From positions 3,676 to 67,675 of the forward strand of contig DAIOVL010000015.1 in assembly GCA_036759025.1 (NCBI GenBank): a DNA stretch of 64,000 nt, read 5' to 3'. The position numbers and the translations under genes were made by a program. Of the stretch, positions 1 to 64,000 are shown piece by piece. This stretch comes from Bacteroidales bacterium. Lineage in GTDB: Bacteria > Bacteroidota > Bacteroidia > Bacteroidales > VadinHA17. The notes under the pieces were generated by a model. That model made no database searches. It was not told the origin of the DNA and saw nothing but the letters and a program-made list of their open reading frames with translations. Positions within the stretch are counted from its first letter, which is position 1; each line of letters opens with the position of its first letter.

Positions 1-235
1 CGAGCATTACTTTGAAACCGAGCTTCTCCTTACGGATAACTTCCAGGATAGTTTCTGCATGGCTGTTGCAGTCGTACAGCCTGAGATATTGCCATCTCCC
101 TTTCAGGATCATAAGATCCTCCTTCACCTGCTCATATGAAGGATGAATATCTGCTTCAGGGCTCTGCCCCTCGCGGTAACCCGAATAACATATTGCATTA
201 CCCCAAATAATACCATGATCGGAATACCTGCTCAT
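1..235 (-). CDS. GH17-like glycoside hydrolase, N-terminal fragment (CDS continues past the window start)
   Basis: Absent from the ORF track because it is truncated. Hand translation of the reverse strand from ATG at 235..233 stays open to base 1: MSRYSDHGIIWGNAICYSGYREGQSPEADIHPSYEQVKEDLMILKGRWQYLRLYDCNSHAETILEVIRKEKLGFKVML. This parallels the N-terminal region of the adjacent GH17 ORF (GLCFSSYLKGQAPG...IRTFSC). It starts 18 nt after that gene's stop. The N-terminus is hydrophilic, with no signal peptide. Confidence 0.6.
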   Translation of the reverse strand, partial: MSRYSDHGIIWGNAICYSGYREGQSPEADIHPSYEQVKEDLMILKGRWQYLRLYDCNSHAETILEVIRKEKLGFKVML

Positions 236-253
236 AGATCAAAAATGTATAGG

Positions 254-1138
254 TCAGTATTTCAGTTCTCCCTCTTCATTCCAAAGGCCCCAGTAGGCTC
301 CCACATCACCCTCAGACCCTATCTTCCAGCTTTCATCAAAGCTTGAGAAATACATAAGCTCAATCTTATCTTCGAAACTCCATTGCTGTACATTTATAAA
401 ATATCTGAGGGCATTCTCCACTGATGGTTCGGATGCTTCGAATGCAGTACCCCTGTCAGGCCATCCTGTTTCGCTTATAACTATCCTCTTACCTTTTGCA
501 GCCTTCATGACGCTGTAATACATATTTTTGATGTAGATAAGAGAATAATCGATATGGCAGCCTTCCCAGAAAGGATAGCAATTGGTAAATATTACGTCGC
601 AGGCATCGGTTATTGCCGGCCTGTTAATAAACTCGTAATATGCATCAACATATCCTACCTGTGCATCAGGCAGAAGTCTCTTTACCCTGATAATATACTC
701 CAGCAGTTCCTGCTCGGTCAGTTCATCACGGTAAAGCACTTCGTTACCTACAGCAACCAGATCGGCGTTACCTGCCCTGACAACCCTGACAAGATTTTCA
801 ATTTCAAGTTCATTCTTCTCCCTGTCATCGCCAAGCCATGCTCCTGCCATCACCTTAAGGCCATTTTTCCTTGCGACAGCAGGGATGAGTTCACCACCGT
901 CGGTACAGGAGAATGTCCTGATCCATCCGGTATATGGTTTTATGATCTCAATCCTTGATCTGATCTGCCCTTCAGATATTATGCTTCCGGGGGCCTGTCC
1001 TTTAAGATATGAACTGAAGCACAGACCATGTATACCATTCTCAAGGTATTTCCTGAAAAGTGCTTTCAGATCATCGGTTGATTTGCCGCTCAGATCCTCT
1101 CCAAGCAGAGATAAAAGTTTATCGCTTCTGAATGACAT
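254..1138 (-). CDS. Glycoside hydrolase family 17 (beta-1,3-glucanase / glucanosyltransferase type), apparently cytoplasmic
   Basis: 294-aa ORF. Clan GH-A motifs VAVGNEVLYR (acid/base Glu) and IVISETGWPDRG (GH17-type nucleophile SETGWP). The N-terminus MSFRSDKLLSLLGEDLSGK has no hydrophobic signal segment. Confidence 0.8.
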   Translation of the reverse strand: MSFRSDKLLSLLGEDLSGKSTDDLKALFRKYLENGIHGLCFSSYLKGQAPGSIISEGQIRSRIEIIKPYTGWIRTFSCTDGGELIPAVARKNGLKVMAGAWLGDDREKNELEIENLVRVVRAGNADLVAVGNEVLYRDELTEQELLEYIIRVKRLLPDAQVGYVDAYYEFINRPAITDACDVIFTNCYPFWEGCHIDYSLIYIKNMYYSVMKAAKGKRIVISETGWPDRGTAFEASEPSVENALRYFINVQQWSFEDKIELMYFSSFDESWKIGSEGDVGAYWGLWNEEGELKY

Positions 1139-1146
1139 ATTACTTA

Positions 1147-4100
1147 TTATTTATTGTGTTGAATACCGGTGAAAAATTCTATTTTGACAATTTCGCATGT
1201 TCTCCCAAAGATCTTTTTACATGTTTCGCCGTCAAGGACAAAACCTTTTATCGTTGTTTCCCTGCTGTTATTATAAAATATTTTCATTTGTTGTTCATTT
1301 CCTGATCTGACAATTACCGGAACCTGGCAAATCGTAAAAGCCAGCTGACCGGCCTGAAGTTTAATGGTGAATTCTTTGCCTTCCGTATCATAATACCTGA
1401 AGATTTCCTCTTCTTTCAGAAATTCATCGGGCTTCAACATTGAAGCTGAGAATGCAATGGTTCCGTTTCTTATAATCACACCCAGCTCTCCGAACCTGGA
1501 TATTATATCTTCCTTGACCTGACCTGTAAGACCCGGTTGCCTTGCTCCCTCCCCTGCGGGGGTATGCGAATAGGCGTCTATCGGAATTGCTCCGTGTACA
1601 GCAGGTGATTTATGTATTCCCAATCCCTCTTTTACAGAATAATAATGATCCAGTAATTCCGACAGTATAGTTTTATCTGCATTTTCCTTATCTGCTGTCT
1701 GAAAAGTTTCACAGACAGCCAGTAAAAGCTTGGAGACCATATGCCAGTAAATGCTTCCTATTCCTTCATAGCCATAGAAGGTACCTGACCTGCCTGTAAA
1801 GGACTGATGATCAAATACCGTTTCATATAAATTTAAGATATACTCCTTCTGGTCCTCTGAAATACGTCCATATTTTTTTTCATCGAGGCTTTCGAGGGCA
1901 TGAGACAATAGGGAGGAATTCCTGAACTCTCCGCTAAAATGAAAATCCCCGTTTGAATCTTCAGACACAATCGAGAAATCTTTCTCTGCTATCATCTTCC
2001 TGAGCACTGCGGACCCTGATATCTGCGGGCGGGTGAGGTTATTTTTTTCCGTGAACCGGGGAAGCTGCCTCATGGGATAAAGCATATAACTCTGCTGATC
2101 ATACCTGTACAGTTTGGATGATCGCAGTGAATCAAGCAATCGGAGGCTCGCCTGAGAATCCAGGATACCTGAACTCAACAATGCAACCTGGCCTTCAAGC
2201 ATGAGGTACAGCCGTCGTATTTTTATACTGTTCTCTTTGAATGATATCAGGTTATACGAATGGAAGAGCCCGTCATCCCTCCTGTTCTGCTCTATTGTAC
2301 TGTCGGCGTATAAAAGGGCCAGCTTCATAAAATCAACGATATGCCCTCTGCTTACACCAGATTTCATACCCGAAAATGAATGTGAATAGATCTTTTGTCT
2401 GTATTCATCGCCTGCCTTACCTAATCGCAATGTAAAATCATGGCGCTCACAATCCGTTAAACCTGTTTCCAGAAGATTATTATTTTCCCTGAAGATAAAA
2501 AACACTGTCTCAAAGAGCTTTACGATTTCATCTGATATTTTATATTCTTTAACATCACTTTTTTCGAGCAATTTTATCCAGAATAGGAGTGAACGACGAA
2601 GATAACAAAGTGTTACAACCGAAACTCCGTTTCCGACCAGGGCATTGTTGGCGTCATTCCATTCAGGTCGCTGGGTATTAAGCCATATACCGGCTCCGGG
2701 TATAAAATTTACAAGCTTGGCCAGAAGAGAACACAATATCTTTTCCAGAAGATTTGCCCTGCAGATGTTTCCGCCGGGACCTCTCAGCAGACTTGCATCA
2801 GAGCCGAGACTCCGGGAAAGGAATTCAATTTTTGAGTCAAGCTCACGGTCAAAAGTGATGGTGTCCCCCGGATTACTGACCACCTCACTGAATGACCTGA
2901 TCCTGTATGGAACGTTGGCATAAACAAAGATTTCTCTTTCAAGCAACTGCTCCAGCTTACCGGGGTTATAACTGCATGACTGTTCCAAAAATTTCTGAAG
3001 GTAAATGACCTGATGATCGCCCCAGTATCCAATGTAGGCCCACGGATCGTCATGATGAGGCCGTTCCCAGTCGATACCTTCGCGGGTAATTCTGTACGGA
3101 TTATAACCATCAGCTGTAGAGGCATTAACAAACCTTGTAATAACCGACTCTACATATTGGGGGTACGAAATACACAGGGCTTCCCAGTTCTGAAAAATAT
3201 CACGCCAGTTACCCTGGTAGCTCAGTTTCCTCGTACCATCCTTTTTACGGTGGTCGATCGAAAAACGGTTCCATGGACGGCTCGGGTCACCGTGACGACG
3301 GCTGAAAGCCAGAGGCAGATATTCACGTCCGATTCGTTCAAGATCCGGATCTTCCGTCTCAGTGAGCTTTGCGATGAGCCGGTCGTGCAGGACAGAGTCA
3401 GGAAGATCTGCAAGATACTGTGAGAATTTCTCACCTGTGTGTTTATTGCACTGCTGAACGAAAAGCCTGAAATCACCGGCGCTTATTATGTAATTGTTAT
3501 CAAATACTCCTCCCCTCATCACATTATAAAGAGTATTTGTGAAGTGACGGGCATCATTAAGTTTGTCATTGCTTAACTGGAGGCCGTCGGCTGAAGCCAC
3601 TATCCTGACCAGATTCAGCGTTCCTGCATTAATATCTTCTTCCAGTTCTCTGACACCAAGGCTGCTTTTTTTCAGCAGGAGATCCAGGTCGATCACTCCG
3701 GTTGAGTCTTTATTAACATCAGCAACAAAATACCACCGCAATGGTTGGGATTTGTCAAGATCATACTCATTGACTGCAAAGTATCCACCTCTTGCCGCAA
3801 AGATGTCTGTTTCGGAATTGATGTTTGCTCCCCGTCTGAAATTTTCAATCTGTTTGTCAGAAATCAGATAATCAGAGTTTTGAGGAATACCTGCAGACCA
3901 GACTACGGTAGCTTTCAGCGCTTCGCTGGGTTCGGCTTTATCAACCGGTATCGAACTGAGAGTGAGCAGGGCGAGTTTGCTTTCACTCAGTAATTCATTC
4001 TTTCTGTATGCTATTAACAGGTTGCTGTACTCATTCTGAAATGCATAATCGACGCCATAGGGAAGAATATTGCTTATTCCATCGAGGATCTTAATTTTAA

Positions 4101-4617
4101 TACCTGTCGGGCTGCCTGTTTCCAGTTCTGATTTTTTTATCCATCCATATTTTTCGCTGCTATACCATCCATATCGAAAAGTGACATCAAGGTCCCTGTT
4201 AATTTCTTCAAAAATGATCTTGTTACCAAAGATATTCCTGTAGAGGTTTCGCTCCAGGTTATAGATCTTATCCTGGTCATATGCAAATGGTTCCCACAGA
4301 AAGATTTTATTTTTCTTATGCACGAGACATGATGTTTTGCTTCCCGTCTTATCTTTCGAGTCATGGATCTTATCTTCGGTATAATATGGGAAAAGTGCAT
4401 TATCCCGGTCTTTCCTTCCTGCCGTGAGGGAGCCGTTTGATGAAATGTACATCCAAAGGTCAGAATCGCTTACCACAGCAATGAAAAAATCGGGTATCTG
4501 ATCGTAATTGGCTATCTTATAATACCTTTCATTATCCAATGTCACGATTTCCCCGGTCACATCTTTGACTTTTGTGTGGAGTTTCGTATTTGCCTGCCAG
4601 ATGTTTTTCATCTCCAT
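1147..4617 (-). CDS. Large cytoplasmic glycan phosphorylase-like protein (GH94-clan; best guess beta-1,3-glucan/oligoglucan phosphorylase of GH149/GH161 type)
   Basis: Uninterrupted 1156-aa ORF with no signal peptide, sitting between the importer/GH30 genes and the GH17 genes. The segment NTQRPEWNDANNALVG resembles the catalytic-Asp (D/E)WND region of GH94-type phosphorylases. Size fits GH149/GH161 enzymes. The family call is from memory and was not searched. Confidence 0.5.
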   Translation of the reverse strand: MEMKNIWQANTKLHTKVKDVTGEIVTLDNERYYKIANYDQIPDFFIAVVSDSDLWMYISSNGSLTAGRKDRDNALFPYYTEDKIHDSKDKTGSKTSCLVHKKNKIFLWEPFAYDQDKIYNLERNLYRNIFGNKIIFEEINRDLDVTFRYGWYSSEKYGWIKKSELETGSPTGIKIKILDGISNILPYGVDYAFQNEYSNLLIAYRKNELLSESKLALLTLSSIPVDKAEPSEALKATVVWSAGIPQNSDYLISDKQIENFRRGANINSETDIFAARGGYFAVNEYDLDKSQPLRWYFVADVNKDSTGVIDLDLLLKKSSLGVRELEEDINAGTLNLVRIVASADGLQLSNDKLNDARHFTNTLYNVMRGGVFDNNYIISAGDFRLFVQQCNKHTGEKFSQYLADLPDSVLHDRLIAKLTETEDPDLERIGREYLPLAFSRRHGDPSRPWNRFSIDHRKKDGTRKLSYQGNWRDIFQNWEALCISYPQYVESVITRFVNASTADGYNPYRITREGIDWERPHHDDPWAYIGYWGDHQVIYLQKFLEQSCSYNPGKLEQLLEREIFVYANVPYRIRSFSEVVSNPGDTITFDRELDSKIEFLSRSLGSDASLLRGPGGNICRANLLEKILCSLLAKLVNFIPGAGIWLNTQRPEWNDANNALVGNGVSVVTLCYLRRSLLFWIKLLEKSDVKEYKISDEIVKLFETVFFIFRENNNLLETGLTDCERHDFTLRLGKAGDEYRQKIYSHSFSGMKSGVSRGHIVDFMKLALLYADSTIEQNRRDDGLFHSYNLISFKENSIKIRRLYLMLEGQVALLSSGILDSQASLRLLDSLRSSKLYRYDQQSYMLYPMRQLPRFTEKNNLTRPQISGSAVLRKMIAEKDFSIVSEDSNGDFHFSGEFRNSSLLSHALESLDEKKYGRISEDQKEYILNLYETVFDHQSFTGRSGTFYGYEGIGSIYWHMVSKLLLAVCETFQTADKENADKTILSELLDHYYSVKEGLGIHKSPAVHGAIPIDAYSHTPAGEGARQPGLTGQVKEDIISRFGELGVIIRNGTIAFSASMLKPDEFLKEEEIFRYYDTEGKEFTIKLQAGQLAFTICQVPVIVRSGNEQQMKIFYNNSRETTIKGFVLDGETCKKIFGRTCEIVKIEFFTGIQHNK

Positions 4618-4653
4618 ATACTTCTAAAAATCGACGTGTGCTGTGCCATCCAG

Positions 4654-6330
4654 CTATAACTGAACCTGAACTGTCTTCAGTGAATTCCCCCCGGAGATAA
4701 TTTCTGCAAACTGCTTTTTTATCTGCATGCAAAGCTTTATATCTTCTTTGGTTGTATTAAGAATCTGGACAGTTAAAAGATTGCTTTCATTCAGTGTTGC
4801 GCAGACGTGGAGATCATCCTGATCAAGACCTGGTGAGTCTTTATGAGTATAAACTGCCTTGTCACCGGGTCTTATTGTTTTGCTCAACTGAGCCAATATG
4901 TAATACACCGGGGTGTAGTATATCTCTTTTGTAGCGGTGTTTATCATCACCGGGGCTCCGCAATAGTTACCAGCATGATTTGGACCTCCTTTGTGGTCGA
5001 GCACCGCGTTCCAGTCAATCCAGCCTCTAAGCCAGTTGTCGATGCTTACGATAATATTCCTGGCATAGCGATGGACAGGGGTATAAACCGGATGGTCCTC
5101 CTGTTTTACGCCTTCCCAGGTAGCCGAGTATCCCCAGTCGGTAGCATTAGGGTTCCACCAGAAAGAATCATTCTTAAACCAGTTTTTCTCTGTAAACCTT
5201 TCGGGATCGGTAATTCCTTCCGGTGCAGGCTTGCCAAGATCGTCGATACATCCTTCGGTATGCAGAATAGCGTGACCGGGGAATTTCTCATTAACCCGTT
5301 CGAAAACATCTTCATAAACCCTGAAAGTACTTTCGTACCAGTGCACAGCTATGCCATAAACATACCCCGAAGATTCAGGGTCACCAAGGATGACGTCAGC
5401 CCAGTGTTCCATTCCGTCTCTGTTCTGGTCATAAATAAGAAGCCTGACTTCAGCATTATCACCATTTTTAAGTCCGGGTCCAAGGTGTCTTTTAATAAAA
5501 TCATTCTGGGTCTCAGGAGTAAAATGCATACTTTCCCACTGGCCGTTGTTACCATGAGGTTCATTTACGGGGGTTATCCCCCATATCTCAATCCCCTCTT
5601 CCCTGCAGGCATCAAGATATTTCAGAAGGTACCTGGCATAGGATTCCTCATATTCTTTTTTAAGAATCCCTCCTGTCCCCCGGAAATTGTTCTCCGGAGT
5701 TCCGGGTATATACCATTCTTCAATATCCTTCATCCATGAAGGTGCTGTCCATGCTGAGGCAACTATATTAAGAACTTTGTCCTGCTGCCTTTTTTTTATT
5801 TCCAGCGCTTCTTTGATCATGGGCATAAGGTCGTAACTTTCATCTCTTATTCCCGGATATGATGATGATCTGAAACCTTCAAAATCATGTGCAAGGCTGA
5901 ATGATTCCAGACCGGTATCACCTTCCCTGTCGACATATGAATATTTGCCTTCAACGCAGAAGTCGCAGGCACCGATATGAGTTCTTGCCAGTGAAAAATT
6001 TGCACCATCTTCCCCAAACAGGGAATTCATGACCCCGATCCTTTCTGAGGGTTCAAGGTGAGCCAGCACGAAGGCCGACGCCTCGGTAAATGATGATCCT
6101 ATTCCATCAATGGTCTGTTTTGTCAGCTCCGGTTCTATCACTATAACAGTTCCTTCAGCAATACCTCGTTTAAACCGGACCTTATCCTTTTCAGCAATTT
6201 TGTCGCCATTTTCTGAGGTTACCAGTATCCTCCGGGTAGTCAGTAAGGTGTTATCACCAGTGCATGATTGCATTGTATATGTAATTATCGCGATAAGCAA
6301 AAAGAAGCCGGCTGTTTTTTTCATAGACAA
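4654..6330 (-). CDS. Glycoside hydrolase family 30 (glucosylceramidase-like; probable beta-1,6-glucanase), lipoprotein
   Basis: 558-aa ORF with a lipoprotein-type signal FFLLIAIITYTMQSC. GH30 motifs GIGSSFTEASAFVL, WTAPSWMK, WGITPVNEP (acid/base) and AILHTEGC (nucleophile). Confidence 0.8.
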   Translation of the reverse strand: MSMKKTAGFFLLIAIITYTMQSCTGDNTLLTTRRILVTSENGDKIAEKDKVRFKRGIAEGTVIVIEPELTKQTIDGIGSSFTEASAFVLAHLEPSERIGVMNSLFGEDGANFSLARTHIGACDFCVEGKYSYVDREGDTGLESFSLAHDFEGFRSSSYPGIRDESYDLMPMIKEALEIKKRQQDKVLNIVASAWTAPSWMKDIEEWYIPGTPENNFRGTGGILKKEYEESYARYLLKYLDACREEGIEIWGITPVNEPHGNNGQWESMHFTPETQNDFIKRHLGPGLKNGDNAEVRLLIYDQNRDGMEHWADVILGDPESSGYVYGIAVHWYESTFRVYEDVFERVNEKFPGHAILHTEGCIDDLGKPAPEGITDPERFTEKNWFKNDSFWWNPNATDWGYSATWEGVKQEDHPVYTPVHRYARNIIVSIDNWLRGWIDWNAVLDHKGGPNHAGNYCGAPVMINTATKEIYYTPVYYILAQLSKTIRPGDKAVYTHKDSPGLDQDDLHVCATLNESNLLTVQILNTTKEDIKLCMQIKKQFAEIISGGNSLKTVQVQL

Positions 6331-6382
6331 GCGTGATGATGTATGTTAATATCCGTCGATGCAATGCGGTAGCCGACAGCTT

Positions 6383-7813
6383 TTACAGCTCTCCTCTTCT
6401 GGCTACCAGTTCATCTTTTATTTTCCTTGCTTTCTCTTCTGTAAGATCATATTTCCACATTACCACGATAGCCAGGAAAGCCGTTAGTGCAGGTATGGTA
6501 ATATCCGCAAGACGCAGTCTGGTAATAGTTTCAGTTGCCTGGACTGCTGCATTCTGGTCAAAGCCGACAAGCTTGAGAACGAGGCCGCCCAGTACCAGGG
6601 CAAGAGCCTGTCCGAGTTTCACCATCCACCAGTATATTGCACCGAAAGTCCCTTCCTTCCTGGGCATACCGTTGTTGAGTTCATCGAGGTCGCAGACATC
6701 GGCTGTCATGCTCATCATCAGGGTGAATAATCCTCCGATACCGAATGCCATCAGAGGGATGGGCATAAAGATGAGCCAGGGGTTTCCGGGATTGAAGCCC
6801 CACCATTTGAGGCCGTAGCCAATTATTGATATTACGGTTGAGATGATGAATGCCTGTCGTTTTCCAAATTTGTTTGCCAGTGCGGAGATGACAGGGATAA
6901 CCAGAAAGGCCGTCACTATGGCCGAAACGGTAGAGAACCATGCGGGCCAGTTGCCGGCAATACCGTAGTCGCCTTTGAACATATAGAAAACGATGATGAA
7001 ATAACTGAATGATGCCACCATCTGAAATCCGTTAAATACCAGAAATGTTGCGCCGCAAAGCCTCATGAAGGGCTTGTTCTTTGATACCTGCACAATACCT
7101 TTGAAAAGATCGATAAGGTTTGAAAACAGAGTTTTAAAGTTTATCTCTTTCCTGTTTTCCATTTGAGAGGCATCAATGCCTTTACAGAATATAGCCGGCA
7201 TTATTCCGAGAACGATACAGATACCGCCCACGATCACTGAAAGGTTTCTCACCCCTACTGCCTGAGTCTCAAACAGATTGGGATTGGCAATGAGTACCCA
7301 GAACCAGGGCACTATCATCCATGCTATCTGACCCACGGTCTGCGAGAAGGCCATCAGTCTGGTCCGCTCATTGTAATCACTGGTCATCTCATAACCGAGA
7401 CCTATCAGGGGGGTGGCAAAGATGGTGTTACCAACCAGGTAGATCAGGGAAAAGATCAGGAAATACCAGAAGTTATACATCTGGGAGTTATGCGGATAAA
7501 GTTGCCATAACACAGCGAACAGCACACCGCTCATTATTGCGCCCACGAAAATATATGGTCTTCTGCGGCCAAATTTCGATTTTGTATTATCGGAAATGAA
7601 TCCCATAATGGGATCGGTAATGGCATCGAAGAACCGGGGCAGTCCTCCCAGCAATCCGGCAAGAAAGGGATCCATGCCAAAAGCTGTCAGCAAAAAGAAC
7701 ATGAATATACCCAGTGCTCCGGGAAGGAGGTTGTTAACAAGATGCCCGGCTCCGAAGGCGGCTTTCTGTACAATCGGAACTCTGTCTTTCTCAGCAGTAA
7801 TATAATGACTCAT
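6383..7813 (-). CDS. MFS transporter, glycoside-pentoside-hexuronide (GPH):cation symporter type
   Basis: 476-aa ORF, hydrophobic throughout (about 12 helices). It carries the GPH-type loop SDNTKSKFGRRRPYIFVGA after TM2. Confidence 0.75.
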   Translation of the reverse strand: MSHYITAEKDRVPIVQKAAFGAGHLVNNLLPGALGIFMFFLLTAFGMDPFLAGLLGGLPRFFDAITDPIMGFISDNTKSKFGRRRPYIFVGAIMSGVLFAVLWQLYPHNSQMYNFWYFLIFSLIYLVGNTIFATPLIGLGYEMTSDYNERTRLMAFSQTVGQIAWMIVPWFWVLIANPNLFETQAVGVRNLSVIVGGICIVLGIMPAIFCKGIDASQMENRKEINFKTLFSNLIDLFKGIVQVSKNKPFMRLCGATFLVFNGFQMVASFSYFIIVFYMFKGDYGIAGNWPAWFSTVSAIVTAFLVIPVISALANKFGKRQAFIISTVISIIGYGLKWWGFNPGNPWLIFMPIPLMAFGIGGLFTLMMSMTADVCDLDELNNGMPRKEGTFGAIYWWMVKLGQALALVLGGLVLKLVGFDQNAAVQATETITRLRLADITIPALTAFLAIVVMWKYDLTEEKARKIKDELVARRGEL

Positions 7814-7927
7814 AATACACAGGTTAATGTTTTACTGTCAGACACACATTAGTAGTATACTATCCGACAGCATACTGTTTTACAATATATTAAGAACTTA
7901 TATAGAAATCACCGGTAAAAAAAGGTT

Positions 7928-8734
7928 CTATTCGGCTTCTTCGTAAACCCTTACATAATCTACATACATTGTCTGAGGGAAGGGTGTGTCGGGAGTCGGG
8001 AATCCTACATAAGATCCGCCTACGGCAACATTCAGGATGAGGAAGAAGGGATGATCATATACCCACTCACCGGGAAGGTCATCAGGATTAATTTCCTGGT
8101 AAAGAATATCATCGACATAGTACCGGATGAAATTTTCAGCCCATTCGACAGCGAAAATATGATAATCCACATCAAACCTGTCGTCAATATAACCGTAGCT
8201 TTTAGTAATTGCAGAACCCCCTGAGTAGCCTGGTCCATGAACGCTTCCGTGGATCAGATTTGGCTGCTGGCCTCTGTATTCCATAATATCAATCTCGCCG
8301 CACTCCGGCCAGGGATTTGTTTCGATATCGGCTCCCAGCATCCAGAAAGCAGGCCAGATACCCGGTCCCCACGGAAGCCTGATCCGTGCTTCAAAACGAC
8401 CGAAAGCCTGGTCGAACTTCCCCTGCGTTTTTATCCTTGCAGAAGTATATGATCCGCCGTTATTTATTGCTGTTATCTTAAGAGCACCATTTTCAACAAC
8501 GATATTCTGTGCATCAGAGGTATAGGTCTGCAACTCTGCATTCCCCCAGCCACCGCCGCCGATGTCGTAAACCCATAAGGAATTGTCGGGAGCTCCATCA
8601 GTATTGAACTCATCCTGCCAGACCAGGGTATAGGTACGGTCTTCGAGAGCTGATTCTTCGCCACATGCCGTTATAAGGGCAAATGTACCCAGAAAGAGTA
8701 TGCTTCTGATGAATATTGGCTTTATTGATCTCAT
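7928..8734 (-). CDS. Glycoside hydrolase family 16 laminarinase (endo-beta-1,3-glucanase), lipoprotein
   Basis: 268-aa ORF with signal plus lipobox LGTFALITAC. GH16 catalytic motif GEIDIMEY (ExDxxE) and WPAFWMLG. Confidence 0.9.
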   Translation of the reverse strand: MRSIKPIFIRSILFLGTFALITACGEESALEDRTYTLVWQDEFNTDGAPDNSLWVYDIGGGGWGNAELQTYTSDAQNIVVENGALKITAINNGGSYTSARIKTQGKFDQAFGRFEARIRLPWGPGIWPAFWMLGADIETNPWPECGEIDIMEYRGQQPNLIHGSVHGPGYSGGSAITKSYGYIDDRFDVDYHIFAVEWAENFIRYYVDDILYQEINPDDLPGEWVYDHPFFLILNVAVGGSYVGFPTPDTPFPQTMYVDYVRVYEEAE

Positions 8735-8835
8735 AGTTTATTGTATTAGGTATTAACTAACTCATTTATTGAAAGAACAAAGCAACTGCAGCCTCTTAAA
8801 CATTGCTGTTTGCCGGGGCTGCAGCCACATCATCA

Positions 8836-11800
8836 TTATTTATAGAAATATAAATTGTCAATATAAAGATTATCCAGAGTACAGGTCAGCACTATCTGGG
8901 CAAGATCGGACCTTGTAAGTGTCCCGGCAAAAGCCGTTACGGGCAAATCGATGGATATCCATTTCCCTTTTTCAAGTGCAGGGATACTTCCGTTGACAGT
9001 GTGAACCACCGTAAGGATAAAATTGGTGGCCTCAGCAGCACCTCCTCCGAAGTCGACACATTTGATGGTGAGCACATCACCCGGGATCACATCCTCAGGC
9101 ACATATATGTCGAGATGGAATCCGGTCATTGCTGAAAGATCGAGTTTGTGATTGCTGAAGTCGATGCCCGCGAAATTTGTAAAAGTATATTTCTTGACAT
9201 CGTTGCCGGAAATCTGGAGGTCAGTTACGTCAGAATCATCCCATACAGCCGACCAGGTGTCAACTGTGACATTGGTATAGGCATTGCTGAAAAAAGAAGC
9301 TACATCGGCAGCATTTCTTGCAGGTGGTATCGGCGCCGGCGTTGCCGGATCATCTCCTGAGCCTCCGCCGGTCTTGTAGAAATAAATGTTGTCGAGATAA
9401 ATGGTCGAAGGGTTTGTACCTGCCTGACCATCAAATTTCATCTGGATGACATTGTTCAGACTCATACCCGATGATGTGAAATCTGTAAGAGGAATGTCGT
9501 AGCTAACCCATTGTCCGGCAGTTATAGGAGTAAGTGATACAAGATTCTCTGCCGGGGACCCGCTTCCGTTAATTGGCGAAACCTTTACCACGGTGGCATC
9601 CGCAGTCCACATATCGATATGCAGGTACTGCATCCCTGAAAGATCCTGACCCGCTGCGAAGGCAGTGCCCTGGTAGTTGAAGTTCGCATATTTGAGGGTG
9701 CTGTTACCTGCAATGCTTTCAGTGGTCACAACGGTCGTCTGACCCCAGTTGGGATTGAAGTCGGTTCCGGTGATATTTGTGTAAGCCTCGCTGAAGACAG
9801 ATACCACATCAGCAGCATCGCGGGCCGGAGGTGTGGGTGCAGCCGCAGTCGGCTCTGTCGCTCCTCCTCCGGTCTTGTAGAAATAGATGTTGTCTAGGTA
9901 AATTGTAGAAGGTGTGGTCCCAGCCTGACCATCAAATTTCATCTGGATGACATTGTTCAGACTCATACCCGATGATGTGAAATCTGTAAGAGGAATGTCG
10001 TAGCTAACCCATTGTCCGGCAGTTATAGGAGTAAGTGATACAAGATTCTCTGCCGGGGACCCGCTTCCGTTAATTGGCGAAACCTTTACCACGGTGGCAT
10101 CCGCAGTCCACATATCGATATGCAGGTACTGCATCCCTGAAAGATCCTGACCCGCTGCGAAGGCAGTGCCCTGGTAGTTGAAGTTCGCATATTTGAGGGT
10201 GCTGTTACCTGCAATGCTTTCAGTGGTCACAACGGTCGTCTGACCCCAGTTGGGATTGAAGTCTGTTCCGGTGATATTTGTATAAGCCTCGCTGAAGACT
10301 GATACCACATCAGCAGCATCACGGGCCGGAGGCGCCGGCGCTGCCGCAGTCGGCTCTGTGGTTCCTCCGCCTGATTTGTAGAAGTAAAGATTGTCGAGAT
10401 AGACAGTCTGCAGGTTAGTTGCAAGAACTATCTGAGCGAGATCCGATCGGGTCAGGCTTCCTGCAAATGCTGTTAAAGGAACATCTACTGAAACCCATGA
10501 TCCTGTCTGCAGTGCCGGAACATCTCCGCTGGCGGTATGAACGACTGTAAGGATATGGTTTGTCGCTTCGGCAGACCCTCCCCCGAAATCAACGTTTTTG
10601 ATTGTCAGGGATTTTGAAAGCACCTCATCAGGAGTCCATATATCAATATGGAAATGTGTCATCTCAGAAGCATTAATCTTGTTACTGCTGAAATCAATAC
10701 CTGCGAAATTTGTGAAGGTATATTTCTTGATATCGTCACCTGCTACCTGAAAATCAGCCACATCTGAATCATCCCAGTCGGCCGACCAGGTGCCTACGGT
10801 ATTATTGGTATACACATTGCTGAACAATGAAATCACATCAGCGGCATCTCTTGCAGGTGGTACAGGAGCCGGCACTGCAGGCTGATTCACAGGACTTCCT
10901 CCTTCGGTGTAGAAATACAGGTTATCCAGATATATGTCTCCGTTACCGTCCCACTTCAGCTGAATAACATCTGTCAGGTCAACGGGTGAAAAACCAGTCA
11001 ATGGAATATCGACACTTCCCCATCCAGTAGTCGGGACACTAAGTGCATATGCCTTTTCTACCGGGCCCGGGCTTATGAGATAAACATTCAGTGCTGTGGA
11101 ATTAGCTGTCCAGAAGTCTAAATGAAGATACTCCATCCCTGTTACATCCTGAGCGTTCGCAAGCTGCAAGCCCTGGTAATTCAGTCCTGCAAATTTAAGG
11201 GTATTGTTACCTGCGACCTGCACTTCGGAAACAACCGTAGCCTGTCCCCAGTTGGGATAGTCCGATCCATCCAGGTTGGTATAGGCATCGCCATAGAGGG
11301 AGATCACATCAGCAGCGTCTCTCGCCGGAGGTGTGGGTGCTGCATCAGCGGGACCCGTAGCTGGTCCTCCACCACCTTTGTAGAGGATGACATTGTCGAG
11401 GTAGAAACCGGAGAGTCCTGTTCCCAGATTTTCCAGGATGATCTGAGCAAGTTTGCCTTTGCTTGTCAGAGAAGCGAGACTCATATCTACGCTTATCCAG
11501 TTCTGCGAAGCCAGAGGGCCCGGGATCTCGTATGAAATTGAAGGATCGGTTCCGTCAAGGGCGCCGTCGGGTCCCATATCAACTACTTTTACCGACAGTT
11601 TATCACCTGAAGCAACTGCATTGGGGATCCAGACATCCATGTGGAGGTGTGTCATCTCCGATGCATCTATTGTGGGTGATGTGAACTGAATTCCGACGAA
11701 ATTGAAGTTTGTGTAATAAAGTACATCATCGTCATTCACTGTAAAATCTGATGATAATGTTGTCTGGTACGGTTGCCAGTAGCCGTTATAGAAGTCGACA

Positions 11801-12762
11801 GGCACATTTGCAAAGGCATTGCTGAAGATTGAGATAACATCTTCAGAGGCATAGGAAGGATCCGGGGCATGGATAAAATCGCCCGATGATACTACAGTCA
11901 TTGAGCCTGTTGCGTCTGTCCCGCCTGATGTGGCAGTTATCTTTGCCGATCCCTGTGCAAGGACATTCACTTTTCCTAATTCATTTACAGCAGCGACATT
12001 TTCATTTGATGAAGCAAAGCTGAACCAGGCGGGGGCGACCTCGAATGACTGATCGATGCCCGTCGGCATATTGAATATAACTTCAAGGCCGCTTAGCTGG
12101 AGGCTAAGTCCGTTTACGGCTGATTCTGTCACGTCGGTGCCACCCAGGATCACAGGTCTTTTATGGGCTATGGTGCCAAGTTTCTCGAACTTAACCTCAT
12201 CAATCCAGAGGGTGTAGCCTGTTCCGTCTTCAGGTCCTTCGGAATAGTAGAACATACCCTTTTCTTCTGTAAGTATTGAGGGGTCAGGGATAGGTATGAT
12301 GTACTTTTTCCAGTTGGAATTAACTTTCATTCCCTTCAGAGAGACAAGGAATTTCGATTCTCCCAGGTCATTTCCAAACCCGACAAGATCTACTGAAGCT
12401 GCTTTGGATGCTTTGGCATAAAAAGTAAGAGCATCATAAGAGCTGAGATCTCTTGCTACAGATGTAAAATATACACCTCCGGCGTAGCTTCCTTCAGGGT
12501 CGCCGGCGTCTGGGATCTCTATCTTCATGGAAGAAGATCCGGAATATTTTGTTTCATTGTCGACATCAAAAGCTGTAACCTTTGATCCGCCGAAAGCTGC
12601 ATAATTGAGCCCCGAGCTGAATCCGTCCATAAAGACCTCAGGTGTTGAAGGAAATTTGGCCAGTTCGAGTTCGTCGAACTCTCTTGTACAGCTCTGCGAC
12701 CATACAAGCATAACTGCTGCAGAAAGAGCAATTAAGGAATATCTATATATTTTCATTTTCAT
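8836..12762 (-). CDS. Multi-module surface glycan-binding lipoprotein (N-terminal CBM-like domain, Big_2 Ig-like domain, six ~165-aa CBM-like modules)
   Basis: The ORF track gives 8836..12924, but that start overlaps the upstream gene. The internal start MKMKIYRYSLIALSAAVMLVWSQSC (ATG at 12762..12760) gives a signal peptide plus lipobox and leaves a 19-nt gap to the upstream stop at 12782. Big_2-like stretch: NENVAAVNELGKVNVLAQGSAKITATSGG. The six modules each begin with a PPAR(D/N)AADV linker and end in YLDN(L/I)YFYK. Confidence 0.6.
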   Translation of the reverse strand: MKMKIYRYSLIALSAAVMLVWSQSCTREFDELELAKFPSTPEVFMDGFSSGLNYAAFGGSKVTAFDVDNETKYSGSSSMKIEIPDAGDPEGSYAGGVYFTSVARDLSSYDALTFYAKASKAASVDLVGFGNDLGESKFLVSLKGMKVNSNWKKYIIPIPDPSILTEEKGMFYYSEGPEDGTGYTLWIDEVKFEKLGTIAHKRPVILGGTDVTESAVNGLSLQLSGLEVIFNMPTGIDQSFEVAPAWFSFASSNENVAAVNELGKVNVLAQGSAKITATSGGTDATGSMTVVSSGDFIHAPDPSYASEDVISIFSNAFANVPVDFYNGYWQPYQTTLSSDFTVNDDDVLYYTNFNFVGIQFTSPTIDASEMTHLHMDVWIPNAVASGDKLSVKVVDMGPDGALDGTDPSISYEIPGPLASQNWISVDMSLASLTSKGKLAQIILENLGTGLSGFYLDNVILYKGGGGPATGPADAAPTPPARDAADVISLYGDAYTNLDGSDYPNWGQATVVSEVQVAGNNTLKFAGLNYQGLQLANAQDVTGMEYLHLDFWTANSTALNVYLISPGPVEKAYALSVPTTGWGSVDIPLTGFSPVDLTDVIQLKWDGNGDIYLDNLYFYTEGGSPVNQPAVPAPVPPARDAADVISLFSNVYTNNTVGTWSADWDDSDVADFQVAGDDIKKYTFTNFAGIDFSSNKINASEMTHFHIDIWTPDEVLSKSLTIKNVDFGGGSAEATNHILTVVHTASGDVPALQTGSWVSVDVPLTAFAGSLTRSDLAQIVLATNLQTVYLDNLYFYKSGGGTTEPTAAAPAPPARDAADVVSVFSEAYTNITGTDFNPNWGQTTVVTTESIAGNSTLKYANFNYQGTAFAAGQDLSGMQYLHIDMWTADATVVKVSPINGSGSPAENLVSLTPITAGQWVSYDIPLTDFTSSGMSLNNVIQMKFDGQAGTTPSTIYLDNIYFYKTGGGATEPTAAAPTPPARDAADVVSVFSEAYTNITGTDFNPNWGQTTVVTTESIAGNSTLKYANFNYQGTAFAAGQDLSGMQYLHIDMWTADATVVKVSPINGSGSPAENLVSLTPITAGQWVSYDIPLTDFTSSGMSLNNVIQMKFDGQAGTNPSTIYLDNIYFYKTGGGSGDDPATPAPIPPARNAADVASFFSNAYTNVTVDTWSAVWDDSDVTDLQISGNDVKKYTFTNFAGIDFSNHKLDLSAMTGFHLDIYVPEDVIPGDVLTIKCVDFGGGAAEATNFILTVVHTVNGSIPALEKGKWISIDLPVTAFAGTLTRSDLAQIVLTCTLDNLYIDNLYFYK
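9361..10362. repeat. In-frame 501-bp tandem duplication (2 copies) inside the glycan-binding lipoprotein gene
   Basis: Hand alignment at an offset of 501 bp shows 9422..9762 identical to 9923..10263 (341 bp with no mismatch). Flanks carry scattered substitutions. The duplication encodes modules 4 and 5, which are 167 aa each and differ at only 2-3 residues. Confidence 0.9.
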
Positions 12763-12781
12763 GTTTTTTCTTTTTATCAGG

Positions 12782-15700
12782 TTACATGCCGATATTGAAA
12801 TGCAAATAAGTTCTGATCTCCCATTCGCTGCCATTCGGGTATCCCGGAACTGTCGGATCACATACATAGTTACCGTTAACGTCGAGAGTCCGGGTCGGAC
12901 AGTAACGTGGGGAGTACTGATCAAGAGATCTTCTGGTGAACCTGAGACCTATCCGGGTTTCAGGCATATCAAACCATTTCGGTTTTGCTACGGCAGTTGA
13001 AAGGTCTATTTTTATCTGGAAGGGGTAGGTAAGGTTAAAGTCGCGGTGATAATCGTATGGACCCCAGTCATTTACCTTTACCATCGTTGATAATTTTGCC
13101 TTCTTATAAACCATCCGCAGGTCTCCGCTGTAACGGTGTATCAATCTTGCATCGCTGCCATTTGATTCAGCTGTACCGGCAAGGAGGTTTGCAATTATCC
13201 CGAAATCAGGTGTTACCTTCGAAACTATCCTGGAATAAGCCTCCCAAAGGTCCCTTGCCGGAGGTGCTCCCGGAAATGCAAATGTTGTTCTTCCGTTTGC
13301 CAGAATTCCTATTGCTGCATCCTGAGTTGTTGGATGATGGCGGTATACGACGCCTGCGCTGATTGCAAAGGGAGCATCTTCTGTCAGGTCATTATCCCAT
13401 TCGTACATCCAGGTTGCAGGAGTAGGATCGTAAGTTAGAAGCAGCTCACCTGCCACTGTTTGTCTGTTTTGTCTTACGGCGAAGGGATCATCAAGAATAT
13501 TTCTTGCCCTTCCGGGTGCCGGTACATCAGAAGGCATGGGGCCGACTATTGGTTTCTGCCATAAGAAGTTGGGTGCAATCTGCAGGTTCCCGAATGTCAG
13601 TGCGAAACCCGTCAGGAAATTAAACTGGTTTCCGCTTCCGCTGTCTTTTAGTCTCCAGCCTGTGAATGTTTTTGTATAATCTGCACCTCCGCCTGCAACA
13701 AGTCCCATTGCAGCTCCCTGTGAATACCACATCAGGGGTCCGGCAGAGAGTGTTAACTTTAATTTACCGCCCCAGGTGTCACTGGAATTGATCTGATCCT
13801 GGTAAACGGTGTAATTTCCGCTTTCTCCTTCCACAAGCTGGAATGTCTCGCCCACACGTGGCTGACCGGCCCAGATACCACCTATTTCCACACCCAGTTT
13901 GCCAAAAGCTCTTTTAATATGCAGGGTTGTTCTTCGTGTGGGAGGTGAAGGAATGGCGAATGAACTTACCGCCGGTGCCTGCTCGTCGAGATCTTCATGG
14001 TAGATCCCGGTGATGTCGAATCCGGCTATGCTGCGGCTGTATTTAACCAGTACTGCCGGGTTGGCTCCCCACCACAGTTCGGGACCGAAAGCCACCTTAA
14101 GACCGCTGAGCGATTTTTTCCCTTCCATTTCCACTCCAAAGGGAGCTTCTCCGTTATATATATCTATATTGGGGCCATAGTTGGCTTCAGGATAAAGCCC
14201 GAAAAAATCCCCTTCATAGCCCCAGTGATAGTGGCCTGTCCTGTAAAAGCTCTTCAGGTTGAAATACTTGCTTTTCCAGGTAAAATCAGATCTGTAGATC
14301 TTCACCCTGTCGATGGATGAAAGTTTAAGGTTGCCCTGGTCAGTATTTACTTCCCTGGTTCTTCCCCTGTTCTCGTAAAATATTTCATCAATAGGATTTT
14401 CTGCAATATGTCCAAGAATATTCACCGACACATTTCCATAAACGCTTTCCGATGGTTTTGCTTCAACATCAATATAATATGACTGCATATGATCGAAACC
14501 AAGTTCATCAGGATAATTCTCTGCCCCTGCAACGGGGTCGGCCGGAGTTGATATCCTGCTGCCACCTGTGCTGTAAGTGCTTAATTCAGCTCTCATCCCG
14601 CTTAACCTGACTATACGTGATTTTTCTCCTGTCATAGCAGCTTTGTCGGCACGGGCTTTAATTACAAGCTCCATGAGACTGATACCTTCAAAATGATCCT
14701 TTATCACTTCAACTGTCGTACCCTCCCTGTAAGGGTTTATACGATGTACATCTTTAAGGGCGTAATATGCAGCTCTGGGGTATAACTCATATAATCCTGA
14801 GGAATTTGTGGGTCCTTTTGCACAGATCCCGAACCACTCCTCGTTCATATTGTTTTCGCCGGGTACATAATCATTCAGGTAACCACCATTGACCCAGGAA
14901 GCGTTATTGTCATGCACATCAAGATTTGAGGTCTGAAGATATTTCCACCATCCGTCACTGAACTGGAATGTGAAACCTCCTATACTGTTGCCTGCCTTAC
15001 CGAGGCCAGCTGCATTTTCATATATCTCCTGCCAGTTACCAAGGAGGTAGTATGCCTGTGACTGCTGATCTTCCTCGTTGGTAACTGCATTGAAAGCATC
15101 TGAACCGAACTCGGTGAACATTATTGGCTTTCCAAGCACTTCCTTAACTCTCTGAAATGCGTCACCGAATGATAAACCACGATACATGTTCACTCCGAAA
15201 ACATCGACATCCTTACACTCTTCGGCTATTATATCCAGAAACAGAAGGTCTCCGTTACACATTGCAACGGGTACAGACCTGTCGATTTTTTTCATCTCAA
15301 GAGCCGCATCATTAAACAGTTTGTACATGGCAATTGCGCGGGTCGTTGATTTCCTGTCTTCTACAGGTATATCTTCCGTCTCAGCTCCTTCCCAGAAAAG
15401 CCCGTAGTTGTTCTCATTTCCAAGAAGGAACATAAGCAAACCCGGAGTTCCCTTAAACTCTTCAACCATCTCCGTGACTTCCTTCAGCAATAACTCCCTC
15501 ACCCTTGGATCGGAGTATTCCGTATTGGCTACCCACTGACTGCCGAGTGTAAGTCCATACCTTCCGAACGAATGGTTCAGAACTGTATAAATACCGTAAT
15601 TCCGGTATATATATTCTATCCATTTGGCCGGAACGCCTGTGTACTGCCTTATTGCATTTACGCCCATATTTTTGAGCATTGACATCTCTGCATCAAGGGC

Positions 15701-15964
15701 AGTCTTAATTAACTCGTCAGATTGTTTCCAGAGGCTGTAGGAGAAATTTGTGCCGATGGGAAAGTAATCCCAGTTCATTCCGTTTATCATGAACTCTTTA
15801 CCGCCGACTGATAATATTATCCCGTCATCACCATCGATGATCTTCACCTCTTGTGATCCGGAAACCTGGTCAGCCCTCACAGAGGTGACCTGAGCCTGTG
15901 TACTCTGAGTAAAAGCTACTAAAGAATACATGGCACAAATAAAAAAGCATGTGATCAGTTTCAT
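12782..15964 (-). CDS. Secreted fusion protein: clan GH-A glycoside hydrolase TIM barrel (GH2/GH5-like) joined to a ~600-aa predicted outer-membrane beta-barrel
   Basis: 1060-aa ORF with Sec signal MKLITCFFICAMYSLVAFTQSTQAQ. The N-terminal half has NAIRQY, FLLGNENNY (Glu184) and IMFTEFGSDAF (Glu285). The C-terminal ~600 aa is a run of short amphipathic Gly/aromatic-rich strands ending in the porin-like WEIRTYLHFNIGM. No TonB box or plug motifs. Confidence 0.55.
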   Translation of the reverse strand: MKLITCFFICAMYSLVAFTQSTQAQVTSVRADQVSGSQEVKIIDGDDGIILSVGGKEFMINGMNWDYFPIGTNFSYSLWKQSDELIKTALDAEMSMLKNMGVNAIRQYTGVPAKWIEYIYRNYGIYTVLNHSFGRYGLTLGSQWVANTEYSDPRVRELLLKEVTEMVEEFKGTPGLLMFLLGNENNYGLFWEGAETEDIPVEDRKSTTRAIAMYKLFNDAALEMKKIDRSVPVAMCNGDLLFLDIIAEECKDVDVFGVNMYRGLSFGDAFQRVKEVLGKPIMFTEFGSDAFNAVTNEEDQQSQAYYLLGNWQEIYENAAGLGKAGNSIGGFTFQFSDGWWKYLQTSNLDVHDNNASWVNGGYLNDYVPGENNMNEEWFGICAKGPTNSSGLYELYPRAAYYALKDVHRINPYREGTTVEVIKDHFEGISLMELVIKARADKAAMTGEKSRIVRLSGMRAELSTYSTGGSRISTPADPVAGAENYPDELGFDHMQSYYIDVEAKPSESVYGNVSVNILGHIAENPIDEIFYENRGRTREVNTDQGNLKLSSIDRVKIYRSDFTWKSKYFNLKSFYRTGHYHWGYEGDFFGLYPEANYGPNIDIYNGEAPFGVEMEGKKSLSGLKVAFGPELWWGANPAVLVKYSRSIAGFDITGIYHEDLDEQAPAVSSFAIPSPPTRRTTLHIKRAFGKLGVEIGGIWAGQPRVGETFQLVEGESGNYTVYQDQINSSDTWGGKLKLTLSAGPLMWYSQGAAMGLVAGGGADYTKTFTGWRLKDSGSGNQFNFLTGFALTFGNLQIAPNFLWQKPIVGPMPSDVPAPGRARNILDDPFAVRQNRQTVAGELLLTYDPTPATWMYEWDNDLTEDAPFAISAGVVYRHHPTTQDAAIGILANGRTTFAFPGAPPARDLWEAYSRIVSKVTPDFGIIANLLAGTAESNGSDARLIHRYSGDLRMVYKKAKLSTMVKVNDWGPYDYHRDFNLTYPFQIKIDLSTAVAKPKWFDMPETRIGLRFTRRSLDQYSPRYCPTRTLDVNGNYVCDPTVPGYPNGSEWEIRTYLHFNIGM

Positions 15965-16065
15965 AGGCTCCTTTTTTTATAGTATTAATTTGATTATTAA
16001 ATTTTAAGAATCGGTTCAGAAAGTTATACCTAATATTATAACAGAGTTCTCGCGGTTGCACTGCT

Positions 16066-16106
16066 AAAACACTACATCGACGAAATAAAAACACTTCAAA
16101 AACACA
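16066..16106. promoter_or_regulatory. Three helically phased AAAACAC(T/A) direct repeats upstream of the glucan operon
   Basis: Copies start at 16066, 16088 and 16099, giving spacings of 22 and 11 bp. They lie 100-140 bp upstream of the ATG at 15964 and just downstream of the regulator gene stop (16223). This could be a regulator site or a phased A-tract bend. Confidence 0.3.
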
Positions 16107-16222
16107 TCACAGGAAAGCCGGGATCCCCGATTAATGGTGTTTAGTTCAGGTAATTCCCTTATGATCAAAGACAAAGTTTATTCAACGACGAGTACAGCAG
16201 GTTAATGACATCTTTTCTTTTA

Positions 16223-19090
16223 TCAGAAACCAGCCAGGAAAGAGGACAGATTAATTTCTCTGGGAAGGTTCAGTTTCTTACGGAGGCGATAGCGGCTTAC
16301 TTCTGCCCCTCTGTAGGATATGTTTAAGATAGTCGCGATTTCTTTGGTCGGTATGTCCATTTTTATAAAAGCGCAAATCCTGAGATCATAGGGAGTAAGA
16401 TCAGGGAATTTATCTTTCAGCCTTCTGAAAAATTCTTCATTGGCTTCATCAAAATAACTTTCGAAGATCTTGTTCTGTTGCTTAATATCTATTTCTTTGT
16501 TAATCTTTTTCTTAAGGCCTGAAATCTTTGCTCTGGCCTGATCATTGACAACAAAATCCTGTATACCGTACAACTCTTCATGGATCCTTTTCAGAAACTT
16601 ATTCTTTTCGATGATAGCCATGGTCTGATTTGCAAGTTCTTTATCGCGATATACCATTTCCGACCTTAACTTCTCATTCTCAAGATCCAGTATTTTTTTC
16701 TCGGAAAGGAGGGATTGCTGTCTGTGCCTGTATTGCTGTTCCTCCATCTCCCTCCTTAATTTCTCCTTTTCTCTGGCAGCTGCTTTCCCTGCCCGGTACA
16801 GAACATATTGAACTACAGAATAAATAAGAGCTGTAAAAAGAAAGACGTAAATAAACCATGCATACGTTGATCGCCACCAGGGAGCTGATATCTCGAATTT
16901 AAATGAAGCAGGCTCACTTTCCACACCGTAACTGTTCCTGGCCTTAAGTTTAATTTCGTAGCTGCCTTCGCTGAGATTGTTAAAATCCTTATAATTTTCT
17001 GTCGACCAGGCAGACCAGTCTTGGGAGAAGTTTTCCAGGAACCAGCTGAACATCAATGGTCTTTCATTCTCAAAAAATGGTGATGCAAAATAAAAGCGGA
17101 ATGAATTGTTTTTCCAGGGGAATTCATATCCGGTCAGGTGTTCATCACCCCACAGATATAGCGGATAATCAAGATAGTCTGTCTCGACGCGTGTAATATA
17201 AGCGGAGAACTCCCTGTTGTAAAGTTTTGGTACAGAAGGATTATAGTTAACAAAACCTTCTTCTATACCCATAAAAATATTTTCAGTGTCAAAGGGGTAT
17301 ATAAATTCAAATTCATTCACAAATTTGTCTTTGAGTTTTCTCAGGGGCACAGTAACCCTGGTGTAAGTCATATCTTCATTTTTCCTTAAGTAGCCTGATT
17401 CTGATTCAGCAATGAACCAGGTGTAGCCACTGGAGGCTGAGGCAACATATTTGATCTTGCCGGAACTGCCAAATATTTCATTCATCTCCACCGAAGGGAT
17501 GAACCTGACGTCCGAATCATCGTATTTAAATATTCCTTCATCTGTTGAAACAAATATCCTGTTGTCAAATTCAAACAGTATGTTACCTGTGGGCGATGGC
17601 AGACCCGCTTCATCATTAAAACTGATTATTTCCGTAATCTTATCAAAGCTGTCGTTTAATTTCAGCCTGATAATGCCTCTGCCGCTATGGCCAATCCAGA
17701 AAAAGCCTTCCATATCCTGAAAAAGATACCTGCTCGATTCTTCAAAGCCCTTAATTTTTCTGAGGAATGTCCACCGGTCATTTTTATTTTCAAATAAGGC
17801 CAATCCGTTATAATGTCCTCCGATGAGCATTTGGGGATTACCCTTTACCGGGATGAATTTCCATGCACCCTCCAGGCCTGAAATTTTTGAAGCTTTTGTG
17901 CCGTTCACCAGGTATGTGCCATTATGATGACCGCACAGGAGCTGGCCTGCCTGAACTTCCAGGGTCCATACCTGTCCGGCTGTATTATCAACCAACTCAA
18001 ATCCGGATGTACCTGCTTTTTTGTCGAACGGTACTACATATAGCCCCTGGTTCGTTCCCAGATACAAATTACCGTTGAATACCCTGCAACAGTATCCTGT
18101 TCCTATAATATTTGATCCTGTATAAGACAAAGGTGAGTTTATTTCAACATAGTCAATTCCATTATCGAGTCCCAGCCAAAGATTTTCACTATTGTCGACG
18201 AACAGACTCAGGATTGTGTTGTTTTGCAATCCACGCTCTGTATTCAGTGTCTGAAGAATATTCCCGTCTGAATCCGCTATTATCAGACCCCGCAGTATCG
18301 TACCAAAAGCGTAACGGTTATCCGGAAGTCTGACGGCACTATAAAGTCTGGCACTCTTTAATAATTCATTCACAGGCGTTTCCCAACTTTTTACCCGGCC
18401 ATTTTCGAAGATAAAAACACCTTCGTTAGTGGTGCCGACAAGGATCTTTTCATTATCTGATTCAAGTACTGAGTTTATTTCCCTGCCATTTTGTTCCTCC
18501 CACCAGTCAGCTTTTACCAGTTTATTGCCGGCAATTTCATATAATCCGGCTCCGGGCTCATGAACCAGGATTTTATCACTGAGCCTGAAGGAAAAACGGA
18601 AACGGGTCAGGGGTTTAATTACTTCAATGGTATCGTTAGCATAAAGGAATATATAATCATAACACTGGAATATAATTCCATCGCCTGTTTCGTGGATCCT
18701 CCATATCTCATCAAAATCCCTGTATTCTTCGGGAAGCAGGTTTTTCAGGCTGACATACGAAGATGGCTTATCTCCGCTTCGGCTCACGATGCCGAAATCA
18801 TTTATCAATCCTGCACAAATCCTGTTTTTACTGTCGACAAGGATGCTTCTCAGGGGTGATATTGATGATATTTTTGTCAGATTCCATTCTACCCCGTCAA
18901 AAGACAACAAGCCGTCATTATTTGCAAAATGGATGAAGCCTTTGGTGTCCTGACATATCCCCCAATTCTGTGTATCTGCCTTATAATCCGATTTGTGGAA
19001 ATTCCTTATCTGAGGAGTTCCCCTGTACGTTTCCCTGCCAGAAGTTGCAATTGATAAGAAGAGCAGGAATATGGCCAGTATTTTTGACAT
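16223..19090 (-). CDS. Membrane-spanning one-component regulator: periplasmic beta-propeller (Reg_prop) repeats, Y_Y_Y domain, TM helix, coiled coil, LuxR/GerE-type HTH
   Basis: 955-aa ORF with a signal peptide. Y_Y_Y-like region FRFYFASPFFENERPLMFSWFLENFSQDWSAW...GSYEIKLKARNSYG. TM helix YAWFIYVFLFTALIYSVVQYVLY. C-terminal HTH TKEIATILNISYRGAEVSRYRLRKKLNL. No histidine-kinase or receiver motifs. Confidence 0.8.
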   Translation of the reverse strand: MSKILAIFLLFLSIATSGRETYRGTPQIRNFHKSDYKADTQNWGICQDTKGFIHFANNDGLLSFDGVEWNLTKISSISPLRSILVDSKNRICAGLINDFGIVSRSGDKPSSYVSLKNLLPEEYRDFDEIWRIHETGDGIIFQCYDYIFLYANDTIEVIKPLTRFRFSFRLSDKILVHEPGAGLYEIAGNKLVKADWWEEQNGREINSVLESDNEKILVGTTNEGVFIFENGRVKSWETPVNELLKSARLYSAVRLPDNRYAFGTILRGLIIADSDGNILQTLNTERGLQNNTILSLFVDNSENLWLGLDNGIDYVEINSPLSYTGSNIIGTGYCCRVFNGNLYLGTNQGLYVVPFDKKAGTSGFELVDNTAGQVWTLEVQAGQLLCGHHNGTYLVNGTKASKISGLEGAWKFIPVKGNPQMLIGGHYNGLALFENKNDRWTFLRKIKGFEESSRYLFQDMEGFFWIGHSGRGIIRLKLNDSFDKITEIISFNDEAGLPSPTGNILFEFDNRIFVSTDEGIFKYDDSDVRFIPSVEMNEIFGSSGKIKYVASASSGYTWFIAESESGYLRKNEDMTYTRVTVPLRKLKDKFVNEFEFIYPFDTENIFMGIEEGFVNYNPSVPKLYNREFSAYITRVETDYLDYPLYLWGDEHLTGYEFPWKNNSFRFYFASPFFENERPLMFSWFLENFSQDWSAWSTENYKDFNNLSEGSYEIKLKARNSYGVESEPASFKFEISAPWWRSTYAWFIYVFLFTALIYSVVQYVLYRAGKAAAREKEKLRREMEEQQYRHRQQSLLSEKKILDLENEKLRSEMVYRDKELANQTMAIIEKNKFLKRIHEELYGIQDFVVNDQARAKISGLKKKINKEIDIKQQNKIFESYFDEANEEFFRRLKDKFPDLTPYDLRICAFIKMDIPTKEIATILNISYRGAEVSRYRLRKKLNLPREINLSSFLAGF

Positions 19091-19439
19091 GGCATTTATA
19101 ATAACCTGTTAAAAATACCAATAAAAATCTTAGTTTGGTCTGTGACTCTTGAATATTAGACTAATAAACCTTTTTCCTTGAAATGGGATATAAAATTCTC
19201 TCCCGGAGAAGGAACTTAAAGTATAGCTTTACCAGGGACAGGATCATCATGCGCAACTGGCAGGAATGAAAGCAGGCCCTTAGATACAATGTCAGACTAC
19301 TTATATTTGACTATGATCAGACAATATTCTAACTTTGATAAACAAAATAGTGATACTCTGATGCCAGACAATATGGAAGGATTCGGGTATTATATCATAT
19401 CAGCTGCAAACCCTCACCTGAGTTTAATAAACTATAACC

Positions 19440-20720
19440 ATGAATAAGAAATTCTTCTTGCTTATACTTCTTCTGTGTGCTTTTTTATGTTCAGCCACCG
19501 GGCAGAAAATCCAGGATAATCCGGAGATTGACATGATGCTTATACGAGGAGATTACGAAAGGGTAATTGACACATGCGACCTGGTGCTGCAAAATGACAG
19601 CCTGAATGCCCCGATCTGGTATAAGAAGGGCCTTGCATACCAGAATATCCTTCCAGACGATAAATCGTTCGATTGTTTCCTTAAAGCATCAGAGATTGAT
19701 CCTGATAATAATCTGTACAGGTACATGGTCGCAAAGGATTATTATGGCAGGGGACAAAACATGAAAGCCAGGCCCCTGCTGACAGAATTATGTGCTTCAG
19801 ATTCAATGAACTGGAGATATGCCTTCTACCTGACCGGGATGTATCTGAAGGATGGAAAATATGATGATGCGATAAATGTCTATCAAAGATTTTATGACAG
19901 GGACTCAACAAATTATATCATTCTCGACAAGCTGGGTTATGCCTTCTTTAAGAAGGGTGAATATCTGACTGCCATAGATTTCTATAACAGGTCTATGGCA
20001 ATCAGGGAGAATAATATCAGTACCATAAAGAACCTTTCGTACCTGTACCAGACTGTAAACAGGCCGGATACTGCCATCATCCTGCTTACCAGGGGCATTG
20101 AGCTTGATCCTTATGACATCGACCTTTATATCAGACGTGGATCAATCTATTTTTCCAGGGGCAACAGCAGAGCGCGGGCAGATTATCTTAAAATCCTCAG
20201 TCTTGGAGATTCCAGTGCGCTATACCTGAAGAGGGCCGGGATAGGTTTTTATAGTAAAAATGAATATTTGATGGCAATCAGGTATCTGAATATTGCAAGT
20301 AAAAAGGATACAACAGATTATGAAACACTGGAATTGCTGGCCAAGAGTTATCATGAACTAAATGATCTTAAAAAGACCGAATATTATTATAACAAGATCA
20401 TTGATGTTCTTGGTCCCGCAGTTATTCAGCTCAGTGCAACGCATTCAACACTTGGCAATGTATATATTGAAGATAAAAATTATAATGAGGCGATAGCTAA
20501 TCTCCTTAAAAGCGATCACTACTATAAGAATCCTGGTATGATATGGATTGTTGGATACCTTTATGATGAAAAACTGAATAATCCATCAAAAGCAATTTAT
20601 TACTACAGGCAATGTCTTACCGATAACCGAAACTCCGGATATCCTTACAGCGAAGATGAACTCAAGAATGTAAGGGACAGGCTGGAATACCTTGAAAAAC
20701 AGCAGAAGGCGGGTAAATAA
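19440..20720 (+). CDS. Secreted tetratricopeptide-repeat (TPR) protein
   Basis: 426-aa ORF with signal LLILLLCAFLCSATGQ. It contains multiple 34-aa TPR-like units (WYKKGLAYQNI..., LGYAFFKKGEYLTAIDFYNRSM..., LELLAKSYHELNDLKKTEYYYNKI). Confidence 0.7.
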   Translation: MNKKFFLLILLLCAFLCSATGQKIQDNPEIDMMLIRGDYERVIDTCDLVLQNDSLNAPIWYKKGLAYQNILPDDKSFDCFLKASEIDPDNNLYRYMVAKDYYGRGQNMKARPLLTELCASDSMNWRYAFYLTGMYLKDGKYDDAINVYQRFYDRDSTNYIILDKLGYAFFKKGEYLTAIDFYNRSMAIRENNISTIKNLSYLYQTVNRPDTAIILLTRGIELDPYDIDLYIRRGSIYFSRGNSRARADYLKILSLGDSSALYLKRAGIGFYSKNEYLMAIRYLNIASKKDTTDYETLELLAKSYHELNDLKKTEYYYNKIIDVLGPAVIQLSATHSTLGNVYIEDKNYNEAIANLLKSDHYYKNPGMIWIVGYLYDEKLNNPSKAIYYYRQCLTDNRNSGYPYSEDELKNVRDRLEYLEKQQKAGK

Positions 20721-20820
20721 CTATCAGCCGGAAGTCTGGTCCGAACATTTGAATCAGTGTAATTTGCCCTTCGGGCGTAATTCGCAATGTGATACAGTAT
20801 ATCATTCTCACGTTTTCTAA

Positions 20821-22059
20821 TTACTCATGTCTTATCGATTCTATCGGTTTCAGATCCGCAGCTCTTTTTGCAGGGAGGTAGCCGAAGGTGATCCCCACAA
20901 GAACGGAAAAGCCGAAAGCGATGAATATTGAATAGAGGGTAAGGCTGGTTTTAACATCAGTAAGGAGTCCTATTCCCAATGAAATAATAATTCCCAGCAC
21001 GACTCCGATTATACCTCCGGTAAGGCTCATGGCAACTGCCTCGGCCACAAACTGACCCATGATATCCGATCTGCGTCCTCCCACAGCTCTTCTTATTCCT
21101 ATCTCCTGGGTCCTCTCAAGAACCGAAGCAAGCATAATATTCATGATGCCTATACCACCGACTATCAGTGAAATAGCTGCAATGGATGCAAGCAGAAGGT
21201 TATATATACGGCTCTCACGTTTTTCCTGTTCCATCAGCTCGTATGGTATAATTATGCTGAAATCATCGTTGTCGAAATGACGTCTCTTAAGGATATTACC
21301 TATTATTTCAGAAGTTGCTACCAGGTTCCCGGAGCTTTCAAGCCTGACTGTCACCTGCTTCAACTCGCTGGCCAGATCGTTGGTTTTCGGTATTCTTTTG
21401 CTGAATGTTGAAAGCGGAATATAGACATCATTGTTAAGGTCGCGTGCTGCAAGCTCACCAATGGTCTCAGTGAACAGAGCCTTTTTCTTCAATACGCCTG
21501 TAACCTCAAACCACTGATCACCCAGCTTAATGTTCTTACCGAGCGGCTCTTCATAATTAAAAAGCTCGTGGGCAATATTTGCGCCCAGGACGCATACCTT
21601 AAGTATCCTGTCGTATTGATCTTCCCTGATGAAAGTACCTTTGTCCATCCTGTAATTAAGTATCTCAGCCATCTCGGGAGTAATACCTATCAGGGTGGCT
21701 TTTGATGATTTATCCTCGAACATAGCATCGAGCTTTGCTTCCGACTGTGGAGCGATTCCCTGCACTCCCGGAACAATTTCACGAATAGCTTTTGTATCGC
21801 CAAGAGATAAGCCCTGTGAAAATTTTGTCCTTACTGTTTCAAGGTCAGCATCTGTCAGATCCTTGTCGCGAATTATAATGTTGCTTACTCCCAGGTCCTG
21901 GTATTTGGCCATTGCCTGTTTCCTGGCTCCGTCTCCTATTGATATCATGGCGATAACGGAAGCTGTTCCGAAAATTATACCGAGCATTGTCAGTAATGAC
22001 CTGAATTTATGGTCGCGAAGGCCATTGATAGCTATTCTGACACTTTCTTCAATCTGCAT
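20821..22059 (-). CDS. MacB/FtsX-type ABC transporter permease (no fused ATPase domain)
   Basis: 412-aa ORF. It has TM1 FRSLLTMLGIIFGTASVIAMISIG, then a large periplasmic insert, then three C-terminal TM helices with the FtsX signature LERTQEIGIRRAVGGRRSDIMGQF. There is no Walker A/B motif. Confidence 0.85.
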   Translation of the reverse strand: MQIEESVRIAINGLRDHKFRSLLTMLGIIFGTASVIAMISIGDGARKQAMAKYQDLGVSNIIIRDKDLTDADLETVRTKFSQGLSLGDTKAIREIVPGVQGIAPQSEAKLDAMFEDKSSKATLIGITPEMAEILNYRMDKGTFIREDQYDRILKVCVLGANIAHELFNYEEPLGKNIKLGDQWFEVTGVLKKKALFTETIGELAARDLNNDVYIPLSTFSKRIPKTNDLASELKQVTVRLESSGNLVATSEIIGNILKRRHFDNDDFSIIIPYELMEQEKRESRIYNLLLASIAAISLIVGGIGIMNIMLASVLERTQEIGIRRAVGGRRSDIMGQFVAEAVAMSLTGGIIGVVLGIIISLGIGLLTDVKTSLTLYSIFIAFGFSVLVGITFGYLPAKRAADLKPIESIRHE

Positions 22060-22069
22060 GATCTGACAA

Positions 22070-23290
22070 TTAATTTGTTAAGATATTCTCAGGCAATACC
22101 AATGACTGGCCCGGACTCAGGTCTCCGGTAACAACTGTATACATATTATTTGAGGGGCCCGGAGACACTTCAGTTTTCCTTATCTTACCCCTCCTCCTGA
22201 CAAAGAGATAATAATGCTTATTTTCCTCAACGATACAGTTATTAGGGACAAAGACTTCATCTGCGCCTTCATAGGTTATATACTCACAGCTTACCGTCAT
22301 GCCCGGCTTAAGCCTGATATCAGATTCTGACAGAAGCACCTCGGCCAGGAAGACTTTTTTCTTATCCATCTCGATACATACCTTGTTTACCCTGCTTATC
22401 TTTCCATGGAAGGGTACGGAGGGCAAAGCATCAAGACGGACAATCACGCCCAAACCCGGCTTTATTTTGCTGATGTCATTCTCAAGGACCATACTGTTTA
22501 CTTTCATGGTGCGAATATCCGGGATCCTTGCTATTGGATAGCCAATATACATTTCATCGCCCAGCTTAACCTGCTGCCCGGTACTTCTGTTCCTTTCAAG
22601 AACGAAAATCCCGTCAAGAGGGCTCAGAATCTTCAGCCTTTCCAGGGTTTCCCTTGCGGCCTTAAGCTCATCCTCTTTCTGCACAACTTTAATCTGTTGA
22701 ATGCGGTAATCAAGACTATCGAGCCTGGGCCGGAGTTCCAGCTTCCTCTTTATTTTATTAAGCCTTATTTCAGATGCCCGGAATTCCAGTTCAATTATTT
22801 TTCTTACACCTTCAGACTCGAAGGCAGAACTATTATATTGCAGCTTCTTTATATCGTAAGCAGCCTGCTCATTTCTCATCTGGGCCCTGAGATCCTGAAG
22901 ATTATTGGTCAGCTGGGCCTTCAGCTTACTGGCGGAAGCCAACTCATTCTCGAGCGATTCACTTTTCTCAATAATATATTTCTCAACAGAAGCCGGATCT
23001 AGTATTACCACGGGTTCACCTTTACGTACCTTCTCCCCGTACCCGGTCAGACCTATTATCTTGAACCTGGATCCGTATACATAGTTGATCCTTGGCATTG
23101 AAACCGTGTATGCATTCACAGCCTCCAGTTCTCCTGTTTCAATAACCGATTGCCTGAATGGACCTTTCATAACCGTGTAAGCGCTCTCCTGTTTCCCATT
23201 GCAGGAAGCAAGGGCAAGACAGTCCACTGTAAGCAAAATAACGCATGTATACTTTGTAAGGATAATTTTAAACAAGCTAACTTTCTTCAT
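22070..23290 (-). CDS. HlyD-family periplasmic adaptor (membrane fusion) lipoprotein, paralog 3
   Basis: 406-aa ORF with lipobox LALASC. Lipoyl-like hairpin GEKVRKGEPVVILD, a long coiled coil (SESLENELASASKLKAQLTNNLQDLRAQ...) and a C-terminal beta-barrel region (LKPGMTVSCEY). Confidence 0.8.
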   Translation of the reverse strand: MKKVSLFKIILTKYTCVILLTVDCLALASCNGKQESAYTVMKGPFRQSVIETGELEAVNAYTVSMPRINYVYGSRFKIIGLTGYGEKVRKGEPVVILDPASVEKYIIEKSESLENELASASKLKAQLTNNLQDLRAQMRNEQAAYDIKKLQYNSSAFESEGVRKIIELEFRASEIRLNKIKRKLELRPRLDSLDYRIQQIKVVQKEDELKAARETLERLKILSPLDGIFVLERNRSTGQQVKLGDEMYIGYPIARIPDIRTMKVNSMVLENDISKIKPGLGVIVRLDALPSVPFHGKISRVNKVCIEMDKKKVFLAEVLLSESDIRLKPGMTVSCEYITYEGADEVFVPNNCIVEENKHYYLFVRRRGKIRKTEVSPGPSNNMYTVVTGDLSPGQSLVLPENILTN

Positions 23291-23314
23291 GTCTTGCTAT
23301 ATAACAGTTATTTA

Positions 23315-24559
23315 TTAAGATCCTTCCCTTAAGCCCTTACCTGCAGCTTTTTTTTCCTTCATTTCTTCCTTTTTCAGGAAGGGATTGGAAAGAGCTATAA
23401 TATCTTCTTCATTCAGACCTTCAGTTATAATGGCAAAATCAATATTGACTGACCCGGTTTTAACTTCCTGCCGTTTAAACCCTGATCCCGACTTCAGGTA
23501 GACATAATTAACATCCTGTTCCCTGAATAGTGATTCCAGGGGGATATAAAGCACATCCGGCACTTCGTTAATAATGATCCTGCAGCTTACTGTAAGCCCG
23601 GGCAGTAGTGTTTTGCTCTGACCATCAATCCTGATCTGAACGGGAAAGATCTTGATCTTCGAATTATAATCTTTCGTCTGTGCCAGGCTGGCAACGGATT
23701 CCACACTGCCATTGTAGACAGAATCTGAATATGCGTCGGGTCTTATTTCAACCCTCTGCCCGGGCAGAACCTTCGCAATGTCGACTTCATTAATATTAAC
23801 TTCAGCCAGCATCTCTGAAAGATCAGGAAGTTCTATTAGCCTTGATCCGGAGTAGGGCTGATCGCCCACTGACCATTTCTGGTTGGTATTCCAGTTTTCT
23901 TCCTTGATAGCAATTCCATTTGCGGGGCTCACAACAAAAAGATTGTTCATGGAATAATTTGCATCTGCCAGAGTAGTTTCCAGCTGCTTGATAGACAAAG
24001 ATTTCTGAAGCAGATCCTCCCTGTTGATAATCTTCTTGTTCTCGATCTGCTCCTGGGCCCTGTTAAGAGCAATTGTAGCAGATTCAAGCCTGAGCTGGAT
24101 CTCTTTTTTTGTGGCATCAGGCTCAAATGCAGATGTCTCAAGGTTGATCTGTGCTATCTCTTTTGATATGCGGGCCGTTTCCAGGTCAGCCTCCAGATCC
24201 TCGATATCTGACTGCTGCGTTGATTTCAGCTTATCATATTCTGCAAGTGCAATCTCAAGCTGCTGTTCAGAAAGGACTATTGATTTTTTAATCTCGGCAG
24301 GATCAAACATTATTATTGTATCCCCTTTCTGAACTTCTTCACCGTCCTCAACAATCTTTGCAATTTTTAATCCTCCGTAACGGGATGAAATTGTCGGCGA
24401 TCCGATAGAAATAGAATTAACAGCTTCGATAGTACCCTGCTCGGTAAGCTCCTCCATAAAGGTACCTCTTCTTACTGCAGTAACCTGTATATCATTGGTA
24501 TCTATCCCTTTGCATGCAACAATGAGCAGCAAAAAGGGCAAAATTAATTTCCTTATCAT
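23315..24559 (-). CDS. HlyD-family periplasmic adaptor lipoprotein, paralog 2
   Basis: 414-aa ORF with lipobox LLIVAC. Same layout as paralog 3: GEEVQKGDTIIMFD, a coiled coil, then LLPGLTVSCRI. Confidence 0.8.
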   Translation of the reverse strand: MIRKLILPFLLLIVACKGIDTNDIQVTAVRRGTFMEELTEQGTIEAVNSISIGSPTISSRYGGLKIAKIVEDGEEVQKGDTIIMFDPAEIKKSIVLSEQQLEIALAEYDKLKSTQQSDIEDLEADLETARISKEIAQINLETSAFEPDATKKEIQLRLESATIALNRAQEQIENKKIINREDLLQKSLSIKQLETTLADANYSMNNLFVVSPANGIAIKEENWNTNQKWSVGDQPYSGSRLIELPDLSEMLAEVNINEVDIAKVLPGQRVEIRPDAYSDSVYNGSVESVASLAQTKDYNSKIKIFPVQIRIDGQSKTLLPGLTVSCRIIINEVPDVLYIPLESLFREQDVNYVYLKSGSGFKRQEVKTGSVNIDFAIITEGLNEEDIIALSNPFLKKEEMKEKKAAGKGLREGS

Positions 24560-24572
24560 ATGAAAGAATGAA

Positions 24573-25865
24573 TTATTTCAAATCTGGCATCTTAGTTTTA
24601 TTCTTTATAATGTTCTTATGTGAGATCAGGTTGTAAGGAGGTTCAACGAGAGCAATGATCTCGTCACCTTCCAGTCCACCTGTAATAATTGTATAGGAGC
24701 TTCCTGTAGTACCTGTTTCCACATTGACGGGGACGTAATTTTTAGATCTTTTGACGTATACCACCCTGCTGCTGTCTTTTTCAAAAACAGCAACTGAAGG
24801 AATGAAGAGAGTATCAGCAGCTTCGCTTAGAATTATCTCACAGTCTGCGCTCAGTCCGGGCTTGATCTTTGAATGACAGCTGTCGATATCAATAATGATC
24901 TCATAAGATTTTACTTTTGAACGGGAGTATCTCTGTGCCATGCTCTGAGCAAGACTTTTCCTGTTCACCCTGCCGGTTGTAAGAAGTTTTCCGGCAGCAT
25001 CAACAGTGATAAAGACCTTCTGCCCACGTTCTATCTTTTTGAAATCAGCCTCTGCCGCGCTTGCCGATATCTGCATGCGGCTAAGGTCGGGGAATTGCAG
25101 TACAGGACTGCCGCCAAAAAACGACATAAGCACACTACCTTCCTTTATCGGTCCGCCGAATGATCCTGAGCCAGTAGATGACATGACCATAACTGTCGGG
25201 GCTTCAACCCTTTGGACAATACCATCTCTCTGTGCAATCAGGGTAAGGGAATTTAGCTCATTAAGATAATTACTGGTACGGGCCTCTTCCTGTATAATTC
25301 TTGTTTTCATCTGCCTGATCCCTGTTTCAGCAATTTTCCTGGCAGCTTCAAGCTTCTTTTCTGCCTTTTGCTTTTCAATCAATGCTTTTTTCATCTCCAG
25401 TTCAAGAAGTTTCTTCCCGGTTTCTGTCGCGAATTGCATCTGAAGTGAATCGAGAGAAGATATTTTAACCTGGGCCTCGCTTGTGGCAACCTGCGACTCG
25501 AGAAGTGCTATGTTGAACCGGTTATCTGCCTCAGCTGATTTCAGCTCTGCAGCAAGTTTTTCAAGAGAGGTCACCTGCAACCTGTAGGCTGTTTCAAGCT
25601 CAGCTGACTCCAGGACACATATTGTGTCGCCTTTTTTTACAATGGCTCCATCCCTGGCAAGCCTGACTACTGTAAAGGAACCACCGGTGGCAGACCGCGG
25701 AGCCATTACCGGAGTGCTTGTCACTGCCTGGACAGTCCCGGGAATATTAATTGTCTCAGTATAGTCTGCCCTGCTCAGCCTGTAGGTCAGTAAATCGTCC
25801 CTGTTGCCGGTACAACCCATAAGGAGGATAACCATAAAACAGGTGACAAATGTGAGGGGCTTCAT
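24573..25865 (-). CDS. HlyD-family periplasmic adaptor lipoprotein, paralog 1
   Basis: 430-aa ORF with lipobox ILLMGC. Same layout again: GAIVKKGDTICVLE, a coiled coil, then IKPGLSADCEI. Confidence 0.8.
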   Translation of the reverse strand: MKPLTFVTCFMVILLMGCTGNRDDLLTYRLSRADYTETINIPGTVQAVTSTPVMAPRSATGGSFTVVRLARDGAIVKKGDTICVLESAELETAYRLQVTSLEKLAAELKSAEADNRFNIALLESQVATSEAQVKISSLDSLQMQFATETGKKLLELEMKKALIEKQKAEKKLEAARKIAETGIRQMKTRIIQEEARTSNYLNELNSLTLIAQRDGIVQRVEAPTVMVMSSTGSGSFGGPIKEGSVLMSFFGGSPVLQFPDLSRMQISASAAEADFKKIERGQKVFITVDAAGKLLTTGRVNRKSLAQSMAQRYSRSKVKSYEIIIDIDSCHSKIKPGLSADCEIILSEAADTLFIPSVAVFEKDSSRVVYVKRSKNYVPVNVETGTTGSSYTIITGGLEGDEIIALVEPPYNLISHKNIIKNKTKMPDLK

Positions 25866-25986
25866 CGGTAAAGATACAGAATTGTAAAATTAAACTAAAA
25901 ATGTAGTTTATACAAGAAATTATTGTGAATTATTTCACACCCTGATTTTACAAACTTACTGGTATGGGTCTGAAAGCAGAAAATGT

Positions 25987-26745
25987 TCAGAAAGTGACTT
26001 TTTCTGTAATTATCCTTTCCGAAAATGGCAGCTTCAGCCTGGTACATTCCTTGAGTGCGAGCATGGCTACCTGGTTTGCTCCCTTCAGTGAAAGGTGAGT
26101 GTCGTCCTTTCTTCCATCCGGGTATCTGTCATCAGGTAATGTCCATAGATAATATTCCCTTGAGGCCTCTTCACCGAGGGTATTCACCCACTCTTCCGTA
26201 AGCTTCTGCAGATCAATAAGGGGAACATCCATATTATCCGCCACCTCCCTGACTGACCGGGGATAATCACCATGAGTATCTGTCAGCAAACCATTGTCGC
26301 CAAACTTCCGCCGGACGATCGGTGTGAAAAGTACAGGTGTCGCTCCCCTGCCCCTTGTCTCGTTTACAAATCTCTCCAGGTTCTGCCTGTATGTCCCGAA
26401 TGGAGTTGTATAGCGGGTGGAATCATATTCCTTTTCATCATTATGACCAAACTGTATGAAAACATAATCTCCGGCTTTCAGGCTGTCGAGGACTATCTGC
26501 CACCTGTTTTCGTCTATGAAGCTTTTGGAACTCCTTCCGTTCACTGCATGATTGCTCACGATGACACCCTGATCAAAATATTCTCCGAGAATCTGGCACC
26601 ACCCTGTCTCGGGATATACTTCTTGTCTTTTATCGGCCATGGTGGAATCGCCGATTGTGTAAATTGTAAAATGAGGTTTTTCATAATTACAATCCTGTAT
26701 AATGAAAACCATCGTCAGCAGTAAAATGAATCTGGTTGGTTTCAT
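25987..26745 (-). CDS. SGNH/GDSL esterase, rhamnogalacturonan acetylesterase-like (CE12)
   Basis: 252-aa ORF with a signal peptide. SGNH blocks TIYTIGDSTMAD (I), NGRSSKSF (II), FGHNDE (III) and DDTHLSLKGA (V). Confidence 0.75.
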   Translation of the reverse strand: MKPTRFILLLTMVFIIQDCNYEKPHFTIYTIGDSTMADKRQEVYPETGWCQILGEYFDQGVIVSNHAVNGRSSKSFIDENRWQIVLDSLKAGDYVFIQFGHNDEKEYDSTRYTTPFGTYRQNLERFVNETRGRGATPVLFTPIVRRKFGDNGLLTDTHGDYPRSVREVADNMDVPLIDLQKLTEEWVNTLGEEASREYYLWTLPDDRYPDGRKDDTHLSLKGANQVAMLALKECTRLKLPFSERIITEKVTF

Positions 26746-26803
26746 CGGAAAAGGTTTTATTTTAACGAGTGCTGGTCATATAAAAATAATAAGATTTTCA
26801 TTG

Positions 26804-26836
26804 ATTCTAATAAGGAATCCTACCAGTCATTAGAAT
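26804..26836. promoter_or_regulatory. Candidate NikR operator: perfect dyad ATTCTAAT-N17-ATTAGAAT
   Basis: The half-sites at 26804..26811 and 26829..26836 are exact reverse complements. They lie 42-74 bp upstream of the nikR ATG (26878). The architecture resembles the E. coli NikR operator GTATGA-N16-TCATAC. Confidence 0.4.
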
Positions 26837-26877
26837 ATTTTATATTTTTATGTCACGAATTTCCAAAAATTAACACG

Positions 26878-27279
26878 ATGGCACTTGCCCGTTTTGGTGT
26901 GAGCATGGATGAAGAAATCCTTAAAGCCCTGGATGCCTTTGTAATTGAAAATAAACTCTCTAATCGTTCACAGGCTATCCGGCATCTTGTGGAAAAGAAC
27001 CTGGCAGAGAAAAAATGGAAGTGTAACCAGACAGTTGCAGGTGCTGTGGTTATGCTATACGACCATCATAGGGGCGAGATAACCACACGATCGAATGACA
27101 TTCAGCATAATTATCATGATGTTATACTTTCTTCGCAGCATTTTCATCTCGATAATGATAATTGCCTTGAGATAGTTGCGGTAAAAGGAGAAGCAAAAAG
27201 GCTGACAGAATTATCAGACAAGTTGATCGGCATCAAGGGGATAATTCACGGGAAACTTGTAATGAGCCGGGCCGACTGA
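26878..27279 (+). CDS. nikR: Nickel-responsive transcriptional regulator NikR
   Basis: 133-aa ORF. It has a ribbon-helix-helix N-terminus (ARFGVSMDEEILKALDAFV...NRSQAIRHLV) and a metal-binding C-domain that aligns with E. coli NikR (YDHHRGEI, QHNYHDV, HFHLDNDNCLEIVAVKG, GIIHGKL). Confidence 0.9.
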   Translation: MALARFGVSMDEEILKALDAFVIENKLSNRSQAIRHLVEKNLAEKKWKCNQTVAGAVVMLYDHHRGEITTRSNDIQHNYHDVILSSQHFHLDNDNCLEIVAVKGEAKRLTELSDKLIGIKGIIHGKLVMSRAD

Positions 27280-27340
27280 TTTTTTTTAAATGTCCGGTAA
27301 CACGTAATTATTATTCGTATCACTATATCGATATTCACAC

Positions 27341-29188
27341 ATGAAAAAAAGGCACCTTTTAGTTTTCATAACTGCTTTGATCCTGACTAATTATGGATTC
27401 TCCCAGGAAAATCATAGTATTTTAAATGACACCATTAACATTAATGAAGTTGTAATCACGGGTTCCAGGACATACGTTAACCGTAATAATGTTCCGTTGA
27501 CAGTATCAGTAGTATCGAAAGATAAGATTGAATTAAGCTCTGAATCAGCATTGTTACCGGTATTGTCGGAACAGGTACCGGGTCTTTTTGTCACAGAAAG
27601 GGGGATTACAGGTTTCGGTGTAGCCACAGGTTCTGCAGGGCATATAATGCTGAGAGGCATAGGTGGTAATCCCAATACCCGGGTTCTCATGCTGGTCGAT
27701 GGAAATCCTCAGTTTATGGGTATCATGGGGCACCCATTACCTGACACATATATTGCTTCAGATGTAGAAAAGGTTGAGGTGATAAGGGGACCTGCCTCGA
27801 CACTTTACGGGACAAATGCAATGGGTGGCGTAATCAATATTATTACAAAGGAGCAAAAAGAAGACGGATTCATGGGAAATGGCCGTATAATGTATGGTTC
27901 TTACAATACTCAAAAATATATGGTAAATGCGGGTTTCAGGAAGAAGGGTTTCAATGTTATTGCGTCTTTTAATCACGACCAGACAAAGGGTCACAGGGAT
28001 TCATCTGATTTTAGGATCAATAACGGGTATCTCAAAGCGGGTTATGAATTCAGCAGATACTTTAAGATGGAAGGAAATATTAGCCTGGCGAACTTCGATG
28101 CCACCGATCCCGGACAAGAAGGAGGATTTGCAGGCTATACATATGACATCACCCGTGGAATGAGTGCCCTCGTCTTCGACAATAAGTTTGATAAAACAAA
28201 CGGCTCCTTCAGATTCTTTTACAACTTCGGTGAGCATAACATCACCGACGGATTTCACTCAAAAGACAAAAACTACGGAATAGTTGTTTTCCAGGCATTT
28301 AATTTTTTCAGGGGAAATACTATAACATTTGGATACGATTACAAGAAATACGGCGGATTTGCCGAGAACGTTCTTGCAATGGGTGGAAATGGGATGGTAC
28401 TGGGTGATACGACTGTTTTTGAAATGGCCGCTTATGCATACATCCAGCAGGAATTATTCAGTAAGATTACATTAAATGCGGGCTTCAGGCTGGAACATAA
28501 CAACATATACGGTTATGAACCTGTACCAACAGGCGGAGTGGCATACCGGCCAACAGCCTCTACAACAATAAAGGCTTCTGTCTCTAAAGGATTCAGAAGT
28601 CCGACTATCCGCGAACTTTATCTTTTTACCCCTGCAAATGCCAGTCTGAAACCGGAAAGAATGATGGATTATGAGATCAGTATTTTGCAAAAATTACTTA
28701 TGAATAAAATTTCACTTGAACTTACCTTATATAAGGCTAATGGTGATAACCTGATACAAACGGTGATGACCGCGACCGGACCATTAAATGAAAATACGGG
28801 GGAATTCTCGAATACAGGTGTGGAATTTACCGGTTCCTTCAAACCGACTGACAAACTTACATTTAATGCAACCTGCAGTTATATTTCAATGAAAGAACTG
28901 ATCGTGGCTGCTCCTGAACAACAATTAAATCTCAGTGGAAGCTATAAACTGAAGAGGCTTAATTTTAACCTTTCCCTCCAGCATATTCATAATCTCTGCA
29001 CACAAATCTCACCATCGACATTGAAAGAAAGTTATACCCTCTTCAATTCGAGGATCTCCTGGAACATCAATAAGTCCATCGATATTTTTATCAAAGGTGA
29101 GAACCTGACCAACAGGAAATATTCCATTAACTACGGCTACCCGATGCCCGGTATTATTTTCTTCGGAGGAATAAACCTTCATCTATAA
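27341..29188 (+). CDS. TonB-dependent outer-membrane receptor (small, 615 aa; likely Ni/Co or other metal-complex uptake)
   Basis: Signal peptide. Plug-type motifs INEVVITGSR and RGPASTLYGTNAMGGVINIITK. Long beta-barrel ending GIIFFGGINLHL. It sits 61 bp downstream of nikR on the same strand. Confidence 0.85.
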   Translation: MKKRHLLVFITALILTNYGFSQENHSILNDTININEVVITGSRTYVNRNNVPLTVSVVSKDKIELSSESALLPVLSEQVPGLFVTERGITGFGVATGSAGHIMLRGIGGNPNTRVLMLVDGNPQFMGIMGHPLPDTYIASDVEKVEVIRGPASTLYGTNAMGGVINIITKEQKEDGFMGNGRIMYGSYNTQKYMVNAGFRKKGFNVIASFNHDQTKGHRDSSDFRINNGYLKAGYEFSRYFKMEGNISLANFDATDPGQEGGFAGYTYDITRGMSALVFDNKFDKTNGSFRFFYNFGEHNITDGFHSKDKNYGIVVFQAFNFFRGNTITFGYDYKKYGGFAENVLAMGGNGMVLGDTTVFEMAAYAYIQQELFSKITLNAGFRLEHNNIYGYEPVPTGGVAYRPTASTTIKASVSKGFRSPTIRELYLFTPANASLKPERMMDYEISILQKLLMNKISLELTLYKANGDNLIQTVMTATGPLNENTGEFSNTGVEFTGSFKPTDKLTFNATCSYISMKELIVAAPEQQLNLSGSYKLKRLNFNLSLQHIHNLCTQISPSTLKESYTLFNSRISWNINKSIDIFIKGENLTNRKYSINYGYPMPGIIFFGGINLHL

Positions 29189-29219
29189 GGGAAGCTTCTG
29201 TCCGAATTCACAACAAGAT

Positions 29220-29241
29220 TTCACATGTGAAGGCATATGCC
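29220..29241. repeat. Two abutting perfect palindromes TTCACATGTGAA and GGCATATGCC
   Basis: Both 29220..29231 and 29232..29241 are exact self-complements. They lie between the receptor stop (29188) and the nitroreductase start. Confidence 0.6.
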
Positions 29242-29347
29242 ACAGAAGGTTATTGTGCTTCACAGGCTGATAAAAGTGCCCCTCATTAGAACAAAATTTA
29301 TTAACTTCAACAGCATATTAAGTTACGATAATTTAAAACTCCCAGCT

Positions 29348-29917
29348 ATGAAAATCAAGTCAATTATTCTTATCTTCATTATCCTTTATGCTGGCCAGAT
29401 GTTGAGGGGACAGGCAACAGGTAACAGTGTAACCGATCTTTTACAAACATCATTCTCGGAGAGGAACTATTCCACAGTCCCTGTTACAGATCAGCAGCTC
29501 GATATTATCCTTAAATGCGGGATAAAAGCTCCCAGTGCAAGAAATCTTCAGCCCTGGCGGTTCACAGTAATAAGAGACGACTCTGCCATGAAGGAGATAA
29601 TCAGTAATGTTGTTGCCGGTAATGTTCTGATAATCATATCCGGAGCAGAGTCAGACCAACCTGGTTCGGGCTCTGCTTTTGACTGCGGGCTGGCTGTCCA
29701 AAACATGTTCATTGCTGCACACGGACTGGGTCTGGGAGCAAGGATATACGGCAGCCCGGCAGGAAATATAAACACAAAACGTGATACATACCAGATACCT
29801 GCCGGATTCAGTGCAGTGGTTGTCCTGCGGATCGGTAATGTCGAGAAGACTGTTGATGCTGCTTCCGGGGCCAGCCCCAGGAAAGAATTTAATGAGATTG
29901 TAAATTTCATGAAATGA
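29348..29917 (+). CDS. Nitroreductase-family flavoprotein
   Basis: The ORF track starts at 29237, but I prefer the ATG at 29348 (MKIKSIILIF...) or the one at 29399 (MLRGQ...). Nitroreductase signature APSARNLQPWRFTVIRD plus the C-terminal IPAGFSAVVVLRIG. Confidence 0.75.
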   Translation: MKIKSIILIFIILYAGQMLRGQATGNSVTDLLQTSFSERNYSTVPVTDQQLDIILKCGIKAPSARNLQPWRFTVIRDDSAMKEIISNVVAGNVLIIISGAESDQPGSGSAFDCGLAVQNMFIAAHGLGLGARIYGSPAGNINTKRDTYQIPAGFSAVVVLRIGNVEKTVDAASGASPRKEFNEIVNFMK

Positions 29918-30081
29918 AAGTCTTGAAGTCAAATATTTCCATAGGAAACAATAATCTGAAATGACGAAAGCGGAAAAGACATACCCTTCGAACGAATGAA
30001 GGCGGTGCCTTCGGCTACAAGGTGTGTCTCATGCAGTTAAAAGATCTTATGTTTTCCTTCCTGAGAAACAGGATAATATCG

Positions 30082-30109
30082 CCGTATTAAAATACTGCTT
30101 TTAATACGG
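30082..30109 (+). terminator. Perfect 11-bp stem hairpin CCGTATTAAAA-tactgc-TTTTAATACGG
   Basis: The arms at 30082..30092 and 30099..30109 are exact complements with a 6-nt loop. It lies between two plus-strand genes. The stem is AT-rich and there is no clear downstream T-tract, so terminator function is uncertain. Confidence 0.3.
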
Positions 30110-30405
30110 TGAAGATTTACCACAGAATGCAATCAGAATAAATATAAACAGAAACCGATAGTATAAAAATGAAAAAAGACTGTTCTACATCCTGACGATT
30201 CTCATCCGGACAGAGAACCTTTGTCCCTCCTGATCCGGGCGAAGCCCTCGACTGGATCCTTGTCCTCGATGATGCCTCCAGGAAATATCCGGCACCGGGA
30301 TCAAAGAATTTCTCAAAATAAGACATGATGGTTTTATTTAATAAATAATCATATATTGAGAAATAACTACATCAGACGATATCAATAATTCATAGAGAAG
30401 TATAA

Positions 30406-32034
30406 ATGAACATATTAAAATTACTGTCAGCCTCTCTCCTTTTAATGATTATCCCGGGAAAGTCGGAGACAACTGACAATGTACCCCTGTATTCAGTTAT
30501 CGAAATCGGATTCGAAGGTAAGCGCTACGTGGTAACCGACAATCCGGTAAGGGATATCGTGCTTCAGACCACATGGATTAATGAAGACAGCCGGAAGACC
30601 CTGACTGTATATGGTTTTTATGATGGTGACGGTTCAGGAAATCCCTCAGGTAACATTTTCAGGGTTAGATTCTGTCCGACCGAAACAGGAAAATGGACTC
30701 TCATTCGTGTCGTCTCGAACGACCGGAAGCTGAACGGCCAGCATGAGGGACTTCAGATAAATGCCACAGCTTCAGAACATCATGGATTCTGGATGCCCGA
30801 TCCTGAAAGCCCCGGCAGCAGATGGTATAAAAGAAGCGACGGCACGCATCAGTATATTACGGGAAACACAATGTATTCATTCCTGTCCGAATATTTCAGG
30901 GATAAGCCTGCAGGAGGCAACATAAGAGATGATATAATAAAGAACAGCATTTATTTTAAAAAAGTAAGGATAGGTATTACCGGCGACCGGTATCCTCATC
31001 CTTCTTCCAAACCTTTTCTTGATTTCACGGGCAATCCCACCGATGACGGGAACTATTCCCACCGTCCAAATACAGAGTGGTTTTACAACCGTCTCGACAG
31101 GGCTGTAAAGACGGGCTTTGAAAAGGATCTTATTACAGACCTGATCCTTAACGGACCCGACACAAAAGAATCGAGGTCGGTACTGAAAGCCGCCGGTAAC
31201 AATAACGATGTAACCCCCATACTAAGGTATATAGCTGCACGCTATGGCAGCTATCAGAATGTTTGGCTATGTCTGTCGAACGAATTTGACATCAAGGAGC
31301 CTTCTTTCACTCCATCACAGATAATCTCCTTTGGTGAGATCCTGCAAACCTTCCTCCCCTATCCGACTCCGGTAAGCGTTCATTCTGTAAGGTTCTGGAC
31401 GAAAGCCCTGAACACCCCTTCTCCTTCATGGTTCGATCATGTGATACTCCAGTCGAAGCTCAAAAAATCTGATCAGAGCGCTGATCATATAGAGATAAAT
31501 TTTATTATCGGCGGGGAAAACAAACCTGTCATCGATGATGAACTGGCATATGAGGGCAAGGGTGACGGATGGACTGAAGAAGATGTCGTCGAAGCATTTC
31601 TCGGAGCTTTCGCCGGAGGCGGATACGGGTCAACAGGCCATAAGCCGGCAAACAAGGAGGGGCATTACTTCTCAGGCAATTTCAAACCTGAAGAGCACAG
31701 GTCTGCCGATAATCTTCTCTGGTTCAGGGAGGTAATAGACAACGATATCAGGTTCTGGAAAATGGAGCCTGTGCCGGTAGTGAGCAGCGACAATATCTTC
31801 ATGGAGAAGTTCGACAGCCGTCTCCGCATACTCGGACTGAAAGGCGAAGAGTATGTCCTGGCAGGAAGCTTTCAGGCAAGAGTGACAGCAATACTCCCGG
31901 AAGGCAGCTGGATGATAAGCTCTTACGATTTGATCTCAATGCAGAAGAAAGTCCTGTCGGAAAAGGCAGAAGGAAGATTTGAAATCGACTTCAGCAGTTC
32001 AAGAGCACAGATGTTTCACTTAAAAAAGATATGA
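30406..32034 (+). CDS. DUF5060 + cellulase-like/DUF4038-like TIM-barrel protein (putative glycoside hydrolase, GH140/GH5-related)
   Basis: 542-aa ORF with a signal peptide. The DUF5060-like N-domain has LTVYGFYDGDGSGNPSGNIFRVRFCPTETGKWTL. A TIM-barrel-like region follows (LCLSNEFD, DDELAYEG). Confidence 0.55.
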   Translation: MNILKLLSASLLLMIIPGKSETTDNVPLYSVIEIGFEGKRYVVTDNPVRDIVLQTTWINEDSRKTLTVYGFYDGDGSGNPSGNIFRVRFCPTETGKWTLIRVVSNDRKLNGQHEGLQINATASEHHGFWMPDPESPGSRWYKRSDGTHQYITGNTMYSFLSEYFRDKPAGGNIRDDIIKNSIYFKKVRIGITGDRYPHPSSKPFLDFTGNPTDDGNYSHRPNTEWFYNRLDRAVKTGFEKDLITDLILNGPDTKESRSVLKAAGNNNDVTPILRYIAARYGSYQNVWLCLSNEFDIKEPSFTPSQIISFGEILQTFLPYPTPVSVHSVRFWTKALNTPSPSWFDHVILQSKLKKSDQSADHIEINFIIGGENKPVIDDELAYEGKGDGWTEEDVVEAFLGAFAGGGYGSTGHKPANKEGHYFSGNFKPEEHRSADNLLWFREVIDNDIRFWKMEPVPVVSSDNIFMEKFDSRLRILGLKGEEYVLAGSFQARVTAILPEGSWMISSYDLISMQKKVLSEKAEGRFEIDFSSSRAQMFHLKKI

Positions 32035-32037
32035 CCG

Positions 32038-33681
32038 ATGAAAAAGAATACCTTATTTGTGGTTGTTCTGATAATATTTTTTACTGTACCGTTGCTTCAT
32101 GCACAGAAAAGGACTTCTGATCTTTCGGGTGGTGCATGGTCTGCGGATAATGGAGATGGCACTTATACTAACCCGGTTTTGCATTCTGATTTTTCGGATC
32201 CCGACGTTGTGAGGGTGGGTGAAGATTTTTACATGACAGCCTCATCTTTCAACTGTGTTCCCGGGCTGCCGGTTCTGCATTCAAAAGACCTGGTGAACTG
32301 GGAGCTTATCAGTTATGCCCTTCCACACCTGGAACCTGCTGACCTTTTCGACAATCCTCAGCATGGTAATGGCATATGGGCACCCTGCATAAGGTACCAT
32401 AACGATGAATTTTATATTTTCTTCCCAGATCCCGATCATGGAATATATATGACAAAGACACCAGATCCTGCAGGGCCATGGAGTGAGCCTGTGATGATAA
32501 AGAAGGGAAAAGGGCTTATAGATCCTGCGCCACTGTGGGACGACGACGGAAAAGCCTATCTGGCCTATGCCTTTGCCGGCAGCCGGGCAGGAATAAAAAG
32601 TGTCCTGGTGGTCTGTACAATGAAGCCGGATGCAACCATGACGTATAATGATGAAGTGGTTGTTTTTGACGGTCATGCGGAAAACCGCACTGTTGAAGGC
32701 CCTAAATTTTACAAACGAAACGGATATTATTACATCTTCGCTCCGGCAGGAGGTGTGGCCACAGGCTGGCAACTTGCCCTCCGGTCGAAAAATGTCTGCG
32801 GACCATACGAACACAGGACCGTGATGGCTCAGGGGAAAACAAACATCAACGGTCCGCACCAGGGAGCATGGGTAACGACGGTGACCGGCGAAGACTGGTT
32901 CATTCACTTTCAGGACAAGGGGGCCTATGGCCGGGTTGTCCACCTTAATCCTGTGGTATGGAAGAACGACTGGCCCGTGATAGGATCTGATAAGGACGGA
33001 GATGGTTGCGGTGAGCCTGTCACAACTTTCAGGAAGCCTGATGTGGGAAAGACATATCCCCTTATGAATCCTCCTGTTAGCGATGAATTCGATGCTCCGG
33101 TGACAGGTCTTCAATGGCAGTGGCATGGAAACGACCAGATCACATGGGGTTTCCCATCGGGCAACCTGGGTTTCTACAGACTTAACTGCATTCCTGTTCC
33201 GGAAGGCTACAAGAACTTATGGGACATACCGAATCTTTTTCTGCAGAAGTTTCCGGCCGAAGAGTTTACTGCTGAATGCAGGCTCACCTTCAACGCGATA
33301 CACGACAATGAAAGAAGCGGGCTCGTAATCATGGGTGGTGATTATGCCTGTGTGGCACTAAGCAGGGAAAACGGCCGGATGATGTTAAGTTACACATCAT
33401 GCAGCGCTGCAGAAAAAGGTTCTGAGGAAGTAACGTCCGAGAAGGTTCCGTTCAATGGATCCACAGTATACATAAGAGTCAGTGTCAGCAGGGAAGCTGT
33501 GTGCTCATTTTCATACAGCAGCGACGGTAAAAAATATACCGGGTTCTCCAGTCCCTTCACTGCGAAACCGGGTAAGTGGATAGGTGCAAAAATCGGATTC
33601 TTCGCGTTGAGGAGCGGGATTACCAACGATGCCGGATATACGGACATAGACTGGTTCAGGGTGAGCAAACCCGGGAAATGA
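32038..33681 (+). CDS. Glycoside hydrolase family 43 (beta-xylosidase/alpha-L-arabinofuranosidase type) with a C-terminal beta-sandwich domain
   Basis: 547-aa ORF with a signal peptide. GH43 motifs NPVLHSDFSDPDVVRVGEDFYMTASSF, IWAPCIRYHNDEFYIFF and VEGPKFYKRNGYYYIF. It starts 3 nt after the previous stop. Confidence 0.85.
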   Translation: MKKNTLFVVVLIIFFTVPLLHAQKRTSDLSGGAWSADNGDGTYTNPVLHSDFSDPDVVRVGEDFYMTASSFNCVPGLPVLHSKDLVNWELISYALPHLEPADLFDNPQHGNGIWAPCIRYHNDEFYIFFPDPDHGIYMTKTPDPAGPWSEPVMIKKGKGLIDPAPLWDDDGKAYLAYAFAGSRAGIKSVLVVCTMKPDATMTYNDEVVVFDGHAENRTVEGPKFYKRNGYYYIFAPAGGVATGWQLALRSKNVCGPYEHRTVMAQGKTNINGPHQGAWVTTVTGEDWFIHFQDKGAYGRVVHLNPVVWKNDWPVIGSDKDGDGCGEPVTTFRKPDVGKTYPLMNPPVSDEFDAPVTGLQWQWHGNDQITWGFPSGNLGFYRLNCIPVPEGYKNLWDIPNLFLQKFPAEEFTAECRLTFNAIHDNERSGLVIMGGDYACVALSRENGRMMLSYTSCSAAEKGSEEVTSEKVPFNGSTVYIRVSVSREAVCSFSYSSDGKKYTGFSSPFTAKPGKWIGAKIGFFALRSGITNDAGYTDIDWFRVSKPGK

Positions 33682-33723
33682 GTATCTGATTACTGATGTC
33701 TCAGGTAAGGTTCTTTACAGGGA

Positions 33724-34341
33724 TTACCTTGACAGTTTTTCGAGAAAAGAAACTACCTGGCTATGTCCGTTATTACGGGCGAAGGTAAGAGCGTCGTCAC
33801 CGTCGACATCTTTCCGGAATGGATCAGCGCCATGATCGAGAAGTGTTTTTACGATCTCCAGCTGGCCTTCGGATGCTGCAAACATCAGTGCTGTAAAATG
33901 TTCCTCCCTGTCGGAACTGTTAACCTCTGCCTTCTTTTCAAGAAGCAACTTTACCGCTTCGGGGAAGGGACCCGATGAAGCCATCATGAGGGCTGTACGC
34001 CCATAGATATCGGCAACATTTACCAGAGCTCCTGCATCGAGGAGGTATTTCATGACCTCTGTATGGCCGTTATATGAAGCATACATAAGAGCTGTTCTCT
34101 CTTCGGCGTCGAGGGTATTCACCCCTGTTCCGTTTAAGGCAAGATCTTTTACCAAAGGCAGGTTCCCTTCGAGGGCGGCTTTATGTATTGCATTGAAAGG
34201 GACGGAAGAAGATTGTGATCTCACATAATCTACAGTTTCAGCAGCCTCACTTTTTACTGCCTTTTCGGAACTGTTTCTGCATGAAGGTGTAAATATCTGA
34301 ACAGAAACCAGTAACAGAAAAACAAGATGAGCTATTTTCAT
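33724..34341 (-). CDS. Exported ankyrin-repeat protein
   Basis: 205-aa ORF with an N-terminal signal (LVFLLLVSVQIFTPSC). It has about 4 ankyrin repeats (TALMYASYNGHTEVMKYLLDAGALVNV, RTALMMASSGPFPEAVKLLLEKKAEVN, TALMFAASEGQLEIVKTLLDHGADP, DALTFARNNGHSQVVSFL). Confidence 0.85.
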   Translation of the reverse strand: MKIAHLVFLLLVSVQIFTPSCRNSSEKAVKSEAAETVDYVRSQSSSVPFNAIHKAALEGNLPLVKDLALNGTGVNTLDAEERTALMYASYNGHTEVMKYLLDAGALVNVADIYGRTALMMASSGPFPEAVKLLLEKKAEVNSSDREEHFTALMFAASEGQLEIVKTLLDHGADPFRKDVDGDDALTFARNNGHSQVVSFLEKLSR

Positions 34342-34355
34342 TTCGTTTTCACGGA

Positions 34356-35303
34356 TTATTTTTCAAGGTCTTGTTTTTCATATTCATCCTGAAGAGCAGG
34401 AATATTTATTGCAGAGGCATCACCGGTGTGTATTATTACCCTGTACTTCAGTACAACGGGGTTATCGAGGTTAACCGGTTCACGCCCGGGATAAACAATA
34501 TTCTGCATACTTGCTCTCTGTCGCAGTATCCACGGAGCAGGGAATTCCGGCACTGAAGGATGGCACAATATTGCCACGCCGCTTTTCTCACCGCTGTTGT
34601 CATGAAAAGCGGAGATATCCATCCATCGGCCGGCTTTTATCTGAAGGTTCTGGGGTTTGACAGGTCCCTCTTCAGAAGTAAACACCGTACTCTCAGGGAG
34701 GGGGACCCTGACACAAAAGCCCCCATAACCTTTTTCGTCATCCGATCCACCTATGCGTACGCCTTCAGTAAGTGGCTTAAGCTTTATAATGAAATCTATC
34801 TTACGGATATTTGTTTCGCGGGGATATACGATCACAGACGTCTCCTCCTGAATGAACGGGGTTGTTCCGTTCTGCCATCGTGGCGATTTCCATAGAACAG
34901 TTGCGTCGAGGCGGGCTGATTTTTTCCCGGCTTTTGTTTTTACCTGTGTCACTTCCTGTTCAATGTTTTCCATCATCCATCCGTCGCCCAGGTTTGCTTC
35001 ACCGGCATATATCTGATGCCAGGCCCAGAATATGCCACGGTGGTGATAATGGTCGGCAGGAAATTCTTCTGTAAAAACATCACCCTTAAGGTTGTAAACC
35101 GGGTGAAGGTAGTTGTTAAAATATGCTTTTCCGGGAGACAGTTTTGGGGTTTTCTGATAGAAAAAAACTTTATTGCCATTTTCAGTTAGTTCAACTCCGA
35201 CAGGAGTCTCCTTGAAAGTGAATACCTGTTTGTTAAGTGAAAGCCCGCAGCAGATGACCACTGCCATAATAATCAGCGGCAGGAGGATTTTTTTGAGTTT
35301 CAT
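34356..35303 (-). CDS. Secreted PmoA-like / DUF6807 family protein
   Basis: 315-aa ORF with signal/TM LLPLIIMAVVICC. Family-like core YLHPVYNLKGDVFTEEFPADHYHHRGIFWAWHQI. This is a paralog of 54448..55491. Confidence 0.6.
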   Translation of the reverse strand: MKLKKILLPLIIMAVVICCGLSLNKQVFTFKETPVGVELTENGNKVFFYQKTPKLSPGKAYFNNYLHPVYNLKGDVFTEEFPADHYHHRGIFWAWHQIYAGEANLGDGWMMENIEQEVTQVKTKAGKKSARLDATVLWKSPRWQNGTTPFIQEETSVIVYPRETNIRKIDFIIKLKPLTEGVRIGGSDDEKGYGGFCVRVPLPESTVFTSEEGPVKPQNLQIKAGRWMDISAFHDNSGEKSGVAILCHPSVPEFPAPWILRQRASMQNIVYPGREPVNLDNPVVLKYRVIIHTGDASAINIPALQDEYEKQDLEK

Positions 35304-35409
35304 ATTTGTACTGTTAGAATTATTTGTTCCCGTTCAGGGATCATAACAGACAAATATATGGATTTTTAGTTCATCTGCTGCGGGCCTCCTTCCTGTTATG
35401 GAGCTGCGA

Positions 35410-35976
35410 TCAGATGGTTGTTATCTGTCCCTCGTAGATCCTGGAATCTTCCACGGGCAGAAGATAACCGCTCCATGTGAGTTTACCGGGTCCGAGTCCG
35501 CTGATTGTAGCTGAAGCATTGCCATTGGCTCCCACGTGCATCAGGACATCGTAGTTCCCGAGATTTGTCACCAGGTTGAATCTCACCGTATAGGTAAGGT
35601 TCTTATTGTTCGACGTCATTTCCCATCTTCCAAGCATCCCCTTTGCAGTAACTCCACCGACACCGTTATAACCTATCCCGGCAGGTGAGCCTGTCTGGAG
35701 AACACCTCCTTCCTCATTCACCAGAATGAAATTAAGGTTTGAGATCACCGGGATGTTAACACCCCAGTCGTCGCGCAGGTAATCGGCCCTGAGGACAAAA
35801 TTCTTTGAATTAAGGATTGAGTCAAGCACGATGAAATTAGCTTCCATCCTGGCTTTTCTGACCTCTTTGAGCTCCTGACGGGATAGTTTCCTGTCCTGAG
35901 CGTTACTATACTGAAGATTCATTAATAATCCGAATAACAGCAAGAGGCCCGTTGATTTAAATACATGTGTTTTCAT
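35410..35976 (-). CDS. Secreted hypothetical protein (DUF4251-like)
   Basis: The internal start MKTHVFKSTGLLLLFGLLMNLQYSNAQ gives a clean signal peptide, whereas the ORF-track start at 36033 adds 19 aa. The DUF4251 call is from weak recollection of the SRQE..KAR..FVLRADYL pattern. Confidence 0.35.
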   Translation of the reverse strand: MKTHVFKSTGLLLLFGLLMNLQYSNAQDRKLSRQELKEVRKARMEANFIVLDSILNSKNFVLRADYLRDDWGVNIPVISNLNFILVNEEGGVLQTGSPAGIGYNGVGGVTAKGMLGRWEMTSNNKNLTYTVRFNLVTNLGNYDVLMHVGANGNASATISGLGPGKLTWSGYLLPVEDSRIYEGQITTI

Positions 35977-36244
35977 ACCTCTTAGTTTTAATTGTTTAAA
36001 TGATCTGATCCAAATTGTGTACCAATAAAACATCGTCAGATACTATTTAACAAAATTTTAAGAGGTTTGTTGGCTGTTCACCACGGGTTCGTTTAAATAT
36101 ATTTAACAATGATTCCTGTTTGGGATGACTGATGATATTTTGGAGGCACTTAAAAATAAAAGATTCAAATAATAGTTATTTTTATGGCAGCTAACAGATT
36201 TTTTTATTGACCGGATTATTGATTACCAACTAACCTCCGATGAT

Positions 36245-36850
36245 ATGATTAAACCAGGATTAAAATTTGTAATCACAATCACCCTTCTGATCACAGGTGT
36301 TAATTGTGTAAAAAGCCAGACAGCAGGTCAGGAGGTTCTGGATAACGGGACTCTGAGGGACCAGATGCAGTTCATTGAGGAGAAGACGAGGATATACGAA
36401 AACTACAGGGCGATACGTGAGGACATGTTCCAGAAGATTAAAGGTAATTCACTCGATTCTCTTGACGGCGCGCTATCTGTCATTGAAGATTACAAGATCC
36501 TTACAGGGAAGCTCAACGGCAGGATAGATTCCCTGCGCAACACTCTCAGTATCACGCAGGAAAACCTTGATGAAACCACCAGGACGAAAGAAAGGATAAG
36601 TGTGCTTGGAATAGGGCTGAACAAGACCCTGTACAACTTGATAATGTGGATAATAGTAGCCGGTCTTCTCGTTTTACTGGGATCGGGATTTGTTGCTTTC
36701 AGGCGTAACTTCAGCATAACGCAGAAAACAAGGAACGAACTCGATGAGATGAAGAAGGAGTTTGACGATTACCGCACAAAGACCCGACTTGAGCGTGAAA
36801 AGGCAAGTATGGAACATTTTAAGGAGATACAGAGACTGAAAGGCAGATAA
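36245..36850 (+). CDS. Hypothetical membrane-anchored coiled-coil protein
   Basis: 201-aa ORF with an N-terminal signal, a central TM helix LIMWIIVAGLLVLLGSGFVAF, and charged coiled-coil-like flanks. Confidence 0.5.
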   Translation: MIKPGLKFVITITLLITGVNCVKSQTAGQEVLDNGTLRDQMQFIEEKTRIYENYRAIREDMFQKIKGNSLDSLDGALSVIEDYKILTGKLNGRIDSLRNTLSITQENLDETTRTKERISVLGIGLNKTLYNLIMWIIVAGLLVLLGSGFVAFRRNFSITQKTRNELDEMKKEFDDYRTKTRLEREKASMEHFKEIQRLKGR

Positions 36851-36865
36851 TTATTTGATCTGCCT
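36841..36865. terminator. Hairpin AGGCAGAT-(9 nt)-ATCTGCCT between convergent genes
   Basis: The arms at 36841..36848 and 36858..36865 are exact complements. The hairpin overlaps the stop codon of 36245..36850. It lies in the 92-bp gap facing the 3' end of 36943..39603. There is no strong T-tract. Confidence 0.35.
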
Positions 36866-36942
36866 GTACTTAATTGATGTAATGCATCTTTCCTGTTTCT
36901 GTTAAAGTCTTCTCTGTTTAAATTATGGTATCCGGTCCATTG

Positions 36943-39603
36943 CTATCTTAGAGTTACAGGGCCGTACAAACCGGAAGGCAATGATTCCTTCTCAAAGGCA
37001 AGAGTTCTTGAATGGTAAGGACCAAGCTGGTTTTTTGTCCAGACATCAAGAGCTTTCGTTGTGACATACTGATTCGCCAGAGTATTGGTTACCGTTATCC
37101 TCAGGACATTATTCCCCTCCTTAAGCTTACCGCGAATATCAAAGGCAAAAGGTTTCCATATCCTCCTGCCCAGGTCCTGACCATTCAATTCCGCACGGCA
37201 GAAATACTTCACTTCACCAAGATCAAGCAGTGAAGCTCTCTTAATTTCCTGTTCCGAACAGCTGAAACTTACTTCATATAAGGCATCACCGGAGAAGGAT
37301 TCTCCCAAAATTGTTCTCCAGTCGCCAGGTTTAGCAGGGATTTTCGTTTCAGACGGATTATTATCAATCGTGGTACTATGGCTGCCTATTGTATACTCAG
37401 AGGTTTTGCCGCAGGTCCATCCTTCAGTAATGGTTTGTAATACTGACTCACCGGCAACGGGTTCTTCCGATACAGGAAGAACCTCATTTGTAAAGATAAA
37501 AACTGCTGATCCGGCAAATTCCATTTCAAGAGGGATTTCCCATCCATGCTGCTTCCTAACAGCATGTGCCGGCACATGGCATAAACCAGTTTCAGGATCG
37601 AGCCTGACAGGCCTCATGTCTTCAGAAAATACAATTGTTATTTTCTTATGACAGGTATCTTCATTGGTGACAAAATATAATGAAGCCCTGTCCATTATTC
37701 TTTTGCAGACACGGATATGCCTGTCGGGATCAGTGAGATGTACAACCGGTTCTATATGCTGACTAAGGTCTTCAGTTGTGGTGAATATCGCACCCGGCAG
37801 TGTTCCCTTACTCTTATCGTTATCCACCCATATCACTTTCCCACCTGTTCTTATGAACTTTTCAATTTTCTCTGCTGATCCGGCAGGCATGAATTCATTA
37901 CGTGATATGAAGATGGAGTTATATTCCATAGGACCAATTTTCAGTTTACCGTTTTTGATCTTCACCGCTTCGTTTGCAAGAATATCGTCGTCGATTAAGT
38001 CAAAATCGCACTGGTTTTCCAGAAGGATCCTGGCAAGGTCGTCATTTGATGAACAAATTGTTTTTACATCCGGACCGCCTGCCCATATATCATTTACAGG
38101 ATAATAAAGAGCTGTTCTGATACCGGGTTCGCCCAGGCTGAGAAGGTAACTCAGTCTTCCAACATAATCATGGTAAATGTCCATATATTTCCATACCGGA
38201 TCTCCCGGGCCACAGTTAGGTCTGCATCCGGCCTGAAGCCAGTCCTTTTTTGAAAGGGGATAACCGCCTATTACCAGGAGGTTTATTCCTCTGACATACT
38301 GGTAATCTGATATCCATTTCATCTGGCTTGCAGTCAGACCATTGCCATATACGGCAAATGATTCGGTGAACGCCCAGGGAAGTCCCGACTGGTGGGCAAC
38401 CGTGGATGCAAACTTCGGGAAATGATGATTTTGTTTTCCGGGCCATAACTGTCGCCAGATTACATCCACTGCCGGGACATCCATCTTTCTCAAGGCTCTC
38501 AGGGGATGGCCATAACCTGCAGTACGTGCATTGATCGTAGCGTCTTCACCGTCGAGATGGCCGCCCGACATAAGGTTATTTTCATGGCACCATTCCTGTA
38601 TCTGGCCGAGATAAGCGTCGGCAAAACGTTGTGACCACCAGTTGAAAAAATCAATTCTCACCTTCATATCATTCATGCCGGCTCCGCCGAAGAGGGAAGG
38701 CAGTTCATTTCTTATGTCATATCCGAATTTACTGTTGAAAGAGGAAGCGAGGTCATCAGTCCACCCGGGATTAGCCACTTTTGGCTCGTCAGTAAATGCA
38801 ATTCTGTAAGTGCTGCCGAAGTATTGTCCAATGTGTTTCTTATATTCCTCGTGTGTGAGCCTTATAAACTCACTCGTTGACCGGGGGTTGAGAAGGTCAG
38901 GATATGTACCTGATCTGGAGACTGTAAAAATAGAGACGTTCGCACTATCTTCTTCAACGATGAGTGTAGTGCCCGGATCTATCCGGCTGAGCCTGGTATT
39001 TCCCCTGTACATGAAAGCTGAGATGCAGTCAGCCGGAATCACGACAGTATCTCCCCTTGAAGGTTCAAGAATTTTTCTTGTCAATGACTGTCTCACAAGT
39101 GAAGGATTCTGTTCAACCACTCTGCCAAGACAACTTCCTGAAGGCCAGCCACCCTCATCGTAGAGATAGGGGACCATATCAAACTCATTGCATTTTTCAG
39201 TTATAAATTGAAAGAGTTCCAGATATCCCGGACTCAAGTAATCAGGTATCATCCGTGTCGGCATATTTACAGGCCGGAATGCGGAAGGTATGGGCATAGG
39301 GCATAGAGTCATAACCCCATGTTCCTTCATGTCTGTCATCTGTTCCAGTAACAATTCTTTTGTCATTGTATCATTCCATGACCAGAAATACCCTGGCCGG
39401 TAAAATGATTCAGGATGAAAAAAGCGGGTGTAATCGAAAGATTGCAGACCCGGGCTTCTGATATCAGTTACGGTAGTTCTTTTTTTGTTAAATCCCTCAG
39501 GACCTGAGTTTTTTAACCCGGTCAATTTTCCCAGGAGAAAGATTATAATGATCACTAAAACTGCAGGAAGCAGATACTTCCAGATACGTATAGAATTTTT
39601 CAT
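36943..39603 (-). CDS. Membrane-anchored putative glycoside hydrolase with a C-terminal jelly-roll (galactose-binding-like) domain, GH106-like
   Basis: 886-aa ORF with N-terminal anchor YLLPAVLVIIIIFLLGKL. PGYFWSWNDTMTKE is near the N-terminus. The C-terminal AELNGQDLGRRIWKPFAFDIRGKLKEGNNVLRITVTNTLANQ is typical of the jelly-roll tail of GH106/GH2-like enzymes. The family is uncertain. Confidence 0.4.
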   Translation of the reverse strand: MKNSIRIWKYLLPAVLVIIIIFLLGKLTGLKNSGPEGFNKKRTTVTDIRSPGLQSFDYTRFFHPESFYRPGYFWSWNDTMTKELLLEQMTDMKEHGVMTLCPMPIPSAFRPVNMPTRMIPDYLSPGYLELFQFITEKCNEFDMVPYLYDEGGWPSGSCLGRVVEQNPSLVRQSLTRKILEPSRGDTVVIPADCISAFMYRGNTRLSRIDPGTTLIVEEDSANVSIFTVSRSGTYPDLLNPRSTSEFIRLTHEEYKKHIGQYFGSTYRIAFTDEPKVANPGWTDDLASSFNSKFGYDIRNELPSLFGGAGMNDMKVRIDFFNWWSQRFADAYLGQIQEWCHENNLMSGGHLDGEDATINARTAGYGHPLRALRKMDVPAVDVIWRQLWPGKQNHHFPKFASTVAHQSGLPWAFTESFAVYGNGLTASQMKWISDYQYVRGINLLVIGGYPLSKKDWLQAGCRPNCGPGDPVWKYMDIYHDYVGRLSYLLSLGEPGIRTALYYPVNDIWAGGPDVKTICSSNDDLARILLENQCDFDLIDDDILANEAVKIKNGKLKIGPMEYNSIFISRNEFMPAGSAEKIEKFIRTGGKVIWVDNDKSKGTLPGAIFTTTEDLSQHIEPVVHLTDPDRHIRVCKRIMDRASLYFVTNEDTCHKKITIVFSEDMRPVRLDPETGLCHVPAHAVRKQHGWEIPLEMEFAGSAVFIFTNEVLPVSEEPVAGESVLQTITEGWTCGKTSEYTIGSHSTTIDNNPSETKIPAKPGDWRTILGESFSGDALYEVSFSCSEQEIKRASLLDLGEVKYFCRAELNGQDLGRRIWKPFAFDIRGKLKEGNNVLRITVTNTLANQYVTTKALDVWTKNQLGPYHSRTLAFEKESLPSGLYGPVTLR

Positions 39604-39647
39604 TATAGAAAATATTAATATTTACTTTTTGTATCCTGGGCGAGATC

Positions 39648-41279
39648 TCAGTCTTTTCTGAGCATCAGCAGGGCATCATCCCAACCACGGGGTCTCATGA
39701 ACAGTTTGTTTATTTCAGGAGTTACCTTCTCATCCATCTGAATGGTAATTCCGTTTGCAGGGTTCAGCCATTTCCCTGAAAAAGTACCTGAAAAGCCTGA
39801 CAGATCGAGGTTTATTTCAGGATTATCAGGAAGATATGCGAGTAAAAGACTTTTGTCAGAAGCTACCGATACAACCATTTTACTGGTATCATTTGCTTCC
39901 TGGTTGAGTACCAGTTCATGGGCTGGTATGAGCTTCCACCATTCAAGAGGTTTAAAGAAATCATGCATGATTGTCATCTGTCCGGCACTGGGCCACAGTA
40001 TTGCTTTTTTCCAGTAATCATAGGTGTCGGGGTTGTCATTCCATCTCCATACTCCTCCTGATCCTTCGGGTACTTTTGGGGGGACATCGCCGGCACCATA
40101 AGTATATCCTTTTGATCCTGACAACCAGGAAATCCATCCGATTTTTCTAACGTCCTTTTCTCTCCAGTTCTTACCGTTATTGTTCCCGCGTGCGTCGTAC
40201 ATACCTTCGATATTGATAACGGGTTTCAGGGGATTCCCGTTCCACATATCGAGTGTCCACTGGCGTGCCGCGTTATATGCCCGTTCGAGCCGGCCGCCAT
40301 GATGACCGCTCTGCATACCGCAGAAATCAGTATATGGCGAATTACGGTACTTCGTATTAGCCTCATAATTGGTTCCGGGGTGCTGTGTTACAAGATGTGT
40401 AGTATATTTTTTCAGTTCCATTGCCATGGTGTCATTGCCTCCAATAAACACCTGGTCGAAGCTGGGTGAGAAAATTACCATGTAGGGAGCCATCCTTCCC
40501 GCAAAATAGCTGGCAAAATCCTGGTTACCGGGGTTTTCCTTAAATTCATCATTCCACACTTTACTGATCCCGACCATAAAAATGATAATGCCCTTTTCAT
40601 TAGCATAACGTATTTTAGAATCCAGGTCACTCCAGTAATCAGGATCAGGAGAGCGGTCGCTGAGAAATGAGGTTTCCCTGAGATCCTTACCCGGATTCTT
40701 ACTGACTCCCTTGGGACTTACCTGGATGACAGTGAATTTCTGATCCGACCGGGTATCTATGTAATGGCGCCAGTCTTCCATTGAAGTGCTCCTTAATGAC
40801 CGCCATCCTGTCTCTCCAATCCAGAGAAAAGGTTTTCCGTCGGCATGAACAAGATATCTTTTGTCTTCGCTGACACGCAGGTCGCCATGACGATAAAGAG
40901 GATTATCACCTTCATAAGCAAGAACTTCAACCTTGCCTTTACTTTTATTAAGGCCTCTGTCATTACTGCCAGGGGATGCCGATGACCATGTCCAGGTACC
41001 GGGAGACGGGAAAGCTGCCCTGAACCTGTAAATTTTTCCGTCATCACTAAATGCCTGGTTTGTAAATTGCTGTCCCTCTGGCCCCTGGAAAGAAACCTCA
41101 ACTGCATATGGACGTCCTTCAGGGCTTTCTTTTGCCTCAATTGCGGATTCCCATGGTTGCCACTGAACAACTTTCTCTCTGGCAGGCATGCTGCATCTTA
41201 TTGCCAGTGCAACAATCATGGCTGGCAGCATTACCATTATACCAGTAAGATGACTGCCGGATCGGGTTTTGACATTCAT
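39648..41279 (-). CDS. DUF5060 + DUF4038 (GH140-like) putative glycoside hydrolase
   Basis: 543-aa ORF with a signal/anchor. KIYRFRAAFPSPGTWTW is DUF5060-like, and HADGKPFLWIGETGW is a DUF4038-like start of the TIM barrel. Confidence 0.55.
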   Translation of the reverse strand: MNVKTRSGSHLTGIMVMLPAMIVALAIRCSMPAREKVVQWQPWESAIEAKESPEGRPYAVEVSFQGPEGQQFTNQAFSDDGKIYRFRAAFPSPGTWTWSSASPGSNDRGLNKSKGKVEVLAYEGDNPLYRHGDLRVSEDKRYLVHADGKPFLWIGETGWRSLRSTSMEDWRHYIDTRSDQKFTVIQVSPKGVSKNPGKDLRETSFLSDRSPDPDYWSDLDSKIRYANEKGIIIFMVGISKVWNDEFKENPGNQDFASYFAGRMAPYMVIFSPSFDQVFIGGNDTMAMELKKYTTHLVTQHPGTNYEANTKYRNSPYTDFCGMQSGHHGGRLERAYNAARQWTLDMWNGNPLKPVINIEGMYDARGNNNGKNWREKDVRKIGWISWLSGSKGYTYGAGDVPPKVPEGSGGVWRWNDNPDTYDYWKKAILWPSAGQMTIMHDFFKPLEWWKLIPAHELVLNQEANDTSKMVVSVASDKSLLLAYLPDNPEINLDLSGFSGTFSGKWLNPANGITIQMDEKVTPEINKLFMRPRGWDDALLMLRKD

Positions 41280-41316
41280 GATGGTAGTATTAATTGTTAT
41301 GTATTTATTTTTAAAA

Positions 41317-42123
41317 CTAAGTGTTAAAATATTTTTTCAGATAAGATACGCTTTTTTCTGCCCATATCCTTTCCTTTGTTATTGTCTTATCAAGCGATTC
41401 TTCGGGAGGAGTCCATTGTTCAAGTATTGCCGTACGGCATTTCCCAGGCAGCTCACTGAGTATCCACTGGAGCGGGAGATCACCTTCCCCGAAAGGCTTT
41501 CCTTCGATATCAAATCCCATCTTATGGTATTTACGCTTTATCGAAACTTCCTTGAGATGAAAGTTAACAGCATAGGGAGCCAGACTGCTTACCACCTCAC
41601 GGATACCTTCACCAACTCCGAGTGAGTTGGCACAGTCAAGGCAGATGCCCACATAATCACTTGCAACCGATTCAATTATTTCTACAAACTGAGAAGTAAA
41701 GAGCCTGTCATGATTTTCGACAGCAAGTATAATTTCTTTTTCTCTCAGCACAGGTTCAGCATTCCTGACTACTGAGATAATATCATTGACATCAGGACGG
41801 TAATCATCACCATCAATTACAAACCTCAGTATTCGTGACTTCATCCTTTCCGCTATACCAATGTACTGCCGGAGGTTCGTGGGAGTCATTCTGTTGGCTC
41901 CGGCTTCCAGTTCAATTCCCAGCTCTGAAGCTTTCTGCACAAGGTTATCAAGCTGTTCTTCAGTCATTTTATGAAGAGGCATATTATCGGCGATCTGGAC
42001 AAGCGTAACATTAAGATCTTCAGCTATATTGAGTATGTCCATTTCATTTAGCCGTACAGGAGGCAAATGGCCGGGGACTCCGACGGCCCATGTAAAAGAA
42101 TAACTGCTGATACCTAATTTCAT
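41317..42123 (-). CDS. Sugar phosphate isomerase/epimerase (xylose isomerase-like TIM barrel), cytoplasmic
   Basis: 268-aa ORF with no signal. It shows the typical AP_endonuc_2/XI-like pattern MKLGISSYSF...ILAVENHD...GICLDCANS...HLKE. Confidence 0.8.
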   Translation of the reverse strand: MKLGISSYSFTWAVGVPGHLPPVRLNEMDILNIAEDLNVTLVQIADNMPLHKMTEEQLDNLVQKASELGIELEAGANRMTPTNLRQYIGIAERMKSRILRFVIDGDDYRPDVNDIISVVRNAEPVLREKEIILAVENHDRLFTSQFVEIIESVASDYVGICLDCANSLGVGEGIREVVSSLAPYAVNFHLKEVSIKRKYHKMGFDIEGKPFGEGDLPLQWILSELPGKCRTAILEQWTPPEESLDKTITKERIWAEKSVSYLKKYFNT

Positions 42124-42125
42124 TT

Positions 42126-43499
42126 TCAGAATTTTAGAAATTTAAGAAGGAGAACTGTAAGTGTGATTAATGTAAGCAGCATGATATAAATTATCATTCT
42201 TCTTTTCACAACTTCAGGTTTTGTGGACCCCAGCTTCACTGAAGGCCGTATCAGAAACCATGAAATGACTGCAAGTATATTCATGACTGCTGCAAAAATA
42301 AAGAATGAATTTGCTGTTCCTGTCTCCGGGACCAGGAAGGGGATTGTGACACTGCTGATAAAGAAGGGAAAAATAATTGCACTCAGGGCTGAACCTATGT
42401 TTCCGAGCATATTCATTGTTGCAGAAACGACTCCTGACCTGTCTCCGCCGATATCCATACATAAAGACCAGCTGGGTGCAATTGTCATTTCAACTCCAAA
42501 AACTGCTACCGAGAACATCATAGTAAAGGCCAGAGCTGAGTTTCCGGGCATAAAGATAATAAGGACAAGACCTGCTGCCGACAGCATGAATCCGGCTATA
42601 GCAGGGATCTTACGTGAAGGTACCTGTCCGAACCTCTGATAGATGAGAGTTGCTATCCATCCTGAGAACCACTGTGCAAAAGTCCCGAACAGAAGGGGTA
42701 TCGGGGCATAAATCTCCGCACTTTTACCCCACTGGGACACGAGGTATGGAAGAAGCCAGGTGAAGCTGATAAAGAAGGTTATGTTGCTTGCTACATACTG
42801 AAACATCACCAGGAGCATATTTGATGATGTAAGTATTTGTCCTAAAGCTAGTTTCCCCCCTGGAAGGGCATCTTCAGCTATACCGGATTCAATGTAATCA
42901 AGCTCCTGTTCACTGATTTTCCTGTTTTGCCGGGGATTATCATGATACCACCATTTCCAGATGATCACCCATATCAATCCCAGGGCGCCGGTAATTACGA
43001 ATGTCAGCCTCCATCCTGCAAGTCTGATTAGAAATGGCAGAATAAACAAAGACAGGGCTGCCCCTACTCTGGCGCCTGAATGAAAGATCCCGTTGGCAAT
43101 TCCTCTTTCCCTTGCAGGTATCCATCTGTAGAAAGCTTTTGTAGCTCCCGGGAAAGCACCTGCTTCACCGACACCGAACAGGAATCTGATTATCAGCATC
43201 GATATTGCGTTCCACGCAGCTCCCGACAATGCAGTAAAAGTACTCCATGAAGTAACGATCCAGGTAAGGGCTCTTTTAGGTCCGTATTTATCGGCGACCC
43301 ATCCGGCAGGGATCTGGAAGAGTGCGTACCCGAGTGCGAAAATCCCGAAAATATAACCCATCATCTGGCTGCTGATTCCCAGATCTGCCTGTATATCGCC
43401 GCTGGCTGCTGAAATACATATCCTGTCCATATACGTGTTTACCGTATGGAAGAACAGAAGCAGAATCAGAATGTATCTTTTTTTTGTGTTTTTTTCCAC
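42126..43499 (-). CDS. MFS transporter (anion:cation symporter-like; sugar acid/hexuronate type)
   Basis: 457-aa ORF with about 12 TM helices. MFS loop motif GWVADKYGPKRAL. Its stop is 2 nt from the next gene's start. Confidence 0.8.
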   Translation of the reverse strand: MEKNTKKRYILILLLFFHTVNTYMDRICISAASGDIQADLGISSQMMGYIFGIFALGYALFQIPAGWVADKYGPKRALTWIVTSWSTFTALSGAAWNAISMLIIRFLFGVGEAGAFPGATKAFYRWIPARERGIANGIFHSGARVGAALSLFILPFLIRLAGWRLTFVITGALGLIWVIIWKWWYHDNPRQNRKISEQELDYIESGIAEDALPGGKLALGQILTSSNMLLVMFQYVASNITFFISFTWLLPYLVSQWGKSAEIYAPIPLLFGTFAQWFSGWIATLIYQRFGQVPSRKIPAIAGFMLSAAGLVLIIFMPGNSALAFTMMFSVAVFGVEMTIAPSWSLCMDIGGDRSGVVSATMNMLGNIGSALSAIIFPFFISSVTIPFLVPETGTANSFFIFAAVMNILAVISWFLIRPSVKLGSTKPEVVKRRMIIYIMLLTLITLTVLLLKFLKF

Positions 43500-43531
43500 C
43501 TGGTTATCTTAAACATGCTGTATTTGCTTCC

Positions 43532-44191
43532 CTACATTATACCGAGAAGTTTTCCTGCGTGATTAAATCCTGAGTATCCAACCTGCATAGCAGGCACTAT
43601 CCCTTCAAACTTTATTTGTGACAGACTTATTTGTCCGAGAACTATGACATCAACATGGTGCTGGAGTTTGTCAAGTTCCCCCAGGACTATTTCATTATGT
43701 TTGTCTATCTCATTTCTGAGGAGGTGTTGTGCAGCAGTTTCGTTAATAACTGTTTTAATGACAATATCTTTTCCCTGTTCAGCAGCTTCAATTTCAAGCA
43801 GTTCCCTGGTAGCAGGAGCGCTTGTCGGGAAGGTGGCAAAAACTCCCATTACCTTACCATTTGCAACTGCTTCCTTTGCCATGGGTTCGTCGATATTCAT
43901 TACCGGATTTTTCACGATCTTTCTTGCAAGCCTGGTGCAGGCCCCCATGGTTGTGCATGTACACATTGTAACATCAGCACCCATGTCTTCGGCAGCCATG
44001 TAGTAATAAAGCATTCTGCGCATCACCGATGATGAAGGTCCGCCGTGAATGAGGGCTTCAGACAACAGGGAGTCGTCCATTATATTGATTATTTCAACAC
44101 CGGGGTTCTTTTTTCCCCATGGATCTGCAAAGGGTGTCATCACCGACCTTTCATACCATCTTACGGTATGGATCAAAACAAGCTTCTTCAT
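43532..44191 (-). CDS. Asp/Glu/hydantoin racemase-family protein (or arylmalonate decarboxylase-like)
   Basis: 219-aa ORF with two Cys-containing segments (VTMCTCTTMGA, and a second half with VIVLGQISL). It has the size and layout of this superfamily. Low-certainty call. Confidence 0.45.
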   Translation of the reverse strand: MKKLVLIHTVRWYERSVMTPFADPWGKKNPGVEIINIMDDSLLSEALIHGGPSSSVMRRMLYYYMAAEDMGADVTMCTCTTMGACTRLARKIVKNPVMNIDEPMAKEAVANGKVMGVFATFPTSAPATRELLEIEAAEQGKDIVIKTVINETAAQHLLRNEIDKHNEIVLGELDKLQHHVDVIVLGQISLSQIKFEGIVPAMQVGYSGFNHAGKLLGIM

Positions 44192-44334
44192 TTTTTATTT
44201 TTTTCTTTATGGATCATTATTTATATGCTGTATTTTTCAATATCTCACCACTTTGCCGATGAATCTTTCTTTCGTCAGAACTTATGAAAGTGATATATTA
44301 ATTTATGAGTGTCAGGAATCGTACATAAAACTCC

Positions 44335-44452
44335 ATTGATTTTGACTTCGTCGAGAACCGCTTCGCTCCGGTTCTTCGTTTACCCCGACCCCAAGGGGAG
44401 CGAAGAAAATCAATTGACTCCCCCTGGGGATGGGGTAAAACAATTGATTTTC
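44335..44452. repeat. Cluster of nested / mutually exclusive inverted repeats in a 335-bp intergenic region
   Basis: ATTGATTTT(GA)CTTCG at 44335..44350 is complementary to CGAAGAAAATCAATTG at 44401..44416, which in turn is complementary to CAATTGATTTTC at 44441..44452. TTTACCCCGACCCCAAGGGGAG (44379..44400) versus CTCCCCCTGGGGATGGGGTAAA (44418..44439) match at 19/22 as reverse complements. There is also a small hairpin AGAACCG-(8)-CGGTTCT at 44354..44375. Confidence 0.6.
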
Positions 44453-44526
44453 AAGCGTCTTTGGATACATTATTAATCATTCCTGATAGTCATATAATAA
44501 TTATAGTACCTGGTATGTGGATTATG

Positions 44527-46131
44527 TCAGTTACCATCCTTGATGAAAAGAACTGCAGCATCGGTTCTGAACCCTGTATCTATTACAACCTCAGCATCTC
44601 CGTTCAGATCAGGAAGCGACTTCTTCTCACCTGTTCTGATATCAAGTGCTGTAAGCCTGAATATACCGGGAATCCCTGACAGGTCAACAGTAAAGATACC
44701 TCCTTCCTCCAGAAAGACCGCAAGATTATTCCCGAATTTTCCGCATACACCACGGCTGACGAGAGTCGATGCCGGCACAAATTCATCCAGATCATCTGTC
44801 AGGATACTGAAGAAATCGGTAAAATAGCTCATACGGAGCATACCCGTATCATTTGCCATCAGGTAATTATAAAGGGATATTCCCTGTTTACCAGCCTCAT
44901 CAGGAGGAAAGGGAGTGTTTATACCCTGGTGATTTCTCATCAGGCTTCCCATTGTAGGAAAAGCCATAGCATGAACAAAATTCCTGTAAGTATTCTGAAT
45001 TCCCACATCCTGGTTTCCGTCCATTTCATACCAGTATTCTTCATACCATACCGGCTTTTGCCATTCCCGCAGTCTCAGTGCATTTACGTACTGCTGCGGC
45101 GATGTCCTGTCGCCTTCCTGGACCTTTATATAATCAATGTTATTATCAGCGGCAGCATTAAAATCCACCCTGGTATTGTGGCTTCCCACAGGGTGATCAT
45201 ATGGATCATATTTTTTTACCAGTTCGGCATAATGCTCACCGACCCACTCCCACGATTTATCTTCCAGCCTGTAACTGCCCACGGCTTCATTAAGTTCACC
45301 GAACAATCCCCACCTTACGTTAAAAGCTGCGTAACGTGCTATTATATACCGGAACCATCTGTCACTTCTCTCCATGGTCCTGAATCTTGTGAACCACTGG
45401 CTGTTATCGGGAAATCCACCTATAACCAGTCCCATCATAATGCCTTTATCGTTTGCATACTGAACCATGGTATCAAGCTGCCTGCTGAAAAAATCAACCA
45501 GCAGGGTATCGGAAGCAGGGTCTCTGCCGGCAAAAGGTTTCAGTTCCGATCTGGTATATTTACCGAGCCAGCAGCAACCCATGAATGTATTATAACCCCT
45601 GTCAGCGATCAGGTCCATCCATTCCTTCCATTCGCTTAATGTAAATTCTTCAGAAAAAGACCATTGGGTTTCACCGACGGGGAAAAATGGTGTTCCATCA
45701 CTCAGCTTCCACGAGTAGGTACCTTCCCGCTCAAGGAAACCATGGTAAAGGATATTTGAGTTCAGCTTATCAGAGGAGGAGGCTATTGCATTAAAACTGC
45801 CTCTGTGGTTGTCAAGTCCTTTATCCGATGATTCGGTATTGAACTCCCACCGCCCCTTTTTTGTGGGGGAGAATCTCACTTTCCAGATATTACCTCCATC
45901 CCAGAAACCATAAACCCTGTATGACGAACCGGAAGCCTCTCCGGAAACTCCATGGAAGTTGGCAATCAGCTCCGGCCCGTTGACATAAGGATTTGAACCC
46001 GGGCCGGAGGCTTCAAAAGATAATTCCAGTACCCTGAAGAGTTCAGTATCAGGTATGGTTCTGGCACAAGAAACTGATAATACGGTTATAAGAACCGCTC
46101 CAGTAAAAATCAGTTTTAGATTGTTTTTCAC
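44527..46131 (-). CDS. DUF5060 + DUF4038 (GH140-like) putative glycoside hydrolase, lipoprotein
   Basis: 534-aa ORF with lipobox VLSVSC. YRVYGFWDGGNIWKVRFSPTKKGRWEF is DUF5060-like, and LSDGTPFFPVGETQW is a DUF4038-like start. Confidence 0.55.
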   Translation of the reverse strand: MKNNLKLIFTGAVLITVLSVSCARTIPDTELFRVLELSFEASGPGSNPYVNGPELIANFHGVSGEASGSSYRVYGFWDGGNIWKVRFSPTKKGRWEFNTESSDKGLDNHRGSFNAIASSSDKLNSNILYHGFLEREGTYSWKLSDGTPFFPVGETQWSFSEEFTLSEWKEWMDLIADRGYNTFMGCCWLGKYTRSELKPFAGRDPASDTLLVDFFSRQLDTMVQYANDKGIMMGLVIGGFPDNSQWFTRFRTMERSDRWFRYIIARYAAFNVRWGLFGELNEAVGSYRLEDKSWEWVGEHYAELVKKYDPYDHPVGSHNTRVDFNAAADNNIDYIKVQEGDRTSPQQYVNALRLREWQKPVWYEEYWYEMDGNQDVGIQNTYRNFVHAMAFPTMGSLMRNHQGINTPFPPDEAGKQGISLYNYLMANDTGMLRMSYFTDFFSILTDDLDEFVPASTLVSRGVCGKFGNNLAVFLEEGGIFTVDLSGIPGIFRLTALDIRTGEKKSLPDLNGDAEVVIDTGFRTDAAVLFIKDGN

Positions 46132-46143
46132 AGCTTTATATTT

Positions 46144-48396
46144 TTAGTTACCGGCAAGGTTAACGAACTGAGACCGGTCAGAGGCCCAGTTTTTTTCAGG
46201 CATCTCGCCCATTATTAATTCGAGAGTTCCGCCATCAGTAATTTCCGTATGCTTTATCCATGCCCTGTTAAAATCCTTTCCGTTAAGCTTCGCCGACTGA
46301 ATGTATTTGTTTTTGCGGGAGCAATTTTTCGCTCTGACAGTAAATGTCTTTCCGTCAGACAGTTTAATTTTGATTTCATTGAAAAAGGGGCTTCCGATAG
46401 CATAAAGTCCGTTCCCGGGAGTCACAGGGTAAAATCCCATTGCCGAGAAGACATACCATGAACATAGTGCACCTCCGTCCTCATCGCCGGGGAGGCCCAG
46501 GGGATCATCATCAAACCACATTTCCATTATCTCCCTGATCCTTCGTTGTGTCTTCCATGGTTTACCGGCATAATTATAAAGGTAAGGAACATGGAATGAG
46601 GGTTCATTTCCGGCAGGGAACATCCCGTTAAGACCTGATGCATCTGGAAATTGTCCCATGAACCGCCATTTTGCAATTTTGGATGGCTCATTAAAAAGAT
46701 CATCCAGGCGTCTTGTAAATACCTCTTCTCCTCCCATCAGTGAGATCAGGTCGGGGATATCGTGCATTACTGAAAAATTCCATATCCATGCATTGTTTTC
46801 GGCAAAATACATCCTGCCTCCCACGCCTCCCGATAAGCCGGGATCAAAAGGCTCCACCCATGTTCCGTCAGCTTTTTTTGGCGACATGAAGCCTGTGACC
46901 GGATTATAGACGTTACGGTAATTTTTTGAACGTTGCATGAAATAATTGTGATCTTCTTCCTTTCCCAGAGCTTTTGCCAGGTTTGCCAGGCACCAGTCGT
47001 CATAGCTGTGCTCGAGAGTAACAGCCACCGACTGACGATTCTCAAAACCGTCGACCATAGGTTCAGTCTCTTTTTCACCTTCATCCAGGGCCGGATACCA
47101 TCCCTTTTCGAGATAAAAGCTGTCGAGGGAGCACATAGGTCCCGCACGCCATGGCAGCATCGTCCCGCTCATGGCATTTTTTTTCAGTCCTTCATAAGCC
47201 TTTTCAACGTCAAACCCGGCACCACCCTTGCTATATATATCCCACAGCAGGGCAGCCGAATGAAAACCTATCATCGCCGGAAAATCCCCGTAAAACTGGG
47301 GAAAGGTTGGCATCCATCCACTCTGCTCATACATGAGCACATACGACTGCGCCATGTCGATACGTTTCTGAGGGTCAAGAATGAAGAAAAGGGGATGATG
47401 GCTTCTGAAAGTATCCCATAGCCAGTCGTCGACATAGAAAGGCCTTCCGTTATCGTCATGGATTTTCCTGTCGTATCCGCTGTAATATCTTCCATATTCG
47501 GAAATGTTGACCATACGCTCATATCCCCGGTAGAGGCTCGTATAGAATATCCTCTTCTGCCTTTCTGTACCTCCTTTTACTATGATCTTTCCAAGGGCAT
47601 CTTTCCAGATACTGTGGCTTTCTTCTTTAATTTTTTCAAATGATCTGCCTTCAGTTTCCCTTAACAGGTTATCGCGCGCCTGTTCCTCATCAATGAATGA
47701 AATCCCTATTCTTACTTCAACTGGTAATCCTGTTTTTTCAAATGAAACATATAATCCTGTCCTTGTACCTGACACCTTATCCACTCCACTAATAATCTGA
47801 TTATCAGCAATAACACCATGGTTTATAAAGTTTTCAGTGAATTCTGCATGGAAATACTGCTTCGTATTCATGAATTCTTCCCAGCCTGTTACCACATTAT
47901 TGCTGTTAACAGTGAAGAAGGCTTTTCCTTTCGACCTGAAAAGAACATGATTTGAATCGCCTGACATGAACATGAACCTGTATAATACCGAGTGAGCGGT
48001 TGTAGTCCATTCAGCACTGATGTCTGAATCTTCAAGAAGCACCCTGTGATACCATGGATGTACTTCCTCAAGGTCGTGATCATATGAAGAAGCATTTTCA
48101 TTAATTCCGGGTGAAAGGATACCGCTGGCAGGCATAAGTTCGGTCACGTATCCTCTTCTGTAGGCAGGCATATTAAGAGCGAAACCGTAAATCTTATCGC
48201 TAAGATACCTGTCTCCGAGCCCGGGTCTGGTAACCGGGAAGACTCTTACCATGCTGTTCGGTCTGTGAACAGTAGGGGTTTTTGTAGTGAGAAGGGGTGC
48301 CACACCGCCTATATTAGGGTCAACGTATGATGTCACATCACTGTTATTGCAAGAAGCAATGAGTGCAGCAAGCAAAATCATTAATGTCAGTCTCAT
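46144..48396 (-). CDS. Glycoside hydrolase family 92 (alpha-mannosidase family), lipoprotein
   Basis: 750-aa ORF with lipobox ALIASC. The C-terminal GH92 hallmark is FSAMGFYPVTPGNGLYAIGSPFFNEIKIKLSDGKTFTVRAKNCSRKNKYIQSAKLNGK. The N-terminal region is more divergent. Confidence 0.8.
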   Translation of the reverse strand: MRLTLMILLAALIASCNNSDVTSYVDPNIGGVAPLLTTKTPTVHRPNSMVRVFPVTRPGLGDRYLSDKIYGFALNMPAYRRGYVTELMPASGILSPGINENASSYDHDLEEVHPWYHRVLLEDSDISAEWTTTAHSVLYRFMFMSGDSNHVLFRSKGKAFFTVNSNNVVTGWEEFMNTKQYFHAEFTENFINHGVIADNQIISGVDKVSGTRTGLYVSFEKTGLPVEVRIGISFIDEEQARDNLLRETEGRSFEKIKEESHSIWKDALGKIIVKGGTERQKRIFYTSLYRGYERMVNISEYGRYYSGYDRKIHDDNGRPFYVDDWLWDTFRSHHPLFFILDPQKRIDMAQSYVLMYEQSGWMPTFPQFYGDFPAMIGFHSAALLWDIYSKGGAGFDVEKAYEGLKKNAMSGTMLPWRAGPMCSLDSFYLEKGWYPALDEGEKETEPMVDGFENRQSVAVTLEHSYDDWCLANLAKALGKEEDHNYFMQRSKNYRNVYNPVTGFMSPKKADGTWVEPFDPGLSGGVGGRMYFAENNAWIWNFSVMHDIPDLISLMGGEEVFTRRLDDLFNEPSKIAKWRFMGQFPDASGLNGMFPAGNEPSFHVPYLYNYAGKPWKTQRRIREIMEMWFDDDPLGLPGDEDGGALCSWYVFSAMGFYPVTPGNGLYAIGSPFFNEIKIKLSDGKTFTVRAKNCSRKNKYIQSAKLNGKDFNRAWIKHTEITDGGTLELIMGEMPEKNWASDRSQFVNLAGN

Positions 48397-48583
48397 TATG
48401 ATTTGATTATGTGATTATTTTAAAATAAGGATACTTATTTTTGAATTCAAAAAAAGGATAAACTCCAATTACAAATCCAGGCATAAATTACTTTTGCAAT
48501 AGAATGAAAAATACGACATAAAAAATTAATGACCATAAAATTGATATTCAAATATACTGATAACACTTTATTAAAATTATAAC

Positions 48584-49573
48584 ATGAAAACGATTGTCTT
48601 TCTGATGGCTCTGTCACTTTTGATTTTTGGATCATGTGCCGATAGAGAAAATGAAGTTGTCAAAATCATTTTAGACACCGATCTCGGGCCTGATTATGAT
48701 GATGTGGGTGCTCTTGCATTTCTTCATGCGATGGCCGACAGCGGCAGGGCTGAAATTCTTGCCACGGTGTCATCGAATAAAAATGAGCTTGTGGCTCCTT
48801 CAATTGATGTTATCAACACCTACTTCAACAGAGGAGACCTGGAGATCGGGGCCCCGAAAGGTGAAGGAGCCGATATGGAAGCCCGTCAGCACTGGGCCGA
48901 TTCAATAATTAAATATTACCCTCACGATGTAAAGAGAACATCGGATGTACCTGATGCTGTTGAGATATACAGGAAAGTGCTAAGCAGCCAGCCGGATAAT
49001 AGCGTTACTATAGTAACAGTCGGGTTTCTGACGAATATCAGCGGTTTACTGAAATCCGGTGCTGATAAGTACAGTAATCTCAATGGAACAGAGCTGGCAG
49101 CAAAAAAAGTGAAAAGACTCGTTTCCATGGCCGGAGGTTTTCCGTCGGGGAGGGAATTCAATATTTTCATTGACCCCGCATCATCCAGGTATGCACTTGA
49201 CAACTGGCCGGGGGAGATCATCTTCACCGGATTTGAAATAGGATCAAAGATATTTACAGGATTACGCCTGATCAGTTCAGACATTGAAGGTAGTCCGGTG
49301 AAGGATGTTTTCAGTATTAGTATCCCATTCTCTGAAGATGACAGGAACGGAAGGATGAGCTGGGATGAAACGGCTGTTCTTATCGGCGTCTATGGAACCC
49401 AGGGGTTTTTTGACACGGTACAGGGCAGGATAACAGTTACCGTTGAAGGAAATAACAGCTGGGAAAATGATCCCTCAGGAAAACATTTTTATGTCATCCA
49501 GAAGATGCCAATACCGGAAATGGCCTCATTTATAGAGGACAGGATGATGCATCAGCCTGTTGACCGGGAGTGA
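48584..49573 (+). CDS. Nucleoside hydrolase (IUNH)-family protein with a lipoprotein signal
   Basis: 329-aa ORF with lipobox LLIFGSC. The IUNH N-terminal Asp cluster is ILDTDLGPDYDDVGALAFLHAMA. Confidence 0.8.
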   Translation: MKTIVFLMALSLLIFGSCADRENEVVKIILDTDLGPDYDDVGALAFLHAMADSGRAEILATVSSNKNELVAPSIDVINTYFNRGDLEIGAPKGEGADMEARQHWADSIIKYYPHDVKRTSDVPDAVEIYRKVLSSQPDNSVTIVTVGFLTNISGLLKSGADKYSNLNGTELAAKKVKRLVSMAGGFPSGREFNIFIDPASSRYALDNWPGEIIFTGFEIGSKIFTGLRLISSDIEGSPVKDVFSISIPFSEDDRNGRMSWDETAVLIGVYGTQGFFDTVQGRITVTVEGNNSWENDPSGKHFYVIQKMPIPEMASFIEDRMMHQPVDRE

Positions 49574-49612
49574 TCGGGTAATTCAAGAAAAGGCTTCAGG
49601 AAAGGGATTTCG

Positions 49613-51736
49613 TTATTCTATTTTTCCTTTATACATGATATTATTCCATCTGCGGATACCTGTTATCTTTTTATAGGGTCCAAAAACCTGATTTTCTGAT
49701 CCGGTATCAGCAGCTTTATAGAGGTACCATACAGGTTTTTTCCCTCCCGGATCGTCTTCGTCATCCGGAAACTTTCTCAGTCCCAGTCTTAATCCTCCTT
49801 CTCCCCTGTGGTCAAACCAGTTATGCCACTGGAAACCGTCTATCCCGTCTAGTTTTTTCATTTTCTTCCAGGCATAGGCAAAACCTGCAGCCTGCTCAGC
49901 GAGATCTTGTTCTGAATAGGACCTGGAATTGGTTCCGTTCTCTGAAAGCCACAGAGTTCTTTTTATTTTTCCCTGGTACAACATTTCAGGTTTTTTCATT
50001 AATGCATCCAGCACTTCAAGATTTTTGAACGTGATCAACGGAGTGCTGAAGGAAAAATCAACCTGTTCATCAAGCCAGGTCTTTGGTTCAAAAAGGGATT
50101 GCGGATAAGGATGCTGGGCTACAGCCCAATGGAAGTCACCCTCCGCCCTCGTATAATCCAGTAATATCTCCATCAGGTCCCTTGAAGGATGGAACAAAGG
50201 ATTTGAAGTCCAGGCCCAATGGTGTGTAAGGCTTATGAATACTTCACTATGAGGATTATAGCTTCTTGCAACTGCATAACAAAGCCGCATCGATTTGATA
50301 TAGGCGTCCATATAAAGCAGTGCGCTTTTTCTGCCCATGTTCGTCCAGACCCATCCGGCATCAACTTCATTGTGGATGATAAGGTGGTTCAGCATCCCGT
50401 ATTTTTTGTCAGGCCGGGTATAGCGGCTTGTAAGAAAATCTATTACTGCGGCATAGCAATTAACGCTTTCGGGACTGGTCATATTCGGCATGCTGTAGAT
50501 ACCTGCCGGGTCCATATCGGGATGTTGAAGCAGCCTCCCGATTTCAGGGTCGGGACATTGTTCAGCTTTACCCACCAGCAGAATTCCGGCAGTCACAATC
50601 CCTCTCCCGGCTGTAGTCCTGAAGGTAGAATCAAGCATCATAACCTCCTTCTCCCTGAAATAATATCTCTGCCCGTTATAGTTATGCATTATTCTTCCGG
50701 GTGCCGGTTCCGTGAACATAAACCTTGTAAACCAGATGTTAACAGTGGCGCTTGATATTCCGAGCTCATCGAGATCCTCAATATGCCCGCGGTGTGCGCT
50801 GAAACCGCCTAAGCCCTTCCTGCTTCGCGGAACAACCGGACGGAGGTTGTATTTTGCCTTTATTTCATCCGGATAACGGGCATGTGAAACCAGCCGGTAT
50901 CCTGATGGATTTTTTTCAGCCAGGACCCATTTCGAGAGCAGTCTGTCGTAATTGATACCATCCCTCAGTGAAAAACGTTCTATATCCTTGCTGAATTCAC
51001 CCTCTCCCACCGGAAAAACAAACCTGAAATCTCCGGTTTCGGTAACATCCTCGTAAGGAGCAACCTCACAAAGGAACAGATCACTGCATGAAGCATGTCC
51101 TTTAATACATACTGTCTGGCTGTCAACTGTAACATTGATGATTTCAGATGAGTAATCAGCATTCAGATATTCCAGAATTCTCTTCTGCATTTCAGCTTCC
51201 ATCCGGGCTTTTTCATCCCTGTTCTTTGCCAGCATAATTTCCCTTTCCGTCGGGGGTCTTAAGGCTATATTCCTTATGTGGATTCTTACACCGGCTTTCC
51301 CTCCAAAATCAATCCTCAACCAGTCGCCTTCCTTACCCCAGTCGCCTTTATCCTGCGAGAGGTCAGCAGTAAAAAGTGTCCAACCTTCTGACAATCCTAC
51401 GGCACCGGTTCTCATTGACCTGGCTTCACTCAGGGGAGGGCCAAAGAAAAGTTCCATATGATCAAGGCCCTGAGGACAGAAATATTCAAAGGTTAAAATG
51501 TTATGATCACCGGGAATGGTATTTTTGAGCGGAAGTGAAATAATCCATGGATCGGCACCGGTTGTCACGATCTGGTATTCTCCATTCCGGAAATCCAATG
51601 CGATATGATTCATTTTGCCTGAATCAGGTTCTAGCATTACCTTTCCGGTCTGAGCCTGGGCATCGATCCTGCCGGCCATAAAAAACACAATCGCATAAAA
51701 GAAAAGGAAACGGCTGATAATGAAGCTGTAATTCAT
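49613..51736 (-). CDS. Secreted putative clan GH-A-like glycosidase (DUF5722-like) with an N-terminal beta-sandwich
   Basis: The ORF track starts at 51772 and overlaps the upstream stop. The start at MNYSFIISRFLFFYAIVFFMAGRIDAQAQ (51736) gives a signal peptide. Candidate catalytic motifs are LIIHNEVDAGWVW (NE) and TLWLSENGTNS. The family call is tentative. Confidence 0.4.
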   Translation of the reverse strand: MNYSFIISRFLFFYAIVFFMAGRIDAQAQTGKVMLEPDSGKMNHIALDFRNGEYQIVTTGADPWIISLPLKNTIPGDHNILTFEYFCPQGLDHMELFFGPPLSEARSMRTGAVGLSEGWTLFTADLSQDKGDWGKEGDWLRIDFGGKAGVRIHIRNIALRPPTEREIMLAKNRDEKARMEAEMQKRILEYLNADYSSEIINVTVDSQTVCIKGHASCSDLFLCEVAPYEDVTETGDFRFVFPVGEGEFSKDIERFSLRDGINYDRLLSKWVLAEKNPSGYRLVSHARYPDEIKAKYNLRPVVPRSRKGLGGFSAHRGHIEDLDELGISSATVNIWFTRFMFTEPAPGRIMHNYNGQRYYFREKEVMMLDSTFRTTAGRGIVTAGILLVGKAEQCPDPEIGRLLQHPDMDPAGIYSMPNMTSPESVNCYAAVIDFLTSRYTRPDKKYGMLNHLIIHNEVDAGWVWTNMGRKSALLYMDAYIKSMRLCYAVARSYNPHSEVFISLTHHWAWTSNPLFHPSRDLMEILLDYTRAEGDFHWAVAQHPYPQSLFEPKTWLDEQVDFSFSTPLITFKNLEVLDALMKKPEMLYQGKIKRTLWLSENGTNSRSYSEQDLAEQAAGFAYAWKKMKKLDGIDGFQWHNWFDHRGEGGLRLGLRKFPDDEDDPGGKKPVWYLYKAADTGSENQVFGPYKKITGIRRWNNIMYKGKIE

Positions 51737-51764
51737 GTAAATCATCCTGATCAGACGGAAGTGA

Positions 51765-53342
51765 TTATCCAAGAATATATGCAGAAGCCAGGTTTGTGTA
51801 ACTGCGCACCTGATCCTCTTCCCATTTTTTATCTTTTTTCAGTTCATCAGCCATCAGTGAAGCGACTGCCGGTGCCATCTCTACTGATGCTGCGGCGTCG
51901 AGAAACAGGGTTCTCACTCTTCGTGCCAGCACATCGTCCACGGTTCTTGCCATTTCATGTCTTACTGCCCAAACAACGCATGCAGCGGTACATTCGAAAG
52001 AAGGATGTATCTTTTCTGCCAGCCGAGGATTTTCAGAATAAAGCCCCTTTATTCCTGCACTGTCGCTACCATAGACGGAGAGCCAGTCTCTGTCATCGCC
52101 GGCTTTTTCAGTGGCTCCATGGATCATAAGATCGGGAGTGATGCATTTTCGTGAAGGGAGTTTTTGTATGCTGACTGCCATGTTAACAGTATCTTCGGCC
52201 ATTTTCCTGTAAGTTGTCCACTTGCCTCCGGTTATTGTCACGAGTCCGCTTTTTGATGCTATAAGCTTATGGCTTCGTGAAATCTCCTTTGTCCTGGCAG
52301 TGCCGGTGTCATCCTTCGGTGCAGCCAGCGGCCTGAGTCCTGCGAACACACACAGGACATCTTTTCGCCGGGGTTTGACAGACAGGTAGCGACCGGCTGT
52401 CTCGAGTATAAAATCTATTTCTTCCTCGCGTGCTTTTGGTTCAAGCACGAATTCATTCACCGGAATGTCAGTAGTTCCGAGGATAACGCGGTCGTGCCAG
52501 GGAACGCCGAACATTACTCTTCCGTCGCTTGTACGTGGGACCATAATTGCATCTTCAGCACCGAGAAAAGATTTCGCTACGACAAGGTGAACACCCTGGC
52601 TGGGACGAACAAGAGGTCTCTGGCGCAAATCATCCATTTTGATGATTTCATCGACAAAGATTCCGGTGGCATTAATGATGCAACGTCCCTTAATTTCGAA
52701 GCTGCCGCCATCAATAGCATCTTCAGCAGAAACACCGCAGATGATTCCCTTGCTGTTCTTTACCAGTCCCTTTACCGGAAAATGATTTAGCATCACCGCT
52801 CCGTTGTCGACAGCTGTCTGCATAAGATTGATGGCCAGTCTCGAATCATCAAACTGCCCGTCGTGGTATGATACGCCTCCTGTAAGATTTTTCCTTTCTA
52901 TCTGTGGAATACGCTTAACAGCTTCCTCTTTACTCAGGGGATGGGAATAACCCATTCTCATTCTTCCTGAAAGAAGGTCGTACAGTGTCAGTCCGAGGGT
53001 ATAGAACGACTTCTCCCACCATTTATAGGTAGCAATTACAAAACGCTGGTTTCTGACGAGGTGGGGTGCGTTTTTCAGGAGAAGACCTCTTTCGCGGAGG
53101 GCTTCCATTACGAGACCCACATCGCCTTTCTGGAGGTAGCGTACACCTCCGTGGACGAGCTTGGTGCTGCGGCAGGATGTTGATTTGGAAAAATCAGATT
53201 GTTCAAGAAGAATGGTTTTATAGCCGCGGCTGGAGGAGTCAACAGCAATACCAAGGCCTGTTGCTCCTCCGCCGATTACTATAAAGTCCCAGGTTTCATC
53301 CCTGGCCTTGATCTGCCTTACAAATTCCTCCCTGTTATACAA
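51765..53342 (-). CDS. glpD: FAD-dependent glycerol-3-phosphate dehydrogenase/oxidase family protein
   Basis: 525-aa ORF. FAD-binding fold DFIVIGGGATGLGIAVDSSSRGYKTILLEQSDF followed by STKLVHGGVRYL, typical of GlpD/GlpO. Confidence 0.75.
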   Translation of the reverse strand: MYNREEFVRQIKARDETWDFIVIGGGATGLGIAVDSSSRGYKTILLEQSDFSKSTSCRSTKLVHGGVRYLQKGDVGLVMEALRERGLLLKNAPHLVRNQRFVIATYKWWEKSFYTLGLTLYDLLSGRMRMGYSHPLSKEEAVKRIPQIERKNLTGGVSYHDGQFDDSRLAINLMQTAVDNGAVMLNHFPVKGLVKNSKGIICGVSAEDAIDGGSFEIKGRCIINATGIFVDEIIKMDDLRQRPLVRPSQGVHLVVAKSFLGAEDAIMVPRTSDGRVMFGVPWHDRVILGTTDIPVNEFVLEPKAREEEIDFILETAGRYLSVKPRRKDVLCVFAGLRPLAAPKDDTGTARTKEISRSHKLIASKSGLVTITGGKWTTYRKMAEDTVNMAVSIQKLPSRKCITPDLMIHGATEKAGDDRDWLSVYGSDSAGIKGLYSENPRLAEKIHPSFECTAACVVWAVRHEMARTVDDVLARRVRTLFLDAAASVEMAPAVASLMADELKKDKKWEEDQVRSYTNLASAYILG

Positions 53343-53368
53343 TTAGGCTTCGGATTTTGATAAAGGTA

Positions 53369-54265
53369 TCAGGAATTCTTCCTGGAGTTTTCAATCATCT
53401 TGTTAAAAATTACAAGCTGTTCCTTCATGGCAGCCACCCTGTCGGGAGGATTTGTACGTGCTTCCAGGAGTATCCACCCCGAGTATTTCATTCCGGTGAA
53501 GAGGTCAAACAGTTTCTGGTACGGATATTCACCTTCATTCAGTTCACGTACATGAACGGTATCTCCAAAGTATTTTTTTACGGAGTTGAAATTAGCCTCC
53601 AGTCCAGGGGGCAGGAGATCCTGATCGTTGCAGTTCCAGCACATTTTGACATTTTTTTCGGTAACCTGGTCAAAGATGGCTTTCATGTTTGGAATTTCCT
53701 GGGTTATGTTACCATGAACTTCCACCCTTACCAGCTGACCGTAATCCTGTGCAAATTTGCCGCATTCGTTGAGCGATGCTGCTATCTGGGCTATTGTCTT
53801 TTCGCGGGGTACCTCAGGAGGCAGGTAGTTTGGTTTCACCTTAATACCTGTGGCACCGATATCCTTGCAAAGCTTAATATACTCTTTGGTTCCGTCGATA
53901 TTTTTCTTAAGCTGAGCAGGATCGGGGCTGTGATATTCGTAATTTGCCCCATAGCCAACACATGTTACAGCGCTGTCGGCGAATCTCTTTTTTACTTCAG
54001 CGCGCTGTGCAGGTGTAAGGTCTATCTCCACCTTGTGTGCATGCTGTACACGGAGTTCAACACCCAGTAGTCCGGATGTTTCGCAATTGGAGATTAGTGT
54101 CGGCAGATCCCAGTCTCTGCCCCACAGATAGGTTACCAGACCCAGTTTCATTCCTTTTTTTGCAGAAGCAGCTCCTATTTCAGGAAACTCTTTGAGGAAT
54201 GCCAGTGCCACACCGGCACCAAGGCTTTTCTGGATGAACTGGCGGCGTGAGAGGTCGTTTTTCAT
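53369..54265 (-). CDS. Tat-exported xylose isomerase-like TIM-barrel protein (sugar phosphate isomerase/epimerase family)
   Basis: 298-aa ORF. Twin-arginine signal LSRRQFIQKSLGAGVALA. XI-like pattern GLVTYLWG...GVELR...RVEVHG. Confidence 0.8.
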   Translation of the reverse strand: MKNDLSRRQFIQKSLGAGVALAFLKEFPEIGAASAKKGMKLGLVTYLWGRDWDLPTLISNCETSGLLGVELRVQHAHKVEIDLTPAQRAEVKKRFADSAVTCVGYGANYEYHSPDPAQLKKNIDGTKEYIKLCKDIGATGIKVKPNYLPPEVPREKTIAQIAASLNECGKFAQDYGQLVRVEVHGNITQEIPNMKAIFDQVTEKNVKMCWNCNDQDLLPPGLEANFNSVKKYFGDTVHVRELNEGEYPYQKLFDLFTGMKYSGWILLEARTNPPDRVAAMKEQLVIFNKMIENSRKNS

Positions 54266-54331
54266 ATGTTTAATTTTACGTTGGTTAATAATTTTTTATT
54301 GTGGAATCACATCTTCACCAGGTCACTGCGG

Positions 54332-54400
54332 GCAGGCGTGCTATCTCTGCTTTGCCCGGCTTCTCATGGCAAAGCGTGTTAGCTATGTACATCCGCCTGC
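54332..54400. other. GC-rich nested inverted repeats in the intercistronic gap
   Basis: Inner stem GCTTTGCC (54349..54356) / GGCAAAGC (54368..54375) with an 11-nt loop. Outer stem GCAGGCG (54332..54338) / CGCCTGC (54394..54400). No adjacent T-tract. Confidence 0.4.
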
Positions 54401-54447
54401 GGAGATCAGTGTAATTAAACCTGATTCTTTAAAGATAGCAATGTTAT

Positions 54448-55491
54448 TTAATATCTGTTGTTGAATTCTTTCGCAAGATCATTTATTTCATTGTCGTCGG
54501 GAAAGAGGCCGTTGCTGATTATGACCCTGTATCTGAATGTGGTTGATTGTCCGGGCTGAAGAGTAAAATTGAATGATTCCTTACCCTTTGTGAAGTCGGT
54601 CCAGCCCAGAGGGTTGGCTGCAAAGAGCCCGTATCCCCTGGCGTGCCAGTAAGTAGGATATCCCGGATTATCATGATGATCGCATACTGTCACCGAAACT
54701 TTTTCTCCGTTAAGGGTACCGTACAGATTCATCCATTCCGCTCTTGTTCCCCAAACGGCTTCACCTGTTGCTCCACGGCTGCTGCGGTAGTTTCCGGTAA
54801 CTCCTTCGGCAGCGCTGACTTTCCGGTCAGAAGGTTTCCCGGAGGCGTCGAGGAGTGTGACCGTACCAGTTGCCGGCAGTTCAAGTTGTCTTGCCACACG
54901 AATTCCGAACATTCCTTCCTTTGTATCGCTGAACACGACTACCGTGTCGCCGGCTTTCAGGGTTGTAAGACGGTCGATCATCCTCAGGCTGCCCCGGGCG
55001 ATGAAATGATATTCGGTTGTTTCGTCGAGAAGCTTTTTTCCCCGGGGGCCGAGCCATTCAGCTTGTGCTACAAGTATTCCTTCGTTAGTCCCCGGTATGG
55101 TTTTTTCGACGGAGAGATGTTTTATTTCTCCTCCTTCAGGTTCCTTGTATCCTCTGTGTCCGTTACCCCAGAAATCGAGTCCGTTCACTTTACCATAATT
55201 AAGCCATATTCCCACCTGGTGAATATGATCGTTTCTCTCTCCTTCGCGGGGATTCAAGGGGAAACCTCTTGTTATTTCCGTGCCGGAAGATGTAAACACG
55301 GGATATAATATTGGTTTATAAACATTTACCGGCCACATATAAGATGTAAACAATTTTCCCTGTACCATTACATCGATACGGTTTTCCTTTTCGTGTCTTT
55401 TGAAAAGCACCTGTGCATCCTGTGCCTGGACTGACAGAGAATACTGAATCAGTAAGAGCAGGAAGGTGAAAAAAAGAATTTTTCTATTCAT
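54448..55491 (-). CDS. Secreted PmoA-like / DUF6807 family protein
   Basis: 347-aa ORF with a signal peptide (FFTFLLLLIQYSLSVQAQ). Family core KPILYPVFTSSGTEITRGFP...ERNDHIHQVGIWLNYGKVNGLDFWGN. Confidence 0.65.
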   Translation of the reverse strand: MNRKILFFTFLLLLIQYSLSVQAQDAQVLFKRHEKENRIDVMVQGKLFTSYMWPVNVYKPILYPVFTSSGTEITRGFPLNPREGERNDHIHQVGIWLNYGKVNGLDFWGNGHRGYKEPEGGEIKHLSVEKTIPGTNEGILVAQAEWLGPRGKKLLDETTEYHFIARGSLRMIDRLTTLKAGDTVVVFSDTKEGMFGIRVARQLELPATGTVTLLDASGKPSDRKVSAAEGVTGNYRSSRGATGEAVWGTRAEWMNLYGTLNGEKVSVTVCDHHDNPGYPTYWHARGYGLFAANPLGWTDFTKGKESFNFTLQPGQSTTFRYRVIISNGLFPDDNEINDLAKEFNNRY

Positions 55492-55588
55492 ATCTCAGGT
55501 TTATACAGATGGCCAAAGAGGAAGACAGGGGCCGCGGAGAAATTTTACTCTCCGTGAAACCCCGTGTCATCCGTTTTGTAAAATAATG

Positions 55589-56950
55589 CTAAACTACTTT
55601 CGGTACCACATAAGGATCCCTGTATTCGCGTGTAAGCATTTTGTCGGCTTTCTTGTCCTTCACAAACTTCTCGGTTGTTCCGTCGAAAACAAGTTTCTTT
55701 CCGAGCCTGTATGAAATATTTGCAAGGTTTGGAAGACAGGCTGACATATATCCTTCATAGATATCGCAATGCAGAGGATCGTTATTTCCGGCGCGGATAG
55801 CTTCGAGGAAGTTTCCATAGTGACCACCGCCACCGGGAGCAGCCATGAAATCGGTAGGTCTTTCACCAACCTGCGAACCTGCAAATGGCTCCCTTTCATT
55901 TTTGCGGAATGCTTTCCACTGGCTTCCGTTTATCTCCACATATCCGTCAGTTCCGAGGAACATATTACCGATTCTTATTCCGAGGCTTGATTCTTCATTT
56001 GTATAACGGCCTCTTGTTTCGAATTCAAGAACGGTGCCATCAGCATACTGGAATACAGATGTCTGGGTATTTGGTGTTTCCTGTTCACATTCCTTTGGAT
56101 CGATACCATAGATACCTCCGATAGAATAGATTGTCTGTGGGTGTTCATTTTTGTTTAGTCCCCAGCGGGCGATATCGAACTGGTGGGGTCCCTGGTTGGC
56201 TGTGTCGCCACCGCCCGTTGCCCAGAACCAGTGCCAGTTATAGTGAACTCTCTTCTCGTTGTATGGTCTGTATGGTGCCGGCCCGAGCCACATATCATAA
56301 TGCAATGATTCCGGAGGTGTTCCGTCGGGAGCTATTCCGAAAGAATCGCGGGGTTTATAGCACAATCCGCGGGCCAGATATACTTTTCCTATTCCTCCGT
56401 CGTGCATGAATTTTATAGCCTGCATTACCTGGGGAATGGAACGGTTCTGGAGTCCTACCTGAACGCGTACATTGTATTTACGGGCTGCTTCGACCATTTT
56501 GCGGCCTTCCCATATACCGTAAGATGCAGGTTTCTCGACATAAACATGTTTTCCGGCCTGGCATGCCCATATTGTGCCCAGTGCGTGCCAGTGGTTTGGT
56601 GTTCCGAAAGATACAGCATCTATCTCCTTGTCTTCGAACACTTTTCTCATGTCCCATTCAGTAACTGGTTTTTCGCCTGTACTGCTTTCTATTTCTTTCG
56701 ATTTAGGGGCGAAATACTGTTCGTCAACATCACAGATAGTCTTAAGTCTCACATTGGCGCTGTCCTTCATCCTGGACCAGGTCCTGATATGGCCTCCGCC
56801 CTGACCTCTGATGCCGATGACGGCCAGCGTGATCCTCTCGTTGGCCCCGATCACAGAACCGTACGATTTGGCACTCAGCCCCAGTCCGCCGATGGTAATG
56901 GCAGCGGTACCCATAGCGCTTTTTTTAATAAAATCCCGTCTGTTTGTCAT
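55589..56950 (-). CDS. Tat-exported Gfo/Idh/MocA-family NAD(P)-dependent oxidoreductase (glycoside 3-dehydrogenase / GH109-like architecture)
   Basis: 453-aa ORF. Tat signal TNRRDFIKKSAMGTAAITIGG. Rossmann segment ITLAVIGIRGQGGGH, then HVYVEKP and the C-domain HYNWHWFWATGGGDTANQGPHQFDIARW. Confidence 0.85.
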   Translation of the reverse strand: MTNRRDFIKKSAMGTAAITIGGLGLSAKSYGSVIGANERITLAVIGIRGQGGGHIRTWSRMKDSANVRLKTICDVDEQYFAPKSKEIESSTGEKPVTEWDMRKVFEDKEIDAVSFGTPNHWHALGTIWACQAGKHVYVEKPASYGIWEGRKMVEAARKYNVRVQVGLQNRSIPQVMQAIKFMHDGGIGKVYLARGLCYKPRDSFGIAPDGTPPESLHYDMWLGPAPYRPYNEKRVHYNWHWFWATGGGDTANQGPHQFDIARWGLNKNEHPQTIYSIGGIYGIDPKECEQETPNTQTSVFQYADGTVLEFETRGRYTNEESSLGIRIGNMFLGTDGYVEINGSQWKAFRKNEREPFAGSQVGERPTDFMAAPGGGGHYGNFLEAIRAGNNDPLHCDIYEGYMSACLPNLANISYRLGKKLVFDGTTEKFVKDKKADKMLTREYRDPYVVPKVV

Positions 56951-57004
56951 TTCTTAAGGTGTTAAGTGGTTAGGTAAAATAGAATTTTTATTTCTTGAAT
57001 TGTA

Positions 57005-58045
57005 TTAAATGTATTTCAATTTTGAAGCCTTCTTCCCTGCCTTTTCAAGCACCTTTGCCGTTTCAATGACTGCTCCTTTTCTGAACCTGCTCTCTTCGGC
57101 TGCAGCCATAAAGGTGAAGATCTCTATTGTTTCATCTGATGTAACAGGCACTATCCCGGTGTCAAAGAATTCCACTATCTTTTCGAGCAAAGGATTATAC
57201 CCGGAGTATTTGCCCAGAACGCAGATCTCCTTTTCACAAAAAACCGTTCCTCCGTAACCTGACTTTCCGTTCCGGATACCTCTGAAGGTACCAATCCTCT
57301 GGTCATCCCACTCACCGGTTACCTGGTCATAATGAGGAGTAAAAGTACGGCTCACCTTTCTGCAGCCTTTCCCCATTACGGTAAACAGGATCTCAACACC
57401 ATGGACACCATACCAGAAGAGGTCGGGATGTGTTTTTTCGAGTGTGGCCGGGCTGTAGACATCTGCCCCCAGCACCTTGCCCATACCTCCTTCTGCAATC
57501 TCTTTCGCTCCCGATATATACCTCAGAGATGACGAAGAGAAAACAGGTACCTTGTAATAAGCGGCAGCTTCGTATATTGCAATGGCGTCGCTCAGTGATG
57601 CAGCCACAGGTTTATCAATAAACATCCTTTTACCTGCCTTCATAACCGGGACAGCCTGTTCAAAATGAAGTCTTCCGTCATTGGTTTCAAGCATAACACA
57701 GTCAACCTCTTTCAGAAGCTCGTCTATTGAGCTGACAATTTTAACACCCAGTTTTTTCACATCTTCTGTATAGCCGGGTATCCTGTCCACACTGCTTTTA
57801 ATGTCGTTACTTCCTCTTGGATATGCAGCTACTATTTTATAACCAAGGAAAGAATCATCTGTTGCATTGTTAAGCGCCCGGGTAAAGGCGACGCTGTGTG
57901 AAGTATCGAGGCCGATTATACCAACGCGTTTGTTCACCGGATTCTGTTTTGTAAAAAACGGATACCCTTTACCGGCAAGTCCGGCTGACATGGCACCGGC
58001 AACGGTTGTTCTGAGAAAATCTCTGCGACCCAGGGGATTTTTCAT
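57005..58045 (-). CDS. Tat-exported Gfo/Idh/MocA-family oxidoreductase (second, shorter type)
   Basis: 346-aa ORF. Tat signal LGRRDFLRTTVAGAMSAGLA. Rossmann segment RVGIIGLDTSHSVAF, then MFIDKP. Confidence 0.8.
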   Translation of the reverse strand: MKNPLGRRDFLRTTVAGAMSAGLAGKGYPFFTKQNPVNKRVGIIGLDTSHSVAFTRALNNATDDSFLGYKIVAAYPRGSNDIKSSVDRIPGYTEDVKKLGVKIVSSIDELLKEVDCVMLETNDGRLHFEQAVPVMKAGKRMFIDKPVAASLSDAIAIYEAAAYYKVPVFSSSSLRYISGAKEIAEGGMGKVLGADVYSPATLEKTHPDLFWYGVHGVEILFTVMGKGCRKVSRTFTPHYDQVTGEWDDQRIGTFRGIRNGKSGYGGTVFCEKEICVLGKYSGYNPLLEKIVEFFDTGIVPVTSDETIEIFTFMAAAEESRFRKGAVIETAKVLEKAGKKASKLKYI

Positions 58046-58145
58046 TTCGCTAACAGCCAGGTTTAGTTGTTGAAATATGCATATAAAAATAATACCAAAT
58101 ACAATATGATCCTATGACTCACCCTGATAACTCTGTTAAAATTAG

Positions 58146-60212
58146 TTAAGGGACTCTTTTAAGGTTACCATAATCATCAAAAACTGATTCTGCTGAGAAG
58201 GATCTGTCTTCACTTTTTAAAATTAACAGTCTTTCATCAGTGACAAGGTCAGGAAGATCATATTCTTTCAGAGCTGCCGGCACTGCCGTCATAATGAGAT
58301 GAGGGTCATAAAAACGTTCGGTGGCTATTGAATGATACGATTTTACAGATTCTTCCAGGATCACCTTTGTGATCTCACTGCAGAATGCTGCTGCATGCAG
58401 CATTACAGGTGTCATAGTGCCACGGGTAAGACCATAAACTTCTTTAACCGGGCCGTGGTACCGCTTTGCTGTTTTTACAATTCCAACGAGGTCACCTGCA
58501 AGTATCCCGGTCAGGCTCCTGCCTGTAATCATGGCGGCATACCAGAGGTTATGTGACACTCCGCTGAAATAGGCATCTCCCCTCAGCTTGCCTGGTCCCA
58601 GTTCGCCTGTACCTGCCATGTCGGGAGCCAGCACCGTTACACCTTTCAGGACAATTTTTTCTATCTCTCCTCCCGGGCCGGCTTCAGCAGCCTTACCTGA
58701 CGGATGGAGAAAGATAAGAAGATTCCCTGAACTATTGTCTGGAATAAACAGAAGGTAGGGAATAACATAATCACCTTCACCCTTTACGAAATATTTGTCG
58801 ACAGTGTATTTATCCCTGACAATACGTCCGGTGAAGACAGGTTTATTAGTTTCAGGAGGTTCCCGGTAACCTGACAGTTCTTTCGCAGCCCTTATTGCGC
58901 CGGGCAGGAATTCAGAAGGATTCTTTCTTTTTTCAAAGAGGATCTCATCAAGTCTTTCGCACTCCTTCCTGTTGATGCTGAAAACCGTTTCACTTCCCGC
59001 TGAAGTTGAAATCTGGCCTGTAGCCGTAACCTGCAGTTCTTCCTTAGTCAATCTTTCAACCTCCTCATCGGCTGTATTTCCGGGATTATTGAGATGCTTC
59101 CTGAAGAAAGCATACATTGCTTCCCTGTTTTTCATTGTCGATGCATGTGCAGCTTCATCTTCCACCCTCGAAAAATTACCCGGCATTCCGTAAGCTTCAT
59201 ACACACGGTGAACTTCAGCCTCAGTTTCCATGGCACCCTCAATACTGAACATATCTCCTGTTGTGGTGATCATCATTGCAGGTCTGGGGGCTCTCACTAT
59301 CAGGAAGTCAGGATGATCCAGTCCCCGGCTGATTATGTTAAAGAGGTTTTGTTCGGCATCCTGGGGTCCTATCGATTGCAGCAGTCTCTTATAGTTTGTA
59401 ATATAATTTTCCGGTGCTGCGGCATGAATACGTTCATCGAATGCCGCGATGTAAGCCGACTGTGTTCCTCCGCCCGAACGGCCTGTTATTCCGATTCTTT
59501 CCGGATCGACTTCAGTCCTGGTAAGGAGGTAATCAACAGCACGGATGCCGTCCCATATCATAAACCTTGCCTGTGACATGCCTGACAGAAAAGCCTGAGA
59601 ACCCGGGTATGAGTGTTCCCTTGTAGGTCCTCCGATAACCGATTTCCCCTGTTCAGGGTCAAAATATTCGAGTCGTTCACCCTGGCCTACGGGGTCGAAT
59701 GCAAAAACGATGAAGCCTTTTTTTACCAGGTTAAGAATTACATGCTGGTATACTTCGCTTCTGTAGCCTTCTGCCGAATGTCCGCTGCAGTATATAACTG
59801 CTGGTGTTTTCCTGTTTCTCCTTACTCCTTTGGGAATGAAGAGTGATGATGTTACACGAAATCCGGGTTGTGATTCGAAGATGACATGTTCGACTTTAAA
59901 GTCCTCCTTGTTGACCGTTCTCACCACTTCGGCATTGAGCGGGCCTTTCTCAGGGAAAGGACCGACAATGTCGAGGAGTGTTTCTTTAATTTCCTTCTGT
60001 CTTTGCTGCCATCCGGTAAGGGAACTGATAGTTCTGATCTTCCGGGCTCTTACGTCAAGTATTTCATAAGCTTCGGAGGCAATATGGCGATATAGTGAAT
60101 TTGTTGCATCTGTATATTCGAGCCATTTATCTGTGATGACTTCCAGGTCTTTCTGGGCATTCAGGAGGCAAGCTGACAGAAGGAGGGGGATCAGGAGGGC
60201 AGATTTCTTCAT
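58146..60212 (-). CDS. Secreted alpha/beta hydrolase (acetyl xylan esterase AXE1 / dienelactone hydrolase-like) with an extra C-terminal domain
   Basis: 688-aa ORF with signal LLIPLLLSACLLNAQ. PAVIYCSGHSAEG...FAFDPVGQGER, and nucleophile elbow GITGRSGGGTQS (GxSxG). Confidence 0.65.
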   Translation of the reverse strand: MKKSALLIPLLLSACLLNAQKDLEVITDKWLEYTDATNSLYRHIASEAYEILDVRARKIRTISSLTGWQQRQKEIKETLLDIVGPFPEKGPLNAEVVRTVNKEDFKVEHVIFESQPGFRVTSSLFIPKGVRRNRKTPAVIYCSGHSAEGYRSEVYQHVILNLVKKGFIVFAFDPVGQGERLEYFDPEQGKSVIGGPTREHSYPGSQAFLSGMSQARFMIWDGIRAVDYLLTRTEVDPERIGITGRSGGGTQSAYIAAFDERIHAAAPENYITNYKRLLQSIGPQDAEQNLFNIISRGLDHPDFLIVRAPRPAMMITTTGDMFSIEGAMETEAEVHRVYEAYGMPGNFSRVEDEAAHASTMKNREAMYAFFRKHLNNPGNTADEEVERLTKEELQVTATGQISTSAGSETVFSINRKECERLDEILFEKRKNPSEFLPGAIRAAKELSGYREPPETNKPVFTGRIVRDKYTVDKYFVKGEGDYVIPYLLFIPDNSSGNLLIFLHPSGKAAEAGPGGEIEKIVLKGVTVLAPDMAGTGELGPGKLRGDAYFSGVSHNLWYAAMITGRSLTGILAGDLVGIVKTAKRYHGPVKEVYGLTRGTMTPVMLHAAAFCSEITKVILEESVKSYHSIATERFYDPHLIMTAVPAALKEYDLPDLVTDERLLILKSEDRSFSAESVFDDYGNLKRVP

Positions 60213-60223
60213 GAGGGTACAAT

Positions 60224-60376
60224 TATCATCTGAGAATAAATATCATCTGAGAATAAGTATCATCTGAGCATTAGTATCATTTGAGAATTAGTATCATTTG
60301 AGAATAAACATCAAATAAGAATAATTCTCATTTAAGAGTTACTCTCAGATGAGAATCATTCTCTATTGATAATCGT
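60224..60376. repeat. 17-bp tandem array: 5 good copies of TATCATYTGAGAATWRR plus about 4 degenerate units, one carrying an inverted core
   Basis: Units start at 60224, 60241, 60258, 60275 and 60292, then degenerate units at 60309, 60326, 60343 and 60360. TCTCAGATGA at 60343..60352 is the exact reverse complement of TCATCTGAGA in units 1-3. The array starts 12 bp upstream of the ATG at 60212 and ends 21 bp after the stop at 60397. Confidence 0.9.
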
Positions 60377-60396
60377 TCTAAACAGGCAGTATTCGC

Positions 60397-61380
60397 CTAT
60401 TCAAGTATATTCCTCATATATTCAATGCATTTAGCTACTTCTTTAGCTGCATCGGAGCCTTCAGGTATGCGGTATTCAAGTTCCACATCCACATTTATCG
60501 GCCATTTTTCCTTTTTCAGAAGAAGAAGTATGTCTGCGATTGGTGTTGCACCCTCTCCAAATGGCATATTAACTCCGTCACCATTTTCGGATGGAGCAGT
60601 TTTATCCTTGATATGGATACTCTTCATCTTGTCGTGGTACTTAATGATAATATCATTTGGATGCAGACCCGTAGCACCAAAATAGTGTCCGGCATCAAAA
60701 TTCAGTCTGTTTGCAGGTGAATAAGCAAGATATTTATCGAATGAGAAACCAGGCTGGGCCGGCTGGGAATGGTTATGGAATATTGCAAGGCTGTTATGTT
60801 TTTCAGCAAATTTTCCAAGACGCTGACATGATTCTTCTCCCAGCTCATCTGTAATTCCGTAAGCTCCAAGCACCTTTGTTGCTTCGTAAGCATAGTCAAT
60901 TTCCTCGTCAGTCCATGCAGAAGGTGCAAATTTGGCTATATGTACCTTGATACCGGCGTCGTTGAATTTCTTACGCATCTCCTCATATCTTGACATGGGC
61001 ATATTAATACGCCACTGCCGCTGAGCTTCCCTGGCATCGTCGGCAGCCTTTGCGAACTCAGCTCTTTCTTCATCGGTAAGCTGCTGGCCTCTGGGCTGAC
61101 GTGGAATAGTCGGAAGTCCGAGATCTTCCTCAGCAACACTCCGCAACTCAATTGAACTGATCCCTGCAAGCAACAAATATTCAATAACTTCGTCTACTTT
61201 ATGGGGCATGCTTCTGTAGCTGTAAGTGGTACAACCGAGCTGCACACCGCCCACTTTTGAATTTGGTTTCTTCGGTTTTGAACCTGAAGAACATGAATAG
61301 CTGAACGGAACAACAGTTAGTGCCGTTGCAGCAGCTGCAGTTCCCAGGAACCTTCTTCTTGTGTAAGTTGCTTTTTTCAT
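60397..61380 (-). CDS. Tat-exported (possibly lipidated) xylose isomerase-like TIM-barrel protein
   Basis: 327-aa ORF. Tat signal YTRRRFLGTAAAATALTVVPFSYSC. XI-like pattern SSIELRS...VHIAKF...IFHNHS...HIKD. Confidence 0.8.
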   Translation of the reverse strand: MKKATYTRRRFLGTAAAATALTVVPFSYSCSSGSKPKKPNSKVGGVQLGCTTYSYRSMPHKVDEVIEYLLLAGISSIELRSVAEEDLGLPTIPRQPRGQQLTDEERAEFAKAADDAREAQRQWRINMPMSRYEEMRKKFNDAGIKVHIAKFAPSAWTDEEIDYAYEATKVLGAYGITDELGEESCQRLGKFAEKHNSLAIFHNHSQPAQPGFSFDKYLAYSPANRLNFDAGHYFGATGLHPNDIIIKYHDKMKSIHIKDKTAPSENGDGVNMPFGEGATPIADILLLLKKEKWPINVDVELEYRIPEGSDAAKEVAKCIEYMRNILE

Positions 61381-61413
61381 TTTGATTTGATTTAAGATTA
61401 GGTTATGTAATCG

Positions 61414-62682
61414 TCATATGCTTTTTTGCTCCTTATCGTATACCACTCTTCCGTTTACGATAGTTTTTTCAATAATCATTTCTCCATCTTCCATACGGAA
61501 CAATACAAGGTCAGCCCTTCTACCAATCGCTATTTCTCCCCTGTCGTCGAGACCATATAGATTTGCAGGATTACGGGTTACCATTCCGACAGCATCATTA
61601 AGGCTGCAACCTGTGACCCTGATTATGTTCGCTATACCTTTTTTAAGAGGTGATGCTGACCCTGCCAGGACATTTTGTGCAGGATATTTAACCATACCAT
61701 CGGGTGTCAGTTCGAGAGTATCTCCCTCGATATTGACAAATTTCCCCGGCGGCAGGGAGGCATAACTTGTTACGTCGGATGTGATGACTGTCAGCTCCGG
61801 TCCTTTGACCTTGTAAAAAACCCTTATCTCTTCAGGGTTCAGGTGAAACCCATCGCAGATTATGCTTACCATGAGCCTGTCGTCGGAAAGCTGCGGCCAG
61901 AGCGGATTAATGTGCCTGTTGATCATGTTGGCGCAACCGTTCCCCAGGTGTGTTGCTATATCGGCTCCCCTGTCAACAGCTTCCTTAACCAGCTGTGCAT
62001 CGGCGTTATGATGGCCCAATCCGACAACAATACCTGCCCGTGTACAATTGGAGATAAAATCGAGAGCTCCCTCCATTTCAGGAGCAATAGTAACCTGAAT
62101 GATGTTGTTGCCGGCGCTTTTGTTTAGCTGGAGAAACTCTTCCCAGTCGGGCTTACGGACAAATCTCAGGGGATGGGCTCCCCTGTAGCCGTCTACTGGT
62201 GATATGAAAGGTCCTTCGAGATGAAATCCGGGTATGGATCCCAGCAGGGCACTGTCGTCTTTCACCTCTCCCAGGATGCTGAAATTTTTCGTAAGCAGTT
62301 CATTGCTGTTTGTTGTAAGCGTGGGGATATAGGTTGTCACACCTGTCTTCCACAGTTCCCTGGTAGCTTTTTTTACACCTTCTGCCGTCAGTTCTCCTCC
62401 CCCGAATGTGAATGATACACCTGCAAATCCGTTCACCTGGTTATCAATGAAACCCGGTGCGACGAAGAGGCCGGCAGATCCGTCAGGCAGATCTGAGATC
62501 TTTTTCACTGCGGCTATTTTTCCGTCCTTAATACTGATCGCAACAGGCTTGCTGTCAGAGTAAAGCAATGCAGTAACAGTATCCGGGTCATTTCCCGAGC
62601 AGGATCCCATTAAGAAAAGCAGCATCGCTGCAACCGGGATTACTGAGCCCAGCCCTGTGCTTCGGATATTTTTCTCAGTCAT
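61414..62682 (-). CDS. N-acetylglucosamine-6-phosphate deacetylase (NagA)-family amidohydrolase with a putative lipoprotein signal
   Basis: 422-aa ORF with NagA motifs in order: PGFIDNQVNGFAGVSF, GFHLEGPFISP, VTIAPE, GLGHHNA, ATHLGNG, SIICDGFHL. The N-terminus VIPVAAMLLFLMGSC is signal/lipobox-like. Alternative starts at Met20 or Met25 (the latter removing the signal) cannot be excluded. Confidence 0.8.
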   Translation of the reverse strand: MTEKNIRSTGLGSVIPVAAMLLFLMGSCSGNDPDTVTALLYSDSKPVAISIKDGKIAAVKKISDLPDGSAGLFVAPGFIDNQVNGFAGVSFTFGGGELTAEGVKKATRELWKTGVTTYIPTLTTNSNELLTKNFSILGEVKDDSALLGSIPGFHLEGPFISPVDGYRGAHPLRFVRKPDWEEFLQLNKSAGNNIIQVTIAPEMEGALDFISNCTRAGIVVGLGHHNADAQLVKEAVDRGADIATHLGNGCANMINRHINPLWPQLSDDRLMVSIICDGFHLNPEEIRVFYKVKGPELTVITSDVTSYASLPPGKFVNIEGDTLELTPDGMVKYPAQNVLAGSASPLKKGIANIIRVTGCSLNDAVGMVTRNPANLYGLDDRGEIAIGRRADLVLFRMEDGEMIIEKTIVNGRVVYDKEQKSI

Positions 62683-62708
62683 ATTATTTGTATTTAAAAT
62701 TCACAATC

Positions 62709-63488
62709 TCAGTATGTCAGCCACCTTATTGCATAGTATTCACATGGTCCCTGGCCTGCATTTCTAATCCCGTGATCGTCGTCGTTTGTTAAAAAAATAA
62801 CAGAACCGGGGCCGCATTGAAATGGTTTACCATTAATCGATTCCTCGACCCTTCCGTATCTTATCAGTATTATCTCCTCATCAGGATGGACATGTGAACT
62901 GTGACTCGGTAATCCTTCCTTAAGCTGGGTGGTATGTATCTCCAGTTCTTTTATAAGTGCCGTTGGCTGTCGCATTATATCACGCCTGCCTCCATTCGCA
63001 TTCGCCCTGAATTCAATATCATTCCAGTTTCGAAATACGGGATCTGCTTTACGGATGTTTTTCGCCAGATTCTCATTTCTCCGTGGTCTGAACCTGAATT
63101 GATAGAAAGTCATATCTTCCTTTGCTTCATTGGAGATTATAACCTGATCGCCCTGGCTTGCCACCACCACGCTTCCTTCACCCAGAAGTTCTGATTTTCC
63201 GTTAATTGTAATTTTTGAAGTGCCTTCACCGATTATCAACATCTCATCATAGCCCTTCGCCACCCTGTATTCTTTAATCAGGGCTCCTCCCTTTAATGTA
63301 ACAGCCTTGATTTCAAACATCCCCAGTGAACGGGTCGGGCTTTTAAGCACATTCCGTACAGTCCCCCTGGTGTTATTTTTTACTTTCAGGTTTTCCCATT
63401 CATAAACTGTCGAACCGGGATTTTTGCCGGCTGAAACAGAAAGAATAGCTATCAGCAATATTGCCAGAATACAGAATCTGTTTTTCAT
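62709..63488 (-). CDS. Secreted bicupin-domain protein
   Basis: 259-aa ORF with signal ILAILLIAILSVSAG. It has two cupin-like halves (DEMLIIGEGTSKITINGKSELLGEGSVVVA and HVHPDEEIILIRYGRVEESINGKPFQCGPGSVIFL). Confidence 0.6.
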   Translation of the reverse strand: MKNRFCILAILLIAILSVSAGKNPGSTVYEWENLKVKNNTRGTVRNVLKSPTRSLGMFEIKAVTLKGGALIKEYRVAKGYDEMLIIGEGTSKITINGKSELLGEGSVVVASQGDQVIISNEAKEDMTFYQFRFRPRRNENLAKNIRKADPVFRNWNDIEFRANANGGRRDIMRQPTALIKELEIHTTQLKEGLPSHSSHVHPDEEIILIRYGRVEESINGKPFQCGPGSVIFLTNDDDHGIRNAGQGPCEYYAIRWLTY

Positions 63489-63508
63489 AAGGTCCTGAAT
63501 TATTGGTG

Positions 63509-64000
63509 TCAGCCGTCAATGCCTGTGGCAGCCAGCCATGCTTTAGCCATAAGCTGTGCACCGGGGAGGGCAGCATGAACTCCGTCACCTGTCCAGTATG
63601 AAGCAGGAGCTCTTTTTATTGCTTCATCATATACTTTCTGGAAGGGGACGAAAACCGCTCCGAACTTCTCGCTTATTTCTTTTGCAGCTTTCTGGTATTC
63701 AGGAAATTCAGGGTACCATTTCTCATTAACAGCTTTTACACCCGGAACAGCATATGGTTCACATATTATCAGTTTCAGATCCGGCAGGGCTTTGAGTGTT
63801 CTTTCCACAAGCGCAATCAGATCGTTGCGATAGATCGCGACAGTACCGTCATAGTTACCATTGAATTTATGCCAGAAATCGTTTACACCAATAAGGATGC
63901 TGAGAATATCAGGCTTCAGTTCCAGGCAGTCCTTATCCCATCGTTCAGCAAGCTGATAGACTTTGTTTCCCGAGATGCCCTTGTTGTAAATTTTCAGGTT
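63509..64000 (-). CDS. SGNH/GDSL hydrolase, C-terminal part (5' end lies beyond the window end)
   Basis: The ORF track starts at a GTG (63808), but hand translation shows the frame is open to base 64000: NLKIYNKGISGNKVYQLAERWDKDCLELKPDILSILIGVNDFWHKF... These are SGNH blocks II (GISGN) and III (GVND). Block V is in TGDGVHAALPGAQLMA. Confidence 0.7.
   Translation of the reverse strand, partial: NLKIYNKGISGNKVYQLAERWDKDCLELKPDILSILIGVNDFWHKFNGNYDGTVAIYRNDLIALVERTLKALPDLKLIICEPYAVPGVKAVNEKWYPEFPEYQKAAKEISEKFGAVFVPFQKVYDEAIKRAPASYWTGDGVHAALPGAQLMAKAWLAATGIDG

Follow-up and report, generated by a model that had tools for sequence, protein, structure and literature searches.

Does a MacB-type permease that is encoded with three periplasmic adaptors, and with neither an ATPase nor an outer-membrane channel, belong to an ordinary ATP-driven pump or to a different kind of machine? 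The question is raised by a 64-kb stretch of Bacteroidales DNA (the window, in what follows), on the minus strand of which three adaptor genes, A, B and C, are followed by one permease gene. An earlier note on this DNA had described a four-gene minus-strand operon with gaps of 10-24 bp, and the listing of open reading frames places the genes exactly so, the successive gaps being 13, 24 and 10 bp:

24573-25865, minus strand: adaptor A, lipoprotein periplasmic adaptor of the MacA/HlyD family, 430 aa (ORF; Pfam HlyD_D23; NCBIfam RND_mfp)
23315-24559, minus strand: adaptor B, lipoprotein periplasmic adaptor, 414 aa (ORF; Pfam HlyD_3 and HlyD_D23)
22070-23290, minus strand: adaptor C, lipoprotein periplasmic adaptor, 406 aa (ORF; Pfam and NCBIfam matches)
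20821-22059, minus strand: MacB-type (type VII ABC) permease, 412 aa (Pfam MacB_PCD and FtsX; PDB 5LIL)

The flanks also match the earlier description, a GDSL esterase gene lying on the same strand 121 bp upstream of adaptor A and a TPR gene converging on the permease from 100 bp downstream. Six independent assemblies of this organism show the identical arrangement, which rules out an assembly artefact. Among relatives the gene upstream of the cassette varies, which is consistent with a cassette that carries its own promoter, and the 121-bp gap upstream of A holds one candidate:

25951..25958, minus strand: TAAGTTTG, candidate operon promoter (pattern match to the Bacteroidetes -7 consensus TAnnTTTG)

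The TAnnTTTG motif shows no window-wide enrichment, and TAAGTTTG is to be read as a consensus match only.

The assignment of all three adaptors to the HlyD type, first made from the sequence alone, holds in Pfam and NCBIfam. HlyD_D23 matches A, B and C, HlyD_3 matches B and C, and RND_mfp matches all three, its cut-off being passed by C only (98 bits); precomputed Pfam labels on the adaptors name a YknX-type beta-barrel and YknX_C. Adaptor C matches the MacA structures 4DK0, 4DK1, 5NIK and 3FPP (PDB) over its residues 38-400. The lipobox strings claimed for the three proteins (ILLMGC, LLIVAC and LALASC) are present, and the lipobox cysteine column is kept in all three orthologue groups. The paralogues are clearly diverged, as had been supposed (pairwise identity 25-29%): A is the most divergent, with an A-specific insertion of ~11-14 aa after the lipoyl C-half, and B is the best conserved (within-type conservation 0.69-0.79 per domain). 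The permease is a single MacB_PCD + FtsX unit (Pfam, 1.1e-36 and 3.4e-18) with four transmembrane helices and a periplasmic core domain and without a nucleotide-binding domain (NBD). It aligns to MacB residues 254-647 of NF007826 (NCBIfam) and, over its full length, to the MacB structure 5LIL (E=4e-57) as well as to 5NIK and 5GKO; PDB 5XU1 was also matched in the structure search. Its description as a 412-aa FtsX-type protein lacking Walker motifs is upheld on both counts.

The claim that no ATPase or TolC-like gene is co-encoded extends from the operon to the whole 64-kb window. Neither Walker A nor LSGGQ occurs in any of the four cassette proteins, and the six frames of the window contain no open reading frame combining the two; tblastn with the cognate ATPase and outer-membrane channel (OEP) across the window gave no match, and a Pfam scan of all window ORFs of at least 150 aa found no ABC_tran and no OEP. 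Such an absence is no new mechanism by itself. The order A-B-C-permease is conserved in ~55 species-level lineages of Bacteroidales-like bacteria and is kept in every locus with enough sequence, A always being first, B second and C third, and each adaptor best matching its own type. The synteny check proposed in the earlier note, once run, found a linked ATPase and TolC-family gene adjoining this cassette in ~24 related lineages, which carry a six-gene operon, A-B-C-P-ATPase-OEP (P, the permease). Its ATPase is a canonical MacB/LolD-type protein with Walker A, Q-loop, LSGGQ, Walker B and H-loop intact. The TolC-family channel gene (OEP, PF02321) ends the operon there and in the five-gene state, A-B-C-P-OEP (6 lineages). 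The four-gene state is found in ~25 lineages, the window included, with all four ORFs intact. Since ATPase and TolC-family genes follow the same cassette in relatives, the window holds an eroded operon rather than a different machine.

The order of these losses can be read from a tree of the concatenated A, B, C and permease sequences (1646 columns, 100 bootstraps). ATPase-less operons occupy three separate positions on it (support 95-100), and the ATPase gene was lost, cleanly each time, on at least three independent occasions; the gaps between permease and OEP hold no ATPase remnants. One five-gene locus (L065) is the sister of the four-gene clade, and in the window's lineage the ATPase gene was deleted first and the channel gene later. 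Where the genomic context of ATPase and OEP homologues was examined, all of them (6/6 and 3/3) lie inside cassette operons, and so nothing indicates that the dedicated genes moved to another site instead of disappearing. Any ATPase standing in for the lost one would have to be recruited, as a paralogue, from a different system.

What remains is under strong purifying selection (dN/dS ~0.05-0.15). In the four-gene clade dN/dS is 0.146 for A, 0.086 for B, 0.110 for C and 0.047 for the permease, close to the six-gene clade; these values are approximate because dS is ~1.5, near saturation. The sites at which an ATPase would dock have likewise been retained:

21049..21126, minus strand: major coupling helix region, permease residues 312-337 (SVLERTQEIGIRRAVGGRRSDIMGQF), between TM2 and TM3, the ABC ATPase docking site (alignment to MacB 5LIL; PMC5985334)
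20821..20865, minus strand: minor coupling helix, permease C-terminal residues 399-412 (RAADLKPIESIRHE), plus the stop codon (role from PMC5985334)

In MacB the cytoplasmic coupling helices dock the NBD (PMC5985334). Conservation of the major helix is 0.91 in ATPase-less versus 0.85 in ATPase-linked lineages, and that of the minor helix is 0.96 versus 0.82. The ERTxEIGIRRA core of the major helix (ERTQEIGIRRA in the window) fits nearly every sequence in both groups. Because of the strong purifying selection and the fully conserved docking helices, we infer that the likeliest reading is an ordinary pump, driven by ATP, whose ATPase and channel are encoded elsewhere. The permease dimer would dock an ATPase from elsewhere in the genome via its conserved coupling helices, ATP-driven mechanotransmission would move the periplasmic domains, and a periplasmic or outer-leaflet substrate would be expelled through the adaptor tube into an outer-membrane channel, likewise encoded elsewhere.

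The earlier note had assumed that an adjoining ATPase is obligatory in systems of this kind, a premise that is overstated, as orphan MacB-type permeases exist (ADOP proteins, of which L007 has two without an adjoining ATPase). The ADOP family (TIGR03434) is one of duplicated permeases, the 'O' standing for 'orphan'. Like the permease studied here, ADOP proteins lack an adjoining ATPase gene, and orphans of this kind are present in the same genomes (L007); they differ in being duplicated permeases of ~800 aa without dedicated adaptors, whereas ours is single and has 412 aa, and membership was rejected (109 bits against a TIGR03434 cut-off of 622). Nor is an adjoining outer-membrane factor the norm, as tolC is unlinked to macAB in E. 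coli. The statement that such systems normally use one adaptor species fares better, since 72 of 80 generic MacB-type loci have zero or one adaptor-like ORF.

Why, then, three adaptors? MacAB-TolC has a stoichiometry of 2 MacB : 6 MacA : 3 TolC (PMC5985334), which gives three adaptor positions per permease protomer. The three adaptors most likely form one mixed hexamer, (ABC)2. Six adaptors around a two-fold symmetric MacB dimer take three kinds of non-equivalent position, and each paralogue would fill one kind. There is a precedent for paralogous adaptors in one pump in TriA/TriB (PMC8277102, PMC13328181). In no lineage has the adaptor trio shrunk to two adaptors or one. The hairpin was delimited in A:

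25233..25607, minus strand: alpha-helical hairpin of adaptor A, residues 87-211 (AF2 secondary structure, pLDDT 80-92)

The AF2 single-chain model of A has a confident long hairpin (helices 87-142 and 148-211) and is of moderate quality outside it (pLDDT 61.6). In 145/145 adaptors (A, B and C orthologues) the hairpin region measures exactly 113 residues, with a between-type consensus identity of only 0.21-0.30; within each type the sequence is strongly conserved. Three separate homo-hexamers that shared one channel would likewise need hairpins of one length. In the Paludibacter clade (L051, L054, L058 and L059) adaptor C is without the C-terminal membrane-proximal domain, which A and B keep, and in a distant second three-adaptor architecture, N-H-H-H-P (the marine variant), only one of the three retains it. 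On comparative evidence, a mixed (ABC)2 hexamer fits both the 113-residue hairpin and the selective loss of this domain in one paralogue.

The earlier note had offered, as one of two options, a hetero-oligomeric adaptor ring with an ATPase supplied in trans. This option fits all of the findings and is their best explanation, the trans ATPase being the part that we infer. We consider that the cassette is probably the conserved core of a MacAB-TolC-type system that lost its ATPase gene and then its channel gene and now works with partners in trans, (ABC)2 being the likeliest form of its ring. The stricter proposal, that the (ABC)2 hetero-hexamer is obligate and that NBDs are interchangeable, so that the dedicated ATPase gene is repeatedly discarded, is finely balanced between being right and being wrong.

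The three adaptors could instead be alternatives, each forming its own homo-hexamer on the same permease to give three variants that differ in substrates, channels or conditions. For MacB-type pumps no arrangement other than a homo-hexameric MacA has been established by experiment (PMC5985334), docking to one shared channel would require equal hairpin length as well, and the paralogues diverged long ago (25-29% identity), as functional specialisation would lead one to expect. Against this, 0 of ~55 lineages has dropped or duplicated any adaptor, the order is fixed, and the tight spacing or overlap of the genes suggests equimolar co-expression. Moreover, a homo-hexamer of adaptors that lack the membrane-proximal domain (Paludibacter C, or two of three in the marine variant) would give no canonical permease-docking ring. 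We regard this arrangement as unlikely.

Much less probable still is the second option of the earlier note, a non-ABC use of the MacB fold, in which permease and adaptors, perhaps joined by a channel, would serve passively as a scaffold or conduit across the envelope or would be driven by something besides an ABC ATPase. It could draw on the at least three separate losses of the ATPase gene while the other genes stayed under selection, on the failure to find a relocated dedicated ATPase among the homologues examined in context, and on the motif G-G-[RK]-[RK]-S-D-I-M, which follows the coupling helix in all ATPase-less lineages and could mean a changed cytoplasmic partner. Yet the ATPase of ancestral and sister operons is fully canonical and is linked, with the TolC-family gene, in ~24 lineages, the very observation that the earlier note had named as its own refutation, and the NBD-docking helices are unrelaxed in ATPase-less lineages (0.91 and 0.96). 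The MacB fold is without a transmembrane pathway and operates by ATP-driven mechanotransmission (PMC5985334). Orphan MacB-type permeases without an adjoining ATPase are present in related genomes, which makes supply in trans the simpler explanation. Finally, that the cassette in the window's lineage is what is left of a six-gene operon in decay, and no longer functions, is highly improbable, for although two of the six ancestral genes are missing and cassette genes are frameshifted at several related loci (L014, L043, L067, L071 and L074), the window and ~25 four-gene lineages have kept all of the four ORFs intact, dN/dS lies at 0.05-0.15, permease identity between species of the four-gene clade is 75-86%, and the frameshifted copies all come from one series of MAGs with MFD isolate names whose whole loci are full of frame breaks, a pattern that fits sequencing error (a long-read origin being assumed from the naming).

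The trans-supplied three-adaptor pump that we favour resembles several known systems in part. With MacAB-TolC (E. coli, A. actinomycetemcomitans, A. baumannii) it shares the permease fold (5LIL, 4e-57), MacA-like adaptors, conserved coupling helices and, in sister operons, an ATPase and a TolC-family channel. It differs in having three diverged adaptor paralogues, co-conserved in every lineage, instead of a single MacA species, in that these are lipoproteins rather than TM-anchored, and in its NBD, which sister operons encode as a polypeptide of its own and which the operon here lacks. The split MacB-like systems LitOPAI (Legionella), Spr0693-0695 (S. pneumoniae), YknXYZ (Bacillus) and DevBCA (cyanobacteria) (PMC11559062) also encode NBD and permease as separate genes together with a MacA-like adaptor, a likeness to which the permease's match to PDB 5XU1 and the YknX labels on the adaptors belong, but each has only one adaptor species and keeps its ATPase linked. 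TriABC-OpmH of Pseudomonas aeruginosa, cited in reviews as an example of multiple adaptor types (PMC8277102, PMC13328181), likewise encodes paralogous adaptors side by side in the operon of a single transporter, and these presumably fill non-equivalent positions within one hexamer. In TriABC-OpmH two adaptors go with a trimeric RND transporter that is driven by protons and offers two positions per protomer, whereas here three adaptors go with a dimeric transporter of the MacB/FtsX type that offers three. Three other families were tried and rejected: the DevBCA glycolipid exporter (the adaptors score 20, 41 and 27 bits for DevB, TIGR02971, cut-off 129), LolCDE (lolCE, 32 bits, cut-off 362) and FtsEX (FtsX_actino, 20 bits, cut-off 250), the last two also at odds with the presence of three periplasmic adaptors.

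We found no published description of a three-adaptor MacAB-TolC-type system, and this pump family of Bacteroidales is apparently undescribed. The recurrent clean loss of the ATPase gene in cis, with the rest preserved, suggests that MacB-type permeases can share NBDs. An interchangeable NBD subunit, if real, would imply sharing among type VII ABC permeases, which bears on the annotation of the many orphan FtsX/MacB permeases of Bacteroidota. Tripartite pumps must also match a hexameric adaptor ring to transporters of other symmetry. In TriAB a trimeric RND pump splits the two positions per protomer between two paralogues, and a dimeric MacB-type permease with a conserved set of three paralogues would offer the corresponding natural experiment for pumps of the ABC type; if our reading is true, it would be the first tripartite pump with three adaptors and would match TriA/TriB on a transporter of two-fold symmetry. 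The three adaptor positions would then each carry a genetic label, and it could become directly testable which MacA protomers contact MacB, which activate it and which open TolC. The graded retention of the membrane-proximal domain (in 3/3, 2/3 or 1/3 of the adaptors) suggests which positions matter for permease contact.

Three lipoprotein adaptors (A, B and C) upstream of a single MacB-type permease (P) define a pump family that is conserved, apparently undescribed and has a clear structural rationale. In the window the four genes are arranged as follows, with gaps of 13, 24 and 10 bp along the A-B-C-permease order:

24573-25865, minus strand, adaptor A (ORF, 430 aa)
23315-24559, minus strand, adaptor B (ORF, 414 aa)
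22070-23290, minus strand, adaptor C (ORF, 406 aa)
20821-22059, minus strand, permease (ORF, 412 aa)

All three adaptors match Pfam HlyD_D23 (B and C also HlyD_3) and NCBIfam RND_mfp, the latter above the model cut-off only for C. They are 25-29% identical to one another, and each has a lipobox cysteine in a column conserved across all three orthologue groups. The permease matches MacB_PCD and FtsX, aligns to residues 254-647 of the MacB equivalog (the part after the nucleotide-binding domain, NBD) and, among solved structures, matches MacB over its full length (5LIL, E=4e-57); adaptor C matches MacA. The operon described in the earlier note was thus reproduced in its ORF coordinates, gaps, families and lipoboxes. 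Its statement that no ATPase or TolC-like gene is co-encoded also stood: no ABC_tran or outer-membrane channel (OEP) domain was present among the ORFs of 150 aa or longer in the window (64 kb), and no cognate ATPase or channel was found there by six-frame motif search or tblastn. Within this organism, a Bacteroidales MAG, the arrangement is identical in six independent assemblies. Counts of sigma-70 promoters and intrinsic terminators were not clearly above shuffled expectation in a scan run without Bacteroidetes promoter models.

Homologues of the permease number in the thousands. Those 81-86% identical to it occur on long contigs, again preceded by the three adaptors, but in completely different surroundings. 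Flanking genes change from one lineage to the next and, judged from synteny, the four genes form a conserved module that is mobile or at least autonomous. Scanning a single genome for each GTDB species gave 66 loci in which ORFs were called and matched to A, B, C and the permease. The earlier note had left synteny across Bacteroidota to be checked; in ~55 lineages of Bacteroidales-like bacteria the A-B-C-permease order was constant. It was kept wherever a locus had enough sequence, and every adaptor had its best match in its own type. Where the permease is at most 72% identical to that of the window (Prolixibacteraceae, Mariniphaga, Paludibacter and others), the operon goes on, after short gaps and in the same orientation, with two further genes. 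One encodes an ABC ATPase (about 230 aa, every canonical motif present) and the next a TolC-family OEP of about 497 aa. Because these directly follow the cassette in relatives, the full system is a three-adaptor, six-gene operon of the MacAB-TolC type. After removal of identical permease sequences, the six-gene state was found in 24 lineages, a five-gene state (A-B-C-P-OEP, without the ATPase) in 6, and the four-gene state in about 25, the window included. Carriers of the four-gene cassette include the assemblies GCA_035391065.1, GCA_964553315.1 and GCA_035447045.1 and the long contigs CAWHSA010000005.1 and CAWGUN010000009.1. Cassette genes are fragmented into many short ORFs at L014, L043, L064, L067, L068, L071 and L074, all from MAGs with isolate names beginning MFD, which we take, from this naming, to be long-read assemblies. 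The breaks are spread over whole loci, a pattern that speaks for indel errors of sequencing and not for pseudogenisation.

That one adaptor is the norm, as had been claimed, agrees with our baseline, a metagenome scan probed with the ATPase that yielded mostly generic NBDs (52-63% identical): no more than one adaptor-like ORF was present in 72 of 80 generic MacB-type loci. For pumps with several adaptor types, the only example named in reviews from 2021 and 2026 (PMC8277102, PMC13328181) is TriA/TriB, of an RND pump; a three-adaptor MacB system did not turn up in our literature searches. All three adaptors were kept, in a fixed order, in each of about 55 lineages. The hairpin region is exactly 113 residues long in 145/145 aligned adaptors (47 A, 51 B, 47 C), with an identity of only 21-30% between the type consensus sequences and a within-type conservation of 0.59 (A), 0.77 (B) and 0.69 (C). 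An AF2 model of A, built from a 3-sequence alignment and confident only in the hairpin and parts of the barrel, has two long helices there (87-142 and 148-211, pLDDT 80-92). Only A has 11-14 extra residues, inserted behind the lipoyl C-half. In the Paludibacter clade, C is only about 331 aa long and ends right after the beta-barrel, lacking the C-terminal ~70 residues (the membrane-proximal domain); its hairpin is unchanged, and A and B are full length. The shortened C genes are:

L051:8998-9993
L054:8988-9989
L058:8971-9963
L059:2836-3834

The three adaptors could form three alternative rings or one mixed ring. If a homo-hexamer were built from adaptors that lack the membrane-proximal domain, it would have no canonical ring on the permease; a mixed ring would need that domain at only some positions. 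Conservation of the trio, the hairpin length, the insertion in A, the selective domain loss in C and a similar domain loss in the marine architecture described below together point to co-assembly and not to three alternative rings. The stoichiometry of MacAB-TolC is 2 MacB : 6 MacA : 3 TolC (PMC5985334), which gives three adaptor positions per permease protomer. By analogy, we infer that A, B and C would assemble as an (ABC)2 ring matching the two-fold symmetry of the permease. The parallel is TriA/TriB, a pair of adaptors on a trimeric RND pump with two positions at each protomer; (ABC)2 would fill three per MacB-type protomer.

A second, distant three-adaptor architecture occurs on marine/TARA metagenome contigs. 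The order ATPase-H1-H2-H3-permease is found on L161, L166, L168 and L173, and L174, which ends at a contig edge, has the same start. Two of these loci span:

L161:6001-11100
L166:6001-11101

Marine H1 and H2 (325-344 aa) end after the beta-barrel, and only the full-length H3 (about 400 aa) has the membrane-proximal domain. A one-to-one equivalence of H1/H2/H3 with A/B/C was considered and rejected, as profile HMMs showed no clear correspondence; the marine trio is therefore either very old or an independent triplication.

The recurrent loss of the ATPase gene in cis is a second point of real interest. In a neighbour-joining tree of the operon (concatenated A+B+C+P, 1646 columns, 100 bootstraps), ATPase-less operons occupy three separate positions:

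position 1, L065 (five-gene) with the four-gene clade including the window, support 100
position 2, L073
position 3, the L036/L090/L093/L094 group

An ATPase-linked Prolixibacteraceae clade is nested between the second and third of these, with support of 97 and 100. Since the tree is the operon's own, the event count is unaffected by horizontal transfer. The topology implies at least three gain-or-loss events for the ATPase gene, and three clean deletions are the simplest account. The permease-OEP gaps in ATPase-less operons are 40-200 bp, and no ATPase pseudogene remnant was found in them or downstream of the permease. In the lineage of the window the ATPase was lost first and the OEP afterwards, because the sister L065 keeps the OEP. 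The missing-ATPase site of L073, between permease and OEP (L073:11240-11362), is a 124-bp gap with about 9 copies of the tandem heptamers GGTACAG / GGTGCAG, then a GC-rich hairpin and a T-run; this array could represent either the scar of a deletion or the insertion of a repeat element. Relocated genes were sought with the ATPase of L037, the nearest lineage retaining one, and with the OEP from L065, the sister lineage of the four-gene clade. None of the six ATPase homologues traced (P0134, P0206, P0197, P0131, P0132, P0235) stands alone: all lie within six-gene cassette operons, or the contig-visible part of one, and 0/6 come from the window's assemblies. Nor was a relocated OEP found among P0260, P0258 and P0308, all three in five-gene A-B-C-P-OEP operons. 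As every traced homologue belongs to a cassette operon, the dedicated ATPase and OEP genes appear to have been lost rather than moved.

The four-gene version is clearly under constraint in all its genes. Pairwise Nei-Gojobori dN/dS values, approximate with dS near saturation, were 0.146 in the four-gene clade and 0.119 in the six-gene clade for A, 0.086 and 0.060 for B, 0.110 and 0.104 for C, and 0.047 and 0.038 for the permease. The cytoplasmic NBD-docking elements of MacB (coupling helices, as defined in PMC5985334) have not relaxed: conservation without a cis ATPase is 0.91 vs 0.85 with one in the major coupling helix region, and 0.96 vs 0.82 in the C-terminal minor coupling helix. The ERTxEIGIRRA core is common to nearly every sequence of either kind. 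This retention argues that a cytoplasmic NBD still docks the four-gene permease. The earlier note had also entertained a non-ABC use of the MacB fold; however, the absent ATPase and TolC genes are explained by stepwise operon erosion and are not evidence for a new mechanism, and with the docking helices kept in ATPase-less lineages we consider such a use very unlikely. For an ABC-driven pump whose dedicated genes are lost, a paralogous NBD and another outer-membrane channel, encoded elsewhere, would have to serve. A local precedent for ATPase supply in trans exists in a related genome, where two orphan type VII permeases, ADOP-like MacB_PCD-FtsX-MacB_PCD-FtsX proteins of 782 and 799 aa (L007:17782-21239, same as L012), are encoded next to each other at a distance of 6.5 kb from the cassette and have no ATPase gene in their vicinity. 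Just past the coupling helix, permease residues 328-335 (window about 21055-21078, minus strand) read G-G-[RK]-[RK]-S-D-I-M in all ATPase-less lineages, and in ATPase-linked neighbours the place of the Ser is taken by K, R, I, T or V. We set aside a convergent adaptation to a new NBD, as the ATPase-linked Paludibacter clade also has Ser, which may be ancestral.

The system is best filed with the MacAB-TolC kind, whose permease, coupling helices and adaptors it shares; the NBD and outer-membrane channel are present in sister operons, but neither gene lies in the window's 64 kb. It differs from that kind in having three lipoprotein adaptors instead of one, a split NBD and, here, an eroded operon. 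The system is none of LolCDE, FtsEX, DevBCA and ADOP, as the window proteins fall far below the model cut-offs for all of these.

The cassette lies mid-window among polysaccharide-degradation genes, with no evident functional link. These genes dominate 254-15964 and 30406-60212 and include GH17, GH30, GH16, GH2-like, GH43, GH106, GH92, several apiosidase-like/DUF5060 proteins and MFS sugar transporters. A Y_Y_Y/Reg_prop regulator at 16223-19090 has a weak LuxR-type (GerE) HTH match. At 26878-29188, a 133-aa nickel-responsive repressor of the NikR family is immediately followed, in the same orientation, by a 615-aa TonB-dependent receptor. The pair, which runs divergently to the esterase and pump genes, is probably a nickel-regulated metal uptake unit.
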